Origin: Nitrosarchaeum sp.
GTDB taxonomy: Archaea; Thermoproteota; Nitrososphaeria; Nitrososphaerales; Nitrosopumilaceae
Reading direction: 5' to 3'
Assembly (NCBI GenBank): GCA_965223865.1
Contig: OZ245020.1
Location: 1,600,001-1,664,000 of the forward strand
DNA length: 64,000 bases
Part shown: piece by piece, positions 1 through 64,000 of the stretch
Numbering within the stretch: position 1 is the first letter of the stretch
How the letters are laid out: the number at the start of each line of letters is the position of its first letter
The notes under the pieces: model-generated
Databases searched by the model: none
What the model saw: the letters and a program-made list of their open reading frames with translations, nothing else
What the model was told of the DNA's origin: nothing
Position numbers and translations under genes: made by a program

Positions 1-604
1 GAACTGCAGAGAAAACCTTACCCTCACATAATAGACCTAGGTTTTCAGTCAACGTGTGAGAATTATCAGGCTCACCATAAGACAGGTTTTCATCTCCATC
101 ATCCCAAATCCCCTTTACGATTCCTTGTACTGGTTTTACCACTACTTGAGAATCATCAAATCCAGGATTTCCAAATACATTGAGTTGGTGGGGTCCTTTT
201 GGATTACTAGTATCATCATTTGTCATTTTATGGATATGCATACCATCAATATCATCTAATGCACCATCAGGCGTATGGTGATCAGTATTACTATCAATTA
301 ATTCCATACCAGTGACCTGAATTTTGTACTTTAGAGCTTTACCCTTTTTGTCTAGCCATGCAGTCATCTTACAATCCAGTTCCTCAAAGTTTCCTGGAGG
401 CAAAAATTGTTCTGCAAAGGGTGTTATGATACAGTTTTCAGAAACAAAGCTAGGTTTTTTTTGAAAATTTAGTTTTTTTCTATCATCATGATCATCATCA
501 TCTCTGTCTGCAGCAGCTTGTTGTATGTTGCCTGCAGTGATTAACGATGCAGATAATATCGCTCCTAACGTTATTACAAAAAATGCACGTGTTTTTGAAT
601 TCAT
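1..604 (-). CDS. Secreted CHRD-like domain protein, truncated by the window edge
   Basis: Hand translation from ATG 604: MNSKTRAFFVITLGAILSASLITAG (signal peptide)...ALKYKIQVTGMEL...IDGMHIH...GPHQLNVFG...LCEGKVFSAV; open to position 1. LxYxI, HIH, GP and G-x-[VL]-F-x-x-V match the CHRD pattern. Confidence 0.6.
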   Translation of the reverse strand, partial: MNSKTRAFFVITLGAILSASLITAGNIQQAAADRDDDDHDDRKKLNFQKKPSFVSENCIITPFAEQFLPPGNFEELDCKMTAWLDKKGKALKYKIQVTGMELIDSNTDHHTPDGALDDIDGMHIHKMTNDDTSNPKGPHQLNVFGNPGFDDSQVVVKPVQGIVKGIWDDGDENLSYGEPDNSHTLTENLGLLCEGKVFSAV

Positions 605-836
605 TGATTGAAGTTTCTTTATTTTTATTCTTAATCAGTTTGGTATATTCGTAGAATGTACCTATTTTTGTTAAAAAGCCGGATTAAGAGTGTGGTGATT
701 ATTTTGATACCAAAATAATGTTAATGCTGTGAATGATTTCTTGAATTATTTTGAAAATCTAAACCCTCATACAAATCACAACCTAATGAAAATTTCCTAT
801 CTTTTATCAAAATTTCTCATATCTTTTTGATTTTAT

Positions 837-3800
837 TTGGGAAACTATTGGTCACTGTCAAACATCCAAAAACCAAGTGGACATCTTGACTCTGTAAGAG
901 ATTTTTTAGGAATAACAGACAAGTCAAAGATATCATGCTGCCAGGTAATCGTACCCATATCTATTGACGTCAAGCTTGCTATACAGTCAGCTTCTAATAT
1001 TCTGGGATTGCCATCAAAGAACCCATACCACAACACAGTACGCTCCTTTGAGATCTGGTGGAACGGCGCAAAAAAGCAATTAAAGCTAGTTCTGGTATCG
1101 CATTCCCCTGAAGACTTGGAATCATTCAAGACTTCATTCTCACAAATGTATCCCAATACCACATATTCTGACCTGAAAACAATTTCACCGGAATGGTACA
1201 ACATATCAAAAGAATACAAGATATTTGACGTGTCAACTCGCCACGGTCACTACAGTACCCTGTTTGACAGGTCAAATGCCCATAGTACCATCACCAGAGT
1301 TGCAAACACGATACAGCTTGCTAATTTTGCATGGATTCAGTTTGTATTTGCACCATACAATTTTACCCCGTATCTCAAGTCTCACCACAACCAGCTAAAC
1401 CGCAGAATAAAATTTGTTACAAGCAAAAAGTTTCGTAGCTGGATTGATGAGATCAAAGATATCAAGCCATACGAGAATCCGGAAAACGGAATGGACTTTT
1501 ACAACAACTACAAGACTATGCAGTCAGACACTTCACAGAAGATGCAAAAGTCGCATGTCATCATGAGCATCAGAGGATTGTTGTCCTCATCTGAAAATAG
1601 TAATTTAGAATCAATTCCATTTGATGATATAAAGTCAAACTATGAGCATCTAACCTCATACACATACAACTATTCAAAGTTCTGCAACAAAAAACCAAAG
1701 AGAGCTGGCTCTCCAATTACAATATCCGGAGAAAAGAAACATTTTGAACGCCAATCATTATTTGAGTTAAGGCTGATTCCTGCTGCAAAAAAGTCACTTG
1801 AAAATGCAATTAGTGGCTACTTTAATGCGTCAAAACTTACCGGGGATTACAAAATTAGAAAGCCACTACCATTTCTCGTACTGAATAATGACGAGATGTC
1901 TTTGTTTGTGCACCTACCTGATGCAGTAACTACAAAAAACTTGCAGACATCAAGGAATGTCTCATTGCCAACCAAGATAACATCAAAGAAGGGATTCAAT
2001 CTAGGATATTTGCAAGAATCCAAGATTAATTTTAGCCAGTATGGTAAAATTGTAAAATCAACTGACCAACAATGCTCAGTAGTATCGCCTGCAGATTTCT
2101 CGAGGCATGGCTATATCGTGGGTGGAACTGGTTCAGGCAAGACCACACTACTAAGAATAATTGCAAAGCATCTGGAGACATCAAATCTCAATGGAGAGTT
2201 CCCAAACAGTTTCATTTACCTGGATCCAAAAGGTGATGACTCACTCAAGTTCATCGAACAGTGTGGCAAACAATCAATTGAAAACCACAACGTACACTTT
2301 TTGGATCCAATTGAAACTGATTTCTCAATCAATCCATTGGAATTACCAAGGTATTCTCCTGAGAAAAGACAAGAGACAGTGTCCCGATATGTCGGATATT
2401 TCATGGATATTCTAAAGGAGTGGTACAAACAGCAGCAGAGCTTTGTGCAGATGGAGAGAATCTTTCGCGTGTTGCTCTTTTACATGTACCAGAACAATGA
2501 TGCACCAACTTTTTTGGACATGTATGATATCATAATAAACATCCAAGAAGAACAAGAAAAGTTTCTGCAGATAATGTTCAAGGCATTAGGGATGCCAGAT
2601 TCAGAAGCAATGAAGCAAGCTTTGACATCAATTGCAACATTACGTCCTGAATCATTTGTGCCATTGCTAAACAGAGTTGAGCAGTTTGCAACAGACCCAA
2701 TACTAAAAAAGGTGTTTTGTGTCAGACATGGAACCGTAAAGTTTGAAGATTTGATAAAACCAAACCAGTACACAATAGTCAGGATATCATCGCTACACTT
2801 GGCGCACCACATACAACCATTGGCAATCCAAGCTTTTGTCATAAAGTTGTGGTTTACCATACAGGAAAGAGCATCTCACACCACAGAGAATGACAGAAAC
2901 TATGTCATTCTAGCTTTGGATGAGTTCCAGATAGTATCAGATTTGCATGTGTTGCCGATGATACTATCGCAAGCGAGATCATATCGTCTTGGGTTGTTGT
3001 TGGCACACCAGACTACGGCTCAAATTTCAGACTCTTTACTAGAAGAAATAACTGGAAACTGTGGGACTCAGCTAGCCGGAAGAATATCAGGCAAGGATGC
3101 ATCAAAACTTGCAAACATCTGGGATCCTCGATTCTCAAAGGAGATTCAGCAGCAGCTAGCCTCGCAAGAAGACTATCACTGGACCATCAAGATGAGAGCA
3201 GAACCAGGCGAAGAACAGCCCACACCACTCCAGTTCTGGTTGCACAACCCGCCACCAAATCTCAATGAGAATGGGCATTTTCTTGATAATTTTATCTCAA
3301 AGCAAAAGAAACTGTATGGGAATTATGATGGAGATGATGACAAAAAAGAGAGTTCATTTGATGAAGATGACAATTCCTCCATTTTACAGCAAAAACAGAT
3401 TCAAAGAGACAGGTGGATGAGACACATCACAGTTTCACTTCCTGCAAAAGAGCAATGGCAAATAATGGTGGCATTGCACAAAAACAAGAAGAGTCCACTC
3501 CTGCTAACTGAAATCACAGAGCAAGTCAGAGCTGAGACACGTGATGATGTCATATCTATACTAAAGAAGATGATAAAAAATGGAATTGTAGAAAAGGATG
3601 ATTCAACCCGGAATGTAAAATATTTTCTGTCCAAAAAGGCTGTCAAGAACTATTTCACATTTGATGATACTAAAATTGGAACAGCTAAAGACATTTCAAG
3701 AATAACACAAAAGGTCATAAAAAATTATCTGGACAAGGGAGTGTTCATCACCATAGCATCTCAGAATATTGAAAAAGACAAGTATCGCCCTGACCTGATT

Positions 3801-4013
3801 GGATATCATTATGATGAGGAAAAATCAATCAGTATAGAGATAGAGTCGGCAAGTGAATTGACAAGCCATCCAGAACATGTCCGACTCAACATGGAAAAGT
3901 GGAAGGACATGGGATTTGACATGTGTCATTGCTGGTCTGAAAGCAAGAAACTATTGGAGGTTTATGATTACCAGGTAACGGACAAGAAAAATGTCAAGGC
4001 ATTTCTAATTTAA
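837..4013 (+). CDS. VirD4/TraG-like type IV coupling ATPase with C-terminal wHTH and PD-(D/E)xK-like domain
   Basis: Walker A HGYIVGGTGSGKT, YLDPKGD, INPLE, Walker B LALDEFQ, SQARSYRLGLLLAHQ; C-terminal RPDLIG...ISIEIES. Confidence 0.85.
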   Translation: MGNYWSLSNIQKPSGHLDSVRDFLGITDKSKISCCQVIVPISIDVKLAIQSASNILGLPSKNPYHNTVRSFEIWWNGAKKQLKLVLVSHSPEDLESFKTSFSQMYPNTTYSDLKTISPEWYNISKEYKIFDVSTRHGHYSTLFDRSNAHSTITRVANTIQLANFAWIQFVFAPYNFTPYLKSHHNQLNRRIKFVTSKKFRSWIDEIKDIKPYENPENGMDFYNNYKTMQSDTSQKMQKSHVIMSIRGLLSSSENSNLESIPFDDIKSNYEHLTSYTYNYSKFCNKKPKRAGSPITISGEKKHFERQSLFELRLIPAAKKSLENAISGYFNASKLTGDYKIRKPLPFLVLNNDEMSLFVHLPDAVTTKNLQTSRNVSLPTKITSKKGFNLGYLQESKINFSQYGKIVKSTDQQCSVVSPADFSRHGYIVGGTGSGKTTLLRIIAKHLETSNLNGEFPNSFIYLDPKGDDSLKFIEQCGKQSIENHNVHFLDPIETDFSINPLELPRYSPEKRQETVSRYVGYFMDILKEWYKQQQSFVQMERIFRVLLFYMYQNNDAPTFLDMYDIIINIQEEQEKFLQIMFKALGMPDSEAMKQALTSIATLRPESFVPLLNRVEQFATDPILKKVFCVRHGTVKFEDLIKPNQYTIVRISSLHLAHHIQPLAIQAFVIKLWFTIQERASHTTENDRNYVILALDEFQIVSDLHVLPMILSQARSYRLGLLLAHQTTAQISDSLLEEITGNCGTQLAGRISGKDASKLANIWDPRFSKEIQQQLASQEDYHWTIKMRAEPGEEQPTPLQFWLHNPPPNLNENGHFLDNFISKQKKLYGNYDGDDDKKESSFDEDDNSSILQQKQIQRDRWMRHITVSLPAKEQWQIMVALHKNKKSPLLLTEITEQVRAETRDDVISILKKMIKNGIVEKDDSTRNVKYFLSKKAVKNYFTFDDTKIGTAKDISRITQKVIKNYLDKGVFITIASQNIEKDKYRPDLIGYHYDEEKSISIEIESASELTSHPEHVRLNMEKWKDMGFDMCHCWSESKKLLEVYDYQVTDKKNVKAFLI

Positions 4014-4333
4014 AACACTTCATCTAATGGATTGTAACTATTGGTATCATCTTGCTTTTCCTGCATAGGGGTTTTTGATTCTAATTGTTTTTCATCAGTT
4101 GTTTCTGGATTGATCTTTTGAATCTTTTCAATCTCATTTTTTGATAGCTTGTGGTTTATTTTTCGTACACCAAATGTTGCATCATTAACCAGTTCAACAT
4201 ACAGAAAACTGCCTGAATGGATATTCATCTTTTTGACGATTTCAGATGGAATGCTAAAACACAACGAACCGCTGCCCTCACCCCATACATTTCTGATGAA
4301 GCAATATGACGGTTTACTACTGCTGATTCTCAT
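4010..4333 (-). CDS. AbrB/MazE/SpoVT-like DNA-binding protein
   Basis: GSGSLCFSIPSEIVKKMNIHSGSFLYVEL motif; start moved to ATG 4333, 27 bp downstream of TTAAATACAAA at 4360 (minus strand). Confidence 0.7.
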   Translation of the reverse strand: MRISSSKPSYCFIRNVWGEGSGSLCFSIPSEIVKKMNIHSGSFLYVELVNDATFGVRKINHKLSKNEIEKIQKINPETTDEKQLESKTPMQEKQDDTNSYNPLDEVF

Positions 4334-4362
4334 AGCATGACATATTTCATTTGTATTTAACC

Positions 4363-4406
4363 TCCTGACTGTCAGGATAATCCGGACTGTCATGACCATC
4401 CTGACT
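4363..4406. repeat. 18-bp-period array of palindromic boxes TCCTGAC-T-GTCAGGA (operator or oriT candidate)
   Basis: 4363-4377 tcctgactgtcagga (perfect inverted repeat), 4381-4395 tccggactgtcatga, 4399-4406 tcctgact. Confidence 0.75.
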
Positions 4407-4780
4407 ATATTTTTGATGATTTGGTGTGAATTATGGGCTAATCAGGCACAAAAACACGACAAACTTCCCTAAACTGCACAAAATCTACAAAGTTCGCAAT
4501 TATACCTAATAGTTGATAATTTTATTATTTTTTTCTTTTTTTGAATTTTAGATTTTCTAAGGAAAATCATCCAAGGTTAAATCAAACTGAATAATACCAT
4601 TTCATGAATGAAATCCAGTATTTCAAACTATTAAAAGAAACAGTAAGAGAATCCAAAAAATTTGGAAGAATAATAATTGTTGTTAACAAGAATTCCCTAG
4701 ATGTAGAGAAACACTAGACAGAATTGAGTCTGAAATCAGAAAAGTAGCAACTCTAAATTAAAAGTATCAATCATTTTATT

Positions 4781-5299
4781 TTGTATTTGGCATACAATAA
4801 ACTAAATGTTGATTTTTCCCACAGACCATACTTTCTCAATCTTGTACTGATTCTTGTGATTGGCTACTTTTGTCTTTTGATGGTACCTATGATTTTGGGT
4901 CTTGTACCAGATTTTATTGTTAACCTTTCTCCATATGGAGTTCTTTTATCATTATACTTTGTACTGGGTATTCCAACCTATATTTACTCTAGAAAGATTT
5001 TCAGAGGAATCTCAGGGAGTACACGCTCTAAAATCTTAATAGTTTCATTTTTTATTCTATTTGGATTTCACTTGTTTCTGTTGAATTCACACCACATCTA
5101 TTCTTATTTTGAATCAGACAAAGAGGACAGATTTTCCAAAATCGCTGAGGAGATTAGACAAAGGATTCCAGATGAGACAAGATTTGAAGGACTGTCAGAT
5201 CCTGAAATATTTGAGATTCTATATACTGAACATATGTGTCTAGAAGAAGGAGAATTTTGTGAGCGATACCGTGATCTTCTCAGCATCTCAAAACCATAG
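4781..5299 (+). CDS. Hypothetical membrane protein (about 3 TM helices)
   Basis: 172-aa ORF with three hydrophobic segments and a charged C-terminal tail. Confidence 0.6.
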   Translation: MYLAYNKLNVDFSHRPYFLNLVLILVIGYFCLLMVPMILGLVPDFIVNLSPYGVLLSLYFVLGIPTYIYSRKIFRGISGSTRSKILIVSFFILFGFHLFLLNSHHIYSYFESDKEDRFSKIAEEIRQRIPDETRFEGLSDPEIFEILYTEHMCLEEGEFCERYRDLLSISKP

Positions 5300-5300
5300 C

Positions 5301-5561
5301 CTATCTAGTCCTAGAATTGTTTTTTCTCCATGTTAGGAGATATCTTATCATATAGACCAAAATTAGGCTCAACAGCACATAATACAGAATGGTCCCATAG
5401 GGAAACGGAAGCAATAGATGAAGTCCCATCTGTATTCCTGAAAGTACTGCCCATCCTACTATCGCAGTCAAGGTTACGATAATGATGATTTTGGTCTTGG
5501 AGTCAGCAGTTATGTTCATTTTAGTTTGAGGTTTTGTAATTGTGAATGTATTGTTTTCCAT
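5301..5561 (-). CDS. Small two-TM membrane protein
   Basis: Two hydrophobic helices (IIIIVTLTAIVGWAVL; TILYYVLLSLILVYMI) and a basic C-terminus. Confidence 0.6.
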   Translation of the reverse strand: MENNTFTITKPQTKMNITADSKTKIIIIVTLTAIVGWAVLSGIQMGLHLLLPFPYGTILYYVLLSLILVYMIRYLLTWRKNNSRTR

Positions 5562-5641
5562 TTATTGAGAGAATCTATCATACTCTTTACAGAGTTAGAG
5601 ATTCTTTTCAGGAGAATCAAGCAAATGATTAGCCTTTTTTG

Positions 5642-5764
5642 CTAGCCATTAATGGCATTCCAACAACAGCATTCATCCCATGAACAATTTGGACACTCTT
5701 TTGGAGACACACTATGTTTGCATTCTTCTGGAGTACAACCGCAATCAGCACAATTGATTTGCAC
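5642..5764 (-). CDS. Cys-rich metallothionein-like microprotein (40 aa, 9 Cys)
   Basis: Hand translation from GTG: MQINCADCGCTPEECKHSVSPKECPNCSWDECCCWNAING; AAGAAC-TTTTTAT promoter about 28 bp upstream. Confidence 0.6.
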   Translation of the reverse strand: MQINCADCGCTPEECKHSVSPKECPNCSWDECCCWNAING

Positions 5765-5949
5765 AAATATGGTGTGATGCTCTAAGATAAAAAGTTCTTA
5801 CTCGAATCAAAATTTTTGCCCTTTTCTGTTTCATTCTTTTAGAAAAATCAAATTCTTAGTTGTGTTATGATGATTATTTTGTTAAACAAAGCTATGAACG
5901 ATTTATCAGTTCTACCATTCCCTTTTATCAAATTATTCGAACATACAAT

Positions 5950-6120
5950 ATGGAAATGGAAATACCTATACCCTGTCCCAAGTGCAGTGGAAAGATGCGT
6001 TGCATTTCATATGAGGGTGCAACGTTACAAATTTTGAGAAAGAGAAGCTGGCAGGTCTGTAAGACTTGTGATTTTGAGAGAAGCACTGATGATTTTAAGC
6101 GACTGCTTTGTTGTGTGTAA
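5950..6120 (+). CDS. Small zinc-finger protein (CPKC...CKTC)
   Basis: MEMEIPIPCPKCSGKM...QVCKTCDFERS; ATG 5950 is 27 bp downstream of the ccTTTTATCAAA box. Confidence 0.7.
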   Translation: MEMEIPIPCPKCSGKMRCISYEGATLQILRKRSWQVCKTCDFERSTDDFKRLLCCV

Positions 6121-6236
6121 GAAACCGACAAAGATTGATTATCATTGTTCCATTATGTGACACATTTCTTTTATTCTCATTACCAATATTTTTTGTCACA
6201 TCATAATCATATACAATGTCTTGATTTACATAAAAA

Positions 6237-6395
6237 ATGGCAACTTCAAAGAAAGCAACCAGAAAAACTGCATCTAAAAGAACAACAGCAAAGAAATCAA
6301 CATCATCAAAGAGAAAAACAGCAGCAGCAAGATCTGAAGCTTCAAAAAAAGGCTGGGCAACCAGAAGAAAGAACGCAAAGAAATCCAAAAAATAG
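6237..6395 (+). CDS. Small highly basic histone-H1-like protein (52 aa)
   Basis: Hand translation MATSKKATRKTASKRTTAKKSTSSKRKTAAARSEASKKGWATRRKNAKKSKK; followed by a hairpin and T-rich run. Confidence 0.7.
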   Translation: MATSKKATRKTASKRTTAKKSTSSKRKTAAARSEASKKGWATRRKNAKKSKK

Positions 6396-6403
6396 CCTCA
6401 AAT

Positions 6404-6439
6404 GACAGTATCTTGTAAGATAGACTGTCTTTATTTTTC
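6404..6439 (+). terminator. Hairpin plus T-rich run after the basic microprotein gene
   Basis: gacagt-atctt-gt-aagat-ag-actgtc followed by tttatttttc. Confidence 0.4.
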
Positions 6440-6606
6440 TAACTGAATTAGTTCATTTAATATCGGAGATGCGATGTCTCGAGATAATGCCTGGTCTAAT
6501 CTAATAAAATCAAGGCATAGTTTCACAGTTGGGAATAACTTTAGAAAATTTATGATTGAAAAGAAAAAATATTTTTTGCTTTTATTTAATTTGATAATAC
6601 CATTGC

Positions 6607-6744
6607 ATGAGAATCAAATGCAAAAGATGTTCACATAAACAGGACATTGCATATGACAGAATAATCTTTGATGATGAGGACGAGAAAGTTTTTGTCAGTT
6701 ATCTTGCAGCAGAGATGGCAAAATCTGAAGATACAGGAGAATAA
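6607..6744 (+). CDS. Microprotein with N-terminal CxxC (45 aa)
   Basis: MRIKCKRCSHKQDIAYDRIIFDDEDEKVFVSYLAAEMAKSEDTGE; ATG is 27 bp after the tgcTTTTAT box at 6580. Confidence 0.45.
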   Translation: MRIKCKRCSHKQDIAYDRIIFDDEDEKVFVSYLAAEMAKSEDTGE

Positions 6745-6788
6745 AAACAATATTTTTTGCTTTTATGAAAAAATTCCATTGCCATTTA

Positions 6789-6941
6789 ATGGAGTCACCC
6801 AAAGAGTCTTGCAACATTTCAAAGAAGATTCATTGCGGCAAAGTAATTACTGATGAATATGCAGGAGAATTAGTCTGTCAAAAGTGTGGCGTCGTACTGG
6901 AAGAAAAGACTCCATCATACAACCAAGAAAAAGTGAAATAG
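6789..6941 (+). CDS. Stand-alone TFIIB/TFB-type zinc-ribbon protein (50 aa)
   Basis: MESPKESCNISKKIHCGKVITDEYAGELVCQKCGVVLEEKTPSYNQEKVK; VITD...GELVCxxCGVVLEE is the TFB N-terminal ribbon signature. In-frame alternative ATG at 6765. Confidence 0.65.
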   Translation: MESPKESCNISKKIHCGKVITDEYAGELVCQKCGVVLEEKTPSYNQEKVK

Positions 6942-6987
6942 AATTATCATAATTTCTGCCTTTTTAACAAAATAGTCATCTCATTTT

Positions 6988-9522
6988 ATGAAATATGGAT
7001 TTTTTCTTGTCATGTTGTTAATTTTTGGGACCTTTCTCATGCCACTCAACACCATGCAAAGCTCGTATGGAGATTCAGTACTGTTGTATACGGTTAATCA
7101 AGTAGCTGGAAGTGGGGATGTCAACACTGATACCCTGAGAAAAGAGAGATGCTTTGTTCATGTTCAGATTGATGTGTATTCAGCACATCATGGACCATAC
7201 CATAGGAACAATCCTGACAAGACATTCTATCCGGGAGACGCATTTGAATATAGAACCACAGCTTGGAAGGATGGTTGTGGCAGCTTTTGGCAGCCATGTC
7301 CCATACAATCAACTCCAAACAATACTGTTCCAAACGGCCCTAACTGCATCAAGGGAGTCACATATGGCGGTGCATCGGATTCTGGAACGGGAGTGATAAC
7401 ACCAAGCTATACTGCAGGTTCGGTGTCCTTGTCAAAAAGGGCAATGGCAGAGCAGTATGTCTGTCACAAAGGCGATTCTGGATGGAGCTGCAGCTGGAAT
7501 ACCGTGTCTGCAAGCGCAACACAGGCAGTGCCTATGAGGCTGCCAAATATGACAGTAGACATGTGGACGGTAGGTGAAGAGTTTACTGAAAGTGCAGGAT
7601 ACACATCAAGGAATCTTGATGAGTCATATTATGTGTGGGATGCAATCAACGTGGTTCACAATCCAATATACCCCTTCAAAAACGATAGGGTTGGAACAAT
7701 CTTTGTGGAGTATGAAAAGATTCATGATCCACTTGTACTAGAAGACGAGTTCTTTTGTGATGCATCTCTTTGTGTCAATACCATGGAGATACCCGGTTTC
7801 TTGCCATGGACTGGAACATTTGATTATGGCGGCGGCAACACAGTGTACAATGCCACATCATTAGAGAACATTGGAGAACATGAGATAAAGTACATTGCAA
7901 GACTGTACAATATCATTCCGCAGATAGACGAGTTTACACAGACCATTGATGAGTTGGTAGTGGAGTATGAACCAGTATACGAGAGTTATGTGTATCCTGT
8001 TTTGTCTGATGACAGAAAGGTTGCATTTGATGACAGGATAGGATATGCGTTACACTATTTTGGAAACGAGAGCACTGATGCAAACCCTGATGATGAGATT
8101 GGCATCCACGAGGACCGTCGTTCCAAGATTAATGATTATTTCTATTCGACTTGGGGTGCAGATCCTTGGGAGTTTGACTTTATTGATGGAACAGTTGGAA
8201 CATCAGACTATTCAGATGATATTCAGTTAACTTGGGATGAAGCCAATCATGTTGGAATAATAACAAACGAGATTCCTGTTGGAAGATCAATCGAGATAGA
8301 AGACGAATTGATACCAACTGAATTTCCTGGAATCATTCCATATGAGGTCGGAGAGCATGGTACTGCCAACTTTTTGAAGGCAGGGTACGGCAAGATAAAG
8401 TTCAGCTATGACGGGTTGCTGGATGTAGTCTTGGATCCAGTACTAAAAATTCCAAGATACGAAAATGCAACAGTGTTTAACGTTTTGGAATCTGCAAACT
8501 TTGCAGGACATGAGGTATCGTTTCTTACATTTGATGAATACATGTATCCAGAGTCTTTTTTTCACAATACGGTAAACGTGTTGGCAGTGAATTCAGATGG
8601 TATGCAGGATGACTCGATAAATCTTTCAATAACCATGATTCCAAGAGAAGAGATTGCAGGCACCACATACCTTGACCAGTATGTGCATGACAAGGTAATC
8701 TTTGATACTGATGATGACGGGTTTGCGCAGATAATAACAGGACTTGACATGGATGGGAATGATATTGTCATAGTAAATGGCCATGACATCTATCCTCTTG
8801 ATAATCTGACAATAGAGGGAACGGGAAGCATATCACTTGAAAAGACTAGGCGTGTACTATCATCATTTACACAATATGACACTACGATTGACCAGACATT
8901 TGATCCAAATGAGATAGTTGATGTGTCTGGCAAGTATCTGCTTGATACTGCAGATGGCATACTTCCAATTCCATTGACTACGGGACTTGATGCCTTGTCA
9001 CCATATGTCATATCAATTACCGCTGATAATGGTTCCATAGAACATACAAACGAGTTTGACCACATCTGGTATGATTTCTCAATTGACTATTCCTATCAGC
9101 TAAACATGGATGATTCCAATTTGCTAAACATGCAAAGGGATCCTGCAAACATGAAGGTGCTGAAATATTTTTATGATGAGAACTTTGGTGTGCTAGAATC
9201 GTTATCGATTAATAGTATATCATATGATGAACTGCCTGAATGCTTTGGTGTAAAGTCAAGTGGTGCATGTTACATTTCGGTACCACAAGACCAACAGCTA
9301 GCAGAACTGGAAATTATTGGAGTAAACATGTGGGGCGGAGAATCCAAAATCACATTACCCCCGATTACTCCTGAGCAACTCAGTCCCGTATCTCCAAACC
9401 CAATTAATTCCATATTCAATCTTACACTGTTTGACTTTGTGTCGATTCTTTTGGTGTTGATGATTGTAACGTACATTCTGTACAGAGCAGTCAGATGGTA
9501 TTTCAGAACGGTGCTCAAATAA
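6988..9522 (+). CDS. Large secreted, C-terminally membrane-anchored surface protein (candidate mating adhesin)
   Basis: N-terminal signal peptide, Cys-containing N-terminal region, acidic beta-rich body, C-terminal TM helix plus basic tail. Confidence 0.7.
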   Translation: MKYGFFLVMLLIFGTFLMPLNTMQSSYGDSVLLYTVNQVAGSGDVNTDTLRKERCFVHVQIDVYSAHHGPYHRNNPDKTFYPGDAFEYRTTAWKDGCGSFWQPCPIQSTPNNTVPNGPNCIKGVTYGGASDSGTGVITPSYTAGSVSLSKRAMAEQYVCHKGDSGWSCSWNTVSASATQAVPMRLPNMTVDMWTVGEEFTESAGYTSRNLDESYYVWDAINVVHNPIYPFKNDRVGTIFVEYEKIHDPLVLEDEFFCDASLCVNTMEIPGFLPWTGTFDYGGGNTVYNATSLENIGEHEIKYIARLYNIIPQIDEFTQTIDELVVEYEPVYESYVYPVLSDDRKVAFDDRIGYALHYFGNESTDANPDDEIGIHEDRRSKINDYFYSTWGADPWEFDFIDGTVGTSDYSDDIQLTWDEANHVGIITNEIPVGRSIEIEDELIPTEFPGIIPYEVGEHGTANFLKAGYGKIKFSYDGLLDVVLDPVLKIPRYENATVFNVLESANFAGHEVSFLTFDEYMYPESFFHNTVNVLAVNSDGMQDDSINLSITMIPREEIAGTTYLDQYVHDKVIFDTDDDGFAQIITGLDMDGNDIVIVNGHDIYPLDNLTIEGTGSISLEKTRRVLSSFTQYDTTIDQTFDPNEIVDVSGKYLLDTADGILPIPLTTGLDALSPYVISITADNGSIEHTNEFDHIWYDFSIDYSYQLNMDDSNLLNMQRDPANMKVLKYFYDENFGVLESLSINSISYDELPECFGVKSSGACYISVPQDQQLAELEIIGVNMWGGESKITLPPITPEQLSPVSPNPINSIFNLTLFDFVSILLVLMIVTYILYRAVRWYFRTVLK

Positions 9523-9559
9523 GACATTGGTTCTTTTATGGAAATCATCTTTAGTTTTT

Positions 9560-9751
9560 GTGGCAAAACAGATCAGATTGCAATACAGGACATATCTTGG
9601 TGCAGATAACACTACAAAATACATTCAGTACAGAATCAACCTACCTGAGAAAATAATTAAAAAAATAGGATGGGAAAAAGAAGATCATATCACAGTATCA
9701 GTTGAATCAAGAAACGGCAAAAAGATGATATCGCTAAAAATCAAAGACTAG
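9560..9751 (+). CDS. AbrB/MazE-like DNA-binding protein
   Basis: QYRINLPEKIIKKIGWEKEDHITVSVE; GTG 9560 is 26 bp after the ttcTTTTATGGAAA box. Confidence 0.7.
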   Translation: MAKQIRLQYRTYLGADNTTKYIQYRINLPEKIIKKIGWEKEDHITVSVESRNGKKMISLKIKD

Positions 9752-9764
9752 AAGTTGCTGTTAG

Positions 9765-9785
9765 TTCTTGCCTTTTATGCAAACC
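9765..9785 (+). promoter_or_regulatory. Representative ICE promoter (pyrimidine-rich BRE + TTTTATGCAAA)
   Basis: ttcttgccTTTTATGCAAA, T-run 27 bp before GTG 9800; the same motif precedes about 12 ICE genes. Confidence 0.75.
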
Positions 9786-9799
9786 AGACATAGTTTTCT

Positions 9800-11212
9800 G
9801 TGAAATACCTGACCGTGTTTGCAATAATAATGATTGGCCTGATGATGGCCATTCCAAATTCTTTTGCGTTGTTGCCACCTCATCCTAGTGCAGACTATAA
9901 CGAACAAGTCTCATGGCAGCAAGATCGCATGTGGCATCTTGGAAAGAATCTCTCAGCTGGGAATTCTTACACCTACAAGATCTGTGATCCCAAAACAATA
10001 CAGACTTCTGCTGCAAACTATCACTACTTTACCCAGGGAAACGAGAATCACAATTCCAGTGTTTGCTATATGATAAAGATGGACTTTGTCAATCTGCTAA
10101 CCTCTGATGAAAACCAGATTAATAGTGATGTCTGGGTGGTACAGGCAGCAATTAGTGATTTTGCAGCAAATAAAGACGTCAGATATTCCGTGTTTCATGT
10201 TGATTCACAAACTTTTGAAGTGAATTCAGCTGATACCATTCATCCAGACACCATAAAATATGCTGATTCGCTGCAAAAAACCCTGTTTTCACTTTTCAAG
10301 TATACTGCACCTGAGCCACAACTATTGCAGATTGAAACAGAATGGGGCGAGGTAACTGAAGCACTGCGTGAAAGAGGATACAACCCACACATGGTAGTGT
10401 TTGACGATAACCAGGAATATTCTGTGACTCAGAACAACATACGCATGATTGACAAACAAAACACTCCAGTTACAAGAAATATTTCAGATGCGTTCAAGGT
10501 AGGATATGAGATTGACATTTTTGATCCGCTCATCATATCTCAGGACAAGAAAACGAAAATTGTAGAGGAAGACAACAACAACGTGACAAGTTATTTTTTG
10601 ATATCATCTGACTTGCCATTTCCATTATCTGCTATATCTTACAGTCCAGTGCACATAGTGCAGCCCCAAAAACAATACGAGTTTGAATTAGTGGAATTTC
10701 TTGCAAACAACAAAAATGTGGACATTGGAATAAAACCTGTTTTTGAGAAACCAGAAGAAATTGTTATTCCTGAAATACCAATTGAGACTGGCACAATTGC
10801 ATTAACTTTTCCAGAAGACAGTGTTCCAGATGATACAGGTATTGTTGTTGACGATGTAGTTGTTGACGATGTAGTTGTTGACGATGTAGTTCCTGATGGT
10901 GATGTAGTTACAGATGACATTGTTACAGATAACGATAGTGTTGCTGTTGACGATGTAGTTCCTGATGGTGATGGCATTGCTGATCCTACTCCATCTGAGG
11001 ATATTGACCATTCCAAGATTGCAGGACTAGTGGTGTTACTGGTTGTAATGATTGCAGTTTTTGTAGTCTTTAAGAAATTCAAGGAATCTGGATTCAAGAC
11101 CGGACTCAAAAATACAATAAAGAAAAAACGACAACAGCATACAACAAAACAGATTGTTCAGTTTGATGACAAACTGCACATTGACATCAAGACCATTACT
11201 GATGTCAACTAG
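9800..11212 (+). CDS. Secreted membrane-anchored protein with acidic VVDD repeat stalk
   Basis: Signal peptide, VVDDV repeats, TM helix IAGLVVLLVVMIAVFVVF, basic cytoplasmic tail. Confidence 0.7.
   Translation: MKYLTVFAIIMIGLMMAIPNSFALLPPHPSADYNEQVSWQQDRMWHLGKNLSAGNSYTYKICDPKTIQTSAANYHYFTQGNENHNSSVCYMIKMDFVNLLTSDENQINSDVWVVQAAISDFAANKDVRYSVFHVDSQTFEVNSADTIHPDTIKYADSLQKTLFSLFKYTAPEPQLLQIETEWGEVTEALRERGYNPHMVVFDDNQEYSVTQNNIRMIDKQNTPVTRNISDAFKVGYEIDIFDPLIISQDKKTKIVEEDNNNVTSYFLISSDLPFPLSAISYSPVHIVQPQKQYEFELVEFLANNKNVDIGIKPVFEKPEEIVIPEIPIETGTIALTFPEDSVPDDTGIVVDDVVVDDVVVDDVVPDGDVVTDDIVTDNDSVAVDDVVPDGDGIADPTPSEDIDHSKIAGLVVLLVVMIAVFVVFKKFKESGFKTGLKNTIKKKRQQHTTKQIVQFDDKLHIDIKTITDVN
10844..10888 (+). 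repeat. Coding tandem repeat, 3 x 15 bp (gttgttgacgatgta)
   Basis: Direct reading; the extended unit gttgacgatgtagttcctgatggtgat recurs near 10946. Confidence 0.85.
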
Positions 11213-11260
11213 GCTCTTGAGCAATCCTCCCTTTTATACAAATGACACATCATATCTCAG

Positions 11261-12118
11261 ATGAGCACCAGAAACATCGATTTGGTAACATTTGAAAATG
11301 ACTCGGTACTTAATCAAAAATCGATTTCACTTCCCATAGGAAAGGTATCAATCAGGCAGACTGCCATACTGTTCTCAGGAATATTGGTGACATTTCTTGT
11401 CTTTATGACCACTGACAATGTAATAGTGGCCGGTTTGATCTTTGCAGTATTTTTAGGGTTGGGGTTGATTGGATCCAGAGTAATGGCTGCAGACCAGATG
11501 ATAAAGAACCACCTGATGCTTTTGATAAGAGGAACCTCACTTGATGTCAAGCACGAATACATTGAAAAGAAAAAGAAAAAACAATCACAACAAACTGATA
11601 ATAATGTCATACTCAATTCAAAACAAGAAAAAGAATTGCAAAAAAACAACAATGGATTGGTAAACCAGGCTCTCTCAGAGATAGAGTCATTACTATTCAA
11701 GAAAAAAGACATACAGCAAAAAGAACAGTATGAAAGTGATGAACTACAAGAGAAAGATACACAAAAATCTTCAGAAGACAAGAGATTCTCAAGTACAATA
11801 GAACTCACTGATCAAAACATTCTCAATGTCTCACTTTACAAAAAAACAAAACGGAACCAAAACTATGATGATAGCAATAATCCAGTAGAAAAGATGCTAA
11901 TGAGCCTTTCAAAAAAACAGACTTTAACAGAATTATCCAAAGAAAAGATCACAGAACATGTCATTATAACGCTTGACGGGAAAGAACTAGAACAAACCCA
12001 ATATGCAATAAAATCCAATAATGTCATTTCACTTGTATTAGAGAACAATCATGGTGTGGCCTATCAAATCAGTGCAACTGCAGATGATGATGATAATGAA
12101 CATACAGTAACAGTCTAG
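11261..12118 (+). CDS. PrgI/VirB3-like conjugation membrane protein
   Basis: IGKVSIRQ followed by two TM helices resembles the PrgI GLTxRQ motif; lies upstream of virB4. Confidence 0.5.
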   Translation: MSTRNIDLVTFENDSVLNQKSISLPIGKVSIRQTAILFSGILVTFLVFMTTDNVIVAGLIFAVFLGLGLIGSRVMAADQMIKNHLMLLIRGTSLDVKHEYIEKKKKKQSQQTDNNVILNSKQEKELQKNNNGLVNQALSEIESLLFKKKDIQQKEQYESDELQEKDTQKSSEDKRFSSTIELTDQNILNVSLYKKTKRNQNYDDSNNPVEKMLMSLSKKQTLTELSKEKITEHVIITLDGKELEQTQYAIKSNNVISLVLENNHGVAYQISATADDDDNEHTVTV

Positions 12119-12167
12119 GATAAACCACTGTGTCTTCTCCTTTTAAACAAACCAGAATAACTATTCA

Positions 12168-12536
12168 ATGATTAGAAAAAAGGACGGTGAGCTGAAAGAA
12201 GGCGAATCCATTGGCGGTTTTTTCATAAAGCTGGTAGTGGCCCTTGTGGCAGTAATCATCGTTGCAACCATTGTACCTGACGTGCTTGGTGTGAACGTAC
12301 AAGAGCTCTGTATCGTAGATGGCAGCATCTTGGGCGGAATCACTGCAAACCATTGTGGTGATGCTTCTGTGTTCCTGACTGATGCAGTCAAGACCATAAT
12401 TGGAGACGGCTATAGCTTCTTGCTTGTGGGAATTGCACTTGCATTCATAGGCATTGGCGCCTACAAGGGAGTCACCTACAAGGTTCTACCTCCATTGCCA
12501 CTAGGCTCTGCAAGAGCAAAAGGCGCAATAGTATAA
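12168..12536 (+). CDS. Pilin-like (VirB2/TrbC-type) two-TM protein
   Basis: 122 aa, two Gly/Ala-rich hydrophobic helices with a Cys-Cys loop between them; T4SS context. Confidence 0.5.
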   Translation: MIRKKDGELKEGESIGGFFIKLVVALVAVIIVATIVPDVLGVNVQELCIVDGSILGGITANHCGDASVFLTDAVKTIIGDGYSFLLVGIALAFIGIGAYKGVTYKVLPPLPLGSARAKGAIV

Positions 12537-12548
12537 GAAAACGACAAA

Positions 12549-13022
12549 ATGAACAACAAAACAGACTTCAAGAAAAAACAGAGAATTCTTCCAGTCTTGT
12601 TTTATTCACTTTTGTTTTCTCCTCTCTTTTTTTATTTATTATTTTTTGACAGACCTGAACTGCATTTTTGGGGAATTGTGATGCCCTTGTATGGTTTCTG
12701 GGTTGTCATGATGTCACTTGACATGAAAATCACACTGTCCTTAAAACAGTTGATTTTGCAGTACGAGGCAAATCCGATATTTAGAGTTCTGTATGCAAAG
12801 TACAGAACATCGGTTACAGTGATGATCCAGTTACTAATTGAGTCAGCATTCATTTTTGTTCTGCCATCTCTAATGTTTCCAAGGGATTTTGGGGTGAAAC
12901 TATTTTTTGACTATCAATCAAGTGCGATATTTGCAGGAATTGTTGGTGTCTTTCATTTGGTTGCATGGCGTAATAACAGAAAAAACATCAAAGAAATTCT
13001 AGAGAGTCAAAAATATCAGTGA
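12549..13022 (+). CDS. Membrane protein with EANP motif (DUF5658-like)
   Basis: About 4 TM helices, D...T...YEANPIFR. Confidence 0.5.
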   Translation: MNNKTDFKKKQRILPVLFYSLLFSPLFFYLLFFDRPELHFWGIVMPLYGFWVVMMSLDMKITLSLKQLILQYEANPIFRVLYAKYRTSVTVMIQLLIESAFIFVLPSLMFPRDFGVKLFFDYQSSAIFAGIVGVFHLVAWRNNRKNIKEILESQKYQ

Positions 13023-13069
13023 TTGCAATGCTAATAGTTGCCTTTTATGTAAATGATTCATCATGAATC

Positions 13070-15025
13070 GTGAAATTAAATCCATTTGCAGACAAACAAT
13101 CTGTCAAGAAAAACTCTGAAAAAAATAATCCAAATAAAAAACAACACATACCATCATCAAAGAAAAAATCATCCCCCCACAAGTTTGCATTCAGTTACAG
13201 CATAATCCCTACAAACTTTATCAATCTGTCAGAAGAGGCCCAGATACAAAGACTTGGACAATTCTTTGACATTCTCAATGTTATTGATGACCGTATCAAA
13301 ATCACAATGTCAAGGAGGATGGTGCCAATTACAGTGGAAGGACAAATTCAGAATATGCCTGTAATGCAGGTGCACCTTGAATCACATACCCCAATTGCCG
13401 ATACCTTGGAGCAAAACAGGCTAGAGTACATCTCAGGTATTACCCCTCCACAATTTCAGATAAAAAAAGAGCATTTCTCCATGATGGAACTTGTTGAGAT
13501 GATTCCAGATGAGACAAACAGTGATGACGACAATGCCAACACTGGAGAGAAAATATTCTCAAGAACATTTACGCTTGATGGAATCCCTGCTACTCTGCCT
13601 TATGCATGGATAACCAAAGTCTTTGACATCTGCTCTCAGATACAAATGTGGTACAATCCGCTTGACAAAGACGAGGCAATAATCAGGATGGTCCGATTCA
13701 AAAACATCATCTATGACGATGCAAAATCCAACAGGGCAACATCGGAGTTATTCAAGAGAGCAGATAATGCTGAAAACTCTTTGAGAAAAGACACAACACG
13801 ACTCTATGAGGTTATCGTAAACTGCACTGTAATTGGACAAGACAGGAAATCACTCAAGGAAAACTGCAAGACATTCAAGAAACACCTCAAGAGGTATGGC
13901 GGGCATTTTAGTGCAATTTCTGCCAAACAAGCAAGCATGCTGTATGAAGGATTTGGAAAAAAGATAACTTTTGACCGTGGCTCCTGTGCAATCTTGTATT
14001 CGTTTGCATCAGCTGACATGCTAGAGATTCCTGATGGCATCCCATTGGGAATCAACATGGACTCCAAGGGTCCGATAATATTTGACATTGGAAAACGCAC
14101 CAACTACAACATTGCAGTGATTGGCAAGTCAGGTTCAGGAAAGTCATTTACTGTCAAGATTTTGCTGAATCGTTTGTTGCAAAGGTTTCCTGATTCACAT
14201 GTTTATGTGATAGACCCAATGGGGGAATACTCCAAGATTGCTGACTTTTTTGGAATGGATGTACTGTATCTCAAGGATGAAAAAGATCAGCTTGGTTTGG
14301 ATCCGTTTGTTTTGCTGGAACCATTGGATGCAGCAGACATCTTATCTGAGATTACAAACGCGCCTGATGATGTAAAGAGACAGTTCCAGACATACTGTGG
14401 AAAGGCCAGAACCTTTGAGGAATTCTTTGAAATGATTCCAAAAAAATACAAGGACAGCCTTATCAATCTGAAGAAAGGTCCACTGTCTAGAATAATTCTG
14501 GGCAAACCAAAACTAAACTCTCAGAAAAAAGTGATAATGTCAATGGAAGGGGCAACAGGATCTGAGACAGAACAGATGATTTTGTTGTTACTGTTAAACA
14601 AAATATTCAAGATTTGCAACGACTTGCCTGCAAGGACAAGAAAGATTGTCTTGATAGATGAGGCCTGGATGCTGCTGCGAATGAGGAATGCTGCAAAGTA
14701 TGTCAACATGATTGTTCGCATGGGACGGAAACTGAACATCACCTTTGGATTCATCTCCCAAAGACTGGAGGACATCTCAAAGGAAGATGACTCTGGAATT
14801 GGCAAAATCATTGACAACATGGAGACCAAAATCATCTTGGGTCTAGAGGAACAAGCAGCAGAGACTGCAAGAAATGTCTTGAGATTGTCTGATTCTGAGA
14901 CAAACAAAATCCGTGCATTTAATGCAGGACATGCGTTGTTTCTCACAAAGAACCATAGGATTCACGCAAAGTTTATGCCAACGACACAGGAAAAAGAGAT
15001 GTTTGATACAAGACCGTTGGAATAG
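13070..15025 (+). CDS. VirB4/TrbE-like conjugation ATPase
   Basis: GIPLG, NYNIAVIGKSGSGKSF (Walker A), VIDPMGEY, LIDEAW (Walker B), RMGRK...ISQ. Confidence 0.88.
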   Translation: MKLNPFADKQSVKKNSEKNNPNKKQHIPSSKKKSSPHKFAFSYSIIPTNFINLSEEAQIQRLGQFFDILNVIDDRIKITMSRRMVPITVEGQIQNMPVMQVHLESHTPIADTLEQNRLEYISGITPPQFQIKKEHFSMMELVEMIPDETNSDDDNANTGEKIFSRTFTLDGIPATLPYAWITKVFDICSQIQMWYNPLDKDEAIIRMVRFKNIIYDDAKSNRATSELFKRADNAENSLRKDTTRLYEVIVNCTVIGQDRKSLKENCKTFKKHLKRYGGHFSAISAKQASMLYEGFGKKITFDRGSCAILYSFASADMLEIPDGIPLGINMDSKGPIIFDIGKRTNYNIAVIGKSGSGKSFTVKILLNRLLQRFPDSHVYVIDPMGEYSKIADFFGMDVLYLKDEKDQLGLDPFVLLEPLDAADILSEITNAPDDVKRQFQTYCGKARTFEEFFEMIPKKYKDSLINLKKGPLSRIILGKPKLNSQKKVIMSMEGATGSETEQMILLLLLNKIFKICNDLPARTRKIVLIDEAWMLLRMRNAAKYVNMIVRMGRKLNITFGFISQRLEDISKEDDSGIGKIIDNMETKIILGLEEQAAETARNVLRLSDSETNKIRAFNAGHALFLTKNHRIHAKFMPTTQEKEMFDTRPLE

Positions 15026-15200
15026 ACAGTATTTTCTTCTTCCTCTCAATTAATATTTTGGATTTTCACTGTTTTTGATTTGTTTTGGAATTTCACTTGC
15101 AATAGTGAAAGATATTTGAAAAAATGCTGGATGGGGCATTAGACAGGATTGAAAGACTTGAAAATTATAAGAGTAGTACTATATACCACACAGACAATTT

Positions 15201-18200
15201 TTGATTGTGAAGGTTTTAGAACTTTTAGAAGAGGAACTTCCAAAGTATATTGAAGAAGTAAAACTAAAACATTCTGAAAATGCCAAAGCAGTTGCATTTT
15301 CATCTTTCATTCAGAAAGTTTTTGATATTGAGTCTAAAGATCTAGATTTTGAAGTTCCAATTAAAACTGAAGTATTAGAAATGAGAGGTAGAATTGATGC
15401 AGTATTTGGAAATTTAATAATTGAATTTAAGAAAGATTTGTTAAAAAGCCTGGAAGAAGCAAAAGATGAATTAGAAAAATATTTTCAAGCGTTTAAAGAA
15501 AGATATTCAGATGCAAATTATCTTGGAATAGCTAACGATGGTATTAGATTTCAAGTATACCAACCGATTTTTGAAGATAAAAAAATTAAAGAAATTGAGA
15601 AAATTGATGAAATAAATTTAGAAAACAGTTCACCTAGAGATGTTTTTTTATGGTTCGATTCTTATTTTTTTACTTCTGAAAAAATAATTCCTACTTCAGA
15701 TGATCTAAAAAAAAGATTCGGATTAGATAGTCCTACATTTTCAGCAATGAGAAGACAGTTAGAAGAATTATTTAACAAAGTTTTCGAATACAGACCTGTT
15801 AAAGTAAAGTATGATAGTTGGGCTCGTTATTTAGAAATTGTTTATGGAGACAAACCAAATGAGAAAAAACTTTTTTTCAAACATACTTATCTCTCAACAT
15901 TTGTGAAATTACTTGTTCATATTAAATTAACAAAAAATTCTCAAAGGCAAAATCACTCAATTGTGCCTATTCTTTTTGGAGATACATTTACTCAATATGG
16001 AATTAATAATTTTCTCGAGGAAGATTTTTTTACTTGGATAATGTTTGTGACTATTCGTAAACAAGCAAGTAAGATTTTTGAAAAATTACTTGACGAGCTT
16101 TATGTTTATGATTTAGACAAGATTGATGAGGATGTTTTAAAAGAACTTTATCAAGAGTTGGTTGATCCCGATGTAAGAAAGCTTTTGGGTGAATTTTACA
16201 CGCCTGATTGGCTTGCGGAGAAAATGATCGATGAATCTCTGCAAAAAAATCCTTTGTCAAGTGTAATGGATCCTTCATGTGGTTCAGGGACTTTTTTGTT
16301 TAAAACCATTAGATACAAAATAGATAGACTAAAAAAAGATAGATTATCCAATTCTGAAATTCTTAATCACATAGTTGAAAATGTGATTGGTTTTGACGTA
16401 CATCCATTAGCAGCTATTATTTCAAAAACTAATTATCTTCTAGCACTTCGTGATTTGTTATCTTCAAAAACAGGCTCCATAAGCATACCTGTTTTCTTAA
16501 GCGATTCTCTCAAGGTTCCAACTAAAAAAATGGATGTTGCACTGGGCGTTACATTATTCGAATATACTGCTTTAGATAAAAAATTTGTATTTCCAGTAGA
16601 TATTGCAAAAAATATGCAAAAAATGGATCAGGTGATTGATAGCTTACGAACTCATGGAATAGAATTTGAAAAAATCTATGATAGAAAATATGAATCTAGT
16701 TATGTAGACAATACTGTAATAGATGGAGCTTATGAAAATCTTGTCCAAAGTTTTAAGCGATCATTAGTGAAGGTTGTTAGTAAATCAGAATTAATAATTT
16801 TGGAACAAAATGTAAAAACTTTATTCGATCTTATAAAAGAAGAATCAAATTCAATTTGGACTTATGTTCTTCGAAATATGTACAAACCTATTGCAGTGTC
16901 TTATCGAAAGGTTGATCTCTTAATTGGAAATCCTCCATGGTTAGGATTAAACAATATGAAAAATGAGGAATATCAAGACTACCTAAGAGAACGTAGTAAA
17001 CATTATCTACTTACAGAAAAGAGAAAAAGTCAAAATATTTCTAACTTGAATCTTGCTACATTATTTTTTGTTCAATGTGTAGATCAATATTTGGATAATA
17101 AAGGAAAAATATCTTTTGTGATGCCTCAAGGAATTCTTTTTGCATCACAACATGCTAATTTTTTGAAATTTGAAAAAATTCCTATAAAATTAACTCAAAT
17201 TTATGATTTAGAAAAAGTTACTCCTCTTTTTAGAATATTATCATGCGTAATTTTTGGTACAAAAGGTTCAACAACGGAATATCCAATAACATCTTATGAT
17301 GTGAGCGGCAATTTACCGTCAAACAATTCCAATTTAGAAACAGCAAAGTCAGTATTAACATTCAAAAAACTAGAATATTCTCCTGTAGAAAGAAAGGAAG
17401 AAAAATCATTTTATTATGATAGATTTTCTCAAGGCGCCCAAATTATTCCTAGATGTTTCTGGTTTGTAGATCTCTTAAGTGATAGTTTTCTTGGTTTTAA
17501 CCCCGAAAAACCTCTTGTTGAATCATCTGAAAATAAAGATGCTAAGCATCCTTGGGATAAAATTAGGCTCAAAGGTAATGTGGAAAAACAATTTCTTTCT
17601 ACGTCAATTTTAAGTAAAGACGTTGTTCCATTTGGAAATCTACCTCGAAGAGTAATTGTTGTACCATTACTTATGGATGAACACAATGTCAAATTACTTG
17701 ATAATTCGCAACAAATTGAAATTAGTGGATTATCAATTTCAAAATATTTAGAAGATGCAGAAAAAAAATGGGAGAAAAATGCACCCGTAAAATCCAGAAA
17801 AAATATGACCATTTATGATAGAATTGATTATCAAAAAGATCTTTCTTCACAAAATCCTTTTCAGGGATACACGGTACTTTATGTGAAATCAGCAACTTAT
17901 CTTGCTAGTTGTGTTATAGAAAATAATGAAATCAGTTTAATCCCAGTTGGTGAAAATAGTTTAAAGATTAAAGGTTTTTTTGCTGAAGGAACAACATATT
18001 TCTTTACAACTGATTCTAAAGAGGAGGCATACTATCTTTGTTCTATTTTTAATTCAAAAACCCTAGACGAAAAAATTAAACCATTTCAAAGTAGAGGTAT
18101 GTTTGGCGGAGCAAGAGATATTCATAAGTTGCCTCTTTCATTTAATATCCTTAAATACGATTCTTCAAATAAAATCCACAAATTGCTGTCTGACGAAGGA

Positions 18201-18341
18201 ATAAAATGTGCAAAAACTGTTAAACAAAATCTTTCTGGTTTATCAACAAAATCATCTGGTCAATTAAGAAAAAAAATTCGAACAATGCTTGAAAAAGAAT
18301 TAGACATAATAAATGAAAAATCGAAACAGCTATTAAAATAA
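15201..18341 (+). CDS. Type IIG/IIL-like restriction-modification fusion (REase + N6-adenine MTase + TRD)
   Basis: N-terminal RIDAVFGNLIIEFK (PD-(D/E)xK), GEFYTP, DPSCGSGTF (motif I), IGNPPW (motif IV), long C-terminal TRD. Confidence 0.9.
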   Translation: MIVKVLELLEEELPKYIEEVKLKHSENAKAVAFSSFIQKVFDIESKDLDFEVPIKTEVLEMRGRIDAVFGNLIIEFKKDLLKSLEEAKDELEKYFQAFKERYSDANYLGIANDGIRFQVYQPIFEDKKIKEIEKIDEINLENSSPRDVFLWFDSYFFTSEKIIPTSDDLKKRFGLDSPTFSAMRRQLEELFNKVFEYRPVKVKYDSWARYLEIVYGDKPNEKKLFFKHTYLSTFVKLLVHIKLTKNSQRQNHSIVPILFGDTFTQYGINNFLEEDFFTWIMFVTIRKQASKIFEKLLDELYVYDLDKIDEDVLKELYQELVDPDVRKLLGEFYTPDWLAEKMIDESLQKNPLSSVMDPSCGSGTFLFKTIRYKIDRLKKDRLSNSEILNHIVENVIGFDVHPLAAIISKTNYLLALRDLLSSKTGSISIPVFLSDSLKVPTKKMDVALGVTLFEYTALDKKFVFPVDIAKNMQKMDQVIDSLRTHGIEFEKIYDRKYESSYVDNTVIDGAYENLVQSFKRSLVKVVSKSELIILEQNVKTLFDLIKEESNSIWTYVLRNMYKPIAVSYRKVDLLIGNPPWLGLNNMKNEEYQDYLRERSKHYLLTEKRKSQNISNLNLATLFFVQCVDQYLDNKGKISFVMPQGILFASQHANFLKFEKIPIKLTQIYDLEKVTPLFRILSCVIFGTKGSTTEYPITSYDVSGNLPSNNSNLETAKSVLTFKKLEYSPVERKEEKSFYYDRFSQGAQIIPRCFWFVDLLSDSFLGFNPEKPLVESSENKDAKHPWDKIRLKGNVEKQFLSTSILSKDVVPFGNLPRRVIVVPLLMDEHNVKLLDNSQQIEISGLSISKYLEDAEKKWEKNAPVKSRKNMTIYDRIDYQKDLSSQNPFQGYTVLYVKSATYLASCVIENNEISLIPVGENSLKIKGFFAEGTTYFFTTDSKEEAYYLCSIFNSKTLDEKIKPFQSRGMFGGARDIHKLPLSFNILKYDSSNKIHKLLSDEGIKCAKTVKQNLSGLSTKSSGQLRKKIRTMLEKELDIINEKSKQLLK

Positions 18342-18353
18342 GTTTCAAAATTT

Positions 18354-19757
18354 TTAAAGACTGAACTTAGTTCCTTCAGTAATCATAGTTACATTTTGTT
18401 CAATAGTTTTGTAAACCTCTGGATGTTCAGTGTGAATTGGAAAAATGAGTTTTCCACCAATCTCTGAAACTGCTTTGAGAAGATCACTTCCTCTAGCATG
18501 ACCTGAGCAATGACTCTGAAATTTATGCATACCAAAGTGATCAATCCATGCATTAAGTCGTTCCTGAGATAATTCTTGTTCCTCATTATATGGTTCAGAT
18601 GAAGAGTGGATATATCTTGCACCCGGTTTTAGTTTCATGTCAATTAGAGCAGTAAAACTGTAAAATCCTATGGCACAAAGCACCTTATCTGGTCTCTGAG
18701 CAATTTGTTCAGCTGTCCATGTATTATGCAAATCTAAAAATTCTTTATCTTTACCTTTGTAATCTCTATCGGAGTATGTTCCAGATCCTCTTTTTGGAAG
18801 ATAAATGATAATGTCTTCATCGTCAATATTTGGAACATCAAGATGCTTATCTTGTGAGAGATATTTTAAAAAATAAGCATCATTGATTTTTACAACAAAC
18901 TTTCTTCCTGTCTGTTTTGCAATATTAAAAAATGTACGAAGTCTATCAACATCTTTGAAATTAAAATCTGCAAAAACTAGATTATTAGTTTCATTCACGG
19001 TTTGACTAGATTCTTGGTAAACTTTTTGTTCAGATTCGTCTGTTTCTTTGTCTGTTATTCTAGTTCCTTCAGTGATTAATGCAATTGGTTTTATTTCTTT
19101 TGCACGATTGATAAAATCACATGTCATCTCAGAGTGTGTTCCATGTAGTCTAATATCTCCAGTATATGCAATTGGACCTTCTGATGTCCAAATAATGAAA
19201 CCATAGGCTCCAGGTACTGAGTGATCTACATGAATTGGTTCTACTTCTAATGAACCAACCTTGAATTTATCACCAGTTCTAAATTCATTAATTGTTCTTC
19301 TGATGGGAGAATCTTTTAGACTGTAAGGTCTTGGTTTGTAGTCAAGAATTTCTTTTTCAATAGTTCTTGATGCACGTTCTGATAATGCTTTGAGAATCAA
19401 ATGACATGCTGAGCCCATATGGATTGGTATGTCTTCATGCAGAAATGAAATGTAATCAGCATGGTCTGCATGAGCATGAGTTAGAAGAACTGCATCAATA
19501 TCTGGTTCTTGAGGTTTTCTACCCGCCATCACCATCAAATCATCTCGATAAACCCCTGGGATATCAGGTACTAGCCCCATGGTCAGAAAATCTACGATTC
19601 CATTGGAGGTTCTAGGATTGAGATATTCCTCAAAATAGGTTGCACGTCTTGAGAAACTCTTGCCAAAATCTAAGAAAACTTTGGTATCTTTATCTTCCAG
19701 CAGTATTTTATTTCCTCCAATTTCATTAACACCACCATAGAAGGTCAGAGAAGTCAC
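18354..19757 (-). CDS. MBL-fold beta-CASP (RNase J-like) nuclease
   Basis: GGVNEIGGN, LDFG, THAHADH, VDHS, YTGD, HCSGHA, PIHTEH. Confidence 0.85.
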   Translation of the reverse strand: MTSLTFYGGVNEIGGNKILLEDKDTKVFLDFGKSFSRRATYFEEYLNPRTSNGIVDFLTMGLVPDIPGVYRDDLMVMAGRKPQEPDIDAVLLTHAHADHADYISFLHEDIPIHMGSACHLILKALSERASRTIEKEILDYKPRPYSLKDSPIRRTINEFRTGDKFKVGSLEVEPIHVDHSVPGAYGFIIWTSEGPIAYTGDIRLHGTHSEMTCDFINRAKEIKPIALITEGTRITDKETDESEQKVYQESSQTVNETNNLVFADFNFKDVDRLRTFFNIAKQTGRKFVVKINDAYFLKYLSQDKHLDVPNIDDEDIIIYLPKRGSGTYSDRDYKGKDKEFLDLHNTWTAEQIAQRPDKVLCAIGFYSFTALIDMKLKPGARYIHSSSEPYNEEQELSQERLNAWIDHFGMHKFQSHCSGHARGSDLLKAVSEIGGKLIFPIHTEHPEVYKTIEQNVTMITEGTKFSL

Positions 19758-19867
19758 ACATCAAAGTCATATTATCATACATAAAAATACGATCAGATGA
19801 TTACAAACCACAAGTAAAGCTCAAACTGTTCCTGATCTTTTAAACAGAGAGTAGTGTAAACCTATCA

Positions 19868-20944
19868 TTGACTGAAAAAAAAGACAAGATCTCAATTTCC
19901 AGAAGACAACGAAATGCAGCATACAAAGCATGGGAAACAATGAAAAGACGGAAATGGGAATCAAGAGGAGAATTTTCTGAGAAGATAAAAGATTACATGA
20001 CATTACAACAGATTTCCAGAGTCAATCATCCAGAGTTAGAAGAGAAGATTCCTGAAAAAATAGCAAAGGGGATTGTAAGTCTTTTTCATAAAACACCAAA
20101 AGATATTGCTTGTGGTAAATTTTGGGAGTTACGTTGGGCTTATGGTTGCCCTTTGGATTGTAACTATTGTTATCTTCGTGGTACAATGAGAGGAAATATG
20201 AAACCAAGTCCATTAAAATCGGAACACGTTCTAAAAGCCATTGATGAGGCATTTGCAAAAATTAAAACACCATCTATTTTCAATACAGGTGAGCTTTCAG
20301 ATTCTCTGATGTTTCCATCGTTGATGGAGAAGATTGTAGATAAATTTGAAGAACAATCAACGCACAAAGTTGCATTACTTAGTAAAATGGGAACTCATCA
20401 TATTGATTTCCTTATGAAAAAATTACGAAAACAAACAATATGTTCATGGAGTATAAACGCAATTCCAGTGGCAAAGAGATGGGAAAAGGCCGCTACTGAT
20501 CCATACGATAGAATAGCTGCTGCATCGATGGTTGATTCGATGGGATATGACACACGAATACGAATTGATCCAATTTTTCCAATCTTCGAATGGAAAAAAC
20601 ACTACGAAGAAATTATAGATTATTTATTCTCAAAGTTGGAGCCTAGAAGGATAATTTTAGGCACACCTAGAGGATTATGGAAGACAATAAAGTATGCAAA
20701 GAATGCCAAAATAGACATGTCATGGGCAAATTTCTTCAATGAAGATTCTAGCTGGGGTAAAAAATTAGAATTTAACCAAAGAATGGAAATCTACCAATTT
20801 TTGATGGATAAATTAACATCAATCGGCTATTCACAATCCAAAATTAGCATGTGTAAGGAAACTACAGAAATGTGGTCTAAAATTGGACTCGATTACAAAC
20901 CATTAACCTGCAGTTGCTATGGAAAAAATGCGTTATCTATTTAG
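19868..20944 (+). CDS. Spore photoproduct lyase-like radical SAM protein
   Basis: GCPLDCNYCYL (CxxxCxxC), FNTGELSDSL, WSIN, RIDPI, MCKE as in the SplB family. Confidence 0.8.
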   Translation: MTEKKDKISISRRQRNAAYKAWETMKRRKWESRGEFSEKIKDYMTLQQISRVNHPELEEKIPEKIAKGIVSLFHKTPKDIACGKFWELRWAYGCPLDCNYCYLRGTMRGNMKPSPLKSEHVLKAIDEAFAKIKTPSIFNTGELSDSLMFPSLMEKIVDKFEEQSTHKVALLSKMGTHHIDFLMKKLRKQTICSWSINAIPVAKRWEKAATDPYDRIAAASMVDSMGYDTRIRIDPIFPIFEWKKHYEEIIDYLFSKLEPRRIILGTPRGLWKTIKYAKNAKIDMSWANFFNEDSSWGKKLEFNQRMEIYQFLMDKLTSIGYSQSKISMCKETTEMWSKIGLDYKPLTCSCYGKNALSI

Positions 20945-22055
20945 CAAATTCAATCATACACTTTTCTGGATAATCTAATCGTTTAGTAGATCGATCAGTT
21001 ACGTTAATAATTTTGGGTGGAATGGCTTTTTCCAATGGTCGTAAAACTTTGGTTTTAGTAAAAAGAAAAGGAGTTTCGGTAATCACATACTCATGAATTT
21101 CTTCTAAAAGAACCGTTTTTCCTTTAAAATGTTCAAAAATCATTTTTCCAACCTCTGAAATCCAGTATTCTTCATCATTATAATCTAACAAAAACGTTTG
21201 ATTAGGATTTGTTCTGTCTGAAAATTTGTAATAACCGCCTTGGCCAACTTTCTGCATGGCTCTTTTGATTACCTCTAAACCTCTCCAATGTTTTGTTCCA
21301 TAAACCAGATGGTAAATTGTATTGTTATCCGAACCAATCATTTCAAATGTTCTAACAAATTTTGCACCACCAACATTTTTTAGTTGTTGTACGTACAATT
21401 CTAAAAGAAACTTACGTTTTTCATCGGGTGTTTCATAATCATCTACGTCTTTCCAAGAAGAAGATGCATACAATCCATTCAATGCATTTTCTCGTAGCTC
21501 GTCATGAAATCTAAGTACGAAGCCAGACATGAAAGTAACAAGCACTTCACATTTGTTGTAGTTTAACATTCTTTGTATAAGGTTCATTGGCAAACCAGAA
21601 AATCCAAATGGATCTAAAAAAGCAAAAGTTGGAGCTAACTTTGCACCATCATTTTCTAATTGGTCTAAAGTTTCTTCAAGGGATTGTGCAAATTCAGATT
21701 TTTGAACATGGTAGAGTATTTGATCATCTTCTTTGTTTTCAAGTTCTGGGAATTTAGATTTTAACACTTCTTGTAATTTATTACATCTGTCCTTATCTTT
21801 TTCAATAAACCAAAAAACAATTTTTTTGAAATGTTTTCTCATAGAATGTTCTACAGCGGTACGTATAGCGATTACAGGAGAACCTTCTTCACCTTTTGAA
21901 TAAACCCCAGGGCCAGCAAATCCATCAAGATATACTATTCGCCCATCAAATCTTGAAAGTATAGGAAACCAAGGTTTGAGATATTCACGAAGAATTTCAT
22001 GTTTAGCGTTGGTATGGGGATCAAGAGGCCAAACTGTCGAATTAATTCCGGACAA
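20937..22055 (-). CDS. tcmP: Three-Cys-motif partner protein TcmP (SAM-dependent methyltransferase fold)
   Basis: HTNAKHEILREYL, YLDGFAGPG, FAFLDPFG, YHLVYGT; adjacent to the DUF5131 gene. Confidence 0.85.
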   Translation of the reverse strand: MSGINSTVWPLDPHTNAKHEILREYLKPWFPILSRFDGRIVYLDGFAGPGVYSKGEEGSPVIAIRTAVEHSMRKHFKKIVFWFIEKDKDRCNKLQEVLKSKFPELENKEDDQILYHVQKSEFAQSLEETLDQLENDGAKLAPTFAFLDPFGFSGLPMNLIQRMLNYNKCEVLVTFMSGFVLRFHDELRENALNGLYASSSWKDVDDYETPDEKRKFLLELYVQQLKNVGGAKFVRTFEMIGSDNNTIYHLVYGTKHWRGLEVIKRAMQKVGQGGYYKFSDRTNPNQTFLLDYNDEEYWISEVGKMIFEHFKGKTVLLEEIHEYVITETPFLFTKTKVLRPLEKAIPPKIINVTDRSTKRLDYPEKCMIEFAK

Positions 22056-22198
22056 CTATATTTGATTTTATTTTAAATTCTTAATTTTTTCTATTGTTTT
22101 TCCTTTAATATTATCATAATCTAGTGAAAATAATGACTATGGAATTCATAATGGACTCGATTTATCCTTTAAATAGACTACTTTTATGGTGAGAATAA

Positions 22199-23038
22199 TT
22201 GGCTGATAATTCTGCAATAGAATGGACTGAAGCCACATGGAATCCAACTACTGGATGTACTAAAGTCTCTTCAGGATGTAAGAATTGCTATGCTGAAGCA
22301 CTGTCGAAAAGGCTCAAAGCCATGGGAATTAAAAAATACAAAAACAACTTCAAATTCACTCAACACAATAATGAAGTAGAGTTACCGCTTCGTTGGAAGA
22401 AACCTAAGAAAATTTTCGTAAATAGTATGTCTGATCTATTCCATGAAGAAGCAGAAATGGAATTTATTGCAAAATGTTTTGATACTATGACTAAAGCCCA
22501 TTGGCATGTCTACCAAGTATTGACTAAGCGACCATCAAAGATGGCAGAATTTTCAAAATTATTTTATAATTATTTTGGATTTCAAATACCAAATAATATT
22601 TGGATGGGCACAAGTATAGAAGACAACCAAACAACGTGGAGAATAAAAGAACTACGTAAAGTAAAATGTTATACTAAATTCATTAGTTTTGAACCATTAT
22701 TAGAAGACATAAACAAAGTAAACTTGTCAGGTATTGACTGGGCAATCATTGGAGGAGAAAGTGGCCATCATTACAGACCAGTAGAAAAAAAGTGGATTCA
22801 AAACCTAATCAAGCAGTGCCAAAAACAAAATGTCAAAGTATTTTTCAAACAATGGGGAGGATTTCGACCTAAAGCGGGGGGTAGAGTAATCAATGGAAGA
22901 ACATATAGTGAATATCCAAAATTAAAACCAGTTGTTAATAAACAACAAGCAATGAAAATGGATGCCATAAGAAAAGAAAAAATAAAATTCAAGAAAATCA
23001 AGTTCAAAAAAACACTTCCTCCAATTTTGAATTTATAA
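22199..23038 (+). CDS. DUF5131 / phage Gp37-Gp68 family protein (three-Cys, radical-SAM-like)
   Basis: SAIEWTEATWNPTTGCTKVSSGCKNCYAE, FVNSMSDLFH, LTKRP, SFEPLL, WAIIGGESG, FFKQWGG. Confidence 0.92.
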   Translation: MADNSAIEWTEATWNPTTGCTKVSSGCKNCYAEALSKRLKAMGIKKYKNNFKFTQHNNEVELPLRWKKPKKIFVNSMSDLFHEEAEMEFIAKCFDTMTKAHWHVYQVLTKRPSKMAEFSKLFYNYFGFQIPNNIWMGTSIEDNQTTWRIKELRKVKCYTKFISFEPLLEDINKVNLSGIDWAIIGGESGHHYRPVEKKWIQNLIKQCQKQNVKVFFKQWGGFRPKAGGRVINGRTYSEYPKLKPVVNKQQAMKMDAIRKEKIKFKKIKFKKTLPPILNL

Positions 23039-23056
23039 TTCAAAAAAATAATAGAT

Positions 23057-23941
23057 TTGTTAACTCTTAAAGAACAACTTGATTGTATTAGAGAGAACAT
23101 ATCAAATCCTATATGGTCACAGAAAGGCTTTGATTATTACGAATTACTTACAAAATTGCATTTATTATTAGTGAAAAATAATCTTCGAAAATCATACTAT
23201 GATGAAACTACGTTGGTTAGCTGTAAATATTTTGAAAATTGTTCTGATGACCAAATTGACGATATTATAATTGAACATGTTCCAGATTTCAAACCTAGAA
23301 TTAATGCATTAAATCAACTAAAAAAAATTAGTGAGAAAATGGGATTGCAAACATACCTGATTAGACAAATACCAATCGAAATCAGAACAAAATGTTATGT
23401 TCCAGAAAATATTATAAAGAAATTTGCAACTAGTTTTAGTTGTGGTAAACAGATTTTAATTTTTAATGATAAAAAAATAGAATCAGAAATTAGGCAATTA
23501 TTGACTGGCAAGAAGAGACTAGGAGACATACTAGAATATCCAAGATGTTGTGTTAATTGGATGGTTGAAACAAAAACCAAATCATTAGAAGATTGCTATA
23601 AATTTTATGAAGAAAATTTTGGTACAGAAGATCATGATAAAATGAAGGAATTTTTACTTAAAAATTTTGAAAGTGATAACATTTCAGGGAATAAAGAAAG
23701 AATGATTGAAATTCAAGATAATCATGTGATGAGAACAATTTCAACATATCCATTTGTTTTTCATCAAGCATGTAATTCATGTTTAAAAAATTCATATTCT
23801 TCTACTTCAAAATTAAATAAAAAATACAGTAATTTTGCTAAAAAAATTTCAAAAGAATTCCATGATAAAATTTTAGATGAGGCAAAAAGAATTTGGACAT
23901 TTAAACAAACTTCGTTCAATAAAAGAAATCCATTCTGTTAG
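23057..23941 (+). CDS. Hypothetical Cys-motif protein (LEYPRCC...HQACNSC; DUF483-like)
   Basis: 294-aa ORF 18 bp downstream of the DUF5131 gene; GxxLxYPxCC motif. Confidence 0.55.
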   Translation: MLTLKEQLDCIRENISNPIWSQKGFDYYELLTKLHLLLVKNNLRKSYYDETTLVSCKYFENCSDDQIDDIIIEHVPDFKPRINALNQLKKISEKMGLQTYLIRQIPIEIRTKCYVPENIIKKFATSFSCGKQILIFNDKKIESEIRQLLTGKKRLGDILEYPRCCVNWMVETKTKSLEDCYKFYEENFGTEDHDKMKEFLLKNFESDNISGNKERMIEIQDNHVMRTISTYPFVFHQACNSCLKNSYSSTSKLNKKYSNFAKKISKEFHDKILDEAKRIWTFKQTSFNKRNPFC

Positions 23942-24299
23942 ATCTTTTCTTTTAGTTTTTGGAAAATTATAATTTTGTTGCTTTTATCATAAAATTCTAA
24001 ATTAAAAAAAAGTATCCATATTGAAAATAATTTGAGAATATAATACAATTATTTTATCAATTTCAACATATTTCCGCTGATGTCATTGAATTAAGAATAC
24101 TATTAGAAAAGAGTCAACTCATATTTGAAAAAAGTAAAAAACACCTTGAAATAATGTCTCATCTTGAACCAACTACTAAAAATGTAAGTATGGTAATGAT
24201 AAAATTATCAAGCTATACACTCACATATTGTACTCCAACATAATCTGAGCCATTCATCGCAAATTTTTTTCCTTTTATGCAAATAACTCATTATTTTTT

Positions 24300-26156
24300 G
24301 TGAAGTTTGATTTCCGTTCATCGCATGAAGGGTTTGTCTTTTCAATTCCGTTGATGATTGGGATTGCATTTATCATATTTGCCGCACTAATTGGGATATC
24401 CCAGGGGTTCGTAGAGGTGGGAGGTTTGCTTGTACCTGAACTAATCACGGACATGCCCACCTTCTTTGACTATGATGAAATAACTGGGGATATGATACTT
24501 GATGGTGCTGGCAATCCTGCAACAAACGAGAGAATTGACCTTTACTGGTTGTTGGTGTCAATTTCGGTAATAATTTTGGTTGCCGTTGCAATGATTGCAG
24601 TTCTGGGTTATGTCTTTGAGGTAGCAAGATGGATTCATCCCGGCACTGCAATTGGAATCCTTAAAAAAATTGTCTTGTTTCTGATTGTATTTTTGGTGTT
24701 CCCATTTGTGTGGGATATTTACGCGATAATCATTGAGAATTTTTCATTATTTTTGCTTGATCCGTTTGGCTCAGGCGATGATCCTGCAGACAGGACGCTG
24801 GAGCTATGGCGTGCAATGGGAAGTGTAATACCAGTAGATATCTTTGATCTTGATGCATGGGCCTCGGCATTCACTGATCCTGGTGCATTTGCACAAGGAA
24901 TGATGAAAGATGTGTTTCTGGCATTGTTCAAGGGATTTGCGGTAATGTTCATGACTGCAATGATGTTTATCATCAGTACAGTCAGAATATTACTTACAAT
25001 AATCATTGCAATGTCGATTCCGTTATTGCTCACATTGAGTCTGATTCCAATGTTCAGGTCAGTCAAGGACATGCTTGTAAAGAACCTGATTGGGTTGTCT
25101 ATTGCGCCAGTATTTTCCGCCCTTGTATTGACTACGGGTCTTGCATACTTGGATTCGACTACCTTGTCTGCAATGCAGGACTGGTTTGCGTCCCTTGCAG
25201 TGGGATTTTTGGCAGTATTTTTTCCAGTGATGTTGGCACCAATGCTGGGAAACATTGTGACACAAGTTGGACAGATGATGTCTACTGCAATAATGGCAGG
25301 CTCCATAGTTGGAAGCATGGCAGGACAGGGTGCACTAGGTGGTGTTGCAAAGTCGTTGGGCAGTACAGCAGATGGAGCTGCTGCAATGGCTGGAATGAGT
25401 GGGGCTAGTGCAGGTCTTGGAAGTCTTGGAGGCAAAGAAGGCTCTGGAATGAGACCACCAATCTCTTCACAGGAACTAGGAATGGCAGGAATGGGTTCCC
25501 CTTCAATGGGACGTGTGTCAAGTGGAAGTACACCAATGGCTTTTGGAAATGATGCATTAACAAATACACCTGGAGTAATTGAGCATACACCAATTTCATT
25601 TGGAGAGAAATTCAAGACTGGAGTAAAAGGAGCTTTTTACGGCGGAAGTACAGGACTTGCCGCAGGAAGTCTGAAGGCAGCAGGGCACGTAATGCATATG
25701 GAACAGGCAGTAAATCCGATGGTCCATGACATTCAGAATGCTGGAATGAACAAAGCATTTGAAGCAGGACAGATCAGTGCAGCAAATCATTCCCTCAATG
25801 ACATCTCAAAATCCATGGCAATGATGGATCCACCACAAATCAATGTGGAAACAACACAGGCCATAATGCCTGAGACTGGAGAATCCGCCATGGCAGTAAC
25901 GAATCCAGGAGATTTAATCGACAATATGGAGAATCTTGACAGAGTTCACAATAGGTTTGGGACACTAGAAGGACAACAAGAATATCTCAATGTTCAAAGA
26001 AATAATGTACCTAATTTTGAATCTATAAAACCAGAGATACAGAATCAGATTGATCAAAGACTAGTTGAACAATTAGAAAAGCACCCATTCAGTGCAGAAA
26101 AGATTGTTGATGAAGCTAAAGTGAGTCAAGGACAGACTTTTCAAAATAGAATATAA
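24300..26156 (+). CDS. VirB6/TrbL-like polytopic conjugation channel protein
   Basis: About 8 TM helices in the N-terminal half, then a Gly/Ala/Met-rich tail typical of TrbL; ICE promoter 27 bp upstream. Confidence 0.78.
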   Translation: MKFDFRSSHEGFVFSIPLMIGIAFIIFAALIGISQGFVEVGGLLVPELITDMPTFFDYDEITGDMILDGAGNPATNERIDLYWLLVSISVIILVAVAMIAVLGYVFEVARWIHPGTAIGILKKIVLFLIVFLVFPFVWDIYAIIIENFSLFLLDPFGSGDDPADRTLELWRAMGSVIPVDIFDLDAWASAFTDPGAFAQGMMKDVFLALFKGFAVMFMTAMMFIISTVRILLTIIIAMSIPLLLTLSLIPMFRSVKDMLVKNLIGLSIAPVFSALVLTTGLAYLDSTTLSAMQDWFASLAVGFLAVFFPVMLAPMLGNIVTQVGQMMSTAIMAGSIVGSMAGQGALGGVAKSLGSTADGAAAMAGMSGASAGLGSLGGKEGSGMRPPISSQELGMAGMGSPSMGRVSSGSTPMAFGNDALTNTPGVIEHTPISFGEKFKTGVKGAFYGGSTGLAAGSLKAAGHVMHMEQAVNPMVHDIQNAGMNKAFEAGQISAANHSLNDISKSMAMMDPPQINVETTQAIMPETGESAMAVTNPGDLIDNMENLDRVHNRFGTLEGQQEYLNVQRNNVPNFESIKPEIQNQIDQRLVEQLEKHPFSAEKIVDEAKVSQGQTFQNRI

Positions 26157-26161
26157 AAAAA

Positions 26162-26944
26162 TTAATTATTTTTCTTTTGTTCTCTTTCCCATTGTTTCAT
26201 GGTCTTTTTGTACTCTTTAGAATCATAGTGTCTACCTGCATTGGCTCTCAAGACATTCAATGGGGTTTTCACCAAACCTATCATAAATTCACAAGCAAAC
26301 AGATATTCTTGTTCAGTAAGATATCTTCCCAATACACTAATCCATGCTTCAGATCCAGAAGTATACAAAAATGCATTTTCTTGATTTTTAGGTTTTAGAG
26401 TTCCTTTAACAATCTCTTTGGTTAGCATTACATCAAATAATGTTGGAAGGGCAAACCAGGTTGGTTTATTTTTATCATTTTTTTGTAAAATAGAGGGCAG
26501 CCCATATCTAAACTGAATTTTTTCATCTTCAACAACAATCCCAACATTTGAGATATTTTCTGTTTCATATTTTACTTGAATTTCTCTAGTTCTGGAATTT
26601 TCTAACTGGAAGAAATAATCGTTTAATGTAACCCATGCATTTCTTTTCTCATCATACCATGCATCATTCCAAATGTGTTCATCCGGAATATTTTGAGGTA
26701 TGTTTAGATGTCTAAAATATTCCGTATTTTTCGAATAATCTATTGCCGTTATAAGTTCTGAAATGTTTGATTTTGTTTTCGATATTTTTTCTAGTGTTTG
26801 TAATATTTCTTGTTGTTTTCCCGTACTTTCATCAAAATTATTTTCTAGTTGTACCAATGTCTTTTGATTTTCTTTTAACATTTTCTTCAAAAACGGAATC
26901 TGAACTCCTTTTGGGAATTTTTGATTATTTTGTGAAAGCATCAA
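26162..26944 (-). CDS. Hypothetical ICE protein (N-terminal coiled coil)
   Basis: 260-aa ORF; cTTTTTATGCAAA promoter 27 bp upstream on the minus strand. Confidence 0.65.
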   Translation of the reverse strand: MMLSQNNQKFPKGVQIPFLKKMLKENQKTLVQLENNFDESTGKQQEILQTLEKISKTKSNISELITAIDYSKNTEYFRHLNIPQNIPDEHIWNDAWYDEKRNAWVTLNDYFFQLENSRTREIQVKYETENISNVGIVVEDEKIQFRYGLPSILQKNDKNKPTWFALPTLFDVMLTKEIVKGTLKPKNQENAFLYTSGSEAWISVLGRYLTEQEYLFACEFMIGLVKTPLNVLRANAGRHYDSKEYKKTMKQWEREQKKNN

Positions 26945-27159
26945 TTAGAATAACCCTCGTTTGCATAAAAAGACTGGGATTCTTTTGAATGTGAACCACA
27001 GTGTTTGGCAAGAATTGTGCTTAAATTAAATTGAGCATTTACCAACATGGAAGAGATAATCCACATTCCAAAAAACAAATTGCTTGAATTAAAAAAATCA
27101 GTGGACCAATACAGAAATGAAATAAAAAAGATAAGATCAGACATTGCACAATGAGTCCT

Positions 27160-28488
27160 TTAGTTATCAGTCCTTTGCTTGAGCAATTCCTCAAATATCA
27201 AATCAATCTTGTCTCCAAGTTTTTCCACATTCTCCAGTCTATGTACAATAGAATCCATAGTGTGCTGTTGGGATACGGTAGTCTTTTCTAACAGTTTTGC
27301 ATCAAGAATATAACCGCATTTTGCACACCTCTGTCTTTCAGGGGTGTTATCGTGCTCACAACGTGGGCATTTTTTTAGCTGGGCAATGGCATTAGAGTTG
27401 TCTTTTTGCTTTATTCCGTGAAGCTCCAAAATTGCGTTTTCTGCATCCTTGCCAGAAAGATGCACGTATCTTGCAGTCATCTTTGATCCTGGTTTCCAAT
27501 TGCCGTACACACGCAGCGTCTGATCAGAGAGTTTTTTTGCCAAGTGTGTAAGTTGAGAGTGCCTCATCAGATAGTTCCAGACTCGTTTTTTTATTCCCGC
27601 TTTTTCCTTGCATCTTTTGAGATGCTCTCGTAGATAACCATAAGATACACGCTTTGTTTTTGAGGACTTCCATAAGGAATACCATAACGGTGCATTAGGG
27701 TCATCTTTTAGTGGGTGCTCATCAAGCCACTCCAAGAGAGGCTTGAATGACACTACCAGTGCAACACTTTTGCTTCCAGTCTTGCCAAATGTACTGACCA
27801 TGACATGGTCATCCCTAAAGTCAATGCCACCAACTCGCAAATGCAACAGCTCTCCTGGACGAAATGCCCCTTCAAACAATACCCAAAACATGGCCCTGTC
27901 TCGCTTGTTTGTAGTCTGGTTGATTATTGCATTTAGTTCATCAAGGGTAAGCAGATCTTTTGGCTGTATTCCTTGTTTGTTTTTGTCCTGATATCTTGAA
28001 GGAGAGATCCACTCAACCTCGTTTACGTATCCTCTCTTCTTGTCCCCAATGTCTCCAGTCTTTGCAAAGTGGACCAATCTCTGTAAGGTCAATGCATATG
28101 CAGACTTTGTCTCACCGGAATAGTTTTTTTGAGATATTAGATTAGAGAGTATGGACTCGCATTGGATTTTTTTGGCGTTTTTTAGCTTGAGGTGCAGTTT
28201 TTCAAATTCTGCAAGTATCAATGGGAGTCGATCGCCGTAATAGCAGAGGCGTGCATCAGATAATCCTACTAGTTTTAGTTTGTCAAGGAATTGGATACAT
28301 TTTTGTCCTTCATGCATCTTGGCAAAACGATTTTTTGCCCATCTTATCTTTCTTGGATAGTTGTAGATATCACCAGAATCATCATAACCCAGAGTCTTCT
28401 TGTCATTGCCAGCATCGCTTTTTACCACATGAACAGATGTCTGGTTTTCATTTAAGGCAGGATTTTTGTCAGAAGGGAGCAACAACAT
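27160..28488 (-). CDS. Tyrosine recombinase/integrase with C-terminal Zn ribbon
   Basis: RDRA...EGAFRPGEL, GKTG, YLMRHS, GNW...MTARYVHL; CPRC...CAKC. Confidence 0.93.
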   Translation of the reverse strand: MLLLPSDKNPALNENQTSVHVVKSDAGNDKKTLGYDDSGDIYNYPRKIRWAKNRFAKMHEGQKCIQFLDKLKLVGLSDARLCYYGDRLPLILAEFEKLHLKLKNAKKIQCESILSNLISQKNYSGETKSAYALTLQRLVHFAKTGDIGDKKRGYVNEVEWISPSRYQDKNKQGIQPKDLLTLDELNAIINQTTNKRDRAMFWVLFEGAFRPGELLHLRVGGIDFRDDHVMVSTFGKTGSKSVALVVSFKPLLEWLDEHPLKDDPNAPLWYSLWKSSKTKRVSYGYLREHLKRCKEKAGIKKRVWNYLMRHSQLTHLAKKLSDQTLRVYGNWKPGSKMTARYVHLSGKDAENAILELHGIKQKDNSNAIAQLKKCPRCEHDNTPERQRCAKCGYILDAKLLEKTTVSQQHTMDSIVHRLENVEKLGDKIDLIFEELLKQRTDN

Positions 28489-28497
28489 AATAGTATA

Positions 28498-28579
28498 CGC
28501 CAGGTAAGGGATTCGAACCCCTGCACGCTTACGCGTAGCCGTTTTCGAGACGGCCGCCTTACCACTTGGCTAACCTGGC
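28498..28579 (-). tRNA. tRNA-Ser (anticodon CGA); ICE attachment site
   Basis: Reverse complement GCCAGGTTAGCCAAGTGGTAAGGCGGCCGTCTCGAAAACGGCTACGCGTAAGCGTGCAGGGGTTCGAATCCCTTACCTGGCG: acceptor stem, GCCGT/ACGGC anticodon stem, long variable arm, TTCGAA loop. Confidence 0.96.
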
Positions 28580-28638
28580 ATTTAATCTGAGATTATCTCC
28601 ATAATAAAGCAAATCAGAACTCGAGAAAATACCAAAAA

Positions 28639-28908
28639 TCAAATTTTGTCAATATCAAAGAGTTCATTTTGAAATTTTTCCTTGATTTGTACTTTAGATT
28701 TATTCCATTCTTCATCAGATATTTGATCAGAAAAGATAGAATGAAAATCATCACTTGATAACTTTGACCCTAACAAGTTTTGAATCTCTTTTTTCTCATT
28801 TTCAGATAATGGAAAGTATGAAATGAATTTTGTTACATTTTGCGTTTCATCAGTTTTAATTTCATAAATTTTATCAGAAAGATGTTCAGGCAAATCAAAA
28901 TTTTTCAT
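28639..28908 (-). CDS. Hypothetical protein
   Basis: 89-aa ORF with protein-like composition. Confidence 0.65.
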   Translation of the reverse strand: MKNFDLPEHLSDKIYEIKTDETQNVTKFISYFPLSENEKKEIQNLLGSKLSSDDFHSIFSDQISDEEWNKSKVQIKEKFQNELFDIDKI

Positions 28909-28980
28909 AACAAAGGATTCTTTGAAGCAATTAATAAAAATAGATTGTAAAATGTGGATTAATTGATGAATGCAAAAAAA

Positions 28981-29184
28981 TTATTTCTTACGTTTGATAA
29001 AACCAACTCCAATCAAGACAATACCGACAAGAATCCAACCAATGGCATATCCTGAAAGATCCTCTTGAAAACTAACTGCTTCAGTAGCACCGATAGTAAG
29101 GGCCCAGCTTACAATGCCACCAATAATGAAGCTGATTCCTGCCCAAAGAAACCAGTTTTGCATAATTTTAAAAAATATTCTCAA
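28981..29184 (-). CDS. Small two-TM membrane protein
   Basis: Two hydrophobic helices, KRKK tail. Confidence 0.6.
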   Translation of the reverse strand: MRIFFKIMQNWFLWAGISFIIGGIVSWALTIGATEAVSFQEDLSGYAIGWILVGIVLIGVGFIKRKK

Positions 29185-29256
29185 AATATGGGTATTTCCT
29201 TTGTTTCAAAATAAGGACAAACACAAAATACCTCAAAAATTAAGAAAAGTCAAGAA

Positions 29257-30282
29257 ATGGGGTTAAATCTAAAATCTCTTGTAGTCAGGGAAAAAACAAA
29301 ACTAGAATCTTTTTCAAACAAAGTAATTGCAATTGATGCATATAATGCCATTTATCAGTTTCTGGCAATAATTAGAGGTCCTGATGGGATGCAGTTATCA
29401 GATTCGGAAGGAAGAATTACCAGTCACCTAAGCGGATTATTATACAGAAATATCAATTTCTTATCTTTAGGTATAAAACCAGTCTATGTTTTTGATGGAA
29501 AGCCACCCTCTCTAAAGACAGCAGAGATTGAAAGAAGAAAACAGATCAAAAAAGATGCCACTGTAAAATATGAAAAAGCAATAGCTGAAGGAAATCTAGA
29601 AGATGCAAGAAAATATGCACAACAAACTACAAGTATGAAAGATGGAATGGTAGATGATTCAAAGACGTTACTAAAATTTTTTGGAATTCCATTTATTGAT
29701 GCACCATCAGAAGGAGAATCAACTGCTGCGCACTTGACCAACACAGGACAAGCTTTTGCTTCAGCAAGTCAGGATTTTGATTCTGTGTTGTTTGGTGCAA
29801 AAAGACTTGTAAGAAATTTTACAAATAGTGGAAGAAGAAAAATTCCAAACAGAAATACATACATTGACATTGAGCCTGAAGTTATAGAGACTCAAAAAAC
29901 ATTAGAGATGTTAGGATTAACAAGAGAAGAATTAGTCGATGTAGGAATTTTAATTGGAACTGATTTTAATCCAGACGGATTTGAAAGAGTAGGTCCAAAG
30001 ACTGCATTAAAAATGATAAAACAACATAAAAGATTAGAAGATATTCCACAAATCCAAGAACAACTAAAAGAAATAGATTTTAACCAAATAAGAAAAATCT
30101 TTTTGGAACCAAATGTAGCAAAAGTAGATGAGATAATTTTTGACAAAGTTGACTATGAAGGAATTACAAATTATCTAGTAAGAGAGAGAAGTTTTTCAGA
30201 AGACAGAGTACAATCATCTCTTAATCGACTAAAAAAAGCAATTGAAAAGAAAAGTCATAACTTGGATCAGTGGTTCACTTGA
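29257..30282 (+). CDS. fen: Flap endonuclease 1
   Basis: [34 protein letters not shown]-terminal PIP-like box NLDQWF. Confidence 0.97.
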
Positions 30283-30320
30283 AATTTTAATTTAATAATA
30301 AGATAAGAGAAATTCATAAA

Positions 30321-30854
30321 GTGCTACAAACAGAGGCAAGGAAGATTCTCAAAGACGCTCCAATAATGTGGCGAAGAGTCAATTCTATTGGGATTATTCT
30401 TGACTGCAATTCAACGTATGCTGCAAAACTAGGATATGCAAAGTCAGAAATTTTGGGAAAGCCAATTTTTGAGCATGTGCCAAAAGAATCTTGGGAGGCC
30501 ATGAATGAGTCTCTTAAAACATGGTTTGAGACAGGCAAAGTAGTAGATAGAAAAATCATATTTAAAAAACAAGACGGAGGAGAATTCCCAGGAGTATTAC
30601 AAGCAACAAGTCTTTATGATGAGAAAAAAAATCTCATTGGGAGCAATACCGTTATTTTTGATGTAAATGAACTCAGTGATGAAAAAATTACAGAATTTGA
30701 AAACTATTTCAAAGAGGCAAAAAACAGACTCGATGAGATTAAAAATAAAGATTATGAACAGTTTGATGAAAATTCAAAATCAGAGTACAATGGCTTGAAA
30801 AAAATGTTTGATATGTTATTAGAAATAGATCTTAAATCACTAAAAAAAGAATAA
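30321..30854 (+). CDS. Stand-alone PAS-domain protein
   Basis: GIILDCN...LGY...EILGK...KQDG...G.NTVIFDV PAS/PAC pattern. Confidence 0.8.
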   Translation: MLQTEARKILKDAPIMWRRVNSIGIILDCNSTYAAKLGYAKSEILGKPIFEHVPKESWEAMNESLKTWFETGKVVDRKIIFKKQDGGEFPGVLQATSLYDEKKNLIGSNTVIFDVNELSDEKITEFENYFKEAKNRLDEIKNKDYEQFDENSKSEYNGLKKMFDMLLEIDLKSLKKE

Positions 30855-30859
30855 CAGAG

Positions 30860-32773
30860 TTATTTGTTTTTAATTGACTTTTGCAGTTCCTCAAAAGCTG
30901 TTTGAACTTCGGTCACTGCAGCACCATCTTCTAGAGTACTAATATCGCCAATCTTATCACTATTTGCTATTGCCTTTAGGAGTCTTCTCATAATTTTTCC
31001 ACTTCTAGTCTTTGGAAGTTTTGAGACAAAATAGATTTGTTTTGGAGTTGCAATAGCTCCAATATCTTCTCTAATTTTTGAAATTAATTCTTTTTCTAAG
31101 ACATCAGAATTTTTATCTACGTTTTCTTTTAGAACAGCAAATGCAATAATTACCTCACCTTTTACTTCATCAGGAATTCCACAAACTGCAGATTCTGCAA
31201 CATCATCATGGGATACAATACAACTTTCTAATTCTGCAGTACCTATTCTATGTCCTGCAACCTTTAGTACATCATCAGCTCTTCCAAGTAACCAAAAGTA
31301 TCCATCTTCATCTTTAATTGCATAATCACCTGGATAGTAATAATTTTCATATTTTGACCAGTAAACTTTTTTGTATTTTTCATTATCGCCCCATAATGTC
31401 AAAAGCATTCCAGGCCATGGGTTTTTGATTAAAAGATATCCCTTGGTGTTATCAGGAAGATCATTTCCTTTTTCATCAACAACTGAAATTGAAATTCCTG
31501 GAATTGGTTTTGTCCCAGAACCAGGTTTTAGAGGGATTGTCTCTAGTCCAGGCAGAGGGGAAATCAACATGCCACCTGTTTCTGTTTGCCACCAAGTATC
31601 AATAATTGGACATTTTTCTTTTCCAATTACTTTAAAGTACCATTTCCAGACCTCGGGATTAATAGGCTCACCAACCGTACCAAGTAGTCGAATTGATGAG
31701 AGATCAAAAGAGTTTGGAATATCATCTCCAAATTTCATAAACATTCGCAGTGCTGTAGGAGTGGTGTAAAATATTGTCACCTTGTATTTTTGAATTATAT
31801 TCCACATTCTTGAAGCATCAGGAAAATCAGGTGCTCCTTCATACATTACTTCTGTGGCACCATGAAGCAACGGAGCATATACAACATAGCTGTGACCTGT
31901 CACCCATCCAATATCTGCAGTGCAAAAAAATACATCAGAGTCTTTAATGTCAAATGCCCATTTGAATGTGGAGTACAAATGTGTAAGATACCCACCTGTT
32001 CCATGTAAAACTCCTTTAGGTTTTCCAGTTGTTCCAGATGTGTATAAGATGTAAAGAGGGTGTAAGCTATCTAGTTGCTCAGCGTTACATTTTTCTGATG
32101 CATTTTGCATTAAATCATTCCAAAGTTTATCTTTTTCATTAATTTTGATTTTAGTTTTAGTTCTTTCAAAAATAATAACGTTATTTACAAAATCAAAATC
32201 TTGTATTGCTTCATCTACAACTTCTTTTAGTTTAACAACAGAACCACGTCTATATCCACCATCAGCAGTGATAACTATTTTAGATTTTGAATCATCAATT
32301 CTATCTCTAATTGATGATGCACTGAATCCGGAGAAAATAACAGTATGTGTTGCTCCAATTCTAGAACATGCTAGCATAGAGATTGGCAGTTCGGGAATCA
32401 TCGGGAGATAAATTGTAACTCTATCACCTTTTTCTACACCTAGAGATTTTAAAACATTGGCAAGTTTTTGAACTTGAATCCACATATCCTTGTATGTTAA
32501 GATTTTAGAATCTCCGTTTTCTCCTTCCCATAGAATTGCAGGTTTGTCAAATTTTGTTTTTTGATGAACATCCAATGCATTGTAAGAAGCATTAATTTTC
32601 CCGCCTTCAAACCATTTTGCAAAAGGAGGATTCCAGTCAAGCGTTTTATCCCATTTAGAAAACCAATAGAGATTTTTAGCCTGATCATCCCAAAAACTCA
32701 CAAAATCAGACTCTGCAGATTTTCTAGTTTTAGTGTCATAGTTTCCAAGGCCAATTTCATAAGGTTTGGACAT
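30860..32773 (-). CDS. acs: Acetate--CoA ligase
   Basis: YTSGTTGKPKG, DTWWQTETGG, GRADD, PKTRSGKIMRR; start taken at MSKPYEIG (32773). Confidence 0.95.
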   Translation of the reverse strand: MSKPYEIGLGNYDTKTRKSAESDFVSFWDDQAKNLYWFSKWDKTLDWNPPFAKWFEGGKINASYNALDVHQKTKFDKPAILWEGENGDSKILTYKDMWIQVQKLANVLKSLGVEKGDRVTIYLPMIPELPISMLACSRIGATHTVIFSGFSASSIRDRIDDSKSKIVITADGGYRRGSVVKLKEVVDEAIQDFDFVNNVIIFERTKTKIKINEKDKLWNDLMQNASEKCNAEQLDSLHPLYILYTSGTTGKPKGVLHGTGGYLTHLYSTFKWAFDIKDSDVFFCTADIGWVTGHSYVVYAPLLHGATEVMYEGAPDFPDASRMWNIIQKYKVTIFYTTPTALRMFMKFGDDIPNSFDLSSIRLLGTVGEPINPEVWKWYFKVIGKEKCPIIDTWWQTETGGMLISPLPGLETIPLKPGSGTKPIPGISISVVDEKGNDLPDNTKGYLLIKNPWPGMLLTLWGDNEKYKKVYWSKYENYYYPGDYAIKDEDGYFWLLGRADDVLKVAGHRIGTAELESCIVSHDDVAESAVCGIPDEVKGEVIIAFAVLKENVDKNSDVLEKELISKIREDIGAIATPKQIYFVSKLPKTRSGKIMRRLLKAIANSDKIGDISTLEDGAAVTEVQTAFEELQKSIKNK

Positions 32774-33022
32774 CAAAGATCTTAAGATTTTGAACTTTCT
32801 AAATTTAACTAGAGAAGAAAAAAGTGCAATTTTGAGGCTAAAATCAGTCATTTATTCAAATTAACAGATTCCAATAGGTAAAATTCTCAAAAACATTATT
32901 GAAAATTTTTCAAAATAATCTTGATAATGAGATTAAACCATTCATAAAAATTGACATTTACAAAAATTGCCTGAAGATCGAGCTTGACCCCATCTTTCTT
33001 AATTTAATAAAAATGAAAAAAA

Positions 33023-33898
33023 TTATTGTGCTTCCATTCTAGCAAGCCAGTCGTTATCATTTTTGTCATCAGATGTTTCTGTTTTCACCTGTTGGGATGG
33101 TTCTGGGATTGTTGGTAGTGCTTCAGTCTCAATTGGAGGTTCTGGGATTGATTGTTGAGCCTCAACTGTAAAAGGTACTGAAGGTTCTGGTACTGGTTCT
33201 GTTGGTGCCTCTGGAAGGCTGGTCCGAACTACTTGTTCAGAATTGTCCAGATATGATACGGCTGATTCTTGTAGATGTACTTGTGGAGGTGCAATAGTAC
33301 TTTGAACTTCCATATCAAGATCTGCAATTCTTCTCTGAACATTTGAGATTTCTGCCGTTTCGTGAGTTACATGCTCAATTAATTCTGTTGTGCATGACTT
33401 CACGGTCTCAAATGTTGATTCTGAGATTTCATTGCTCTTGTATTGTACTTTTGCATCAAATAGCAACATCTTTGCAGACTTTCTTTGCTCTTCTAACTCT
33501 GTCAATCTTGCCTCAAGTTTGGCTTTGATTTCATGTTCTGTTTCATCTAATGATACAAGTTTTGACTTGTATTTTTCATGAATTATTTCTGCATCTGATT
33601 TCATGTCATCATTTTCAGAAACAATATCTATCAAGGCCTTTAGACGACGTAGGGTTAGTTGTTTCTCGCGTAGAAGTCTTTGTGAGTCAAGTCTCCATTT
33701 TGGAATAAAAATAACAACATCGCCTTGGACTACTAATTGCTCATATTGGATTTGCTGTAAACCCTGAGAACCGCAGTCAATCCCTACTGATTGGATGCTT
33801 CCATCAATGTCAGTTATTGTTCCAACTACTTTACCCATGAATGTACCGTACATGTCTTTGACGTTTTTACCGATAATATCGATATCGTCGTGGGTCAT
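33023..33898 (-). CDS. cdvA: Cell division protein CdvA
   Basis: IGKNVKDMYG PRC-barrel N-terminus, coiled coil, Pro-rich C-terminal tail. Confidence 0.85.
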   Translation of the reverse strand: MTHDDIDIIGKNVKDMYGTFMGKVVGTITDIDGSIQSVGIDCGSQGLQQIQYEQLVVQGDVVIFIPKWRLDSQRLLREKQLTLRRLKALIDIVSENDDMKSDAEIIHEKYKSKLVSLDETEHEIKAKLEARLTELEEQRKSAKMLLFDAKVQYKSNEISESTFETVKSCTTELIEHVTHETAEISNVQRRIADLDMEVQSTIAPPQVHLQESAVSYLDNSEQVVRTSLPEAPTEPVPEPSVPFTVEAQQSIPEPPIETEALPTIPEPSQQVKTETSDDKNDNDWLARMEAQ

Positions 33899-34031
33899 GA
33901 GTACTGGTTAAGAGATTTGTATAACCCACAAAGTGTTAGAAAGGTTTCTAGTTTTGGTAAGATTATTTTTACTAACTCAAAATCACGATTTTTTGAGAAA
34001 TTTTAAAATTCAATGACAATCAGGAAACATT

Positions 34032-34316
34032 ATGATTCAACGTGAAGAATTAGAACAAATTTTGTATTTTGTCTCAAAGAGATGGATCGATATCACCAAA
34101 GAACCGAACAATAAAGCAATGGAAACTCTTCCAAGTAACTTTTGGATGAATTCAGTTGGCGGAAAAGCAGGTAAAGGAAGATGGATTACAGCATTAATGT
34201 ATACAGAAAACGAAATGGATGCAAATGCATTCAAAGAAGTTCTATTAAGATGGCAGACAAAAGGAATGGAGAAAACACAAGCTCCAGATCTAATTCAAAT
34301 TGGAAAAAAGAAATAG
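34032..34316 (+). CDS. Hypothetical protein
   Basis: 94-aa ORF with ATG start. Confidence 0.65.
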   Translation: MIQREELEQILYFVSKRWIDITKEPNNKAMETLPSNFWMNSVGGKAGKGRWITALMYTENEMDANAFKEVLLRWQTKGMEKTQAPDLIQIGKKK

Positions 34317-34348
34317 ACTATTAATAATTGATAAACTTTTGAAATTTA

Positions 34349-35968
34349 TTGTCAGAGTTTACAATTAATGAAAAGAAGATTCTGTCAGATCACTTTTCAA
34401 ATACAGATGATAATGTCTTTGCAATAACAACTCCACAACAAGTAGATCGTGGAGCTCTAATGTCAAGGTATAGTAGAACCGATAAGAGCATGCGAAGAAT
34501 ATTCTTAGATGAATTTTTAAAAAATAAAAACAGAGGAGAAGAATTCTACAACAGAGTTCTATTAGAATACGGAGATGATTCTGTAGCAGAATTGGGTGAA
34601 GCACAAATTGCAATTGAAGGGTTATCAAATATTGCAGTAAAAAAAATTGAAGATAGAAGAATAGGTTTATCCTATTTAGAAAAATCATCAAGATATGTTG
34701 CATGGAATAAGAAAACAAATGGACAGTATAGATTCTATCGAGATCCAGAAATAATGAAATCAAAATTTGCGGATTTGTATTTAGATACGTGTAATTTTTC
34801 GTTTGATGTCTATTCAAAAAATATTGAACCTATGATAAATTATGTAAGAGAAAAATATCCAATTGAAAAATATTCTTTCAAAGACTCTAAAGAAAATAAG
34901 GAAAGATCATTTTCAAAATTAAGAGATGAAAAAGATATCAAATCGGCAACTATGATTTATAGAGGATCCACAAAAGCAAAAGCACTAGATATTCTCAGGG
35001 GTCTTTTACCAGCATCAACTCTAACTAATGTAGGACTTACTGGAAATGGTAGGGCATTTGAATATATGTTAACAGTTTTAGGCTCATCTGACCTATATGA
35101 AGAGAGAAATTTAGCCTCAAAAATTAAAAAAGAGTTGGATACAACAATCAAATCTTTTGTGCGAAGAGCTGATGACAAATACGGAAAAGCCCTGCAAGAA
35201 TATCTTAGAGACTTGAGAAAAACTACAAGGAAAATAACACAAAAAGAAATCAAACCAAAAAAAGTTGTGGGAGTTCACACTAAACTTGTAGATTATGAAT
35301 CAGAGAAGGATGCCATTAACAAAATAATTACAAGTATAATGTATGAGCAATCACCGAGTACATCATATCAAAATATTTTACAACAAGTGAAAAAAATGCC
35401 AAAGGAAGATAAAAGTAAAATAATCAATTCATTTACAAAATTAAGAAAAAACAGAAGACATAGACCGCCAAGAGCTTTTGAAAATACATACTATACTTTT
35501 GATCTTCTTAATAATTTTGGAATGTTTAGAGATTTACATAGGCATAGAGCTTTAACATTGCAAAGACAATTGTTAACCACAGAACATGGATATAACATAC
35601 CAGAAGAAATCAAAATTTTAGGAATTAAAAAAGAGTTTAAGGAGTGTATGGATAGGACTAAACAAACATTTGATAAAATTAGAAAAAAATTTCCAGAACA
35701 AGCCCAATATGTTGTAAATTTTGCATACAATTATCCATACTTTATGAAATTCAATTTACGTGAAGCTTGTCATCTTATAGAATTACGAACTGTGCCACAA
35801 GGACATAAAGATTACAGAAGAGTTGCCCAACAAATGTATAATGAGATCAATAGAGTTCATCCGAATCTTTGTAAAATAATTAAATTTGCAGATTTAAAAG
35901 AATATGATTTAGAAAGATTTGAATCAGAAAAAAGAACTGCTGAAAAGAAAAAAAAGCTAAACAGATAA
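34349..35968 (+). CDS. thyX: FAD-dependent thymidylate synthase (long two-domain form)
   Basis: [38 protein letters not shown]. Confidence 0.92.
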
Positions 35969-35999
35969 TATTCTAATATTATTAAAAATAAAATATATC

Positions 36000-36401
36000 A
36001 TGTCAGAAAAGATTTCAAAAACTCCTGAAGAATGGAAATCAGAGCTGACTCCAGAGCAGTATGAGATATGTATCAATAAAGGAACAGAGCCGCCATTTAG
36101 TGGGAAATATTGTTACATCAAAGAAAAAGGAATCTACAAGTGTGTTTGTTGTGATGAACCATTATTCAAATCAGATACAAAATTTGATTCAGGCTCAGGA
36201 TGGCCAAGTTTTTGGGAGCCAATTTCAGATGAAAAAATAGAATATCTATCAGACACATCATATGGAATGGCTCGAACAGAGGTAAATTGTATGAAATGTG
36301 GTGCTCATTTAGGACATGTATTTGATGATGGGCCAAAACCCACCAATCTCAGATATTGCATAAACTCTATTTCATTAGATCTGAGTAAAAGTGAGGAATA
36401 A
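36000..36401 (+). CDS. msrB: Peptide-methionine (R)-S-oxide reductase
   Basis: [33 protein letters not shown]. Confidence 0.97.
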
Positions 36402-36533
36402 GTTGGTTTGAAAATTCTCATTTGAAAAAATTTCAATTTCATTCAAAAATTATTAATAAAACTCCACTAATGGTAAGAAAATCAGAGTGAGTTAAATGAG
36501 CAAAGATCACAAATCAAAAAGGAAAGAAGTAAT

Positions 36534-37544
36534 TTGAGAATAATACTTTGCGGATTTGGTGTGGTTGGCCAAAGTTTAGTCAAACTATTTGTTTCAAGAT
36601 CAGAGGACCTCTATGCAAAATATGGACTAAAGCCAAGAGTAGTAGGAGTATTTGACAGCAAAGGCAGTGCTGTTGATTCATCAGGACTAGACTTGGAAAA
36701 ATTAATTGAAGTAAAGAAAAAATTTCAAACTGTAAAAGACTATGCAAAAACAAAAAACCAGATGTCAGGAATAGACATGATAAAAAATCTGGATGCAGAT
36801 GTACTAATTGAAACTACGGCAAGTAACTACAATGATGCAGAACCTGGAATGACACACATTACAAATGCAATGAAGCATAAAATGCATGTAATATCTGTAA
36901 ACAAAGGTCCGTTAGCATTAGCATTTCCTTCCCTTATGGAACTAGCCACATATAATCAAGTTATGTTCAAATTCAGTGGAACGGTTGGTGGAGGCACTCC
37001 AATTTTAGATTATGCAAAAAATAGCCTCAAAGGTGAAAGAATCACATCATTTGCAGGCATTCTAAACGGCACTACAAATTACATTTTAACAAATATGGCA
37101 AATGGACTATCATTTGATGCTGCGCTAAAGGATGCCAAAGATAAAGGATATGTTGAAGCAGATGAAACTTTGGATTTAGATGGTCTTGATGCTGCTGCAA
37201 AATTAGTGATTCTGGCAAATTGGGTGATGGATATGAAAGTTACAATGCCGGATATCAAGTGCATAGGTATTCGCAAAGTTACCACAGATGATATCAAAAA
37301 AGCAGCCAAGAACAAGTGCGCAGTCAAACTAATAGCATCATGCAATAAAGAACTTGAGGTAACTCCTAAAGAAATTTCAATTGAAGATCCTTTATGTGTT
37401 AATGGAACCCTTAATGCAATTGCATTTACATCAGAGCATTCAGGTACTCAGACAATAATTGGAAGAGGAGCTGGAGGAATAGAGACAGCAAGTTCTATAC
37501 TCAGAGATTTGTTAGACATAAGACAAGAGATATCTAGAACTTGA
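36534..37544 (+). CDS. hom: Homoserine dehydrogenase
   Basis: GFGVVG, NKGPLA, VGGGTP, GILNGTTNYIL, DAAAK, GRGAG. Confidence 0.95.
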   Translation: MRIILCGFGVVGQSLVKLFVSRSEDLYAKYGLKPRVVGVFDSKGSAVDSSGLDLEKLIEVKKKFQTVKDYAKTKNQMSGIDMIKNLDADVLIETTASNYNDAEPGMTHITNAMKHKMHVISVNKGPLALAFPSLMELATYNQVMFKFSGTVGGGTPILDYAKNSLKGERITSFAGILNGTTNYILTNMANGLSFDAALKDAKDKGYVEADETLDLDGLDAAAKLVILANWVMDMKVTMPDIKCIGIRKVTTDDIKKAAKNKCAVKLIASCNKELEVTPKEISIEDPLCVNGTLNAIAFTSEHSGTQTIIGRGAGGIETASSILRDLLDIRQEISRT

Positions 37545-38017
37545 AGTCAAACTTAATTTCAAAAAGTGAGACATCTGCACTTTTAAAAAAACTATCAGAA
37601 AAATGGGCAATTGATGTTCCTAAAATAAAAAATCTTAAAGTACACCAAATTTCAAATGAAGCTCAGATTATTACAGGACAAGGAATCAAAATTCTGAAAA
37701 TAGATGAAGAATACATGCCATTCTTATCAGAAACTAGTACTCTTGAAAAATTCCCCTATGTTATGGTAGACATGGGAGCTGTAAAGTTTATGTGTAAAGG
37801 TGCCAATGTAATGAGACCAGGAATAAAAAATTATTCTGATTTTGAAAAAGACAATATAGTATGCATTATAGAAGAGTCACAACACAAATTTTTAGCAGTT
37901 GGAAAATCAATTGTTTCAAGTCAAGAGCTTGATAATATGGAAAAAGGAGAGGTTGTAAAAAACATGCATTATATTTCTGATAAATTCTGGGAAATTGGAA
38001 AAACTCTTTACGATTAA
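37541..38017 (+). CDS. PUA-domain RNA-binding protein (MCT-1/Tma20-like)
   Basis: VDMGAVKFMCKGANVMRPGI...KGEVV..HYISD. Confidence 0.9.
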   Translation: MKSNLISKSETSALLKKLSEKWAIDVPKIKNLKVHQISNEAQIITGQGIKILKIDEEYMPFLSETSTLEKFPYVMVDMGAVKFMCKGANVMRPGIKNYSDFEKDNIVCIIEESQHKFLAVGKSIVSSQELDNMEKGEVVKNMHYISDKFWEIGKTLYD

Positions 38018-38610
38018 TTTATTTTTTCAGTAAACTCTTCAGTTCCTTCATTTGTAATAATAAGAATATCTAACCCATCACCACTTGCAGAGTCTCTAAG
38101 TGCTGCTGAACGAACTGCCTTTTTGGCCAAATCGATTGCATCATCCTTTGTCATGTTTGGTTTGAATTGTGGATCCAAAACTCCCAATGCCATTTCAGCT
38201 CCTGTTCCTACTGCAGCGTATTCGTCTGGAAGGACAGAACCTAAGGGATCAAGTGTATACAGTATTGGTTTGTCAACATTACCAGCAACAATTACTTGAG
38301 TTAAAAGTGGAAAGAATCTTCTTTCATACATCATATTTGACATCATCTTTGCGATGGTGTTTGGAGGAATATCTCTTTTTAATTCCATTTTTCTAATTTT
38401 TGCAAGTGCAGCAATTTGTAAAGTAAGAATTTGCATGTCAGCCACAAGACCAGCACACGTAGCACCTACTTTGGGAGTAATAGGAAAAGTTTTCTTTGAT
38501 GACTTGCTAACCAAGAAATTTCCAAAGGCTATTCTTTTTTCGCTGGCAAGAACAATGCCGCCATCAAATGTTATTCCCACTGCAGTTGCCCCTGGCATGT
38601 ACATTGACAT
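38014..38610 (-). CDS. psmB: Proteasome beta subunit
   Basis: GATAVGI, ASEKR, AGLVADMQ, GTG, RDSASGDG. Confidence 0.93.
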   Translation of the reverse strand: MSMYMPGATAVGITFDGGIVLASEKRIAFGNFLVSKSSKKTFPITPKVGATCAGLVADMQILTLQIAALAKIRKMELKRDIPPNTIAKMMSNMMYERRFFPLLTQVIVAGNVDKPILYTLDPLGSVLPDEYAAVGTGAEMALGVLDPQFKPNMTKDDAIDLAKKAVRSAALRDSASGDGLDILIITNEGTEEFTEKIN

Positions 38611-38703
38611 ATTTCAAATGATTTTAGAGCATAATAAAGGGCTTTCTCCTTTTTCGTATAATTTACGAATAATTAATTTATAGAGTGAAAAAGGTCTTGC
38701 TGT

Positions 38704-39123
38704 ATGGTAGGAGCAAGCATCCATGAAACAAAATTAAATGACATTACAAACTTTGGCCTCAGAGCAGCCATAGGAGTAATTTTCATAGTTCATGGATCTG
38801 GGAAATTTAATCCAGGATTTGCAGGATTTCTAACAGGACCTTTAGGTTTGCCTCCAGAGATGCAGATTCCCATAGCATTAGCAGAATTGATACCAGGAAT
38901 TCTTTTGATCGTTGGAGTATTAACTAGAATTTCTGCTTCTATGATTTCAATAATTATGATTGGGGCAATTTTCTACGTCAAAAAAGCAGCTAGTTTGACA
39001 GGAGATGGGGCATATGAATTAGATCTCATATTACTTGCAGGATCTTTAGTGGTGATTGCTGCAGGTCCCGGAAGAGCATCATTGGCCCATATTATCAAAA
39101 AACTGCCAAGATACCTACACTAA
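38704..39123 (+). CDS. DoxX family membrane protein
   Basis: LRAAIGVIFIVHG..K, ELIPGILLIVGVLTR, GPG. Confidence 0.9.
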   Translation: MVGASIHETKLNDITNFGLRAAIGVIFIVHGSGKFNPGFAGFLTGPLGLPPEMQIPIALAELIPGILLIVGVLTRISASMISIIMIGAIFYVKKAASLTGDGAYELDLILLAGSLVVIAAGPGRASLAHIIKKLPRYLH

Positions 39124-40472
39124 TTTTTTCCAAATTTTTCCATTATTAAGCAGATGCATTTTGTAGTTTTTTGAAGTAAATCAATTCGGGCAAATTCGTT
39201 TGGAGAATGTATTCGAGAAAATATGTATGTACTACCAATTGAGATGCAAGGAGATTTTAGGATATTAGTAAAAGAGAACATCGGTCCAGTTCCAGCATTT
39301 GAAACATTAAGAATAGAGTTTCCAAAAGACTCATCGGCAGCATCCTTTACTGTAGTGACAAATGGGTCAGAAGGATTTGTTCTTACAGCAGCCTCGCCGT
39401 GAAAAACTTTGATGTTAATATCAGAAAATCCTTTTGATTTTAAATGATTTTTGAGTCTTGAAATTTGTTTTTTAGGATCCATTTGAGGAACAAGTCTAAA
39501 ATCAATTTTCACTAGAGCCTTTCCTGGTAGAACAGTTTTTGCACCTTCCCCAGTATAACCTGAAACAAATCCGGCAATATTACATGTTGCACCAGATACC
39601 AATGCTTTTTTTGCATCCATACCACGCATATTATCAACAAATGAATCAATGTCAAATTCTTTTTTGAAGGATTTTTCATCAAACGGTTCTTTGGAAATAA
39701 GTTCTAAATCAGTTTTTGATAAAGGCTTTACATCTTTGTACCAATCTTTAATGAGAATTTTTCCATTCTTATCTCGAATTGTTTTTAGTGCTTCAATTAA
39801 TCTCCATGCAGGGTTTTTGATTAATACTGCCAAACTTGAATGAGCATCACGAATAGATTCCACAACAGACAATTCAACAAAAAGAAGCCCTTTCATTCCC
39901 AAACTAATAATTGGTTTATTTTTAGGATCAACATATCCGAATTCCCATATTACACCATCACAAGAAAATTTCTTTTTGTGTTTTTTTAAATAATCTTCAA
40001 TATGTGCACTTCCAGTTTCTTCTTCGCCTTCTATTACAAATTTAATATTACATGGTACATCTCCAGTAGTTTTTAAAAATGCCTCAACTGCTTTGATTCT
40101 TGTAATTAATTCGCCCTTATCATCAGTAGAACCACGACCGAAGATCTTGTTTCCCTTTATTTTACCACTAAATGGTGGAAAATCCCACTGATCAAAGGGT
40201 TCTGCAGGTTGAACATCATAATGATTGTAAAACAGTAATGTTTTTGATGGATTTGATTTTGATTTGATTTCCCCATAAACTATTGGCGCAACATTTTTTT
40301 TCAATCTCAGAATTTCAGATTTTATTCCGGATTTTATCAATAATTTTTTGACAAGTTTTGCACATTCTTCAATTCCTTCATTTTTGGCAGAAACACTAGG
40401 TTGTCTAATTAAAATTTGTAAATCTGAAACAAGATTTTTCATGTGGGAATTTACATACTTGAGAGTATTCAT
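39120..40472 (-). CDS. M20/M25/M40 family metallopeptidase
   Basis: YNHYDVQP, GRGSTDDKG, EGEEETGS, HSPNE. Confidence 0.93.
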   Translation of the reverse strand: MNTLKYVNSHMKNLVSDLQILIRQPSVSAKNEGIEECAKLVKKLLIKSGIKSEILRLKKNVAPIVYGEIKSKSNPSKTLLFYNHYDVQPAEPFDQWDFPPFSGKIKGNKIFGRGSTDDKGELITRIKAVEAFLKTTGDVPCNIKFVIEGEEETGSAHIEDYLKKHKKKFSCDGVIWEFGYVDPKNKPIISLGMKGLLFVELSVVESIRDAHSSLAVLIKNPAWRLIEALKTIRDKNGKILIKDWYKDVKPLSKTDLELISKEPFDEKSFKKEFDIDSFVDNMRGMDAKKALVSGATCNIAGFVSGYTGEGAKTVLPGKALVKIDFRLVPQMDPKKQISRLKNHLKSKGFSDINIKVFHGEAAVRTNPSDPFVTTVKDAADESFGNSILNVSNAGTGPMFSFTNILKSPCISIGSTYIFSRIHSPNEFARIDLLQKTTKCICLIMEKFGKN

Positions 40473-40476
40473 ATCA

Positions 40477-41358
40477 CTATACAATTTTATCAAAAGGTTT
40501 CATTACACTGGCAAGTTCTTCTAATAGATCCATAGAAGTCATGTGCAATCCTAGCTTTTTTTGAGCAGACTTTCCAGCAAGTCCATTGATAAATGTGGCT
40601 GCTGCACAAGATTCCAAAGTATTACGATTTTTTGAAAGCATACCTGCCACTAATCCAGACAACACATCACCAGTACCACCAACGGTCATTCCAGGAGTTT
40701 TCTTCTCAATAAGAAAAGTGGTATTTCCATCAGATATGATATCAGTAGAACCTTTTAACAAAACAGTAATTCCATTCTCTTTAGCATTTTTTTCAACAAG
40801 AGAGATTCTTTCTTTTTTAGAATCTGGAGGTAAAATCCCAAATAATCTCTTAAACTCTCCTGCATGAGGAGTCACTACAACATTTTTGTCAGGTAAAAAC
40901 GGTAAAACTTCTGGAATCAATGCACTTGCATCCAAAGAAAGACGAACATCTCTATCAAGTAGTGATTTTATCAGATTTATCAATGCAGTTTTTTCTTGAA
41001 TTGCAAGTCCCATACCAATAGTTGCAGAATCAAGATTTCGTGGTAATGCACCAAGCAGTTTATTCACAGCACCCCGCGTTAATTTTTGATCAACTAAGGG
41101 AATTACAATAAGATTTGGAGAGATTGCTCTTGTTGGTGTAACGTTGATCTTTGGAATAGCAGTGTACACCAAGTCTGTTCCGCAGCGTAATGAAGCAATT
41201 GATGATAAAATAGGCGCTCCATGATAGATGTAGCTTCCTCCTACTACCAAAACTACTCCATTGTCTCCCTTTCTAGAGTTTGATTTACGTGGCGGAATGA
41301 ATTTCTTAATATCTGAAAGTTGAAGAGATTTTCTTATCACAATATGACTGTCAAACAA
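40477..41358 (-). CDS. nnrD: NAD(P)H-hydrate dehydratase
   Basis: KGDNGVVLVVGGS..YHGA, DASAL, TPHAGEF, GGTGDVLSG. Confidence 0.93.
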   Translation of the reverse strand: MFDSHIVIRKSLQLSDIKKFIPPRKSNSRKGDNGVVLVVGGSYIYHGAPILSSIASLRCGTDLVYTAIPKINVTPTRAISPNLIVIPLVDQKLTRGAVNKLLGALPRNLDSATIGMGLAIQEKTALINLIKSLLDRDVRLSLDASALIPEVLPFLPDKNVVVTPHAGEFKRLFGILPPDSKKERISLVEKNAKENGITVLLKGSTDIISDGNTTFLIEKKTPGMTVGGTGDVLSGLVAGMLSKNRNTLESCAAATFINGLAGKSAQKKLGLHMTSMDLLEELASVMKPFDKIV

Positions 41359-41382
41359 AGAGGAATAAATCTTGTTTTGGTA

Positions 41383-42216
41383 TTACCTTGAGGACAATGT
41401 ACGAGATTTTTTGGTAGGTTTCGATTTTTTAGAACCTCGCTCAAAGAAGGCTTTTCGAGCATAGCATAAGTAAGTAGTATGACCAATGCCTTGAAATGAA
41501 TGTCTTGTTTTTCCTTCTCTTGCCTCAATGGTTCGCAAAATATGCTCAGTGGACTCAATATCTGTGAATTCGTTTTCTACCAATGCAAGAGTCAATTTTT
41601 CTAATTGATTCATTGTAGGACAGATGGCAAAAATTGCTCCACTTCCCTTCAGCATTTTTCGAATCTGAGGGATTACAGTCCACGGATCACCTAAATCGAT
41701 TAGTGCAATATCAGCATCATCAAATGGTAATTTCTTGGCAGTTTTCAAATCTAACTTTTCTTGTGTAACATATTTTGAGACTCCTGCTTTATGGATATTT
41801 TTTTCTGCAATCTTCATAAAATTTTCATCTACATCATAAGTGTAAACATGTCCACGAGGTTTTACAACACTTGCAACAAATGAAGTTAGAGAACCACTAC
41901 CAGTTCCAATTTCGATAATTTTTTGACCACTGGTAATTCCGGCTCGTGCAATTATGTATCCAATGTCTTTTGGATAAACAATCTGAGTACCATGTTGAAT
42001 TTTCATAATATAATCATAGATAGTAGGTTTTAGAAGATAGACATACTTGTCCTTGTTTGTTATTAGACGAGAACCATATTCTTTTCCTATTGCATCAGTA
42101 TGTTTAATCACACCAATATGAGTATGAAGAGATTCTTTTTTTGAGATTTTTACAAGCCATTTTTTTGAATGATTAAAGTAAAATAAAACAGGAGAATTTT
42201 GCTTAATCTTATCCAT
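41383..42216 (-). CDS. trmI: tRNA (adenine-N1)-methyltransferase
   Basis: TQIVYPKD, EIGTGSGSLT, DLGDPW, GHTTYL. Confidence 0.93.
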   Translation of the reverse strand: MDKIKQNSPVLFYFNHSKKWLVKISKKESLHTHIGVIKHTDAIGKEYGSRLITNKDKYVYLLKPTIYDYIMKIQHGTQIVYPKDIGYIIARAGITSGQKIIEIGTGSGSLTSFVASVVKPRGHVYTYDVDENFMKIAEKNIHKAGVSKYVTQEKLDLKTAKKLPFDDADIALIDLGDPWTVIPQIRKMLKGSGAIFAICPTMNQLEKLTLALVENEFTDIESTEHILRTIEAREGKTRHSFQGIGHTTYLCYARKAFFERGSKKSKPTKKSRTLSSR

Positions 42217-42465
42217 GAAAATACCCAAGAAAAATTAGATAAGAACCTACTGATTCTTTGTATATCATATAAGATATAGAAATCAAGGGATCAAACAGAA
42301 TAAAGATTTGACTTGACAATTGTAATCTTGTATGGCGACTTTAACATGAGATTATAACCATACATATTGGCTAAATATTCCAAATTTTAGATTGATTGAT
42401 TTGCAAGTCAATACTGTTTAGAGATTATTGGTCATGTATGAGATAATTAATTTTGAGAGGTATTG

Positions 42466-42996
42466 TTAACTTCCCCAGGCCAAAGGCAACAAAAATACCA
42501 TCATTACTGTAACAATTGGAATGCAGATGAGATCAAACGGAAGTCCATATCGAATCATCTGTCTTATCGATACATACCCACTGCCAATTGCAATGGCATT
42601 TGGAGGAGTTCCAACGGGCATCATGAATCCATAGCTTGTCGCAAATGCAACAGGTGCCATGAATAAAATAGGATCTAATTCTGCTGTAGAACCTAAAACT
42701 GCCATAATTGGGAGTAATAAAGCAGCTACAGCAGTATTGCTCATGAGTTCACTTGTTAGGATTGTAATGGTGACGATAATTAGAACAATCAAGAAAAAGT
42801 CAAGATCACCAATAAACAACATCTTGTCTGCTATCCAAGCACCTAATCCTAAAACAAGCTTGGCCTCAAAAACCAGTCCTTCTATTGGATATGAAAGAAT
42901 TATTGTAAATAAAATGGGAGCTATTACAAATCCTGTAAATCGTAGTCTGTTGTGTAATGGAATCCACTTGTTAAAATTATTCATTAAATTATTCAT
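42466..42996 (-). pseudogene. SLC13/DASS sodium:dicarboxylate/sulfate symporter with large in-frame internal deletion
   Basis: Has the N-terminal start (EAKLVLGLGAW) and C-terminal motifs (SELMSNTA, FMMPVGTPPNAIA) but is only 176 aa. Confidence 0.7.
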
Positions 42997-43150
42997 GTGA
43001 GATTTTATTTAAGATTGATTCACAGAACAACATGTGTTTTTCAAATAATCCAAATCCTTATTGGTCAAAATGGTTCTTAAAATAGTGATTGGTTTGCACG
43101 CCAACACCCAGAGAGACAGCCAAGCGGGATATTGTGCACTCTCTGGGACA

Positions 43151-45037
43151 TTACATTTTACCTGGTGCATCAATTCCTAACAAATCAAGGGATTTTTCAA
43201 TTGTTGATTTGAATGAATTGACTAGACAGAGTCTAGCATCTTCCAGTTTTTCATCACTTAAATCTAAAACTTTGACATGTTCGTAAAAAGAATTGAAAAA
43301 CACTGCCAAATCATGACAATATCTGGCAATTACTTTGGGAGACAAATTCATTGAGGCATCACGAACCTGAATGTCAAACAAACCAATGATTTTAATCAAT
43401 TCTAGTTCTGATTTGTCATTTAACAAACCAAAGTCAACATTAATTGAAGATCTCTTTTTAGATTTTTCTAAGATTCTTGACGCTCTTGCATGAGTATATT
43501 GTATGTAAGATGCAGTATCACCTTCTAAACTAAGAGATTTTGTCAAATCAAATGCTATTACTTTATCAAGATCTTGTTTTATCATTTCATAACGCAATGT
43601 TCCAACGGCGACTTTGTGTGCAATTGTATCAATTTCAACTTCTTCCATTTCTGGATGTCGTTTTTTTGTTTCTTCAATGGTTTTGTTTTTTAGTAAATCA
43701 TAAACTGCATCAGCATTAACGTATAATCCCTTACGGCCAGACATCTGAGCTTGTTTTCCATTAGTATCAAGACCCAATGTCTTTGCAGTATCTGCACTTA
43801 GCGTTACTGATTCATAACCGAGATGTACATATGCATCATCTATTGATTTGAATTTTGCCATAAGAGAAGTAATTATTTTTTGTAGTCTTGTTTGCCTCGA
43901 ATCAATTACAGTTATTACTTTTTGTCCAGAAAAATTTTGTTTTGACTCTGAAGAATCTTCCAAAGTAGTTTGCCACAAAATTTGATTGCCAGGTTGGGTT
44001 TTTTCAAATTTTTGATAATTAAATGGATCATCTAACAAACCTAGTTTCCAAGCTGCGTAAGGAATATCTTTTGCAATGTAAGTTGCAGTACCATTACTTC
44101 TAACAATTACCTTATCTTCTTCGTTTTTATCCCCACGGATTACCCAACAGCCAATATTTTTTCCTTCTTTTTCAAATTCAACAAGTCCCATTTCCTTGAG
44201 TTTTTCAAATATTTTGGCCCATAATCCTGAGCGAATTATCTGAGATTCGAAATTAAGGCAATCATAGAAAATTCCAAAATTCCAGCAGGTTTCAAGTTGG
44301 CTTGATAAAACACGTTTAGTAATTTTATCAGCAAACTTTGCAGTTTCGGAATTTGGCTCTTCTAATTCTTTGAGAGTATTTTTTCGAATTTCTTCTAAAC
44401 TGGGGTCTGTTTCATATTTTTCAGTAGTTTTTACATAAACGTCATCACCGCAATAATGATCAAATTTTTTTTCTGAAGGAGGTTCTAGAGCAAATCCAAA
44501 ATGTTTGAATCCTACAATGATGTCTGCAACTTGTAATCCTGAATCATCTATATAGTTTAGAATATTTACTTTATAATTTGATTTTTTTAGAATTCTAGAT
44601 ACAGTGTCGCCAATAATGATATTTCGGATATGACCGATATGAAGAGCTTTGTTTGGATTTACACTGGTATGCTCAACAACTATTGTTGAATTTTTTCCAA
44701 GATTAATTGTGCCAAATTCATCTAAAATAGATTCAGATAGTATGAGTTGAGTTAATTTTTTCCAATCAGCAAAAAAATTCAAGTACCCAGACGGATGAGG
44801 TTCTGCTTTTAACACTAATGTGCTTTGGTATTTTGCATACTTTTCAGATAACATAGATGCAATATCTCTTGGGTTTTTTTTGAGTTTCTTTGAAAGCAAA
44901 AATGAGATGTTAGAACTTGCATCACCAAATCCATGTTTTGCTGGTTCAACTGAAAATGAAAGATCATATACAGAAAGTTCATCCAGTATTTTTTTTAGGT
45001 TATTTTCAATTTCATCAGTTATTGATTTGAAGGACAA
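43151..45037 (-). CDS. argS: Arginine--tRNA ligase
   Basis: EHTSVNPNKALHIGHIRN, MSGRKG, YIQYTHAR. Confidence 0.96.
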   Translation of the reverse strand: MSFKSITDEIENNLKKILDELSVYDLSFSVEPAKHGFGDASSNISFLLSKKLKKNPRDIASMLSEKYAKYQSTLVLKAEPHPSGYLNFFADWKKLTQLILSESILDEFGTINLGKNSTIVVEHTSVNPNKALHIGHIRNIIIGDTVSRILKKSNYKVNILNYIDDSGLQVADIIVGFKHFGFALEPPSEKKFDHYCGDDVYVKTTEKYETDPSLEEIRKNTLKELEEPNSETAKFADKITKRVLSSQLETCWNFGIFYDCLNFESQIIRSGLWAKIFEKLKEMGLVEFEKEGKNIGCWVIRGDKNEEDKVIVRSNGTATYIAKDIPYAAWKLGLLDDPFNYQKFEKTQPGNQILWQTTLEDSSESKQNFSGQKVITVIDSRQTRLQKIITSLMAKFKSIDDAYVHLGYESVTLSADTAKTLGLDTNGKQAQMSGRKGLYVNADAVYDLLKNKTIEETKKRHPEMEEVEIDTIAHKVAVGTLRYEMIKQDLDKVIAFDLTKSLSLEGDTASYIQYTHARASRILEKSKKRSSINVDFGLLNDKSELELIKIIGLFDIQVRDASMNLSPKVIARYCHDLAVFFNSFYEHVKVLDLSDEKLEDARLCLVNSFKSTIEKSLDLLGIDAPGKM

Positions 45038-45039
45038 TT

Positions 45040-45735
45040 CTACATCTCCAATAATCTTGGTGCTAATTTATCTAAAGCCTCAATTACACCGTCACCTGCT
45101 TTGCCAGTAACGGTCATTGTAGCCTCAGATTTTACATCTTCTGCAGCATTTCCCAATGCAATACTAGTTTTGGCTACTTTAAATAATGGGATATCAGTTG
45201 CGCTATCCCCTATTGCAATTACATCATAAGGGGAAATGTTCAATCTTCTCATAATTTCTTTGAATCCAAATCCCTTATCAATTCCAGATGAATTAATATG
45301 AAAAGCATATTGGCTATCAGACAATAAAACATCAAGATTTTTTTCAGATACAATCTTTTTTGCCAGATTTAAATCAAAGGTTCTCTCTAAAACAACTTCA
45401 GTCATTCTTGGAAAGACAGATTTTTCTCGAACATTTTCAATTTCATTTTTAATTACATCAAAGGCCTTTTTGCATATTTCAATATCCCCTAGCTTAATGT
45501 GCTCATTTGCATCCATAGTGATACATCCGCCATTTTCTCCAACTGCAATTTTTGTTGTCCCTCCAAAGACAGATAACAAAAAACCTTCAATTGAAGAACG
45601 GCCAGTTACAAAAATAACATTATGTCCCATGGTTTTCATATGCCTTAAGGCAGCTAGAGCATCCAAGTTTATTCTACCCCCTCCATTTTCAGTTATTGTA
45701 CCATCAATGTCAACTGCAAATGTTTTAGGTTTCAT
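45040..45735 (-). CDS. HAD-IIB phosphatase (phosphoglycolate phosphatase-like)
   Basis: DIDGT, TGR, ENGG, DKG, GDSATD. Confidence 0.9.
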   Translation of the reverse strand: MKPKTFAVDIDGTITENGGGRINLDALAALRHMKTMGHNVIFVTGRSSIEGFLLSVFGGTTKIAVGENGGCITMDANEHIKLGDIEICKKAFDVIKNEIENVREKSVFPRMTEVVLERTFDLNLAKKIVSEKNLDVLLSDSQYAFHINSSGIDKGFGFKEIMRRLNISPYDVIAIGDSATDIPLFKVAKTSIALGNAAEDVKSEATMTVTGKAGDGVIEALDKLAPRLLEM

Positions 45736-45931
45736 AGGAACCCTTTTTTCAACCGAATAATATTTGCTACTAACTCAAGCTCCGATCAATTCCAAAATTT
45801 CTGTTTGCCATTAATTATAATCATTGAAAAAGGAGTTTTGGGATCTATTGGCATTACATCTTTGCACAATTGCTAATCCACAAAAATAATTTTATTTAAT
45901 AATATTAGAAAATTTCCCTGTACTAACAGAA

Positions 45932-46201
45932 TTAGGATTCATACTCTTTTTTGAATAGTTCTAGTGAGAGATTAATTCTATTTTCAACATATTTTTGTTG
46001 GTTAGGAGGTAAATTGTCAAATTCAACACCTTTTTCAGAAAGCAAGGTAGACAAACGAGCCTCAAATTGAACTCGTAATTTTTCCTCCATTCCTTCTTCA
46101 AAGAAATGACCTCTAAACTGAATTACAATTCCCTCCAAAGTATTTTCTACATTGTCACAAAGTTTTGAAAGTAAATCATCAGATATTGGATTGGAGACCA
46201 T
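45932..46201 (-). CDS. Hypothetical protein
   Basis: ORF; probable start at MVSNPISD. Confidence 0.55.
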   Translation of the reverse strand: MVSNPISDDLLSKLCDNVENTLEGIVIQFRGHFFEEGMEEKLRVQFEARLSTLLSEKGVEFDNLPPNQQKYVENRINLSLELFKKEYES

Positions 46202-46293
46202 CAACAGATCAACAAATACTATAGAAATTATATTTTTAATAGTTAATGAGAAGATACGCCAAAATTGATTAATGCAATAAATCAAGATTTTTT

Positions 46294-46518
46294 GTGAAGA
46301 AAGGTACCATTGAAGAGATTTTTAGTAAAGCTAAATTTGCAGATAATCCCAATGAATACAAAATTTTTTACAGAGATTTTGAGAGAATAGTAGAAAAACC
46401 ACTACCAGAATTTATTAAAGAATCAAATAATTTTCAAACAATTCCCGTCTCAAGAATAGAGAGGATAGAAACAAGAAATACCATTTTATTTGAAAAGAGA
46501 AAACCAGAGGTAGAGTAA
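46294..46518 (+). CDS. DUF504/MJ1316-like RNA-repair domain protein
   Basis: I.YRD...IPVSRI..I......FEKR pattern. Confidence 0.7.
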   Translation: MKKGTIEEIFSKAKFADNPNEYKIFYRDFERIVEKPLPEFIKESNNFQTIPVSRIERIETRNTILFEKRKPEVE

Positions 46519-46520
46519 GT

Positions 46521-47630
46521 TTGGGAATTCCAGAAAAAATTAAAGCCATTCAAGATGAAATGGCAAGAACCCAAATTAACAAAGCAACAGAACACCATTT
46601 AGGTTTACTAAAAGCAAAAATTGCAAAACTTAAACGAGAACAAGAAGATAAAGATACAAAAAAGAGTGGAGCAAAAACAGATGGCTTTGATGTTAGACGG
46701 ACAGGAGATGCAACTGTCGTTTTCATCGGATTGCCAAGTGTTGGAAAATCAACTCTTCTTAACAAATTAACAGGAGCAAAATCTACAGTAGGAGCATTTC
46801 AATTTACTACCTTAACTGTTGTGCCAGGAATGATGGAATATCGTGGTGCAAAAATCCAAATTTTAGATCTGCCAGGCATCATCAAGGGCGCCTCAAGTGG
46901 CAAGGGATTAGGAAAAAGAATTTTGTCTGTTGCAAGAAGCGCAGATTTAGTGTTACTTGTTTTAGATGTTTTTCAACCATACCATGAAAATGTACTAGTA
47001 AATGAATTAGGAAATATTGGAATCAGATTAAATCAATTACCTCCAAACATAACTATAGAAAAAGCATCTACTGGAGGAATTGCAATTGCACAGCAAGTAA
47101 AACTAACTAAAATCTCAGAACAACATCTTAAAGATATTCTTCATCTTTATGGAATAGTAAGTGCACGTGTTGTAATCAGAGAAGATATTTCTTCTGAACA
47201 ATTAGCTGATCACATTGCAGGAAATATTAGTTATTCAAAAGCATTGACAATACTAAATAAAATAGATTTAGTAGATAAAGAATTTCTAAAAGACTTTAAA
47301 ACAAAAATTAAAACAAATGTTATAGAGGTTTCAGCAAACTCTGACATCAACATTGAATTACTAAAAGAGAAAATTTATGAAAAATTAAGTTTCATTAGAA
47401 TTTACATGAGGCCAAAAGGTGGAGAGACAGACTTTAAAGAACCACTAATTGCAAGAGAAGGAGACACCGTAGAGGACATTTGCAACAAATTACATCGTAG
47501 AATGAAAAGAGAATTTAGATATGGAATGGTTTGGGGGAAAAGTGCAAAGTTTGGTGGACAAAGAGTAGGATTGAATCATATTTTGCAAGATGAAGACGTA
47601 TTAACAATAATTAAAACTCGCGGTACATAA
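46521..47630 (+). CDS. DRG/Rbg family GTPase with TGS domain
   Basis: NKATEHHLG, GLPSVGKST, FTT, DLPG, NKID, C-terminal TGS. Confidence 0.95.
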   Translation: MGIPEKIKAIQDEMARTQINKATEHHLGLLKAKIAKLKREQEDKDTKKSGAKTDGFDVRRTGDATVVFIGLPSVGKSTLLNKLTGAKSTVGAFQFTTLTVVPGMMEYRGAKIQILDLPGIIKGASSGKGLGKRILSVARSADLVLLVLDVFQPYHENVLVNELGNIGIRLNQLPPNITIEKASTGGIAIAQQVKLTKISEQHLKDILHLYGIVSARVVIREDISSEQLADHIAGNISYSKALTILNKIDLVDKEFLKDFKTKIKTNVIEVSANSDINIELLKEKIYEKLSFIRIYMRPKGGETDFKEPLIAREGDTVEDICNKLHRRMKREFRYGMVWGKSAKFGGQRVGLNHILQDEDVLTIIKTRGT

Positions 47631-47651
47631 TTTTAGATCAAAAGAAACGAG

Positions 47652-47828
47652 ATGGAACAGGAAAAAGAACAACGATGGTGTAAATTTTGTATGACAAAAA
47701 CAAAACAACTTGTAGTTTTTCTTCCCGAAATGGCAACATACAAGCGTAGAAGACAATACAAATGCACGATTTGTGGGAAAAAAAGTTGGTTGCAAGGAAG
47801 AAGACCATCAGCTGAAAGTGTTTACTGA
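47652..47828 (+). CDS. Small zinc-ribbon protein (58 aa)
   Basis: Hand translation MEQEKEQRWCKFCMTKTKQLVVFLPEMATYKRRRQYKCTICGKKSWLQGRRPSAESVY. Confidence 0.65.
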   Translation: MEQEKEQRWCKFCMTKTKQLVVFLPEMATYKRRRQYKCTICGKKSWLQGRRPSAESVY

Positions 47829-47943
47829 AAAAATTTCGATCAAAAAAAATTTTTTTGAAAAAATTTCGTTGATAAATTGTTATCAAATTGTGTAACTTTC
47901 TTTAGTTTAACTATAGAATAACAATGAAAATCTCGTTTTTTTA

Positions 47944-48327
47944 ATGGCTATAAAAAGAAAAGCTGCAGCTAAACGTAGTTCAACACGAAAAGCTCCTGCA
48001 AGAAAAGCAGCTCCTAAGAGAAGAACTGCCGCAAAGAAAGCAGCTCCTAAGAGAAAAGCTCCTGCAAGAAAAGCAGCTCCTAAGAGAAGAACTGCCGCAA
48101 AGAAAGCAGCTCCTAAGAGAAAAGCTCCTGCAAGAAAAGCAGCTCCTAAGAGAAAAGCTCCTGCAAGAAAAGCAGCTCCTAAGAGAAGAACTGCCGCAAA
48201 GAAAGCAGCTCCTAAGAGAAAAGCTCCTGCAAGAAAAGCAGCTCCTAAGAGAAGAACTGCCGCAAAGAAAGCAGCTCCTAAGAGAAAAGCTCCTGCAAGA
48301 AAAGCAGCAGCAAAAAGAAGACGATAA
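47944..48327 (+). CDS. Histone H1-like (Hc2-like) basic repeat protein
   Basis: Ten 11-aa K/R/A/P repeats. Confidence 0.85.
   Translation: MAIKRKAAAKRSSTRKAPARKAAPKRRTAAKKAAPKRKAPARKAAPKRRTAAKKAAPKRKAPARKAAPKRKAPARKAAPKRRTAAKKAAPKRKAPARKAAPKRRTAAKKAAPKRKAPARKAAAKRRR
47989..48318 (+). repeat. Ten 33-bp coding repeats arranged (ABABA)x2
   Basis: A=KAPARKAAPKR, B=RTAAKKAAPKR; near-identical at DNA level. Confidence 0.9.
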
Positions 48328-48341
48328 ACTCGTCAAAAATT

Positions 48342-48380
48342 AACAATCGTCATGTAGTGACGGTTTGTTTTCCTTTTTCT
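48342..48380 (+). terminator. Hairpin plus T-run after the H1-like gene
   Basis: aacaatcgtca-tgtag-tgacggtttgtt followed by ttcctttttct. Confidence 0.5.
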
Positions 48381-48619
48381 AATTTCATTTTCAGTAAATG
48401 ATTATTTTCCGTGATTTCTATTATAATTTCAGCATATTAGTTTCAAAAATTATAAAATTCAAATTTTGTTACAACAATTTTTAAAAACTAGAATAGCAAA
48501 GACAAAAAAATTCTAAATAACCTTATTCTAATTGAAGGAAAGGTACAAGACAACCTCAGATAAAACAAATACAAAATACAAGTCATACTAAGGTATGAGA
48601 GATAAAATAAAATTCGATA

Positions 48620-48660
48620 TTTGTTAACTTAGTTAACAAAGTTAACAGAAAGACTATAAG
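48620..48660 (+). promoter_or_regulatory. Palindromic operator (3 x GTTAAC) next to a BRE/TATA-like box
   Basis: tttgttaact-t-agttaacaaa perfect inverted repeat (48620-48640), third GTTAAC at 48641, then gaaagactataag. Confidence 0.55.
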
Positions 48661-48934
48661 CAATAAATCGGAAATTTAATCATGAAAAGAACAAGAAAAG
48701 AAAATTTTGACAGAGAAACACTGTTAATGGGAATCATAGAAACAACAACAAACTAGTTGTCTTTTTTATTTAATTAATACCATTTACATTTCACAAATTT
48801 TACAAACAGTTTTTTCAAATCATACAAAGAGAACTTTTGACGATAGTAATTTGAAAATTAATTTTCTACAAAACCAATTAAACGTTATAAATGATTTGCC
48901 AAAAAATAAGCGGAATTTTATTTATTATTAAAAG

Positions 48935-49240
48935 CTAGCTGAACATTTGTTCTGGAGGCTTGGAATTTTTTTCCTTAAGTGATTTTTTCTGTACTGTAAA
49001 TTTTTTATCAGGAGGCGTGATTGATAACTTTACAGCAGTGTTTATTGCATAATGTGGAGTTCCATCAGGATTTACATAGTTGATAGCTTTTCCTGCTCTG
49101 TCTAAATCTACTTTAACTTTAACAATGGTCCCATCTTCTAATTCAAATGAAACAAATTCATTTTCCAGACGTTTGTAATCTAACATTTTAAATTCTATTT
49201 TTTCTTTTTCACTCATATTGTTTTCATCTTTTAATTCCAA
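48935..49240 (-). CDS. Hypothetical protein
   Basis: ORF abutting the collagen gene; FELEDGTIVKVK beta-rich motif. Confidence 0.7.
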   Translation of the reverse strand: MELKDENNMSEKEKIEFKMLDYKRLENEFVSFELEDGTIVKVKVDLDRAGKAINYVNPDGTPHYAINTAVKLSITPPDKKFTVQKKSLKEKNSKPPEQMFS

Positions 49241-50998
49241 TTAGTAAAGATAACTCATTAGTTTAATTTGCTCTTCAGTGGTGATGATGTTTTTGTTAGT
49301 TAAAATTTCAAGTAGTTCTTTGAATATTGCTTTTTGTTCAGATGACATACCTCCCGAAGGGCCTTTTTCACCAGGAGGGCCAGGAGGTCCTCGGGGACCA
49401 GCAGGACCAACTGGACCTTGTTCACCTGTTGGGCCTTGTTCTCCTAATGGACCTAGTGGACCTGTTGGGCCTCTTTCACCTTGTGGACCTTGAATTCCTT
49501 GTGGACCTTGTGGACCTTTTTCACCTGGAGGACCTGCAGCACCTCTTTCACCCTGCGGACCTTGTGGGCCTTGGGGACCTTTGTCACCAGCAGGACCAGG
49601 TAAACCTGTTGGGCCTTTTTCACCTGTTGGGCCTTGAGAACCTTTTTCACCTTTTTCCCCTTGAGGTCCAGGAACACCAGTTAGTCCTTTAGCTCCGGCA
49701 GGGCCTTGTGGACCTTGTGGACCTTTTTCTCCAAGCGGACCTTCAGGGCCTTTTGGGCCTTTGTCACCTACAGGACCAGGAGAGCCTACAGGACCCTTAT
49801 CCCCTACAGGGCCAGTGGGACCTGTTAATCCTTTATCGCCAGGTGGACCAAGCGGACCTACAGGGCCAGTGGGACCTGTTAATCCTTTGCCACCAGGAGG
49901 TCCAATTGGACCTTGTGGACCTTTTTCTCCGGCTGGTCCTACAGGACCTTTTTCACCAGCTGGTCCAGGAGGGCCTTGAATCCCCTTATCTCCCTGAATA
50001 CCAGTTTGACCAGTAGGGCCTTTTTCACCTGTTGGACCTTGGGTACCTGTTAATCCTTTATCGCCAGGTGGGCCTTGGGGACCTTTTTCACCTTTGTCGC
50101 CAGTTAAACCACGTGATCCAGTAAGACCTTTGTCTCCTGTTGGACCAGTTAATCCTTTTTCTCCCTTTTCTCCCACTGGTCCCTTTAGACCTTGTGGGCC
50201 TTTGTCACCAGGAGGACCAGTTGGGCCTTTTTCACCTTTGTCACCAACTGGACCTGTTGGGCCTTTTTCACCTTTGTCACCTTTATCTCCAGTAATTCCT
50301 TTATCCCCTGAAATACCCTTTTCACCAGGCAGACCTTTGTCACCAGGAGGTCCTTTGTCTCCAGTAGGTCCTTTGTCTCCTTTTTCGCCTACTGGCCCGG
50401 TTAGACCTTTGTCACCCTTGTCACCCTTGTCACCAGGAGGGCCAGTTGGACCTTTGTCACCTATGGGGCCTTGGGGGCCTATAGGACCAGATGGACCTTT
50501 GTCACCAGGTACACCAACAGGCCCAGTTGGACCTTTGTCACCTATGGGGCCTGGAGAGCCTTTGTCACCAGGAGGACCAGTTGGACCTTTGTCACCAGGA
50601 GGACCAGAAGTACCAATAGATCTAGTTTTTGGAATAGTTTTTTGTTTTGGTTCAGGTTTTGGTTCAGGTTTTGGTTTTCCACCTAAAGAAATATCAAAAA
50701 CAGAATATAATGTAGAAAAGAGATCAGTTACAACAATCCAAATTCTTTCTTGATTGTAAACAGAAGAAGGGATAGGATTTTCATTGGAACCTAGTGTTTC
50801 AGAAAAAACCCCATCTTTAACTCTAAGATGAAAATTTCCTCGCCATAATGATGAAAATTTCTTGGATCTAATACTCTCTTCAGATGGTTTTGATTCAGTT
50901 ATTGAGATTTGAACTTCAAATACGCCTGTTTGCCTAAATGGAGCCTGACCTTGAATTTGAATCCTTGGAGAAGACACAATCGTTTGTTTAAATTCCAA
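49241..50998 (-). CDS. Collagen-like protein (about 140 Gly-X-Y triplets)
   Basis: Uninterrupted GPx/GDK/GEK triplets between an N-terminal globular domain and a short C-terminal helix. Confidence 0.93.
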
Positions 50999-51053
50999 GT
51001 ATTTCTATATTTAGATCGATTTTATTGACTTGACCATACTTTGAATTTTATTA

Positions 51054-51197
51054 CTATTTTGTAGTCCTACGAAGTATCTCATTTATGACATGTGAGAAAC
51101 TTACACTTTTGTCTGATTTTTTAATCTGTTCTGCCTGAATTTTTCTTAACTTAGATGCCAAATCTTCATCTAACATTATGGTTATTCTTTTTGCCAT
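51054..51197 (-). CDS. Small ribbon-helix-helix-like protein (47 aa), copy 1
   Basis: Hand translation MAKRITIMLDEDLASKLRKIQAEQIKKSDKSVSFSHVINEILRRTTK; paralogue at 63243-63386. Confidence 0.8.
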   Translation of the reverse strand: MAKRITIMLDEDLASKLRKIQAEQIKKSDKSVSFSHVINEILRRTTK

Positions 51198-51617
51198 ATT
51201 CTATGAAAAAACTGAGTTCATATAATTATGAATGATATTTTCCGATGTTGGTTATCAAACTTAAAAATGGTTTTTCTAGGTCCATCACCCACCACCATGC
51301 TTAATCAACATATGCTTAGCTATCCATCAGGTAAAAAGCCTCTAGATTGTAAGAGTAAAATGATTTATGAATGAATAACCACAGTCAATAATTCTTAGAG
51401 ATCTTAGTGTCTGATTGAGTGTAATTGTGCCTGTTTTTCCAACATTTTTTTTGTAATTTTATCCGGTTTAATTTCCATGCTGGATTATATTCAAAGCACC
51501 ATTGAGGAGCAGCATTATTGCAATAATTTCTATATTTTCAAAGATTTTTTCGTAAATTTTAGAATTAGGCTCAATTCAGGATAGTATTTATCTAGATAAA
51601 ATGACAATCATGAGCTA

Positions 51618-52754
51618 GTGAAGAAACCATTTCAAAGAAAATCCAAAGAAAAGAAGAGCGAGGAACTCACGACAGAGTCCGAAGCGGAGAAGAAAGTAGA
51701 AGAGACTAGTCTTGTTGATTCAGATTATAATCGTAAAAAATTATTCAAAAAAGGTGTCAACCTCATGGCAGATGAAAAGCTTGAGGAGGCAGCAGTTGTT
51801 TTTGAACAAGCATTAAGAATAGATCCAAAAAATGTTGAAACTTTAATGAAATTAGGATATGCGAGATTCCATCTAGATGATCATGGAGAGGCACTCAAAA
51901 TTTATGATAAAATTTTAGATATTGATGTAACAAATCCGGAAGCTTGGAATCTTAAAGCTTTGGTGCATTATGAACAACAAAATTATGCTAAAGCACTGGA
52001 TTCAGTGGAGAAGGCCATTGAGTCTGATCCGACTTACGGGATGGCATGGTATAACAAAGCATGTTATTTGTCATTACTAAATCAAGTTCCAGAATCTCTA
52101 GAAGCATTAAAACGTTCAATTGAAATCGATGTAAAAAATGCTAGAAAGTCAGTAAGAGATAAAGATTTTGTAAATGTAAGAAGAGAAGAAGCATACAAGA
52201 GAATTAATGAAGTGGTAGTTTTAGAATCAGTCAGACAAGGATACCACACATTAGGAGCAATTGTATGGACTACATTTCTTGATAAAGCAGATGCAGACAA
52301 TGCAATTAAAAAATTACTAGAAAAAGGATTAATCATTCAAAATGAAAAACGTGATGGTCTGAGTAAAATTCCAGTATATGATCTTGCAGCAGACGTTGCA
52401 AAAAAAATTGGCAAAGAGAAGAAAGGATTATTTGGAATTACGAGAAAAACATTACCAACTCCTGTAAAGAATCTCAAAGAACTGAGTCATGCAATTCAAT
52501 CAGTTAAAGAATCAATAGAAAATGAAGACGTAGAAAAAACAATGGATACCTTTGAAGAATTCATTGATCCAACAAAATCAGGAGAGCAGATGATTGAACA
52601 ATTCTTTGATGAGCACAGGGAAATAAGATTATGGAAAATTAGACTCAAAGACAAAGGAGAAGATTATTTGATTGAAAATAAAGGCAAAATGTTAAGTTTG
52701 TTTGAAAATATTGAAGTCACCATTACTAAAAAACTAAGAAGTGAGATTTCATAA
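51618..52754 (+). CDS. Tetratricopeptide repeat protein
   Basis: Several TPR motifs (ALRIDPKNVE, AWNLKA, AWYNKA). Confidence 0.9.
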   Translation: MKKPFQRKSKEKKSEELTTESEAEKKVEETSLVDSDYNRKKLFKKGVNLMADEKLEEAAVVFEQALRIDPKNVETLMKLGYARFHLDDHGEALKIYDKILDIDVTNPEAWNLKALVHYEQQNYAKALDSVEKAIESDPTYGMAWYNKACYLSLLNQVPESLEALKRSIEIDVKNARKSVRDKDFVNVRREEAYKRINEVVVLESVRQGYHTLGAIVWTTFLDKADADNAIKKLLEKGLIIQNEKRDGLSKIPVYDLAADVAKKIGKEKKGLFGITRKTLPTPVKNLKELSHAIQSVKESIENEDVEKTMDTFEEFIDPTKSGEQMIEQFFDEHREIRLWKIRLKDKGEDYLIENKGKMLSLFENIEVTITKKLRSEIS

Positions 52755-53567
52755 TTATTCAGCAGACAAATCCCAATAACTTGCATCCTCTTGTTTTTCT
52801 GTAGGTTTTTTCAAATTTTTCCATTCTTTAAAAGAACGAACATATAATTTGACATTGGGTAAGCCTACAGATTTTAGTGCATAATAAGCCAAACCTGAAA
52901 GAGTTCCTACACTTCCACAATATGTGATGATTTCAGAATCTCCAGAAACACCTCGATTTTCCAGCAATCTCTTCATGTCTTCTTTGGATCGTAAAATTTT
53001 ATCATTTGTTGAAAGAGTTCTATATGGAAGACTAACTGCACCTGGAATATGTTGTTCTAGATAGTTCAATCTCTCTCTATTGTCAATGAGTAAAACATCT
53101 TCTTTTTCTTTTGATTTTTCTAAATAATCAGACGTTGCAAGAATTTCCGGATTGAGGTTTAACGAATGCTGTTTGCTTTGAATTTCTGGATTTTTAGCAT
53201 CATTTTCTAATCCAAGTGATTTCCACTTGCTGTAGGTGGTTTCAAGTAAAGAAACATCAGAATGGCCAATGTATTCTAATGTCCACGCAACACGAGATGC
53301 AAGGGCTCCAAAGGTGTCATCATAAACTACAACAGATGTTTCATCATCAATACCTAAAGAGTTGAATAATTTTAAAACGCGTTCTGGGCGGTCATCAGAC
53401 AGAAGATTTGCTAAAGGAAGATTGACAGCTGTTGGTATATGATTTTGTTTATAATCGTCTTCACGTCTTACATCAATTACACGTACGCTCTTATCTCGAA
53501 TTTCTGATCTTAGTGAATCAATATCAACAGTAGTTTTGATACTTTTTCCTTGACTCAAGCTGCACAT
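52755..53567 (-). CDS. Tandem rhodanese sulfurtransferase
   Basis: IDVR...HIPTAV, VVYDD, HIPGA, YCGSVG, SFKEW. Confidence 0.92.
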   Translation of the reverse strand: MCSLSQGKSIKTTVDIDSLRSEIRDKSVRVIDVRREDDYKQNHIPTAVNLPLANLLSDDRPERVLKLFNSLGIDDETSVVVYDDTFGALASRVAWTLEYIGHSDVSLLETTYSKWKSLGLENDAKNPEIQSKQHSLNLNPEILATSDYLEKSKEKEDVLLIDNRERLNYLEQHIPGAVSLPYRTLSTNDKILRSKEDMKRLLENRGVSGDSEIITYCGSVGTLSGLAYYALKSVGLPNVKLYVRSFKEWKNLKKPTEKQEDASYWDLSAE

Positions 53568-55363
53568 TCACCTTTACCAGTCTTTGTATGATAGCTAGTA
53601 TCACTTCCATAATCAGAGTAAAAGTCTGGATCGTCTTCTTTGGTAGGAGGAATTGTGAGAGGTTCTAATATTTTTCTCAAATCATTAACAGATTTAATTT
53701 CAGAGTCTTCTTTGTCATTTACAATTCTATGAATCCACTCCTTGAGGGTATCGTCAGGTTTTTTATTCTCTTTAAAGAGCTCAATAATTTTCAAAATTGT
53801 AGGAATGACTCTTTTTGCAGGAACTCTAGTACAAGTTATTCCAAGCATTGTTTCCCCGTCTGAGCGTCCTCCTAAGGACATTTGGTAGTTTGGATACATC
53901 TCCCTGCCAACTCGTGCTCCACCACCAAAGAATCCGATAGTAGCAATACCATGTTGACCACAAGAGTTTGGACATCCACTAATCTTAATTGAGGAATCAT
54001 GTAGGTCATCATCCTCATCTAGTTTAAGTTCCAAGAATTTTCTCTGAATTTCCTTTGCTAATCTATGAGAATTAGTCAAGGCTAGATTACAAGATGTAGT
54101 GCCCGAACAACCAATAGGCGCAGTCATAGTTAAAGCACCAGATTTTGCAAGACCGATTTCAAGTAATTTAGAATACAATTTTGGTAAATCATCTTCATGA
54201 ACATATCTCAAGGCAATATTTTGGTTAAAGCCAGATCTTGCCTTTCCTTCAGATGAAAAATCTCTAATAAATTCTGCTAATGTGGAAAGCTGATTTGCAG
54301 TAATATCTCCAGCTTCCAATGTAATAAACACTGAACGATAGTCAGATTGTTTTTGTTTTACGGTATTTGTTTTAAGCCATCTTGCATAACCATCAGGTGT
54401 TGGATTTCCTCTCTCATCAGTAATTCGTATTGGTCTTTTGATTTCAGAAAGAGAATCATCAAGATCAAGATGAGTAATTACAGACTGGGTTGCTCTAACA
54501 ATTGCTCGTTCTTTGAGAACAAGATTTTTGAATTTTTCCCATCCCATGTCATTAACAAGATAACGCATTCTGTTTCTTGCAAGATTTTTTCTGTCACCAA
54601 GTCTATCAAAAATTCTCATAACAGCAATTGAAGTATACAGGAGGTCTTCTTCAGGAGTAAATTCTTCTAGTTGATGACCAACAAAGGAACGATTACCCAA
54701 ACCTCCACCTAAGAAAATTTTGAATCCTTTTTGTTTAGAACCATCAATTTCTTTTATCTGTGGAATCAATCCCACATCCACCATTCTTACCATTCCATGT
54801 TTTTCACAACAGGTAAAATTGAATTTGAATTTTCTTGGAAGGCTTTGAGCCATAGGGTTTCGCAAAAAGAATTTTGCAGTTGCAAGTGCATAAGGAGTTG
54901 AATCAAACTCTTCATCAGGACAAACTCCAGACAAAGGACTGCACATCACATTTCTAACAGAATTTCCACATGCTTCTCTAGAGGTAAGGCCAACTTCGGC
55001 AAGACCTCTAAAAATTTCCGAAACGTCTTCTAAAATGACCCAATGTAATTGGATATTTTCTCTTGTTGAAAAATGAGCACTGCCAATAGAAAATTGTTCA
55101 CTGAGTTGAGAAATCTTTTCAAGTTGATGAGGATAAACCTCTCCTGCAGGCAACTTGATTCGAACCATTGCATAATCACTAGTCATTCTTGTACCATATG
55201 CACCATGTTGAAGTCTATACCTCCGAAAACTATCATCATCATATTTTCCTTGACGATATAGTTTTACGGTTTTTGCAAAGTCTTCTGCTTCTTCGGTTTT
55301 AGCCCAATTGATTTTTGGTTTTACAGAATCAGGACGTGACTGCTTAAGATCAGATACTGTCAA
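53555..55363 (-). CDS. Ferredoxin-dependent nitrite/sulfite reductase (siroheme)
   Basis: STRENIQ, LPRKFK, CSGTTSC, ISGCPNSCGQH. Confidence 0.93.
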   Translation of the reverse strand: MTVSDLKQSRPDSVKPKINWAKTEEAEDFAKTVKLYRQGKYDDDSFRRYRLQHGAYGTRMTSDYAMVRIKLPAGEVYPHQLEKISQLSEQFSIGSAHFSTRENIQLHWVILEDVSEIFRGLAEVGLTSREACGNSVRNVMCSPLSGVCPDEEFDSTPYALATAKFFLRNPMAQSLPRKFKFNFTCCEKHGMVRMVDVGLIPQIKEIDGSKQKGFKIFLGGGLGNRSFVGHQLEEFTPEEDLLYTSIAVMRIFDRLGDRKNLARNRMRYLVNDMGWEKFKNLVLKERAIVRATQSVITHLDLDDSLSEIKRPIRITDERGNPTPDGYARWLKTNTVKQKQSDYRSVFITLEAGDITANQLSTLAEFIRDFSSEGKARSGFNQNIALRYVHEDDLPKLYSKLLEIGLAKSGALTMTAPIGCSGTTSCNLALTNSHRLAKEIQRKFLELKLDEDDDLHDSSIKISGCPNSCGQHGIATIGFFGGGARVGREMYPNYQMSLGGRSDGETMLGITCTRVPAKRVIPTILKIIELFKENKKPDDTLKEWIHRIVNDKEDSEIKSVNDLRKILEPLTIPPTKEDDPDFYSDYGSDTSYHTKTGKGECAA

Positions 55364-55546
55364 TACAAGAAAGGTCCTTTGAGTTGTGATATAAATTTTT
55401 GATAAAGGGAGGTTTTAGGATGTAAATTTTCAAGAGAGGGCTTAATTTTCCTATATACAGATTCCCAGGTTATCCTTTTTGAGAATTATTAGTTTATCCT
55501 AATTTATTGAGGGAAAGTATTAATGGGTTCTAAGCAAAAATTTGCC

Positions 55547-56365
55547 ATGCAAAAAGCTACAGTTGCAGAACAATCATCAAAGATATTTACCGAAGTTCGT
55601 GAAGTTGAAATCACACGCGCTATAGCTAATGAATTTCATTCAGTTTTGGTAGACAGAGCTGAATCAGATGTAATTATTATTGGTGCAGGACCTGCAGGAT
55701 TAACTGCAAGTCGTGAATTATCCAACAGAGGATTCAAAGTGTTAGTAATTGAACAGAACAATTACCTAGGCGGAGGATATTGGCTTGGAGGATACATGAT
55801 GAATCCTGTAACAGTTAGAGAACCAGCTCAAAAAATATGGGATGAGTTAGGAGTACCATACAAAAAAGTTGGTGAAGGGCTATACCTCACACCAGGCCCA
55901 CACGCAGTTTCAAAATTAATTGCAGGAGCCTGTGATGCAGGAGTAAAATTCCTAAACCTTACAAAATTTGACGATCTTGTTTTGAAAAGAGGCAGAGTAG
56001 CAGGAATTGTTGTCAATTGGATGCCAGTTTCAGCTTTGCCAAGGAATATCACCTGTGTAGATCCTGTAGCATTTGAAGCAAAAATGATTATCGATGCATC
56101 AGGGCACGATTCAGTTGCAGTAAAAAGACTTGTGGATAGAGGACTAGTAGAATGGAAAGGAATGAATCCAATGTATGTAGATGAAGGAGAAGAGCACGTA
56201 GTTGAAAAAACAGGTGAAATTTACCCAGGATTAATTGCTGCAGGAATGTCAGTTACCGAAACACATGGATTGGCAAGAATGGGACCAACATTTGGCTCTA
56301 TGCTGTATTCAGGAAAAAGAGCAGCAGAAATTGCAGCAGAAAAAATCAAAGAGTTAGAAAGATAA
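55547..56365 (+). CDS. thi4: Thiazole synthase Thi4
   Basis: GAGPAGL, GGGYWLGG, TCVDP, DASGHD, RMGPTFGSM. Confidence 0.93.
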   Translation: MQKATVAEQSSKIFTEVREVEITRAIANEFHSVLVDRAESDVIIIGAGPAGLTASRELSNRGFKVLVIEQNNYLGGGYWLGGYMMNPVTVREPAQKIWDELGVPYKKVGEGLYLTPGPHAVSKLIAGACDAGVKFLNLTKFDDLVLKRGRVAGIVVNWMPVSALPRNITCVDPVAFEAKMIIDASGHDSVAVKRLVDRGLVEWKGMNPMYVDEGEEHVVEKTGEIYPGLIAAGMSVTETHGLARMGPTFGSMLYSGKRAAEIAAEKIKELER

Positions 56366-56388
56366 AGAATCAATTTTATTTTGATTCA

Positions 56389-57159
56389 TTGAAAATATCT
56401 AGAATTATTTTCTACGACGAACCATCAGTTCCACAAATTAATCTAGACAATTTGATAGAGTTTACATTTAATACAACAGGGATCATGCCAGAAAAAAGAA
56501 AGTCCATACTCACCTATGGCAATGATAAAACTCCTGAAGAGATTGCAGCTACTAGAATCTTCAAGTTGAGTATTCCATATAGGAAACACATACCAACCAT
56601 TGAAGAAATAGAATTTGAAAAAAAGAACATCATAGATACTTCTTCAAATCAAAACATCACATACTATGATGGATTTGAGTTACAAAATGTTCTAGGAAAA
56701 ATAATTTCAAAAGAAGAATTAAGAGAAGAGATATTTCATGTGATTTTTACAAATAAATTAACATGCACCTACGATTATAGTGATTATCGTTATCACGGAA
56801 GAGCACTGATTGCAACAAATCCTTCAATAATTTCCACAACAGGGATCATTGAGGCTCCAGCAAAACCTCGAGAATATTATATGGAATTAATCACAAAATC
56901 AAGACAAGGAGTAAATTTAGATATACTTAAAGAAAAATACAAAGGAAGATTCTTAGAATATCATGATTCTAGATTATCAAAAATTATTGAAGGGTATTTT
57001 TTACAAGCATTATTTTATTATGAAACAACAGAACCATTTTGCTCAAACAAAGAATGTCGATTGTTTAATGCACATTGGCAAAAAGATCTTTTGCACTCAC
57101 AATTAGAAATAGGTAGGCTTTGTCAAGATCATCAAATGTTATTAGAAAAATTGATATGA
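56389..57159 (+). CDS. Conserved hypothetical protein (DUF6775-like putative metallopeptidase)
   Basis: DYRYHGR, EAPAKP, FC...CRLFNAHWQ...LC..H. Confidence 0.7.
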   Translation: MKISRIIFYDEPSVPQINLDNLIEFTFNTTGIMPEKRKSILTYGNDKTPEEIAATRIFKLSIPYRKHIPTIEEIEFEKKNIIDTSSNQNITYYDGFELQNVLGKIISKEELREEIFHVIFTNKLTCTYDYSDYRYHGRALIATNPSIISTTGIIEAPAKPREYYMELITKSRQGVNLDILKEKYKGRFLEYHDSRLSKIIEGYFLQALFYYETTEPFCSNKECRLFNAHWQKDLLHSQLEIGRLCQDHQMLLEKLI

Positions 57160-57420
57160 AATTTGATCAAATGGATTAAACTAGCGTTTTTTATGAGTAC
57201 TTTTTACTTCATCTAAATCTTTGATCATCCATATGAGCAATTCAACTTCGTGTTTATCTAGATTTTCAATCTCATTAATTTTTTTAATTATTAGCGAATT
57301 TGTAGGAGATAATTGGTGGTTATCAATTATTTGAAAATCAGAATGATAAAATCTAGTATTATTTACTACCAATTTTCTAATATTATGACTTAAATTATTG
57401 AAATTAAGAGAAAACATGAC

Positions 57421-58413
57421 ATGATGGCAGCAGATGCAGGTGCAACGGTTCTGGAAAACAAAGATGAAGACATAAAGATGCCAGACAAAAAAAAGACAAA
57501 ATTTGATGTCATAATTATTGGTGCAGGTCCTTCTGGATACACTGCAGGAATTTATTGTTCAAGGGCAGGATATGACACTCTAATTCTTTCAGGCATTTTA
57601 CCTGGAGGACAGTTAGTAAATACAACAGAGGTTGAAAACTATCCAGGATTTGAAAATGGGATTATGGGTCCAGATTTAATGATTGAGATGAGAAAACAGA
57701 CCCAAAGAATGGGCACTACAATTGTAGATGATGAGGCAGTAAATGTAGATTTTAGACGTCAACCATTCAAAGTTTTAACAGCATCCGAAGAATACGAAGG
57801 TAGAGCAGTAATCATTGCAACTGGTGCAAATCCAAAAAAAATAGGTTTAGAAGGAGAACAGACATTTGGAGGAAAGGGGGTATCATATTGTGCAACTTGT
57901 GATGGGCCCTTCTTTAGAAATCAAGAACTAATTGTGGTAGGAGGTGGAGACTCTGCAATAGAGGAGGCAACTTTTCTCACTAAATTTGCAACCACAGTAC
58001 ATCTGATTCATAGAAGAGACGAATTACGTGCCAGTAAAGTAATGCAGGATAGAGCATTTAACAATGAAAAGATCAAGTTTCATTGGGATTCTGCAGTAAT
58101 TGATATCAAAGGAGATCAAAAAATGCAACAAGCAGTGATAAAGAACCTCAAAACAGGAGAGAGAAAAACACTTGATGCAGGAGGACTCTTTGTAGCTATA
58201 GGACATGAGCCTAATACAAAGCTCTTTGTAAATCAAATTGATTTAGATGAGGAAGGATACATCATTTTGAAGAATAAAACAAAGACAAACATTGAGGGTG
58301 TTTTTGCTGCAGGAGATGTACATGATCGAAGTTATAGACAAGCAATTACTGCAGCAGGATTCGGATGTATGGCAGCAATAGATGTCGACAAATATCTCAC
58401 TGGAAGTTCTTAA
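57421..58413 (+). CDS. trxB: Thioredoxin-disulfide reductase
   Basis: GAGPSG, VENYPG, CATCDG, GGGDSA, AAGD. Confidence 0.96.
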   Translation: MMAADAGATVLENKDEDIKMPDKKKTKFDVIIIGAGPSGYTAGIYCSRAGYDTLILSGILPGGQLVNTTEVENYPGFENGIMGPDLMIEMRKQTQRMGTTIVDDEAVNVDFRRQPFKVLTASEEYEGRAVIIATGANPKKIGLEGEQTFGGKGVSYCATCDGPFFRNQELIVVGGGDSAIEEATFLTKFATTVHLIHRRDELRASKVMQDRAFNNEKIKFHWDSAVIDIKGDQKMQQAVIKNLKTGERKTLDAGGLFVAIGHEPNTKLFVNQIDLDEEGYIILKNKTKTNIEGVFAAGDVHDRSYRQAITAAGFGCMAAIDVDKYLTGSS

Positions 58414-58680
58414 TCACAACTTGATTGTATAAATGAATAAAAATGTTCAATGCATCATAGATTACAAAAGATTTCAAGAAAAGAAAATTCACACTATACA
58501 ACAATTTCAATAGAAAGGAACCAAATTATCAATTGACTAGGAAATTTCTACACACATTAAAGATTGGATAGTACTCACTAGGAAGGATTCATAAAGTATT
58601 ATGCAGAAATTCCAGATAACACTTGAAAAGATTACGAAAAATAATTATAAACTTTTTTGTTGTCAAAAAGATGAAAATTT

Positions 58681-59154
58681 ATGAGAGATAATACTGATGA
58701 TTTAAAAAAATCTGTAAAAATACATAGTAAAAATTTAGCAAAACTAGGAAAGGAGTTTTCAGAAATCAAGTTTAATTATAAGGTATTAAATGAAACCAAG
58801 GGAAAATATTGGGAAACTCGGATTCACAATTTTAAAAGATATCAACAAAAAGGAATTGAGTATTATACTCAAGTTCATGCTTTGATGGATTTGACAGATA
58901 AAGAAAAAGCAGGAATTTTTTTACTTAGCCTAAGTAAACTGCATCAATTAGGAACAAAATTACTAGAATTATTTGAAGAGATAAAACAAAATCCGTCCAT
59001 AATGTCCTCAAAAGACAAACAACAAAGTAAGTGGAGTAAAGAAATCAAAGATCAGGTAATTGATTATAGCAACAAAGCATTACAACAAGAAACAGACATG
59101 AATGCAAATTTTCGTCAGTTTTACGAAAAGTATCTAAAGAATATTACAGAATAA
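58681..59154 (+). CDS. Hypothetical helical protein
   Basis: 157-aa ORF with ATG start. Confidence 0.7.
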   Translation: MRDNTDDLKKSVKIHSKNLAKLGKEFSEIKFNYKVLNETKGKYWETRIHNFKRYQQKGIEYYTQVHALMDLTDKEKAGIFLLSLSKLHQLGTKLLELFEEIKQNPSIMSSKDKQQSKWSKEIKDQVIDYSNKALQQETDMNANFRQFYEKYLKNITE

Positions 59155-59162
59155 ATCACACA

Positions 59163-60155
59163 TCAATACGCCAATTCAGACATGTACTTTGCATCTTTTA
59201 AAGATGCTTCAAATTCATCTTCGGTCATAATGTTTTGTTTTGCATATACACTCTTGAATTTTCTTCCATCATCTGCAAATATTCCAACAACACAAGATTT
59301 ACCTTCAATTGGATATTTTTTCATACTTGCATAGACTGCAGCTGAGGAAGGACTAATCAACAATTTATCTTTAGTATAGACTTCTTTTACAACTGAAAAT
59401 GCTTCTTCATTGTCTACTAAAATCCAGTCATCAACCACACTTTCTCGTTTCAAAAACAGGTCAGGTTTTGCAGATTCCTCAAAGTTTCTCCAACCCTGAA
59501 TCAAGTGGTTTTGTTGCGGTTGGCATCCAATGATCTTGATATTTGGGTTTTTTTCTTTAAGATAGGTTCCAATGCCAGTTATTGTGCCCCCAGTTCCAAC
59601 TCCTGTAAAGAAATGAGTTACTTTACCATCAGTCTGCTTCCAGATTTCAGGACCTGTTCCAACATAATGTCCTTTGAAATTAGCCTCATTTGCATATTGG
59701 TTAGGAGAATAATAGGTGTCGGGTCTAGAAGATGCTATTGAGGTTGCAAGTGCAATGCTTTGATCAGTACCTGCACCTACTTTTGGACATAAATCATCGC
59801 TTGTTTCAAAAACTTTGGCGCCAAGACTTCGTATGATATCTTTTGTTTCATTACTTGCCTTTTCAGGTATTACAATCTCAACTTTGTATCCAAGTAAATT
59901 TGCTATTCCAGTTAATGCTATTCCAGTGTTTCCAGAGGTAGGTTCTATTATGATACTTTTTCCTTTAGTCAAGATTCCTTTTTCTTCGCCATCTTTAATC
60001 ATCCAAAATGCAGCCCTATCCTTAACAGATCCAAATGGATTATGACCCTCTAACTTTGCATAGTATTCAGTATTCTCATTAGACAATGATTCTAATTTAA
60101 CAAGAGGAGTATTTCCTACTTTACTTAAAACATCAGTATCAGTAACAGTTGTCAT
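59163..60155 (-). CDS. PLP-dependent cysteine synthase family protein
   Basis: GNTPLV, NPFGSVKDR, EPTSGNTG, GTGGT. Confidence 0.93.
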   Translation of the reverse strand: MTTVTDTDVLSKVGNTPLVKLESLSNENTEYYAKLEGHNPFGSVKDRAAFWMIKDGEEKGILTKGKSIIIEPTSGNTGIALTGIANLLGYKVEIVIPEKASNETKDIIRSLGAKVFETSDDLCPKVGAGTDQSIALATSIASSRPDTYYSPNQYANEANFKGHYVGTGPEIWKQTDGKVTHFFTGVGTGGTITGIGTYLKEKNPNIKIIGCQPQQNHLIQGWRNFEESAKPDLFLKRESVVDDWILVDNEEAFSVVKEVYTKDKLLISPSSAAVYASMKKYPIEGKSCVVGIFADDGRKFKSVYAKQNIMTEDEFEASLKDAKYMSELAY

Positions 60156-60163
60156 GATTTGAC

Positions 60164-60394
60164 TTATTTCACCTTTTTAATTTGAAATGTAATTACATCG
60201 CCATCTTTAGATAGGTCCAATAGTTCATGGCCATTTCGTGTAACCCATCTTGAAATATCATCTTCTGCAGCAGGATCGTCTGCCGAAACGGTTAGAATTT
60301 CACCAACTTGCATTTTTTCAATTTCAATTTTTGTTCGAAAAACAGGTTCAGGACAAAATAATCCTGTTGCATCTAATTTTTTTTCAGCAGACAT
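60164..60394 (-). CDS. tusA: TusA family sulfur carrier
   Basis: LDATGLFCPEP...ADDPAA..DI. Confidence 0.9.
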   Translation of the reverse strand: MSAEKKLDATGLFCPEPVFRTKIEIEKMQVGEILTVSADDPAAEDDISRWVTRNGHELLDLSKDGDVITFQIKKVK

Positions 60395-60771
60395 TTCTAT
60401 AATTCATCATGGCCCCTGTGTCATATTAAAAGCTATTCGGGTTTATTCAATAGTCTAAGCTAACAAAAGTATAAATTTTTTCTTGTGGAAATATGCATAT
60501 GTTTTTTCATTTATTTTATTAAAAATATTTTTTATATTCTATTCAAATCACATACATTTTTTCAAAAAAGAAAAAGATATGAATTTCAGTATCTTAAATG
60601 AAATAAATCTTAACAAAAAATATGAAGCTTTAACCACATCATAATTGCGGTAGAGAATTATGGGAAGATCAGAGTTTGTCCAAGATGTAAAAGATACAGA
60701 GGAATAAGATTAGATTACAACATACAGTTTACAACAGATAGATCGTTATTTTTGTATAGAAAAAATAATCC

Positions 60772-61686
60772 CTACAATGCCATCTTAAACATTGTTCCAA
60801 GATTACGCTCCTTCATAAAGCTAGGATCGTAGTTTTGAAAATTAATTTTTTGAGAAATTCTTTTCATCAAATAGATAGCAATTTTATAAAATAAAGACCA
60901 AAGATGGCTGTTTTGATTTGTATTATAAATTCTCAACATTAAAGTTAAAAGCCATTTTGCATTTGGGTAATGCTCAGCAATATATTCAAATAAATATTCT
61001 TTTGAATTGTTGATTTTGTATTTTAGATGGTCTAGTGTTTCATTTTGTAATGCATAACCTGTTTGAGAAATTTCAATTTCCCCCTTTTTCATAGACTGTA
61101 AGATATCATCCAAATTGTTTTCAGAATTTATCACGTTGACACAACGACCTAATGTTGATAATACATGGGAATCACTTCCAGAAACTTGAGTCATGTTATT
61201 ATCTAAAGCAAATTTGGTTGCTTTAGCGTTTGATAAGATATCAACATTATTGCTGTTAAAGACTTCAACCATATCACATTTTTTTGCATCATCACGTAAC
61301 GCATCAAGTAAACTAAATGGATGAGGTGCAGAAGATATTCCATCCTGTTTTCTAACTTCATCAATTAATTCATCTAGTGTAATGCCAGGTTGAATTTCAT
61401 CATGAATTCCATAGGCTAAAACATGAGCACCAGTATCAATTGTTATTTCTTCGGCTGGAAAAACTTTGATATTTTGGAATTTAGAATGATTTTTTTTGTA
61501 TTCTAAAAGTTGGTTATAACCATCAAGAGTGTTATGATTGGTAACAAAAATAGCATCTAATCCTAAACCATATGATCTTTCAAGCTGGTCTCTAATCGAA
61601 ATATTACAATCATAGGGAGGTTCTTTAGTTCCAACATGAAAGTTTGAAAAAGAATTGTGGCAATGTAGTTCAGTTTTTACAGACAA
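60772..61686 (-). CDS. PHP-domain metallophosphoesterase
   Basis: ELHCH, TNHN, APHP, GSDSH. Confidence 0.88.
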   Translation of the reverse strand: MSVKTELHCHNSFSNFHVGTKEPPYDCNISIRDQLERSYGLGLDAIFVTNHNTLDGYNQLLEYKKNHSKFQNIKVFPAEEITIDTGAHVLAYGIHDEIQPGITLDELIDEVRKQDGISSAPHPFSLLDALRDDAKKCDMVEVFNSNNVDILSNAKATKFALDNNMTQVSGSDSHVLSTLGRCVNVINSENNLDDILQSMKKGEIEISQTGYALQNETLDHLKYKINNSKEYLFEYIAEHYPNAKWLLTLMLRIYNTNQNSHLWSLFYKIAIYLMKRISQKINFQNYDPSFMKERNLGTMFKMAL

Positions 61687-61741
61687 TTTTAAGTAGAATA
61701 TTCAGGTTTAGATTATAATCCTATTGCAAGAGATTTGCCAA

Positions 61742-62467
61742 TCAGCGAAAGAGGTCTTCATTTTCAGGTCGAATTAGATCATCAATTGAAGAAGGTTCAT
61801 TTGAAAATTCATAATTTCTAATAATTGCAACTGGAGATTTCTTTGTTTTTTTCATAACTAATTCAGAGGCACTACAAAGTTCATCGGCAACGGCAATTGC
61901 GGTAACTCTCAAAGTCTTATCAAAAGAATCCAGAGTTCCTGCATAATCAAGAATAGGATTCATTCCTGATATCCCTATAGCAAAATCAGTCTGTCCCAAT
62001 CTAAACGGACGACCAAAGGTATCTGCAATAATTATGGCAACAGAATTTTTTGTTTTATCAAAAATTTTCTTTCTGATTAATTCAGCAGAGACATCAGAAT
62101 TAATTGGTAAAAGGGTGGCATAGCCATTTTGCACGTTGCTTTCATCAATTCCAGCATTTGCACAAATAAATCCGTTATTTGTCTCTACGATAATAATTCC
62201 GTTTTTCATTCTTACAATCTTTTTTGACTCTCTTAGAATTAATTCTACAATCCTAGGGTCCTTTTGATATTGAGAACTGATTCCTTCGGCAAGTAAGGAA
62301 GGAGTAACAGAAGACAGATCTACCAGTCTACCTTCTTGTTTTGAGATAATTTTTTGCGCAATAACTAGTATATCCCCTTCAGAAATATCCTCAGATTTTA
62401 AAATTAGTTCAACAATGTCGTCATCTGGTTCAATATCTTTTTTTATGTATACAGGTATAATTTCCAA
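61742..62467 (-). CDS. cofE: Coenzyme F420-0:L-glutamate ligase
   Basis: KIISKQEGR, ANAGIDESN, DTFGRPFRLG, ADEL. Confidence 0.94.
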   Translation of the reverse strand: MEIIPVYIKKDIEPDDDIVELILKSEDISEGDILVIAQKIISKQEGRLVDLSSVTPSLLAEGISSQYQKDPRIVELILRESKKIVRMKNGIIIVETNNGFICANAGIDESNVQNGYATLLPINSDVSAELIRKKIFDKTKNSVAIIIADTFGRPFRLGQTDFAIGISGMNPILDYAGTLDSFDKTLRVTAIAVADELCSASELVMKKTKKSPVAIIRNYEFSNEPSSIDDLIRPENEDLFR

Positions 62468-62500
62468 TTATCAAATATTTGAAACAACGGTAAATTATTG

Positions 62501-63151
62501 TTATGCAGTAGTGGTGGTTTTAAGTTCTGATTTGTAGTGTCTATTAATAATATCAAGTATTTTTGAAAGATCCTTTTCTTCTAATGTGGTAGTTGCTAAA
62601 TCTTTTACCAAATCTTGAGCTCTATAGGCAATGCCTAGTCCACAAATATCAAATAATTTAACATCATTTGCACCATCTACGACACATGCAATGTCTTCTT
62701 TCTTTTCATTCCATTCATCTATTTTTATTTTAGCAGATTTTGCTTTATCAGAATCTACATTAATTTTTACACCATCTAGTTTTCCATCTTGAAAAATCAA
62801 TTCATTTGAGAAAACATGATCTAGACCAAGTTCGTCTTTTAACCTGTCAGTCATTATTGTAAATCCACCAGAAACTGCCATTAATTTCCATCCTGCAGAC
62901 TTCAAAACTCTACAAGCTTCTTTGGCCCCAGTCATAATCGGCAATTCGTCTGCAACTTCTTTACAAGTTTCATAATCCAATCCTTTTAGAGCATTAACTC
63001 GGGTTCGAAGACCTTCTTCCCAATTAATTACACCTTGTATTCCTTTTTTTGTTATTTCCCAAATTTCATCTTCTTTGTTTAATTTTTCAGCAAGAATTGG
63101 CAAATATTCAGCATCATAAAGAACTCCTTCAACATCAAAAATTACAAGCAA
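62501..63151 (-). CDS. serB: Phosphoserine phosphatase
   Basis: FDVEGVL, LRTRV..LKG, VSGGF, DGAND. Confidence 0.88.
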   Translation of the reverse strand: MLVIFDVEGVLYDAEYLPILAEKLNKEDEIWEITKKGIQGVINWEEGLRTRVNALKGLDYETCKEVADELPIMTGAKEACRVLKSAGWKLMAVSGGFTIMTDRLKDELGLDHVFSNELIFQDGKLDGVKINVDSDKAKSAKIKIDEWNEKKEDIACVVDGANDVKLFDICGLGIAYRAQDLVKDLATTTLEEKDLSKILDIINRHYKSELKTTTTA

Positions 63152-63242
63152 GTGTTATCTGATTTGCAGAAAAATGTTAATTATATTAAAGTTGATACTA
63201 TATTTTTTAATTATATATTTTCATGAATTTTGATCGCAGTTA

Positions 63243-63386
63243 TTATTTTGTAGCTTTTCGAAGTATCTCATTTATGACATGTGAAAAACTCACATTTTTG
63301 TCTGATTTTCTAATCTGTTCTGACTGAGTTTTCCTTAACTTAGATACCAAGCCATCATCTAACATTATAGTTACTCTTTTTGCCAT
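63243..63386 (-). CDS. Small ribbon-helix-helix-like protein (47 aa), copy 2
   Basis: MAKRVTIMLDDGLVSKLRKTQSEQIRKSDKNVSFSHVINEILRKATK; 37/47 identical to copy 1. Confidence 0.8.
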   Translation of the reverse strand: MAKRVTIMLDDGLVSKLRKTQSEQIRKSDKNVSFSHVINEILRKATK

Positions 63387-63631
63387 ATGTGTTAAATGAG
63401 TTATTTATTGTATTAATATGATCTGACTATTAGAAGGCTAGAAACTATTTCTTCATATGTTGTACAAAAGGATACAGTTCATCCTTGTGTGGTGTTTGGC
63501 AAAGAAAATTAATTATTGGGAATTAGAATAATACTGAAGGTAATTTGTCTTTTAATTCTTTAAATAGATTTTAAACTATTTTGGAAGTAAGAAACGTTAG
63601 CAATAAATCAAAGATAGTAATTGTATTTTAC

Positions 63632-63922
63632 ATGGATGAGTTAGAACACAAATATGAAGTTGACATAAATGAAACTGAAAAAAGACAAAGATTACCAGAC
63701 GCAGTAAAAACAGAATTAAAAGAAACAGGCATGATGGATGACAAGGGTAAATTAAAACTAAAAGGAGTCAGTCCAAAGATGCTAAAAAGAATGAAACAAG
63801 AATATGTAGATTGTCCTGTTCTTAAAGAAGATATTCAATTTATTCAGTGTTTTATATGTCCGAATTTCCAAAGCAGAGTAACAGGCAAAGTTCTCTGTAA
63901 AGGTGATGACTTAAAGTTATAG
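63632..63922 (+). CDS. Hypothetical protein with C-terminal Cys cluster
   Basis: VDCP...QCFICPNF...VLC; probable start MDELEHK. Confidence 0.7.
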   Translation: MDELEHKYEVDINETEKRQRLPDAVKTELKETGMMDDKGKLKLKGVSPKMLKRMKQEYVDCPVLKEDIQFIQCFICPNFQSRVTGKVLCKGDDLKL

Positions 63923-64000
63923 TTGAAAATTGTCCACGAAAGGCTCATTAGTAAAATATTTCTTGGAATTCTAGTTTGAGTAAGCAAGACATAGGAATAA

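Follow-up and report, generated by a model that had tools for sequence, protein, structure and literature searches.

Bacterial T4CPs (VirD4, TrwB, TraD and TraG) are P-loop ATPases of the hexameric-pump type, are encoded with a VirB4 homolog on the conjugative element, and get their DNA from a separate relaxase. In archaea, transfer was reportedly shown in 1995 for pNOB8, said to be the first archaeal conjugative plasmid. Among machines that prepare or select the DNA they move, phage large terminases use a ring ATPase and a nuclease to prepare the end that is translocated, while the C-terminal winged helix of FtsK, its gamma domain, reads a DNA motif and loads or orients the pump. The MOBC relaxases (TraX of pAD1, MobC of CloDF13) are free-standing bacterial proteins of about 260 aa in which an N-terminal winged helix-turn-helix (wHTH) precedes a PD-(D/E)xK-type domain. 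Classical relaxases form a covalent 5' adduct, which is not expected of an enzyme of the PD-(D/E)xK type; the MOBC proteins are related to restriction enzymes, and a review that treats them reports that no covalent intermediate was detected (PMC12857230).

Streptomyces TraB, a pump of the FtsK/HerA superfamily, has a C-terminal winged helix that reads a DNA motif (clt) to load or orient the motor (PMC5365140). Neither FtsK nor TraB has a nuclease domain, and both transport DNA in double-stranded form with no dedicated cutting step. In HerA-NurA, a ring ATPase is coupled to a nuclease that prepares a DNA end for translocation (PMC9905601). The NurA and terminase nucleases have an RNase H fold rather than a PD-(D/E)xK fold, and no wHTH. 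ICEth1 of Thermus thermophilus is a relaxase-less, integrase-bounded element in a tRNA gene; DNA donation needs the HerA/FtsK-type ATPase TdtA, a NurA-like nuclease and the type IIG enzyme Tth111II, and transfer starts at many sites (PMC5365140). The ICEth1 nucleases are encoded by genes of their own and belong to other folds or families, and TdtA carries neither a DNA-binding nor a nuclease domain.

Papers of 2019, 2023 and 2025 (including PMC12857230 and PMC9905601) repeat that no archaeal relaxase or origin of transfer is known, and authors have therefore proposed a different mechanism or transfer of double-stranded DNA. The pM164 plasmid of S. islandicus cannot transfer without its traG gene, and when integrated it is transferred in one direction, Hfr-like, from a plasmid origin (PMC9899855); conjugation of pT33-3 likewise requires its VirD4-like gene (review PMC12857230). 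We describe here an archaeal coupling ATPase of this kind with a predicted wHTH and a predicted restriction-endonuclease-like domain at its C-terminus.

Results

A coupling ATPase gene in an integrase-bounded element

The window, that is, the whole stretch of DNA analyzed, comprises 64,000 nt from Nitrosarchaeum sp. (GCA_965223865.1, contig OZ245020.1, 1,600,001-1,664,000, forward strand); its relevant features are collected in Table 1. The product of ORF 837-4013 scores above the cut-offs of three Pfam families, TraG-D_C (29.0 bits vs 22), DUF87 (27.5 bits vs 23.2) and TrwB_AAD_bind (23.7 bits vs 20.5), so that its P-loop NTPase domain belongs to the T4CP profile families and the protein is, by its profile matches, a VirD4/TraG-type ATPase. 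Its likeness to bacterial T4CPs lies in this pump ATPase (TrwB_AAD_bind, TraG-D_C and T4SS-DNA_transf matches) and in its genomic company, the gene lying 9 kb from a VirB4-like gene. Unlike bacterial T4CPs, it begins with a region of about 400 aa (residues ~1-398) that matches no Pfam or NCBIfam family, and a crude hydropathy test predicts no N-terminal membrane helix (maximum Kyte-Doolittle 19-residue mean 1.48, below 1.6). Twenty-six homologs have the same architecture, and the full-length alignment (A1) shows N-terminal conservation beginning at residue 1; the N-terminal ~398 residues are missing from homologs of 620-670 aa.

We propose that the surrounding element is a thaumarchaeal integrative-conjugative element. 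In addition to the VirB4-like ATPase and the integrase, it has direct repeats upstream of the window, encodes a prepilin peptidase and TFIIB upstream, and includes a VirB6/TrbL-like ORF, a type IIG-like restriction/modification enzyme (15201-18341) and a GIY-YIG/DUF123 protein (L002:4527-4889). It resembles ICEth1 in its integrase boundary, its tRNA gene, its type IIG enzyme and its want of a recognizable relaxase (PMC5365140). Many of its ORFs match no family, so the element may encode another nuclease.

The first-pass annotation had proposed the region of two imperfect palindromes downstream of the gene as a substrate. They occur at that one site in the window and are not enriched (4 or more matches arose in 7 of 100 shuffles). 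Because they are placed within the start of the AbrB-like ORF or just ahead of it, they are no less likely to be an operator than an origin of transfer, and analysis of these palindromes established no candidate target site for the module. The AbrB-like product was also considered as a conserved partner equivalent to the 166-aa pNOB8 gene that overlaps the end of traG, and was rejected (E 0.027 over 23 residues, no shared family).

Table 1. Features of the coupling ATPase gene and its surroundings, in window positions.
Feature	Position	Strand	Basis
VirD4/TraG-like coupling ATPase gene, 1058 aa	837..4013	+	ORF list, Pfam; TTG start as listed, stop codon included
N-terminal region, residues ~1-398, without known family or predicted membrane helix	837..2030	+	Pfam, NCBIfam, hydropathy
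Walker A / P-loop GGTGSGKT, residues 429-436	2121..2144	+	sequence reading; invariant in alignment A1
Walker B region LALDEFQ, residues 692-698	2910..2930	+	start of TraG-D_C match (residues 690-754); alignment A1
Acidic linker LYGNYDGDDDKKESSFDEDDNSS, residues 826-848	3312..3380	+	poorly conserved; columns variable and gapped in A1
Predicted wHTH domain, residues 868-941	3438..3659	+	AF2, VIA-align, profile matches
Predicted restriction-endonuclease-like (PD-(D/E)xK-type) domain, residues 952-1058	3690..4010	+	AF2, VIA-align, Foldseek
D986, putative 'PD' position, directly before strand 2	3792..3794	+	DSSP of model; D in 81/85 representatives
E1001-I-E1003-S1004, end of strand 3, putative '(D/E)xK' position with E for K	3837..3848	+	DSSP; conservation
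H1011, N1018, K1021 in predicted helix after strand 3	3867..3899	+	H 84/90, N 84/92, K 83/91
AbrB-like ORF, convergent downstream gene	4010-4399	-	family scan
Two adjacent imperfect palindromes TCCTGACTGTCAGGA / TCCGGACTGTCATGA	4363..4395	.	proposed substrate region of first-pass annotation
VirB4/TrbE-like ATPase	13070..15025	+	Pfam AAA_10, DUF87, P-loop_TraG
Tyrosine integrase at element end, beside tRNA-Ser	27160..28488	-	Pfam; tRNA-Ser 28497-28580 (-)

A predicted winged helix and restriction fold at the C-terminus

AF2 modeled residues 852-1058 (207 residues) with pLDDT 96.0 and pTM 0.90. In VIA-align, the wHTH (model residues 17-90) superposed on the MarR-type chain 7wze_A with Z 13.3 and rmsd 1.4 over 72 residues, as a three-helix bundle with a beta wing of the MarR/ArsR type. 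Profile evidence points the same way: the module alignment (A4) found chains of AspA, HlyU and AdcR (E 1e-3 to 4e-3) and of MarR in the PDB, Penicillinase_R matched weakly (E 0.005-0.14), and wHTH Pfam families scored above cut-off in the homologs P0047, P0063 and P0042. At the level of model and profile, the C-terminal wHTH is real.

Because wHTH regulators swamped the fold search made with the whole 207-residue model, the nuclease part was folded alone. Residues 942-1058 gave a pLDDT of 95.2 and the secondary-structure order H-E-E-E-H-E-H-E (DSSP: H12-25, E29-32, E46-50, E55-62, H64-82, E88-93), and the predicted structure has the alpha-beta-beta-beta-alpha-beta core of the PD-(D/E)xK fold. 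Just three of the 48,161 representative chains searched with VIA-align, for which the tool states a background of Z 7-8, reach Z of at least 8 with this model: AF1548 (1y88_A; Z 9.5, only moderately above that background, rmsd 3.2, 101 aligned), PaqCI (8em1_A; Z 9.1, rmsd 3.1, 108 aligned) and NucS (2vld_B; Z 8.9, rmsd 2.9, 97 aligned). By title, 28 of the best 50 VIA-align rows are nucleases, and those listed include restriction enzymes, Hjc, VRR-NUC, Card1/Can, Vsr, TnsA, tRNA-splicing endonucleases and, at row 50, BamHI; also among the rows listed are Rpb5-type RNA polymerase subunits and TIP26, which are non-catalytic restriction folds. AF1548, the PaqCI nuclease domain, NucS/EndoMS, Card1/Can2 and Hjc share the core at Z 6.7-9.5 with sequence identities of 7-13%, and their contexts (repair, restriction, CRISPR ancillary) are unlike that of ORF 837-4013. 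With Foldseek, the nuclease model had no match at E<=0.001; the best rows were Bax1, NucS and PaqCI (E 2.6e-3 to 7.4e-3). The nuclease part matched no Pfam or NCBIfam family, whether searched in the whole protein, as separate halves or in 22 short homologs; as a single sequence it matched nothing in the PDB, and the A4 profile gave wHTH matches only. The restriction-endonuclease fold at residues 952-1058 is real as a confident model.

Residue conservation was counted on representatives at 50%-identity clustering. In the model, D986 and E1001 (87/90) are in place for a PD-(D/E)xK motif, the K position is taken by E1003 (88/91) and followed by S1004 (85/91), and K1021 stands in the next helix. 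Between 91% and 97% of the representative homologs retain D986, E1001, E1003 and K1021, although their overall identity falls as low as ~25%. The D...ExE variant occurs in an active enzyme, BamHI, and restriction-fold domains without catalysis exist.

These results bear out most of what the first-pass annotation had read along this protein: a coupling-protein ATPase, an acidic linker after it, a wHTH-like segment LLLTEITEQV...KYFLS, which falls within residues 868-941, and a restriction-fold pattern RPDLIG...ISIEIES (residues 984-1004), whose D...ExE sits in the canonical strands of the model. The span it gave for the module, 3450-4013, was slightly narrow, the wHTH running over ~3438-3659 and the nuclease fold over ~3690-4010. 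It had suggested AlphaFold with Foldseek as a check of the C-terminal domain; AF2 with VIA-align returned the fold, and Foldseek did not at E<=0.001.

Relaxase families and comparison with MOBC

The genome, which is 99.98% complete, was searched with seven Pfam relaxase families (Replic_Relax, Relaxase, TrwC, MobA_MobL, Mob_Pre, TraI_2 and Rep_trans), each of which gave 0 matches; named control genomes do match the last six profiles. Across the whole genome there is no profile match for an HUH, HD (MOBH) or Rep_trans (MOBT) relaxase, and no relaxase family appears among 24 + 43 element ORFs (Pfam) or 28 ORFs (NCBIfam). The scans thus agree with the earlier reading that no HUH or MOB relaxase is recognizable in the window, and the part of the element that had been out of its sight (43 ORFs, Pfam) likewise yields none. 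Its general premise, that archaeal conjugative elements lack identifiable relaxases, matches the literature, which states that none are known in archaea.

The first-pass annotation had further likened the layout to the Replic_Relax family. The order of domains holds, as does a wHTH followed by D...ExE...K (D986, E1001, E1003, K1021), which is pattern likeness rather than aligned homology; a profile match and profile homology of the nuclease part do not. PF13814 (Replic_Relax) matched neither the whole protein nor residues 872-1058 at E<=1, neither half of the module at E<=10, and none of 22 short homologs at E<=1, whereas the positive control, the TraX-like (replication-relaxation) protein of pTEF1, scored 28.5 bits against a cut-off of 25.3. 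No mobC is annotated for CloDF13 in the plasmid table, and Pfam matched none of its 6 ORFs that reach 150 aa, so the pTEF1 protein served for the MOBC comparison. It consists of a wHTH (HTH_45 match at 43-85) and PF13814, and its family keeps D...FEIEL..K with invariant columns D155, E173, E175 and K179 (alignment A5). When A4 was compared with A5 by hhalign, the wHTH alone aligned (65 columns, probability 55.9%), and no profile-profile homology of the catalytic domain to MOBC was found. The nuclease parts are connected solely by a weak Atlas language-model lead, which scores 0.86, short of the 0.9 line of the tool, and points to a cluster 33% of whose members carry PF13814. Membership of Replic_Relax/MOBC by sequence is rejected. 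The module differs from MOBC proteins also in being fused to a pump.

Distribution and fusion to the pump

The module was found in 99 representative proteins (50% clustering) with a conserved polar core, and it is therefore more than a chance resemblance. T4CP Pfam domains occur in 14 of the 15 scanned homologs longer than 600 aa, and of 35 loci in Nitrosopumilaceae, 29 have the domain at the end of an open frame that is 600 aa or longer. In the members examined, the nuclease domain is always preceded by the wHTH. The module is fused to the TraG/VirD4 ATPases of Sulfolobus pNOB8 (E 2.1e-29) and pHVE14 (E 5.5e-28) and of Thermococcus pT33-3 (E 4.4e-25), and the window protein aligns with pHVE14 TraG over residues 372-1058 (BLASTP 1e-51). 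Among 72,556 plasmids searched, 13 archaeal records and 0 bacterial ones match, which sets the protein apart from bacterial T4CPs, and the matches span conjugative plasmids of two archaeal phyla; the C-terminus of a high-GC representative, P0085, had no plasmid match (tblastn).

A peptide-pattern scan of genome contigs returned Nitrosopumilaceae/Thaumarchaeota records only, although, as a single pattern, it is uninformative on other phyla. Of 10 representatives looked up, a single cluster had an organism label, Nitrososphaerota. Since most representatives carry no taxonomic label, extending the module to all archaeal conjugative elements would be to extrapolate beyond the sampled plasmids and genomes. 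Judged from sequence matches, the wHTH and nuclease module is common to the TraG/VirD4 proteins of the archaeal conjugative plasmids examined.

Discussion

The explanation we favor is that gene 837-4013 encodes the coupling and translocating ATPase of an integrative-conjugative element, and that its C-terminal 200 residues are a two-part DNA-processing module that would be ancestral and conserved in archaeal conjugative TraG/VirD4. The winged helix would read a site on the element, and the restriction-fold domain, with a putative BamHI-like D...ExE metal-binding triad and the conserved K, H and N of the following helix, would hydrolyze the DNA at that site, either nicking it or cutting both strands. 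The end so made could then be threaded and translocated by the hexameric pump on the same polypeptide, and the module would functionally replace the separate relaxase of bacterial systems. A DNA-cutting role for the putative nuclease domain is plausible. To the whole account, in which the pump-fused module cuts element DNA and starts transfer, we give about an even chance; catalysis, site specificity, type of cut and role in starting transfer are its conjectural parts. The more general proposition, that the archaeal coupling ATPase itself reads the origin, cuts with a BamHI-like center and pumps the end in terminase-like manner, as an ancestral trait of Nitrososphaeria, Sulfolobales and Thermococcales, falls somewhat short of even.

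Recruitment of DNA might instead be all that the module does, a silent restriction fold and the wHTH loading the pump at a specific site as the FtsK gamma domain does, or as Streptomyces TraB does at clt through its C-terminal HTH, with cutting left to another protein or intact double-stranded DNA moved. The wHTH is the best-supported part of the module (Z 13.3), E replaces the canonical K, and non-catalytic restriction folds appear among the structural neighbors listed. We nonetheless judge this reading somewhat unlikely: 91-97% of representatives retain three acidic residues together with H, N and K while their identity otherwise drops to as little as ~25%, and such a conserved polar pattern amid so little identity is typical of an active site, not of a scaffold; moreover, D...ExE is the variant of active BamHI and recurs in the MOBC family.

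If the nuclease is active, it could still serve a step other than initiation, such as degrading or trimming the non-transferred strand or donor copy, processing DNA once it reaches the recipient, or exclusion by attack on competing DNA. HerA-type pumps do work with nucleases in end resection, as in HerA-NurA (PMC9905601), substrate trimming has been proposed for the NurA-like nuclease of ICEth1 (PMC5365140), and no specific target site emerged from the palindromes at 4363-4395. Yet a wHTH that constantly precedes the nuclease suits site recognition better than bulk degradation, and pM164, which transfers in one direction in Hfr-like fashion, must start from a defined point (PMC9899855), which makes a role outside initiation distinctly improbable. 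Pairings of ATPase and PD-(D/E)xK nuclease are also common in defense, with Hachiman HamA, Card1/Can2 and McrC among the neighbors listed, and the crude Kyte-Doolittle test predicts no membrane anchor in ORF 837-4013, so the gene might be thought a HerA-type ATPase-nuclease defense module carried as cargo. That it should be cargo rather than a conjugation protein is very hard to credit against its T4CP family matches, the VirB4-like gene 9 kb away, the prepilin peptidase, TFIIB and VirB6/TrbL-like ORF of the same integrase-bounded element, and orthologs that are the traG genes genetically required for transfer (PMC9899855, PMC12857230).

We found no description of the C-terminal module in the literature searched, which left out Catchpole 2023 and Francia 2013. 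As a conserved and apparently intact putative nuclease center on TraG/VirD4, a protein already shown to be essential, it is a candidate for the cutting step missing from archaeal conjugation. Should the domain cut, it would represent a new way to start conjugation, in which a single chain holds both pump and nuclease, and would help to map oriT sites in archaea and serve as a marker by which their conjugative elements could be found. Should it not cut, the wHTH would still mark a likely DNA-loading determinant.

The D...ExE...K pattern of MOBC relaxases and the dependence of ICEth1 on an ATPase and a nuclease may be counted as precedents for a cutting module.

A C-terminal module on a VirD4/TraG-like protein

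Judged by three Pfam families, the central part of the window protein belongs to the VirD4/TraG/TrwB coupling-protein group of FtsK/HerA-type ATPases: TraG-D_C matches residues 690-754 (29.0 bits, cut-off 22), DUF87/HerA matches residues 402-582 (27.5 bits, cut-off 23.2), and TrwB_AAD_bind scores 23.7 bits against a cut-off of 20.5. The Walker A motif, GGTGSGKT, lies at residues 429-436 and the Walker B motif, LALDEFQ, at residues 692-698. The protein differs from bacterial type IV coupling proteins (T4CPs) in that no membrane helix is predicted and its N-terminal 400 residues match no family. After the ATPase domain, a first-pass annotation made from the sequence alone had described an acidic linker, a segment resembling a wHTH (winged helix-turn-helix) and a PD...ExE restriction-fold pattern, and had proposed this region as a candidate for the missing archaeal relaxase. 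The strings it cited are all present, the linker at residues 826-848, LLLTEITEQV...KYFLS, and RPDLIG...ISIEIES at residues 984-1004. Taken as a whole, it is a coupling protein that carries its own wHTH and putative nuclease module. In its tail, Pfam's Penicillinase_R wHTH family scores below threshold (E 0.005-0.14), residues from about 950 to 1058 have no Pfam match even at E<=10, and a single-sequence search of PDB sequences returned no match. Coordinates of the features discussed here are collected in the table.

Features of the element, of the same genome and of related plasmids. Unprefixed coordinates are window positions; C1 is the contig that holds the window (C1:1600001-1664000), in genome G000; L001 and L002 are DNA upstream of the window (left part of the element); L004, L043 and L042 are plasmid records.
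Feature	Location	Strand	Remark
VirD4/TraG-like ORF	837..4013	+	1058 aa; the region first flagged is its last 187 codons
AbrB/MazE-like small ORF	4010-4399	-	
Two adjacent imperfect palindromes	4363-4395		
VirB4-like ATPase	13070-15025		
Type IIG-like enzyme	15201-18341	+	N6_Mtase/Eco57I-type methylase/restriction, 1046 aa; directly 3' of VirB4-like gene
Radical-SAM, spore-photoproduct-lyase-like gene	19868-20944		
TcmP, 'three-Cys-motif partner'	20937-22055	-	
DUF5131	22199-23038		
618-aa ORF	24300-26156	+	
Tyrosine integrase	27160-28488	-	abuts tRNA-Ser
tRNA-Ser	28497-28580	-	
68-bp direct repeat	28441-28508 and 42070-42003 bases before window start		
11-bp copy of tRNA end	31471-31461 bases before window start		
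TFIIB	L001:12057-12992		
GIY-YIG/DUF123 protein	L002:4527-4889		
Metal-handling cargo	L002:11766-14219 and neighbours (G000:C1 about 1585766-1588219)		P-type ATPase with HMA domain, TauE
VirD4-like paralogue	C1:734293-737463		1056-aa open frame
Short module fragments	C1:1871753-1871896; C1:651419-651601		
TraG/VirD4 gene, pHVE14	L004:3745-7020		
TraG/VirD4 gene, pNOB8	L043:1691-4765		
TraG/VirD4 gene, pT33-3	L042:2643-6752		

Predicted fold and putative active site

The AlphaFold2 model of residues 852-1058 (mean pLDDT 96.0, pTM 0.90, from a 44-row alignment) bears out the wHTH. The match is with MarR-type winged-helix regulators, onto which model residues 17-90 can be laid closely (7wze_A, Z 13.3, rmsd 1.4 over 72 residues), and wHTH matches occupy the structural list for the whole model entirely. 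Modelled alone, residues 942-1058 (pLDDT 95.2) form, in order, a helix, three strands, a helix, a strand, a helix and a strand. Only three of 48,161 representative chains reach a Z of at least 8 with this nuclease part, namely AF1548 (1y88_A; Z 9.5, rmsd 3.2, 101 residues aligned), the PaqCI nuclease domain (8em1_A; Z 9.1, rmsd 3.1, 108 residues) and NucS (2vld_B; Z 8.9, rmsd 2.9, 97 residues). Behind them come Card1/Can2/Cdn1, restriction enzymes of Type ISP and type II, Hjc, VRR-NUC, FokI, HamA, McrC, Vsr, TnsA and BamHI; nucleases, judged by title, make up 28 of the 50 best rows. Because these Z values are moderately higher than the background of 7-8 stated by the tool, the assignment to the restriction fold does not hang on any single score; it is carried by how consistent the list is, by matches that span the entire domain and by where the motif falls. 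Foldseek, part of the suggested check, returned nothing at E<=0.001 for the nuclease part, its best rows being Bax1, NucS and PaqCI at 2.6e-3 to 7.4e-3.

In the model, D986 directly precedes strand 2 and E1001-I-E1003 ends strand 3, so that they occupy the canonical PD and (D/E)xK places with Glu replacing Lys, a D...ExE variant also seen in BamHI. Counted over the representatives covering each column, Q976 is kept in 80 of 83, D986 in 81 of 85, E1001 in 87 of 90, E1003 in 88 of 91, S1004 in 85 of 91, E1007 in 79 of 90, H1011 in 84 of 90, N1018 in 84 of 92 and K1021 in 83 of 91.

Recurrence across proteins, genomes and plasmids

When residues 850-1058 served as query in a word-indexed search, 26 proteins came up; in each, the region is matched over 100% of its length, with 48-100% identity, and 23 of them are 960-1083 aa long. 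An exhaustive phmmer search with the last 207 residues against 1.84 billion representatives yielded 99 proteins with E<=1e-3, of which 63 reach <=1e-10 and 20 reach <=1e-30, mostly with the match C-terminal in proteins of 620-670 aa or 960-1270 aa. Among 24 representatives scanned with Pfam, 15 exceed 600 aa, and 14 of these have T4CP families; the remaining one, P0123, is a repeat protein of 2644 aa whose module match is marginal (E 7.4e-4). Three representatives (P0047, P0063, P0042) have wHTH families above Pfam cut-offs. At the genomic level, 37 Nitrosopumilaceae/Thaumarchaeota loci were returned, or 35 after removal of the partial matches L040 and L041. In 29 of these the module forms the end of an open frame that is 600 aa or longer; of the six shorter frames, three are truncated by a contig end. 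The motif [ST][IVL]E[IVL]E[ST] is kept in 34 of the 35 loci. Presence in 14 of 301 sampled genomes of the window's phylum, seven of them among the 43 of its own family, is a patchy spread that fits the expectation for a mobile gene. The window's own genome encodes a second full-length VirD4-like protein; it is 69% identical from end to end and has this C-terminal module too (motif SISVEMEST). Two short module fragments also occur in this genome; from the paralogue together with these fragments, it probably holds a second integrative conjugative element (ICE) plus remnants.

Against 72,556 plasmids, tblastn with the window module gave a match in a single record, that of pHVE14, a conjugative plasmid of Sulfolobus islandicus, where it falls within a 1092-aa 'ATP-binding protein' with T4CP domains. 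This protein aligns to residues 372-1058 of the window protein (E 1e-51), including RPDL...IEIES...HPE...NM.K. The module of P0102, a more central family member, matched 13 records, all archaeal (Sulfolobus 9, Saccharolobus 2, Acidianus 1, Thermococcus 1), including pNOB8 and the 103-kb plasmid pT33-3 of Thermococcus nautili strain 33-3; the module of P0085 had no match among the same plasmids. A module profile scores pNOB8 TraG at 2.1e-29, pHVE14 TraG at 5.5e-28 and the pT33-3 protein at 4.4e-25, with the D, ExES, H.EQ, N and K positions conserved in all three. Here the module is internal and is followed by an extension of about 140-450 aa without known family, Ser/Thr/Asn-rich in pHVE14. These alignments show the module retained in the essential TraG/VirD4 proteins of those archaeal conjugative plasmids that were examined; it is not confined to the window's element, and the finding is broader than first proposed. 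The end of traG in both pHVE14 and pNOB8 overlaps with a 166-aa gene that runs on the opposite strand.

The integrated element and the search for a relaxase

The genome (2.01 Mb, 99.98% complete) carries CdvA and other thaumarchaeal-type genes. The element is of the class of thaumarchaeal ICEs described by Krupovic et al. 2019 (PMC6563490), the available text of which reports VirB4 and VirD4 homologues and no relaxase candidate detected. Like those ICEs, it has TFIIB and metal-handling cargo; upstream of the window are also a prepilin peptidase and a Cdc48-type ATPase, and the cargo region includes a Na/sulfate symporter, a rhodanese and a cupredoxin. Neither Pfam nor NCBIfam assigns the 618-aa ORF to a family. 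In the Atlas, where proteins are compared by language-model similarity, it lies nearest to clusters of TrbL/VirB6 conjugal-transfer membrane proteins (0.91-0.93, a lead only), and it is probably the element's VirB6. The direct repeat, 89.7% identical, comprises the integrase 5' end and the tRNA-Ser 3' end, with its upstream copy 42 kb before the window; the shorter copy of the tRNA end lies at 31.5 kb. This suggests tandem or nested att sites, and an element of about 60 kb with an older remnant adjoining.

No relaxase was recognized by Pfam among 24 window ORFs, as the first-pass annotation had claimed for HUH and MOB types, or among 43 ORFs of the 45 kb upstream, where it had advised looking; nor was any found by NCBIfam among 28 ORFs without a Pfam family. 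Searched in six frames with Replic_Relax, Relaxase, TrwC, MobA_MobL, TraI_2, Rep_trans and Mob_Pre, the whole genome yielded 0 matches to every one of them, whereas the control genomes were matched. That archaea generally lack identifiable relaxases agrees with PMC6563490, with PMC12857230 and with Beltran et al. 2023 (PMC9905601), in so far as their available text goes; Beltran et al. suggest HerA-NurA as generator of the substrate.

The likeness to Replic_Relax (MOBC) relaxases holds for layout and ExE pattern. The 'replication-relaxation family protein' of pTEF1, which PLSDB types as MOBC and which adjoins a T4CP gene, matches PF13814 (28.5 bits, cut-off 25.3) after an N-terminal wHTH, and its family conserves D155, E173-I-E175 and K179. 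It does not extend to membership: PF13814 matches neither the window protein nor 22 short homologues, hhalign of the module with MOBC family alignments aligns the wHTH alone (probability 55.9%), and an Atlas cluster with PF13814 in 33% of members scores 0.86, under the tool's reliability line. The module may work like a MOBC relaxase, though it is not assignable as one. MOBC relaxases are described in the accessible part of PMC12857230 as PD-(D/E)xK relatives for which a covalent intermediate was not detected.

Possible roles of the module

The most likely mechanism, to which we would give an even chance, is that the excised element is bound at a site by the wHTH, that one strand or both are hydrolysed at this site by the neighbouring D...ExE centre, and that the DNA end so made is taken up by the pump of the same chain. 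What the analysis shows is the architecture, its conservation and distribution, and zero matches to the seven relaxase families searched for; that DNA is cut, with what specificity and in what manner, is what we infer here. Since PD-(D/E)xK enzymes hydrolyse DNA, a covalent 5' adduct is not expected; strictly speaking, the module would be a relaxase analogue rather than a relaxase. The first-pass observation is confirmed, and its interpretation supported in part. According to the available text of PMC9899855, transfer of S. islandicus pM164 requires traG, and the integrated plasmid mobilizes flanking DNA one way, Hfr-like, which implies a defined start; the terms 'nuclease', 'relaxase', 'oriT' and 'nick' do not occur in that text. 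The searched full-text literature on archaeal conjugation, TraG/VirD4 and nuclease does not describe the module, although Catchpole 2023 or Francia 2013 could mention it.

A non-catalytic DNA-loading module, as in FtsK gamma or the TraB HTH, is a possible but rather doubtful alternative; charged and polar residues persist although identity to the query drops overall to 22-30%, and this speaks for a functional centre. The nuclease might instead be active at a different stage, for instance in trimming, in processing within the recipient or in exclusion, which we think improbable, and a defence ATPase-nuclease seems very unlikely. Cutting might also fall to another protein. The type IIG-like enzyme and the GIY-YIG/DUF123 protein are candidate alternative cutters, the former because DNA donation by Thermus ICEth1, as far as the available text of PMC5365140 reports, depends for its efficiency on a type IIG restriction enzyme, its HerA/FtsK-type ATPase requiring this and a NurA-like nuclease; that transfer origins are marked by restriction-like enzymes is a speculation of its authors. 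Because several ORFs of the element have no family, there may be an unrecognized nuclease elsewhere in it.

Sequences beside the gene and further cargo

The AbrB/MazE-like ORF converges on the VirD4-like gene and overlaps its stop codon. The palindromes (TCCTGACTGTCAGGA and TCCGGACTGTCATGA), proposed in the first-pass annotation as the module's substrate, lie at the 5' end of this ORF and are local only, without enrichment; they might serve as an operator or as a site of processing, the operator role being at least as likely. Between the type IIG-like gene and the 618-aa ORF, the cluster at 19868-23038, in which TcmP matches TIGR04474 at 7.6e-62 and DUF5131 is found at 5.9e-90 beside the radical-SAM gene, looks like ICE cargo of unassigned role.

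What the first reader, a model, noticed from the sequence alone, without database searches (positions are those of the whole stretch)
15201..23941. Candidate undescribed DNA-modification/defence island: type IIG RM + beta-CASP nuclease + two radical-SAM-type proteins + TcmP methyltransferase + Cys-motif protein
Seen: six tightly packed genes inserted between virB4 and virB6. Gaps are 12 bp (RM/nuclease), 8 bp overlap (SPL-like/TcmP) and 18 bp (DUF5131/Cys protein), with two divergent promoter regions. None has the ICE backbone promoter, and much of the block looks more AT-rich than the transfer genes. Known: TcmP is defined by co-occurrence with three-Cys proteins such as DUF5131/Gp37-Gp68, and to my knowledge the pair has no established biochemistry; SplB-type radical SAM enzymes act on DNA bases. 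Inference: TcmP plus two Fe-S/SAM enzymes install or remove a base modification, and the beta-CASP nuclease and/or RM fusion act as the discriminating effector, giving a mobile anti-virus module in an ammonia-oxidising archaeon.
Basis: partly seen in the sequence, partly recalled or inferred. Interest (0 to 1): 0.85.

Follow-up and report, generated by a model that had tools for sequence, protein, structure and literature searches.

The report
TcmP cassette with two radical-SAM enzymes
Four of the six flagged genes form a recurring mobile cassette of untested function (a methyltransferase-shaped protein, two iron-sulfur "radical" enzymes and a new cysteine-rich protein), while the restriction enzyme and the nuclease beside it are independent passengers.

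Summary
The six genes are real and lie where stated. They are not one system. The SPL-like radical-SAM gene, TcmP, DUF5131 and the Cys-rich gene F (19868-23941) recur in the same order in two other genomes of the window's family. Two further genomes carry the first three genes. None of these four loci has the restriction enzyme or the beta-CASP nuclease nearby. The nuclease occurs in 109 of 390 family genomes, never beside the cassette in the 11 closest loci.

In a sample of 400 other genomes of the phylum, TcmP pairs with DUF5131 (8 genomes, plus 2 with fusions), with an SPL-like enzyme (6) or with another radical-SAM enzyme (4). Only this window has both partners. TcmP is exchanged between otherwise conserved cassettes. 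Its model resembles the N6-adenine methyltransferase RlmJ.

The TcmP-DUF5131 pair is already PADLOC's untested candidate PDC-M30/M41, and this scan has noted it in at least 120 genomes, once with two radical-SAM partners. New here are the SPL-like plus DUF5131 combination and F, a four-Cys protein with only nine close relatives. My best reading is a TcmP-guided radical-SAM module acting on DNA, probably in defence. The chemistry is untested.

The parts
19868..20944 (+). C: SPL-family radical-SAM enzyme (358 aa). Part of the cassette.
   Evidence: Pfam SPL PF20903 at 47.1 bits (cut-off 27). The alignment to solved SPL keeps the cluster motif C94-x3-C98-x2-C101 with Y100 and Y102, but places Glu142 where SPL has its catalytic Cys. 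C is 81, 71 and 71% identical to the genes in L003, L010 and L018.
20937..22055 (-). D: TcmP (372 aa). It has an RlmJ-like SAM-dependent methyltransferase fold and a C-terminal winged-helix region. It is the exchangeable hub of the cassette.
   Evidence: TIGR04474 at 209.6 bits (cut-off 53). PADLOC PDC-M30A at 7.6e-59. GMT-wHTH at 20.5 bits, below its cut-off, over residues 277-330. The model has pLDDT 89. E. coli RlmJ chains give Z 16.1-16.6, rmsd 3.1-3.6 and 208-212 residues aligned. D44-G45-F46-A47-G48, E85, D148-P149 and G151 are invariant in 50 sequences.
22199..23038 (+). E: DUF5131 three-Cys radical-SAM-type protein (279 aa). Part of the cassette.
   Evidence: PF07505 at 301.5 bits. PADLOC PDC-M41B at 1.9e-105 and PDC-M30B at 1.9e-103. 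C20, C27 and C30 (Cx6Cx2C), and also C93, C157 and C207, are invariant in 12 of 12 aligned sequences.
23057..23941 (+). F: Cys-rich protein of no assigned family (294 aa). It lies 18 bp downstream of E and was found only with C+D+E.
   Evidence: Only 9 proteins were found by the word-indexed search. C164, C165, C180, C239, C242, H223 and H236 are invariant among them. In a wider set of 121 relatives, Y161, P162, C164, C165, P232, C239 and C242 are kept in 97-100%. DUF483 scores 18.4 bits, below its cut-off of 25.
22056..22198 (.). Divergent D/E spacer with a TATA-like box, TTTAAATA, at 22168-22175, about 27 nt before the E start.
   Evidence: Read from the sequence. That this is an archaeal promoter is an inference from general knowledge, not a test.
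19758..19867 (.). Divergent B/C spacer with a TATA-like box, TTTTAAAC, at 19838-19845, about 26 nt before the C start.
   Evidence: Read from the sequence. DNA similarity to L003 begins at 19823, inside this spacer.
15201..18341 (+). A: stand-alone type IIG restriction-modification enzyme. It is a neighbour, not part of the cassette.
   Evidence: PADLOC REase_MTase_IIG PDLC03630 at 1.4e-83. N6_Mtase at 53.8 bits and Eco57I at 43.4 bits. D66-x8-E75-x-K77 and NPPW can be read in the translation. No homologue was found in the other cassette loci.
18354..19757 (-). B: RNase-J-like metallo-beta-lactamase / beta-CASP nuclease. It is a neighbour, not part of the cassette.
   Evidence: Lactamase_B_2 at 46 bits and RMMBL at 20.5 bits (cut-off 21.6). 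TIGR00649 at 66 bits (cut-off 400). The HAHADH motif is present in the translation. Homologues occur in 109 of 390 family genomes. The 11 closest loci lack cassette genes.

Best explanation
The 8.7-kb block holds three unrelated cargo units on an integrated conjugative element of about 70 kb. The first is a self-sufficient type IIG restriction-modification enzyme (A). The second is a solitary RNase-J-like nuclease that is common in this archaeal family (B). The third is a four-gene TcmP cassette (C, D, E, F).

In the cassette, TcmP is the hub. It has a SAM-binding, RlmJ-like methyltransferase fold and a winged-helix tail. It is the part that is exchanged between otherwise conserved cassettes, as a specificity subunit would be. 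I infer that TcmP binds a nucleic-acid site, most likely in DNA, and brings one or two radical-SAM enzymes of the SPL/DUF5131 branch to it. Those enzymes then carry out radical chemistry on a base. F, a four-cysteine metal-binding protein, would serve these enzymes as a redox or iron-sulfur partner. The biological role is most likely conflict between host and mobile DNA, that is, defence or exclusion.

Shown: gene content, recurrence, modular exchange, the fusion of TcmP with DUF5131, the fold of TcmP, and the independence of A and B. Inferred: DNA as the target, TcmP as guide, the role of F, and defence as the function.
For: Recurrence of the cassette. C, D, E and F keep the same order and strands in L003 and L010. 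Identities to the window are C 81/71%, E 83/81% and F 59/45%. L018 has C, a TcmP-like gene and E, then the contig ends. L019 has a decayed C (12 stops), a TcmP-like gene and E. In the family sample, C was found in 5 of 400 other genomes. Alignment A1 of F matched 3 of 400, one of which is only a 25%-identical paralogue in an unrelated place.

TcmP takes alternative partners. The phylum sample gave 24 TcmP-bearing genomes among 400 others. Of these, 8 have a separate DUF5131 neighbour and 2 have DUF5131-TcmP fusions of 655 and 644 aa. Six have an SPL-like neighbour and 4 have another Radical_SAM neighbour. Four are uninformative because of short contigs or fragments. None has both partner types.

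Exchange of TcmP. DNA similarity between the window and L003 runs over 19823-20929 and 22194-23880 and stops exactly around D. The L003 gene at that place is a 318-aa TcmP-like protein only 26% identical to D. In a tree of 20 TcmP proteins, two well-supported clades (100/100 and 100/99) each mix partner types.

Folds and families. TcmP resembles RlmJ. C aligns with solved SPL and keeps its cluster motif. SPL and DUF5131 are neighbouring subgroups of radical-SAM Megacluster-5 (PMC9477430, passage read).

Conflict context. PADLOC lists the pair as PDC-M30/M41. In 6 of 11 SPL-like loci from the phylum sample, another PADLOC family lies within 4.5 kb: Cas4, HmaC/HEC-05, a type I REase, AbiEi, a type II MTase or a mad2-like gene. 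There is no baseline control for this count. In Gordonia phage Fairfaxidum, DUF5131 and a TcmP homologue (hhalign 98.6%, E 1.1e-15) lie between the integrase and the immunity repressor.

Independence of A and B.
Against: No experiment exists. The open literature held here gives no biochemistry for TcmP or DUF5131. PADLOC's PDC systems are predictions (10.1101/2024.01.29.577857, abstract and section 10 read).

The cassette has no recognisable nuclease or other effector. TcmP's motif IV reads DPFG rather than the DPPY of amino-methyltransferases (the DPPY motif is recalled), so it may bind SAM without transferring a methyl group. Its nearest structural relative, RlmJ, acts on RNA, not DNA.

C lacks SPL's catalytic cysteine, so its chemistry is not that of SPL.

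The cassette count is small: 5 loci in closely related genomes, which are not independent. F is linked in 3 loci only. It is missing from the decayed G100 locus and cannot be tested in G222, where the contig ends.

Earlier notes of this scan report wiring of the pair to the bacterial SOS response, which favours a repair role (not tested here).
Confidence: 0.5

Rival explanations
1. DNA-damage repair or tolerance module. The SPL-like and DUF5131 enzymes would reverse or process a DNA lesion by radical chemistry, as SPL does. TcmP would recognise the lesion, and F would supply electrons.
For: C belongs to the SPL family and keeps the cluster motif and both flanking tyrosines. SPL and DUF5131 are neighbouring radical-SAM subgroups. 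Earlier notes of this scan report LexA/SOS operators in front of the pair in several bacteria (not tested here). The cassette has no nuclease.
Against: The cassette is rare and patchy: C occurs in 5 of 400 and 13 of 400 sampled genomes. It sits on a conjugative element, next to transposases or in defence-gene neighbourhoods. TcmP is swapped between conserved cassettes, which is not expected of a lesion-recognition protein. C has Glu at the place of SPL's catalytic Cys.
Confidence: 0.2
2. Self-protection of mobile DNA. The cassette would hypermodify the element's own DNA (ICE, prophage or plasmid), so that it escapes the restriction systems of recipients or of co-resident elements. It would be an anti-restriction rather than a defence device.
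For: The cassette lies among transfer genes of a conjugative element, here and in L010. DUF5131 relatives occur in 170 phage records. A SAM-binding methyltransferase fold together with two radical enzymes would suit multi-step base modification.
Against: In the one phage locus inspected, the pair lies in the lysogeny region between the integrase and the immunity repressor. That position suits a gene expressed from the prophage for the host's benefit. In L003 the cassette persists near a tRNA-Ser, with no conjugation genes in the 20 kb held. No C or F homologue was found in the phage collection.
Confidence: 0.15
3. RNA rather than DNA is the target. TcmP, like its structural relative RlmJ, would bind an rRNA or tRNA, and the radical enzymes would modify it. 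The effect could be altered translation during infection or protection against a ribotoxin.
For: The best structural matches of TcmP are rRNA and tRNA methyltransferases: RlmJ at Z 16.6, Trm1 at Z 14.2.
Against: SPL, the nearest solved relative of C, acts on DNA. TcmP carries a winged-helix tail, though its Pfam score is below the cut-off. The genomic company is DNA-directed systems. None of this excludes RNA.
Confidence: 0.08
4. All six genes would form one system in which TcmP and two Fe-S enzymes mark DNA, and the beta-CASP nuclease and/or the RM fusion discriminate and cut.
For: The six genes are tightly packed, with 12-bp and 110-bp spacers joining A, B and C.
Against: A and B are not found at any of the 4 other cassette loci. 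G327 and G390 carry B-like genes (38-39% identity) more than 100 kb from their cassettes. B is present in 109 of 390 family genomes without the cassette, which is present in 5 of 400. A has every part of a self-sufficient type IIG enzyme. G+C differs between the units: A 0.29 against B-E 0.33-0.35.
Confidence: 0.04

Closest known systems
TcmP / DUF5131 gene pair (NCBIfam TIGR04474 with Pfam PF07505, 'phage Gp37/Gp68'); PADLOC candidates PDC-M30 and PDC-M41
   Same: D and E match both components far above their thresholds and are adjacent. As other notes of this scan report, DUF5131 stays conserved while TcmP is exchanged.
   Different: A second radical-SAM enzyme of the SPL family is attached to the other side of TcmP. 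A fourth gene, F, follows DUF5131. Neither C nor F matches any PADLOC model. The known pair is itself uncharacterised.
TcmP + SPL-like radical-SAM pairs, and 'TcmP with two radical-SAM partners'
   Same: I found SPL-like genes directly beside TcmP, without DUF5131, in 6 genomes of the phylum sample. I also found a two-enzyme variant (an SPL-like gene plus a 329-aa Radical_SAM gene) in L035 and L036.
   Different: Here the second enzyme is DUF5131, not another SPL-like protein. F is new: the scan's index has no stretch resembling it.
Spore photoproduct lyase SplB (PDB 4FHC, 4RH0)
   Same: C shares the radical-SAM core, the CxxxCxxC motif with a tyrosine before and after the last Cys, and a Pfam SPL match.
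   Different: C scores only 54 bits against the SPL equivalog (cut-off 400). It has Glu142 at the place of the catalytic Cys, an extra basic N-terminal stretch of about 85 residues, and a TcmP partner.
RlmJ, 23S rRNA A2030 N6-methyltransferase (PDB 4BLU, 6QE0, 7P8Q)
   Same: It is the best structural match of the TcmP model over residues 1-283: Z 16.1-16.6, rmsd 3.1-3.6 A, 208-212 residues aligned. The Foldseek E-value is 8.4e-7.
   Different: Identity is only 14-15%, and no sequence-family match was found. Motif IV reads DPFG. TcmP has an extra C-terminal winged-helix region and obligate radical-SAM neighbours.
Type IIG (Eco57I / MmeI-like) single-chain restriction-modification enzymes
   Same: Gene A has an N-terminal PD-ExK-like motif, an N6-adenine methyltransferase core with NPPW, and a long C-terminal region in one chain.
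   Different: Nothing unusual was seen. A is an ordinary member and is unrelated to the cassette.

Membership tests
TcmP (NCBIfam TIGR04474) | Whole-protein score above the curated cut-off of 53 bits | tested here: met
   209.6 bits, E 7.6e-62, profile positions 1-262 of 263.
TcmP (NCBIfam TIGR04474) | Sits beside a three-Cys-motif (radical-SAM-type) partner gene. This definition is inferred from the family's name and from recall. | tested here: met
   E lies 143 bp away on the opposite strand, and C overlaps D's 3' end by 8 bp.
PADLOC PDC-M30 / PDC-M41 | Component A and component B are both present and adjacent | tested here: met
   D matches PDC-M30A at 7.6e-59 and PDC-M41A at 2.8e-17. E matches PDC-M41B at 1.9e-105 and PDC-M30B at 1.9e-103.
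PADLOC PDC-M30 / PDC-M41 | Anti-phage activity | not testable with these tools
   The PDC set is described as 145 predicted candidates (10.1101/2024.01.29.577857, section 10). M30 and M41 are not named in the main text, and the supplements are closed.
DUF5131 (Pfam PF07505) | Score above the gathering cut-off, and three conserved N-terminal cysteines | tested here: met
   301.5 bits against a cut-off of 28.9. C20, C27 and C30 are invariant in 12 of 12 sequences.
Radical SAM mobile pair protein A (TIGR04471) | Score above the cut-off of 355 bits | tested here: not met
   E scores 90.2 bits. It is a relative, not a member.
Spore photoproduct lyase (TIGR04070 equivalog) | Score above the cut-off of 400 bits | tested here: not met
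   C scores 54.4 bits.
Spore photoproduct lyase | CxxxCxxC cluster motif | tested here: met
   C94, C98 and C101 align with the three cluster cysteines of chain 4rh0_A.
Spore photoproduct lyase | Catalytic hydrogen-donor cysteine, Cys140 of the Geobacillus enzyme (number recalled) | tested here: not met
   Glu142 of C aligns with that position. I placed the position by counting along the chain with an offset of 27, which puts the cluster cysteines at 90, 94 and 97 as I recall them. The chain shown has Ala there, and I recall it as a mutant.
SPL family in the wide sense (Pfam PF20903) | Score above the gathering cut-off of 27 bits | tested here: met
   47.1 bits.
RlmJ-type N6-adenine methyltransferase | Sequence-family match and a DPPY motif IV (motif recalled) | tested here: not met
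   No RlmJ family appears among the Pfam hits at E <= 0.01. The motif reads D148-P149-F150-G151. The fold is similar, so TcmP may work like RlmJ without being a member.
Type IIG restriction-modification enzyme | Nuclease motif, N6-adenine methyltransferase core and target-recognition region in one chain | tested here: met
   PDLC03630 at 1.4e-83. N6_Mtase at 53.8 bits and Eco57I at 43.4 bits. D66-x8-E75-x-K77 and NPPW are read. Cleavage was not tested.
MmeI family (Pfam MmeI_Mtase PF20473) | Score above the cut-off of 27 bits | tested here: not met
   24.9 bits.
RNase J (TIGR00649) | Score above the cut-off of 400 bits | tested here: not met
   B scores 66 bits.
Metallo-beta-lactamase / beta-CASP nucleases | MBL domain with an HxHxDH motif, plus the C-terminal RMMBL domain | tested here: inconclusive
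   Lactamase_B_2 scores 46 bits (cut-off 27) and HAHADH is present. RMMBL scores 20.5 bits, just under its cut-off of 21.6.
DUF483 (Pfam PF04467) | Score above the cut-off of 25 bits | tested here: not met
   F scores 18.4 bits over residues 152-179. Of 30 wider relatives scanned, 12 hit DUF483, all below the cut-off at 19.8-24.3 bits.

The most novel reading that the evidence does not exclude
The cassette would be a restriction-like immune system built on radical chemistry instead of a nuclease. A swappable TcmP subunit would read a DNA site and SAM. Two different radical-SAM enzymes of the SPL/DUF5131 branch would mark self DNA or damage foreign DNA at that site. F would be a dedicated four-cysteine redox partner that lets these oxygen-sensitive enzymes work in an aerobic ammonia oxidiser. 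This would be a new effector chemistry for prokaryotic immunity, with a modular logic resembling the specificity subunits of type I systems.
Probability: 0.2. Interest if true: 0.85.

Novelty: new variant of a known kind. Interest (0 to 1): 0.5.

Why it matters
TcmP with a three-Cys radical-SAM partner is one of the most widespread gene pairs of mobile DNA that still has no known chemistry. The pair occurs in bacteria, archaea and phages, and this scan alone has noted it in at least 120 genomes.

This locus gives three handles for experiments:
- It shows that one TcmP can be flanked by two different radical-SAM partners. These partners are alternatives elsewhere, so the enzymes are modules around a common hub.
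- It shows a clean natural swap of TcmP between nearly identical cassettes, which points to TcmP as the specificity element.
- It adds a fourth, previously unnoticed protein (F) with a four-Cys signature, which may be the missing helper needed to reconstitute activity.

The restriction enzyme and the nuclease should be left out of any construct meant to test the system.

Tried and rejected
Complex prediction. Whether F binds E, D or C is therefore untested.

Fold of F. The model has pLDDT 83.6 and pTM 0.83. Foldseek against the PDB gave no match at E <= 0.001. VIA-align against 48,161 chains gave a best Z of 5.0 with no coherent family. A sequence profile against the PDB gave nothing at E <= 5. 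This does not show that the fold is new.

ESM Atlas look-up of F: the tool returned an error and I did not repeat it.

PDB sequence searches of D and E gave only chance-level rows.

Public collections. Scans of viral contigs for C and F found none. The phage collection gave no match for F or C. The GTDB contig scan found only one F locus. The metagenome scan found only two distant F-like fragments.

Attachment site. No direct repeat of the tRNA was found inside window 1-30000. The repeat was found outside the window instead.

Sequencing runs. Three runs of other labels hold short contigs identical to parts of the region, probably the same or a near-identical strain, and add nothing. One metatranscriptome (X16) has two exact 151-nt records inside gene C (19889-20192). 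The tool warns that this does not show transcription. Runs with small shares were not interpreted.

Literature. Searches for DUF5131, TcmP, PDC-M30/M41, Gp37Gp68, PF07505, COG4422, PF22560, and 'radical SAM' with 'spore photoproduct lyase' and 'anti-phage' gave annotation-table mentions only and no biochemistry. Subscription papers and bioRxiv supplements were not searched. The PDC tables of Payne et al. may hold details on M30 and M41.

An indirect hint that I did not rely on: read by eye, 14 'longest contig' lengths other than the window's own are shared between the top-120 lists of C and D relatives. This suggests, but does not prove, that those proteins lie on the same contigs.

Full report
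THE OBSERVATION

The six ORFs are present with the stated ends and spacings, and their family assignments hold.
- A (15201-18341, +) is a type IIG restriction-modification enzyme. It matches PADLOC PDLC03630 at 1.4e-83, and Pfam N6_Mtase and Eco57I above their cut-offs. In its translation I read D66-x8-E75-x-K77 and NPPW.
- B (18354-19757, -) is a metallo-beta-lactamase protein with an HAHADH motif, a near-threshold RMMBL domain and a weak RNase J match of 66 bits against a cut-off of 400.
- C (19868-20944, +) matches Pfam SPL at 47.1 bits.
- D (20937-22055, -) is TcmP, at 209.6 bits on TIGR04474.
- E (22199-23038, +) is DUF5131, at 301.5 bits.
- F (23057-23941, +) matches nothing above a cut-off.

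G+C is lower than in the flanking transfer genes. A has 0.29 and F 0.26, and B to E have 0.33-0.35. The flanking VirB4-like gene, the 618-aa gene and the integrase have 0.40-0.43, and the genome average is 0.34.

The upstream gene is VirB4-like. The downstream 618-aa protein has about seven hydrophobic segments but no family match, so the 'VirB6' label remains plausible and unproven.

SETTING

An integrase gene (27160-28488, -) abuts tRNA-Ser(CGA) (28497-28580, -). A 68-nt stretch spanning the integrase start and the tRNA's 3' end (window 28441-28508) recurs at 90% identity 70.6 kb upstream in the genome. A VirD4-like coupling protein lies at 837-4013. Together these fit an integrated conjugative element of about 70 kb, of the kind described for this phylum (PMC6563490, passages read).

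IS IT ONE SYSTEM?

I searched for relatives of F, the rarest gene. The word-indexed search found nine proteins. One GTDB locus (L003) and a family-level genome search (3 of 400 other genomes) gave two further real loci. I count L003 and the G327 hit once, because their contig length and coordinates coincide. The second locus is L010, from G390.

Both loci carry C, a TcmP-type gene, E and F in the window's order and orientation. C itself occurs in 5 of 400 other family genomes.
- G222 has C, a TcmP-like gene and E, and then its contig ends.
- G100 has a C riddled with 12 stops, a TcmP-like gene and E, but no F.
- G359 has C at a contig end and is uninformative.

None of the four informative loci has a relative of A or B in the DNA held around it.

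B relatives occur in 109 of 390 other family genomes. Four of these genomes (G259, G227, G077, G257) are unpublished. Without them the count is 105 of 386. In the 11 closest B loci, no A, C, D, E or F relative lies within 1.5 kb. Two of those loci, L092 and L097, come from unpublished genomes, and the result is the same for the other 9.

So A and B are separate cargo, and C-D-E-F is the recurring unit.

HOW THE UNIT IS BUILT

I drew a sample of 400 other genomes of the phylum. C relatives were present in 13. Of the 11 neighbourhoods fetched:
- 6 have a TcmP or TcmP-like gene directly beside the C relative;
- 4 do not;
- 1 is too short to tell;
- none has DUF5131.

In the same sample, TcmP was present in 24 genomes. 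Their partners were as follows:
- a separate DUF5131 gene in 8;
- DUF5131 fused to TcmP in one reading frame of 655 or 644 aa in 2;
- an SPL-like gene in 6;
- another Radical_SAM gene with only sub-threshold SPL similarity in 4;
- nothing decidable in 4.

Only the window has both an SPL-like gene and DUF5131. F was not found in any of the 8 family loci that have DUF5131 without C.

Two loci of another family (L035, L036) have a different two-enzyme form, with an extra 329-aa Radical_SAM gene divergent from the SPL-like gene.

RadicalSAM.org places SPL and DUF5131 in neighbouring subgroups of one megacluster (PMC9477430, passage read). The partners of TcmP are therefore variations on one enzyme type.

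TcmP IS THE EXCHANGEABLE PART

Between the window and L003, C, E and F are 81, 83 and 59% identical. The gene at D's place in L003 is a 318-aa TcmP-like protein that is only 26% identical to D. DNA similarity runs over 19823-20929 and 22194-23880 and breaks exactly around D and the D/E spacer.

In a maximum-likelihood tree of 20 TcmP proteins, two strongly supported clades each contain proteins partnered with SPL-like only, with DUF5131 only, and with both. The window's D is closest (52% identity) to a TcmP that has DUF5131 alone.

WHAT THE PROTEINS LOOK LIKE

TcmP. The model (pLDDT 89) is a class I methyltransferase fold. Its best matches are E. coli RlmJ chains (Z 16.1-16.6, rmsd 3.1-3.6 A, 208-212 residues aligned), ahead of CmoA and Trm1 at about Z 14. 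The glycine-rich SAM loop (D44-G45-F46-A47-G48), E85 and a DPFG motif are invariant or nearly so in 50 relatives. The C-terminal 90 residues give a sub-threshold winged-helix match.

C. It keeps SPL's CxxxCxxC motif and both flanking tyrosines but has Glu142 at the place of SPL's catalytic cysteine (numbering recalled). It is therefore an SPL-family enzyme, not an SPL.

E. It has an invariant Cx6Cx2C motif.

F. It has four cysteines, arranged YPxCC ... CxxC, that are kept in 99-100% of 121 wider relatives. Its DUF483 matches are only sub-threshold.

None of C to F has a hydrophobic segment.

FUNCTION

There is no experiment. PADLOC lists TcmP+DUF5131 as PDC-M30 and PDC-M41. These come from a set of 145 candidates predicted by embedding in known defence systems (10.1101/2024.01.29.577857, abstract and section 10 read).

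The context here agrees with a role in conflict:
- The cassette sits on conjugative elements (window and L010).
- It sits next to transposases and HNH genes near the same tRNA-Ser and FEN1 hotspot in L003.
- In 6 of 11 phylum loci, another PADLOC family lies within 4.5 kb (no baseline control).
- In a temperate Gordonia phage, the DUF5131-TcmP pair lies between the integrase and the immunity repressor.

I therefore favour, at about even odds, a TcmP-guided radical-SAM module that acts on DNA in host-versus-mobile-DNA conflict, with F as a metal or redox helper.

The rivals are a repair role, self-protection of the mobile element's own DNA, and an RNA target. The repair role draws on SOS wiring reported by earlier notes of this scan, which I did not test. 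None of the three is excluded.

NOVELTY

The pair is known but uncharacterised. This scan has already noted it in at least 120 genomes, including SPL-like partners and one case with two radical-SAM partners.

New here:
- the SPL-like plus DUF5131 combination around one TcmP;
- its recurrence as a four-gene cassette;
- the clean natural swap of TcmP;
- protein F, which the scan's index had not seen.

This is a new variant of a known kind.

Noticed in passing
window 27160-28580, and genome C1:1557930-1557997 (outside the window): The integrase abuts tRNA-Ser(CGA). A 68-nt direct repeat (90% identity) of window 28441-28508 lies 70.6 kb upstream. The conjugative element is therefore about 70 kb long and starts some 42 kb before the window.
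   Followed up: partly
L003 3894-10879: In the other Nitrosopumilus genome, the cassette lies 1.6 kb from the same tRNA-Ser(CGA), next to the same FEN1 and acetyl-CoA-synthetase genes that flank the window's element. No conjugation genes are present in the 20 kb held, and IS110, IS481-like and IS1595 transposases are nearby. This may be a remnant at the same hotspot.
   Followed up: partly
L080 4538-6502 and L081 7882-9813: Single reading frames of 655 and 644 aa join an N-terminal DUF5131 domain to a C-terminal TcmP domain. This natural fusion argues that the two proteins work in contact.
   Followed up: partly
L035 6414-9528 and L036 8527-11647: Another archaeal family has a different three-gene form: a 329-aa Radical_SAM gene divergent from an SPL-like gene, which is followed by a TcmP-like gene. 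In L036, HmaC, HEC-05 and a mad8/HerA-like gene lie beside it.
   Followed up: partly
L101 (Gordonia phage Fairfaxidum NC_048185.1) 3492-5433: DUF5131 (gp42) is convergent with gp43. The record annotates gp43 as 'methyltransferase', and it is a TcmP homologue (hhalign 98.6%). The pair sits between the integrase and the immunity repressor.
   Followed up: partly
window 10809-10984, inside ORF 9800-11212: Tandem 15- and 18-nt repeats encode an acidic Val/Asp-rich stretch. The 470-aa protein has hydrophobic segments at both ends and is probably a surface protein of the conjugative element.
   Followed up: no
L010 11137-15564: In the related element of G390, the cassette is followed by a VirB11/T2SSE-type ATPase, a SIR2_2-domain gene and a homologue of the window's 618-aa membrane protein.
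   Followed up: no
L003 14835-17324: Two HNH-domain genes lie 4-6 kb from the cassette. One is PtuB-like and the other matches PADLOC HNH PDLC04132 at 6.7e-24.
   Followed up: no
alignment A3, C-terminal 40 residues of E: In the three cassettes that carry F, DUF5131 ends in a lysine-rich tail that differs from the tail shared by most DUF5131 genes lacking C and F. This may be the contact site for F.
   Followed up: no
window 49001-51000: G+C rises to 0.45-0.46 against a genome average of 0.34. I did not examine this region.
   Followed up: no
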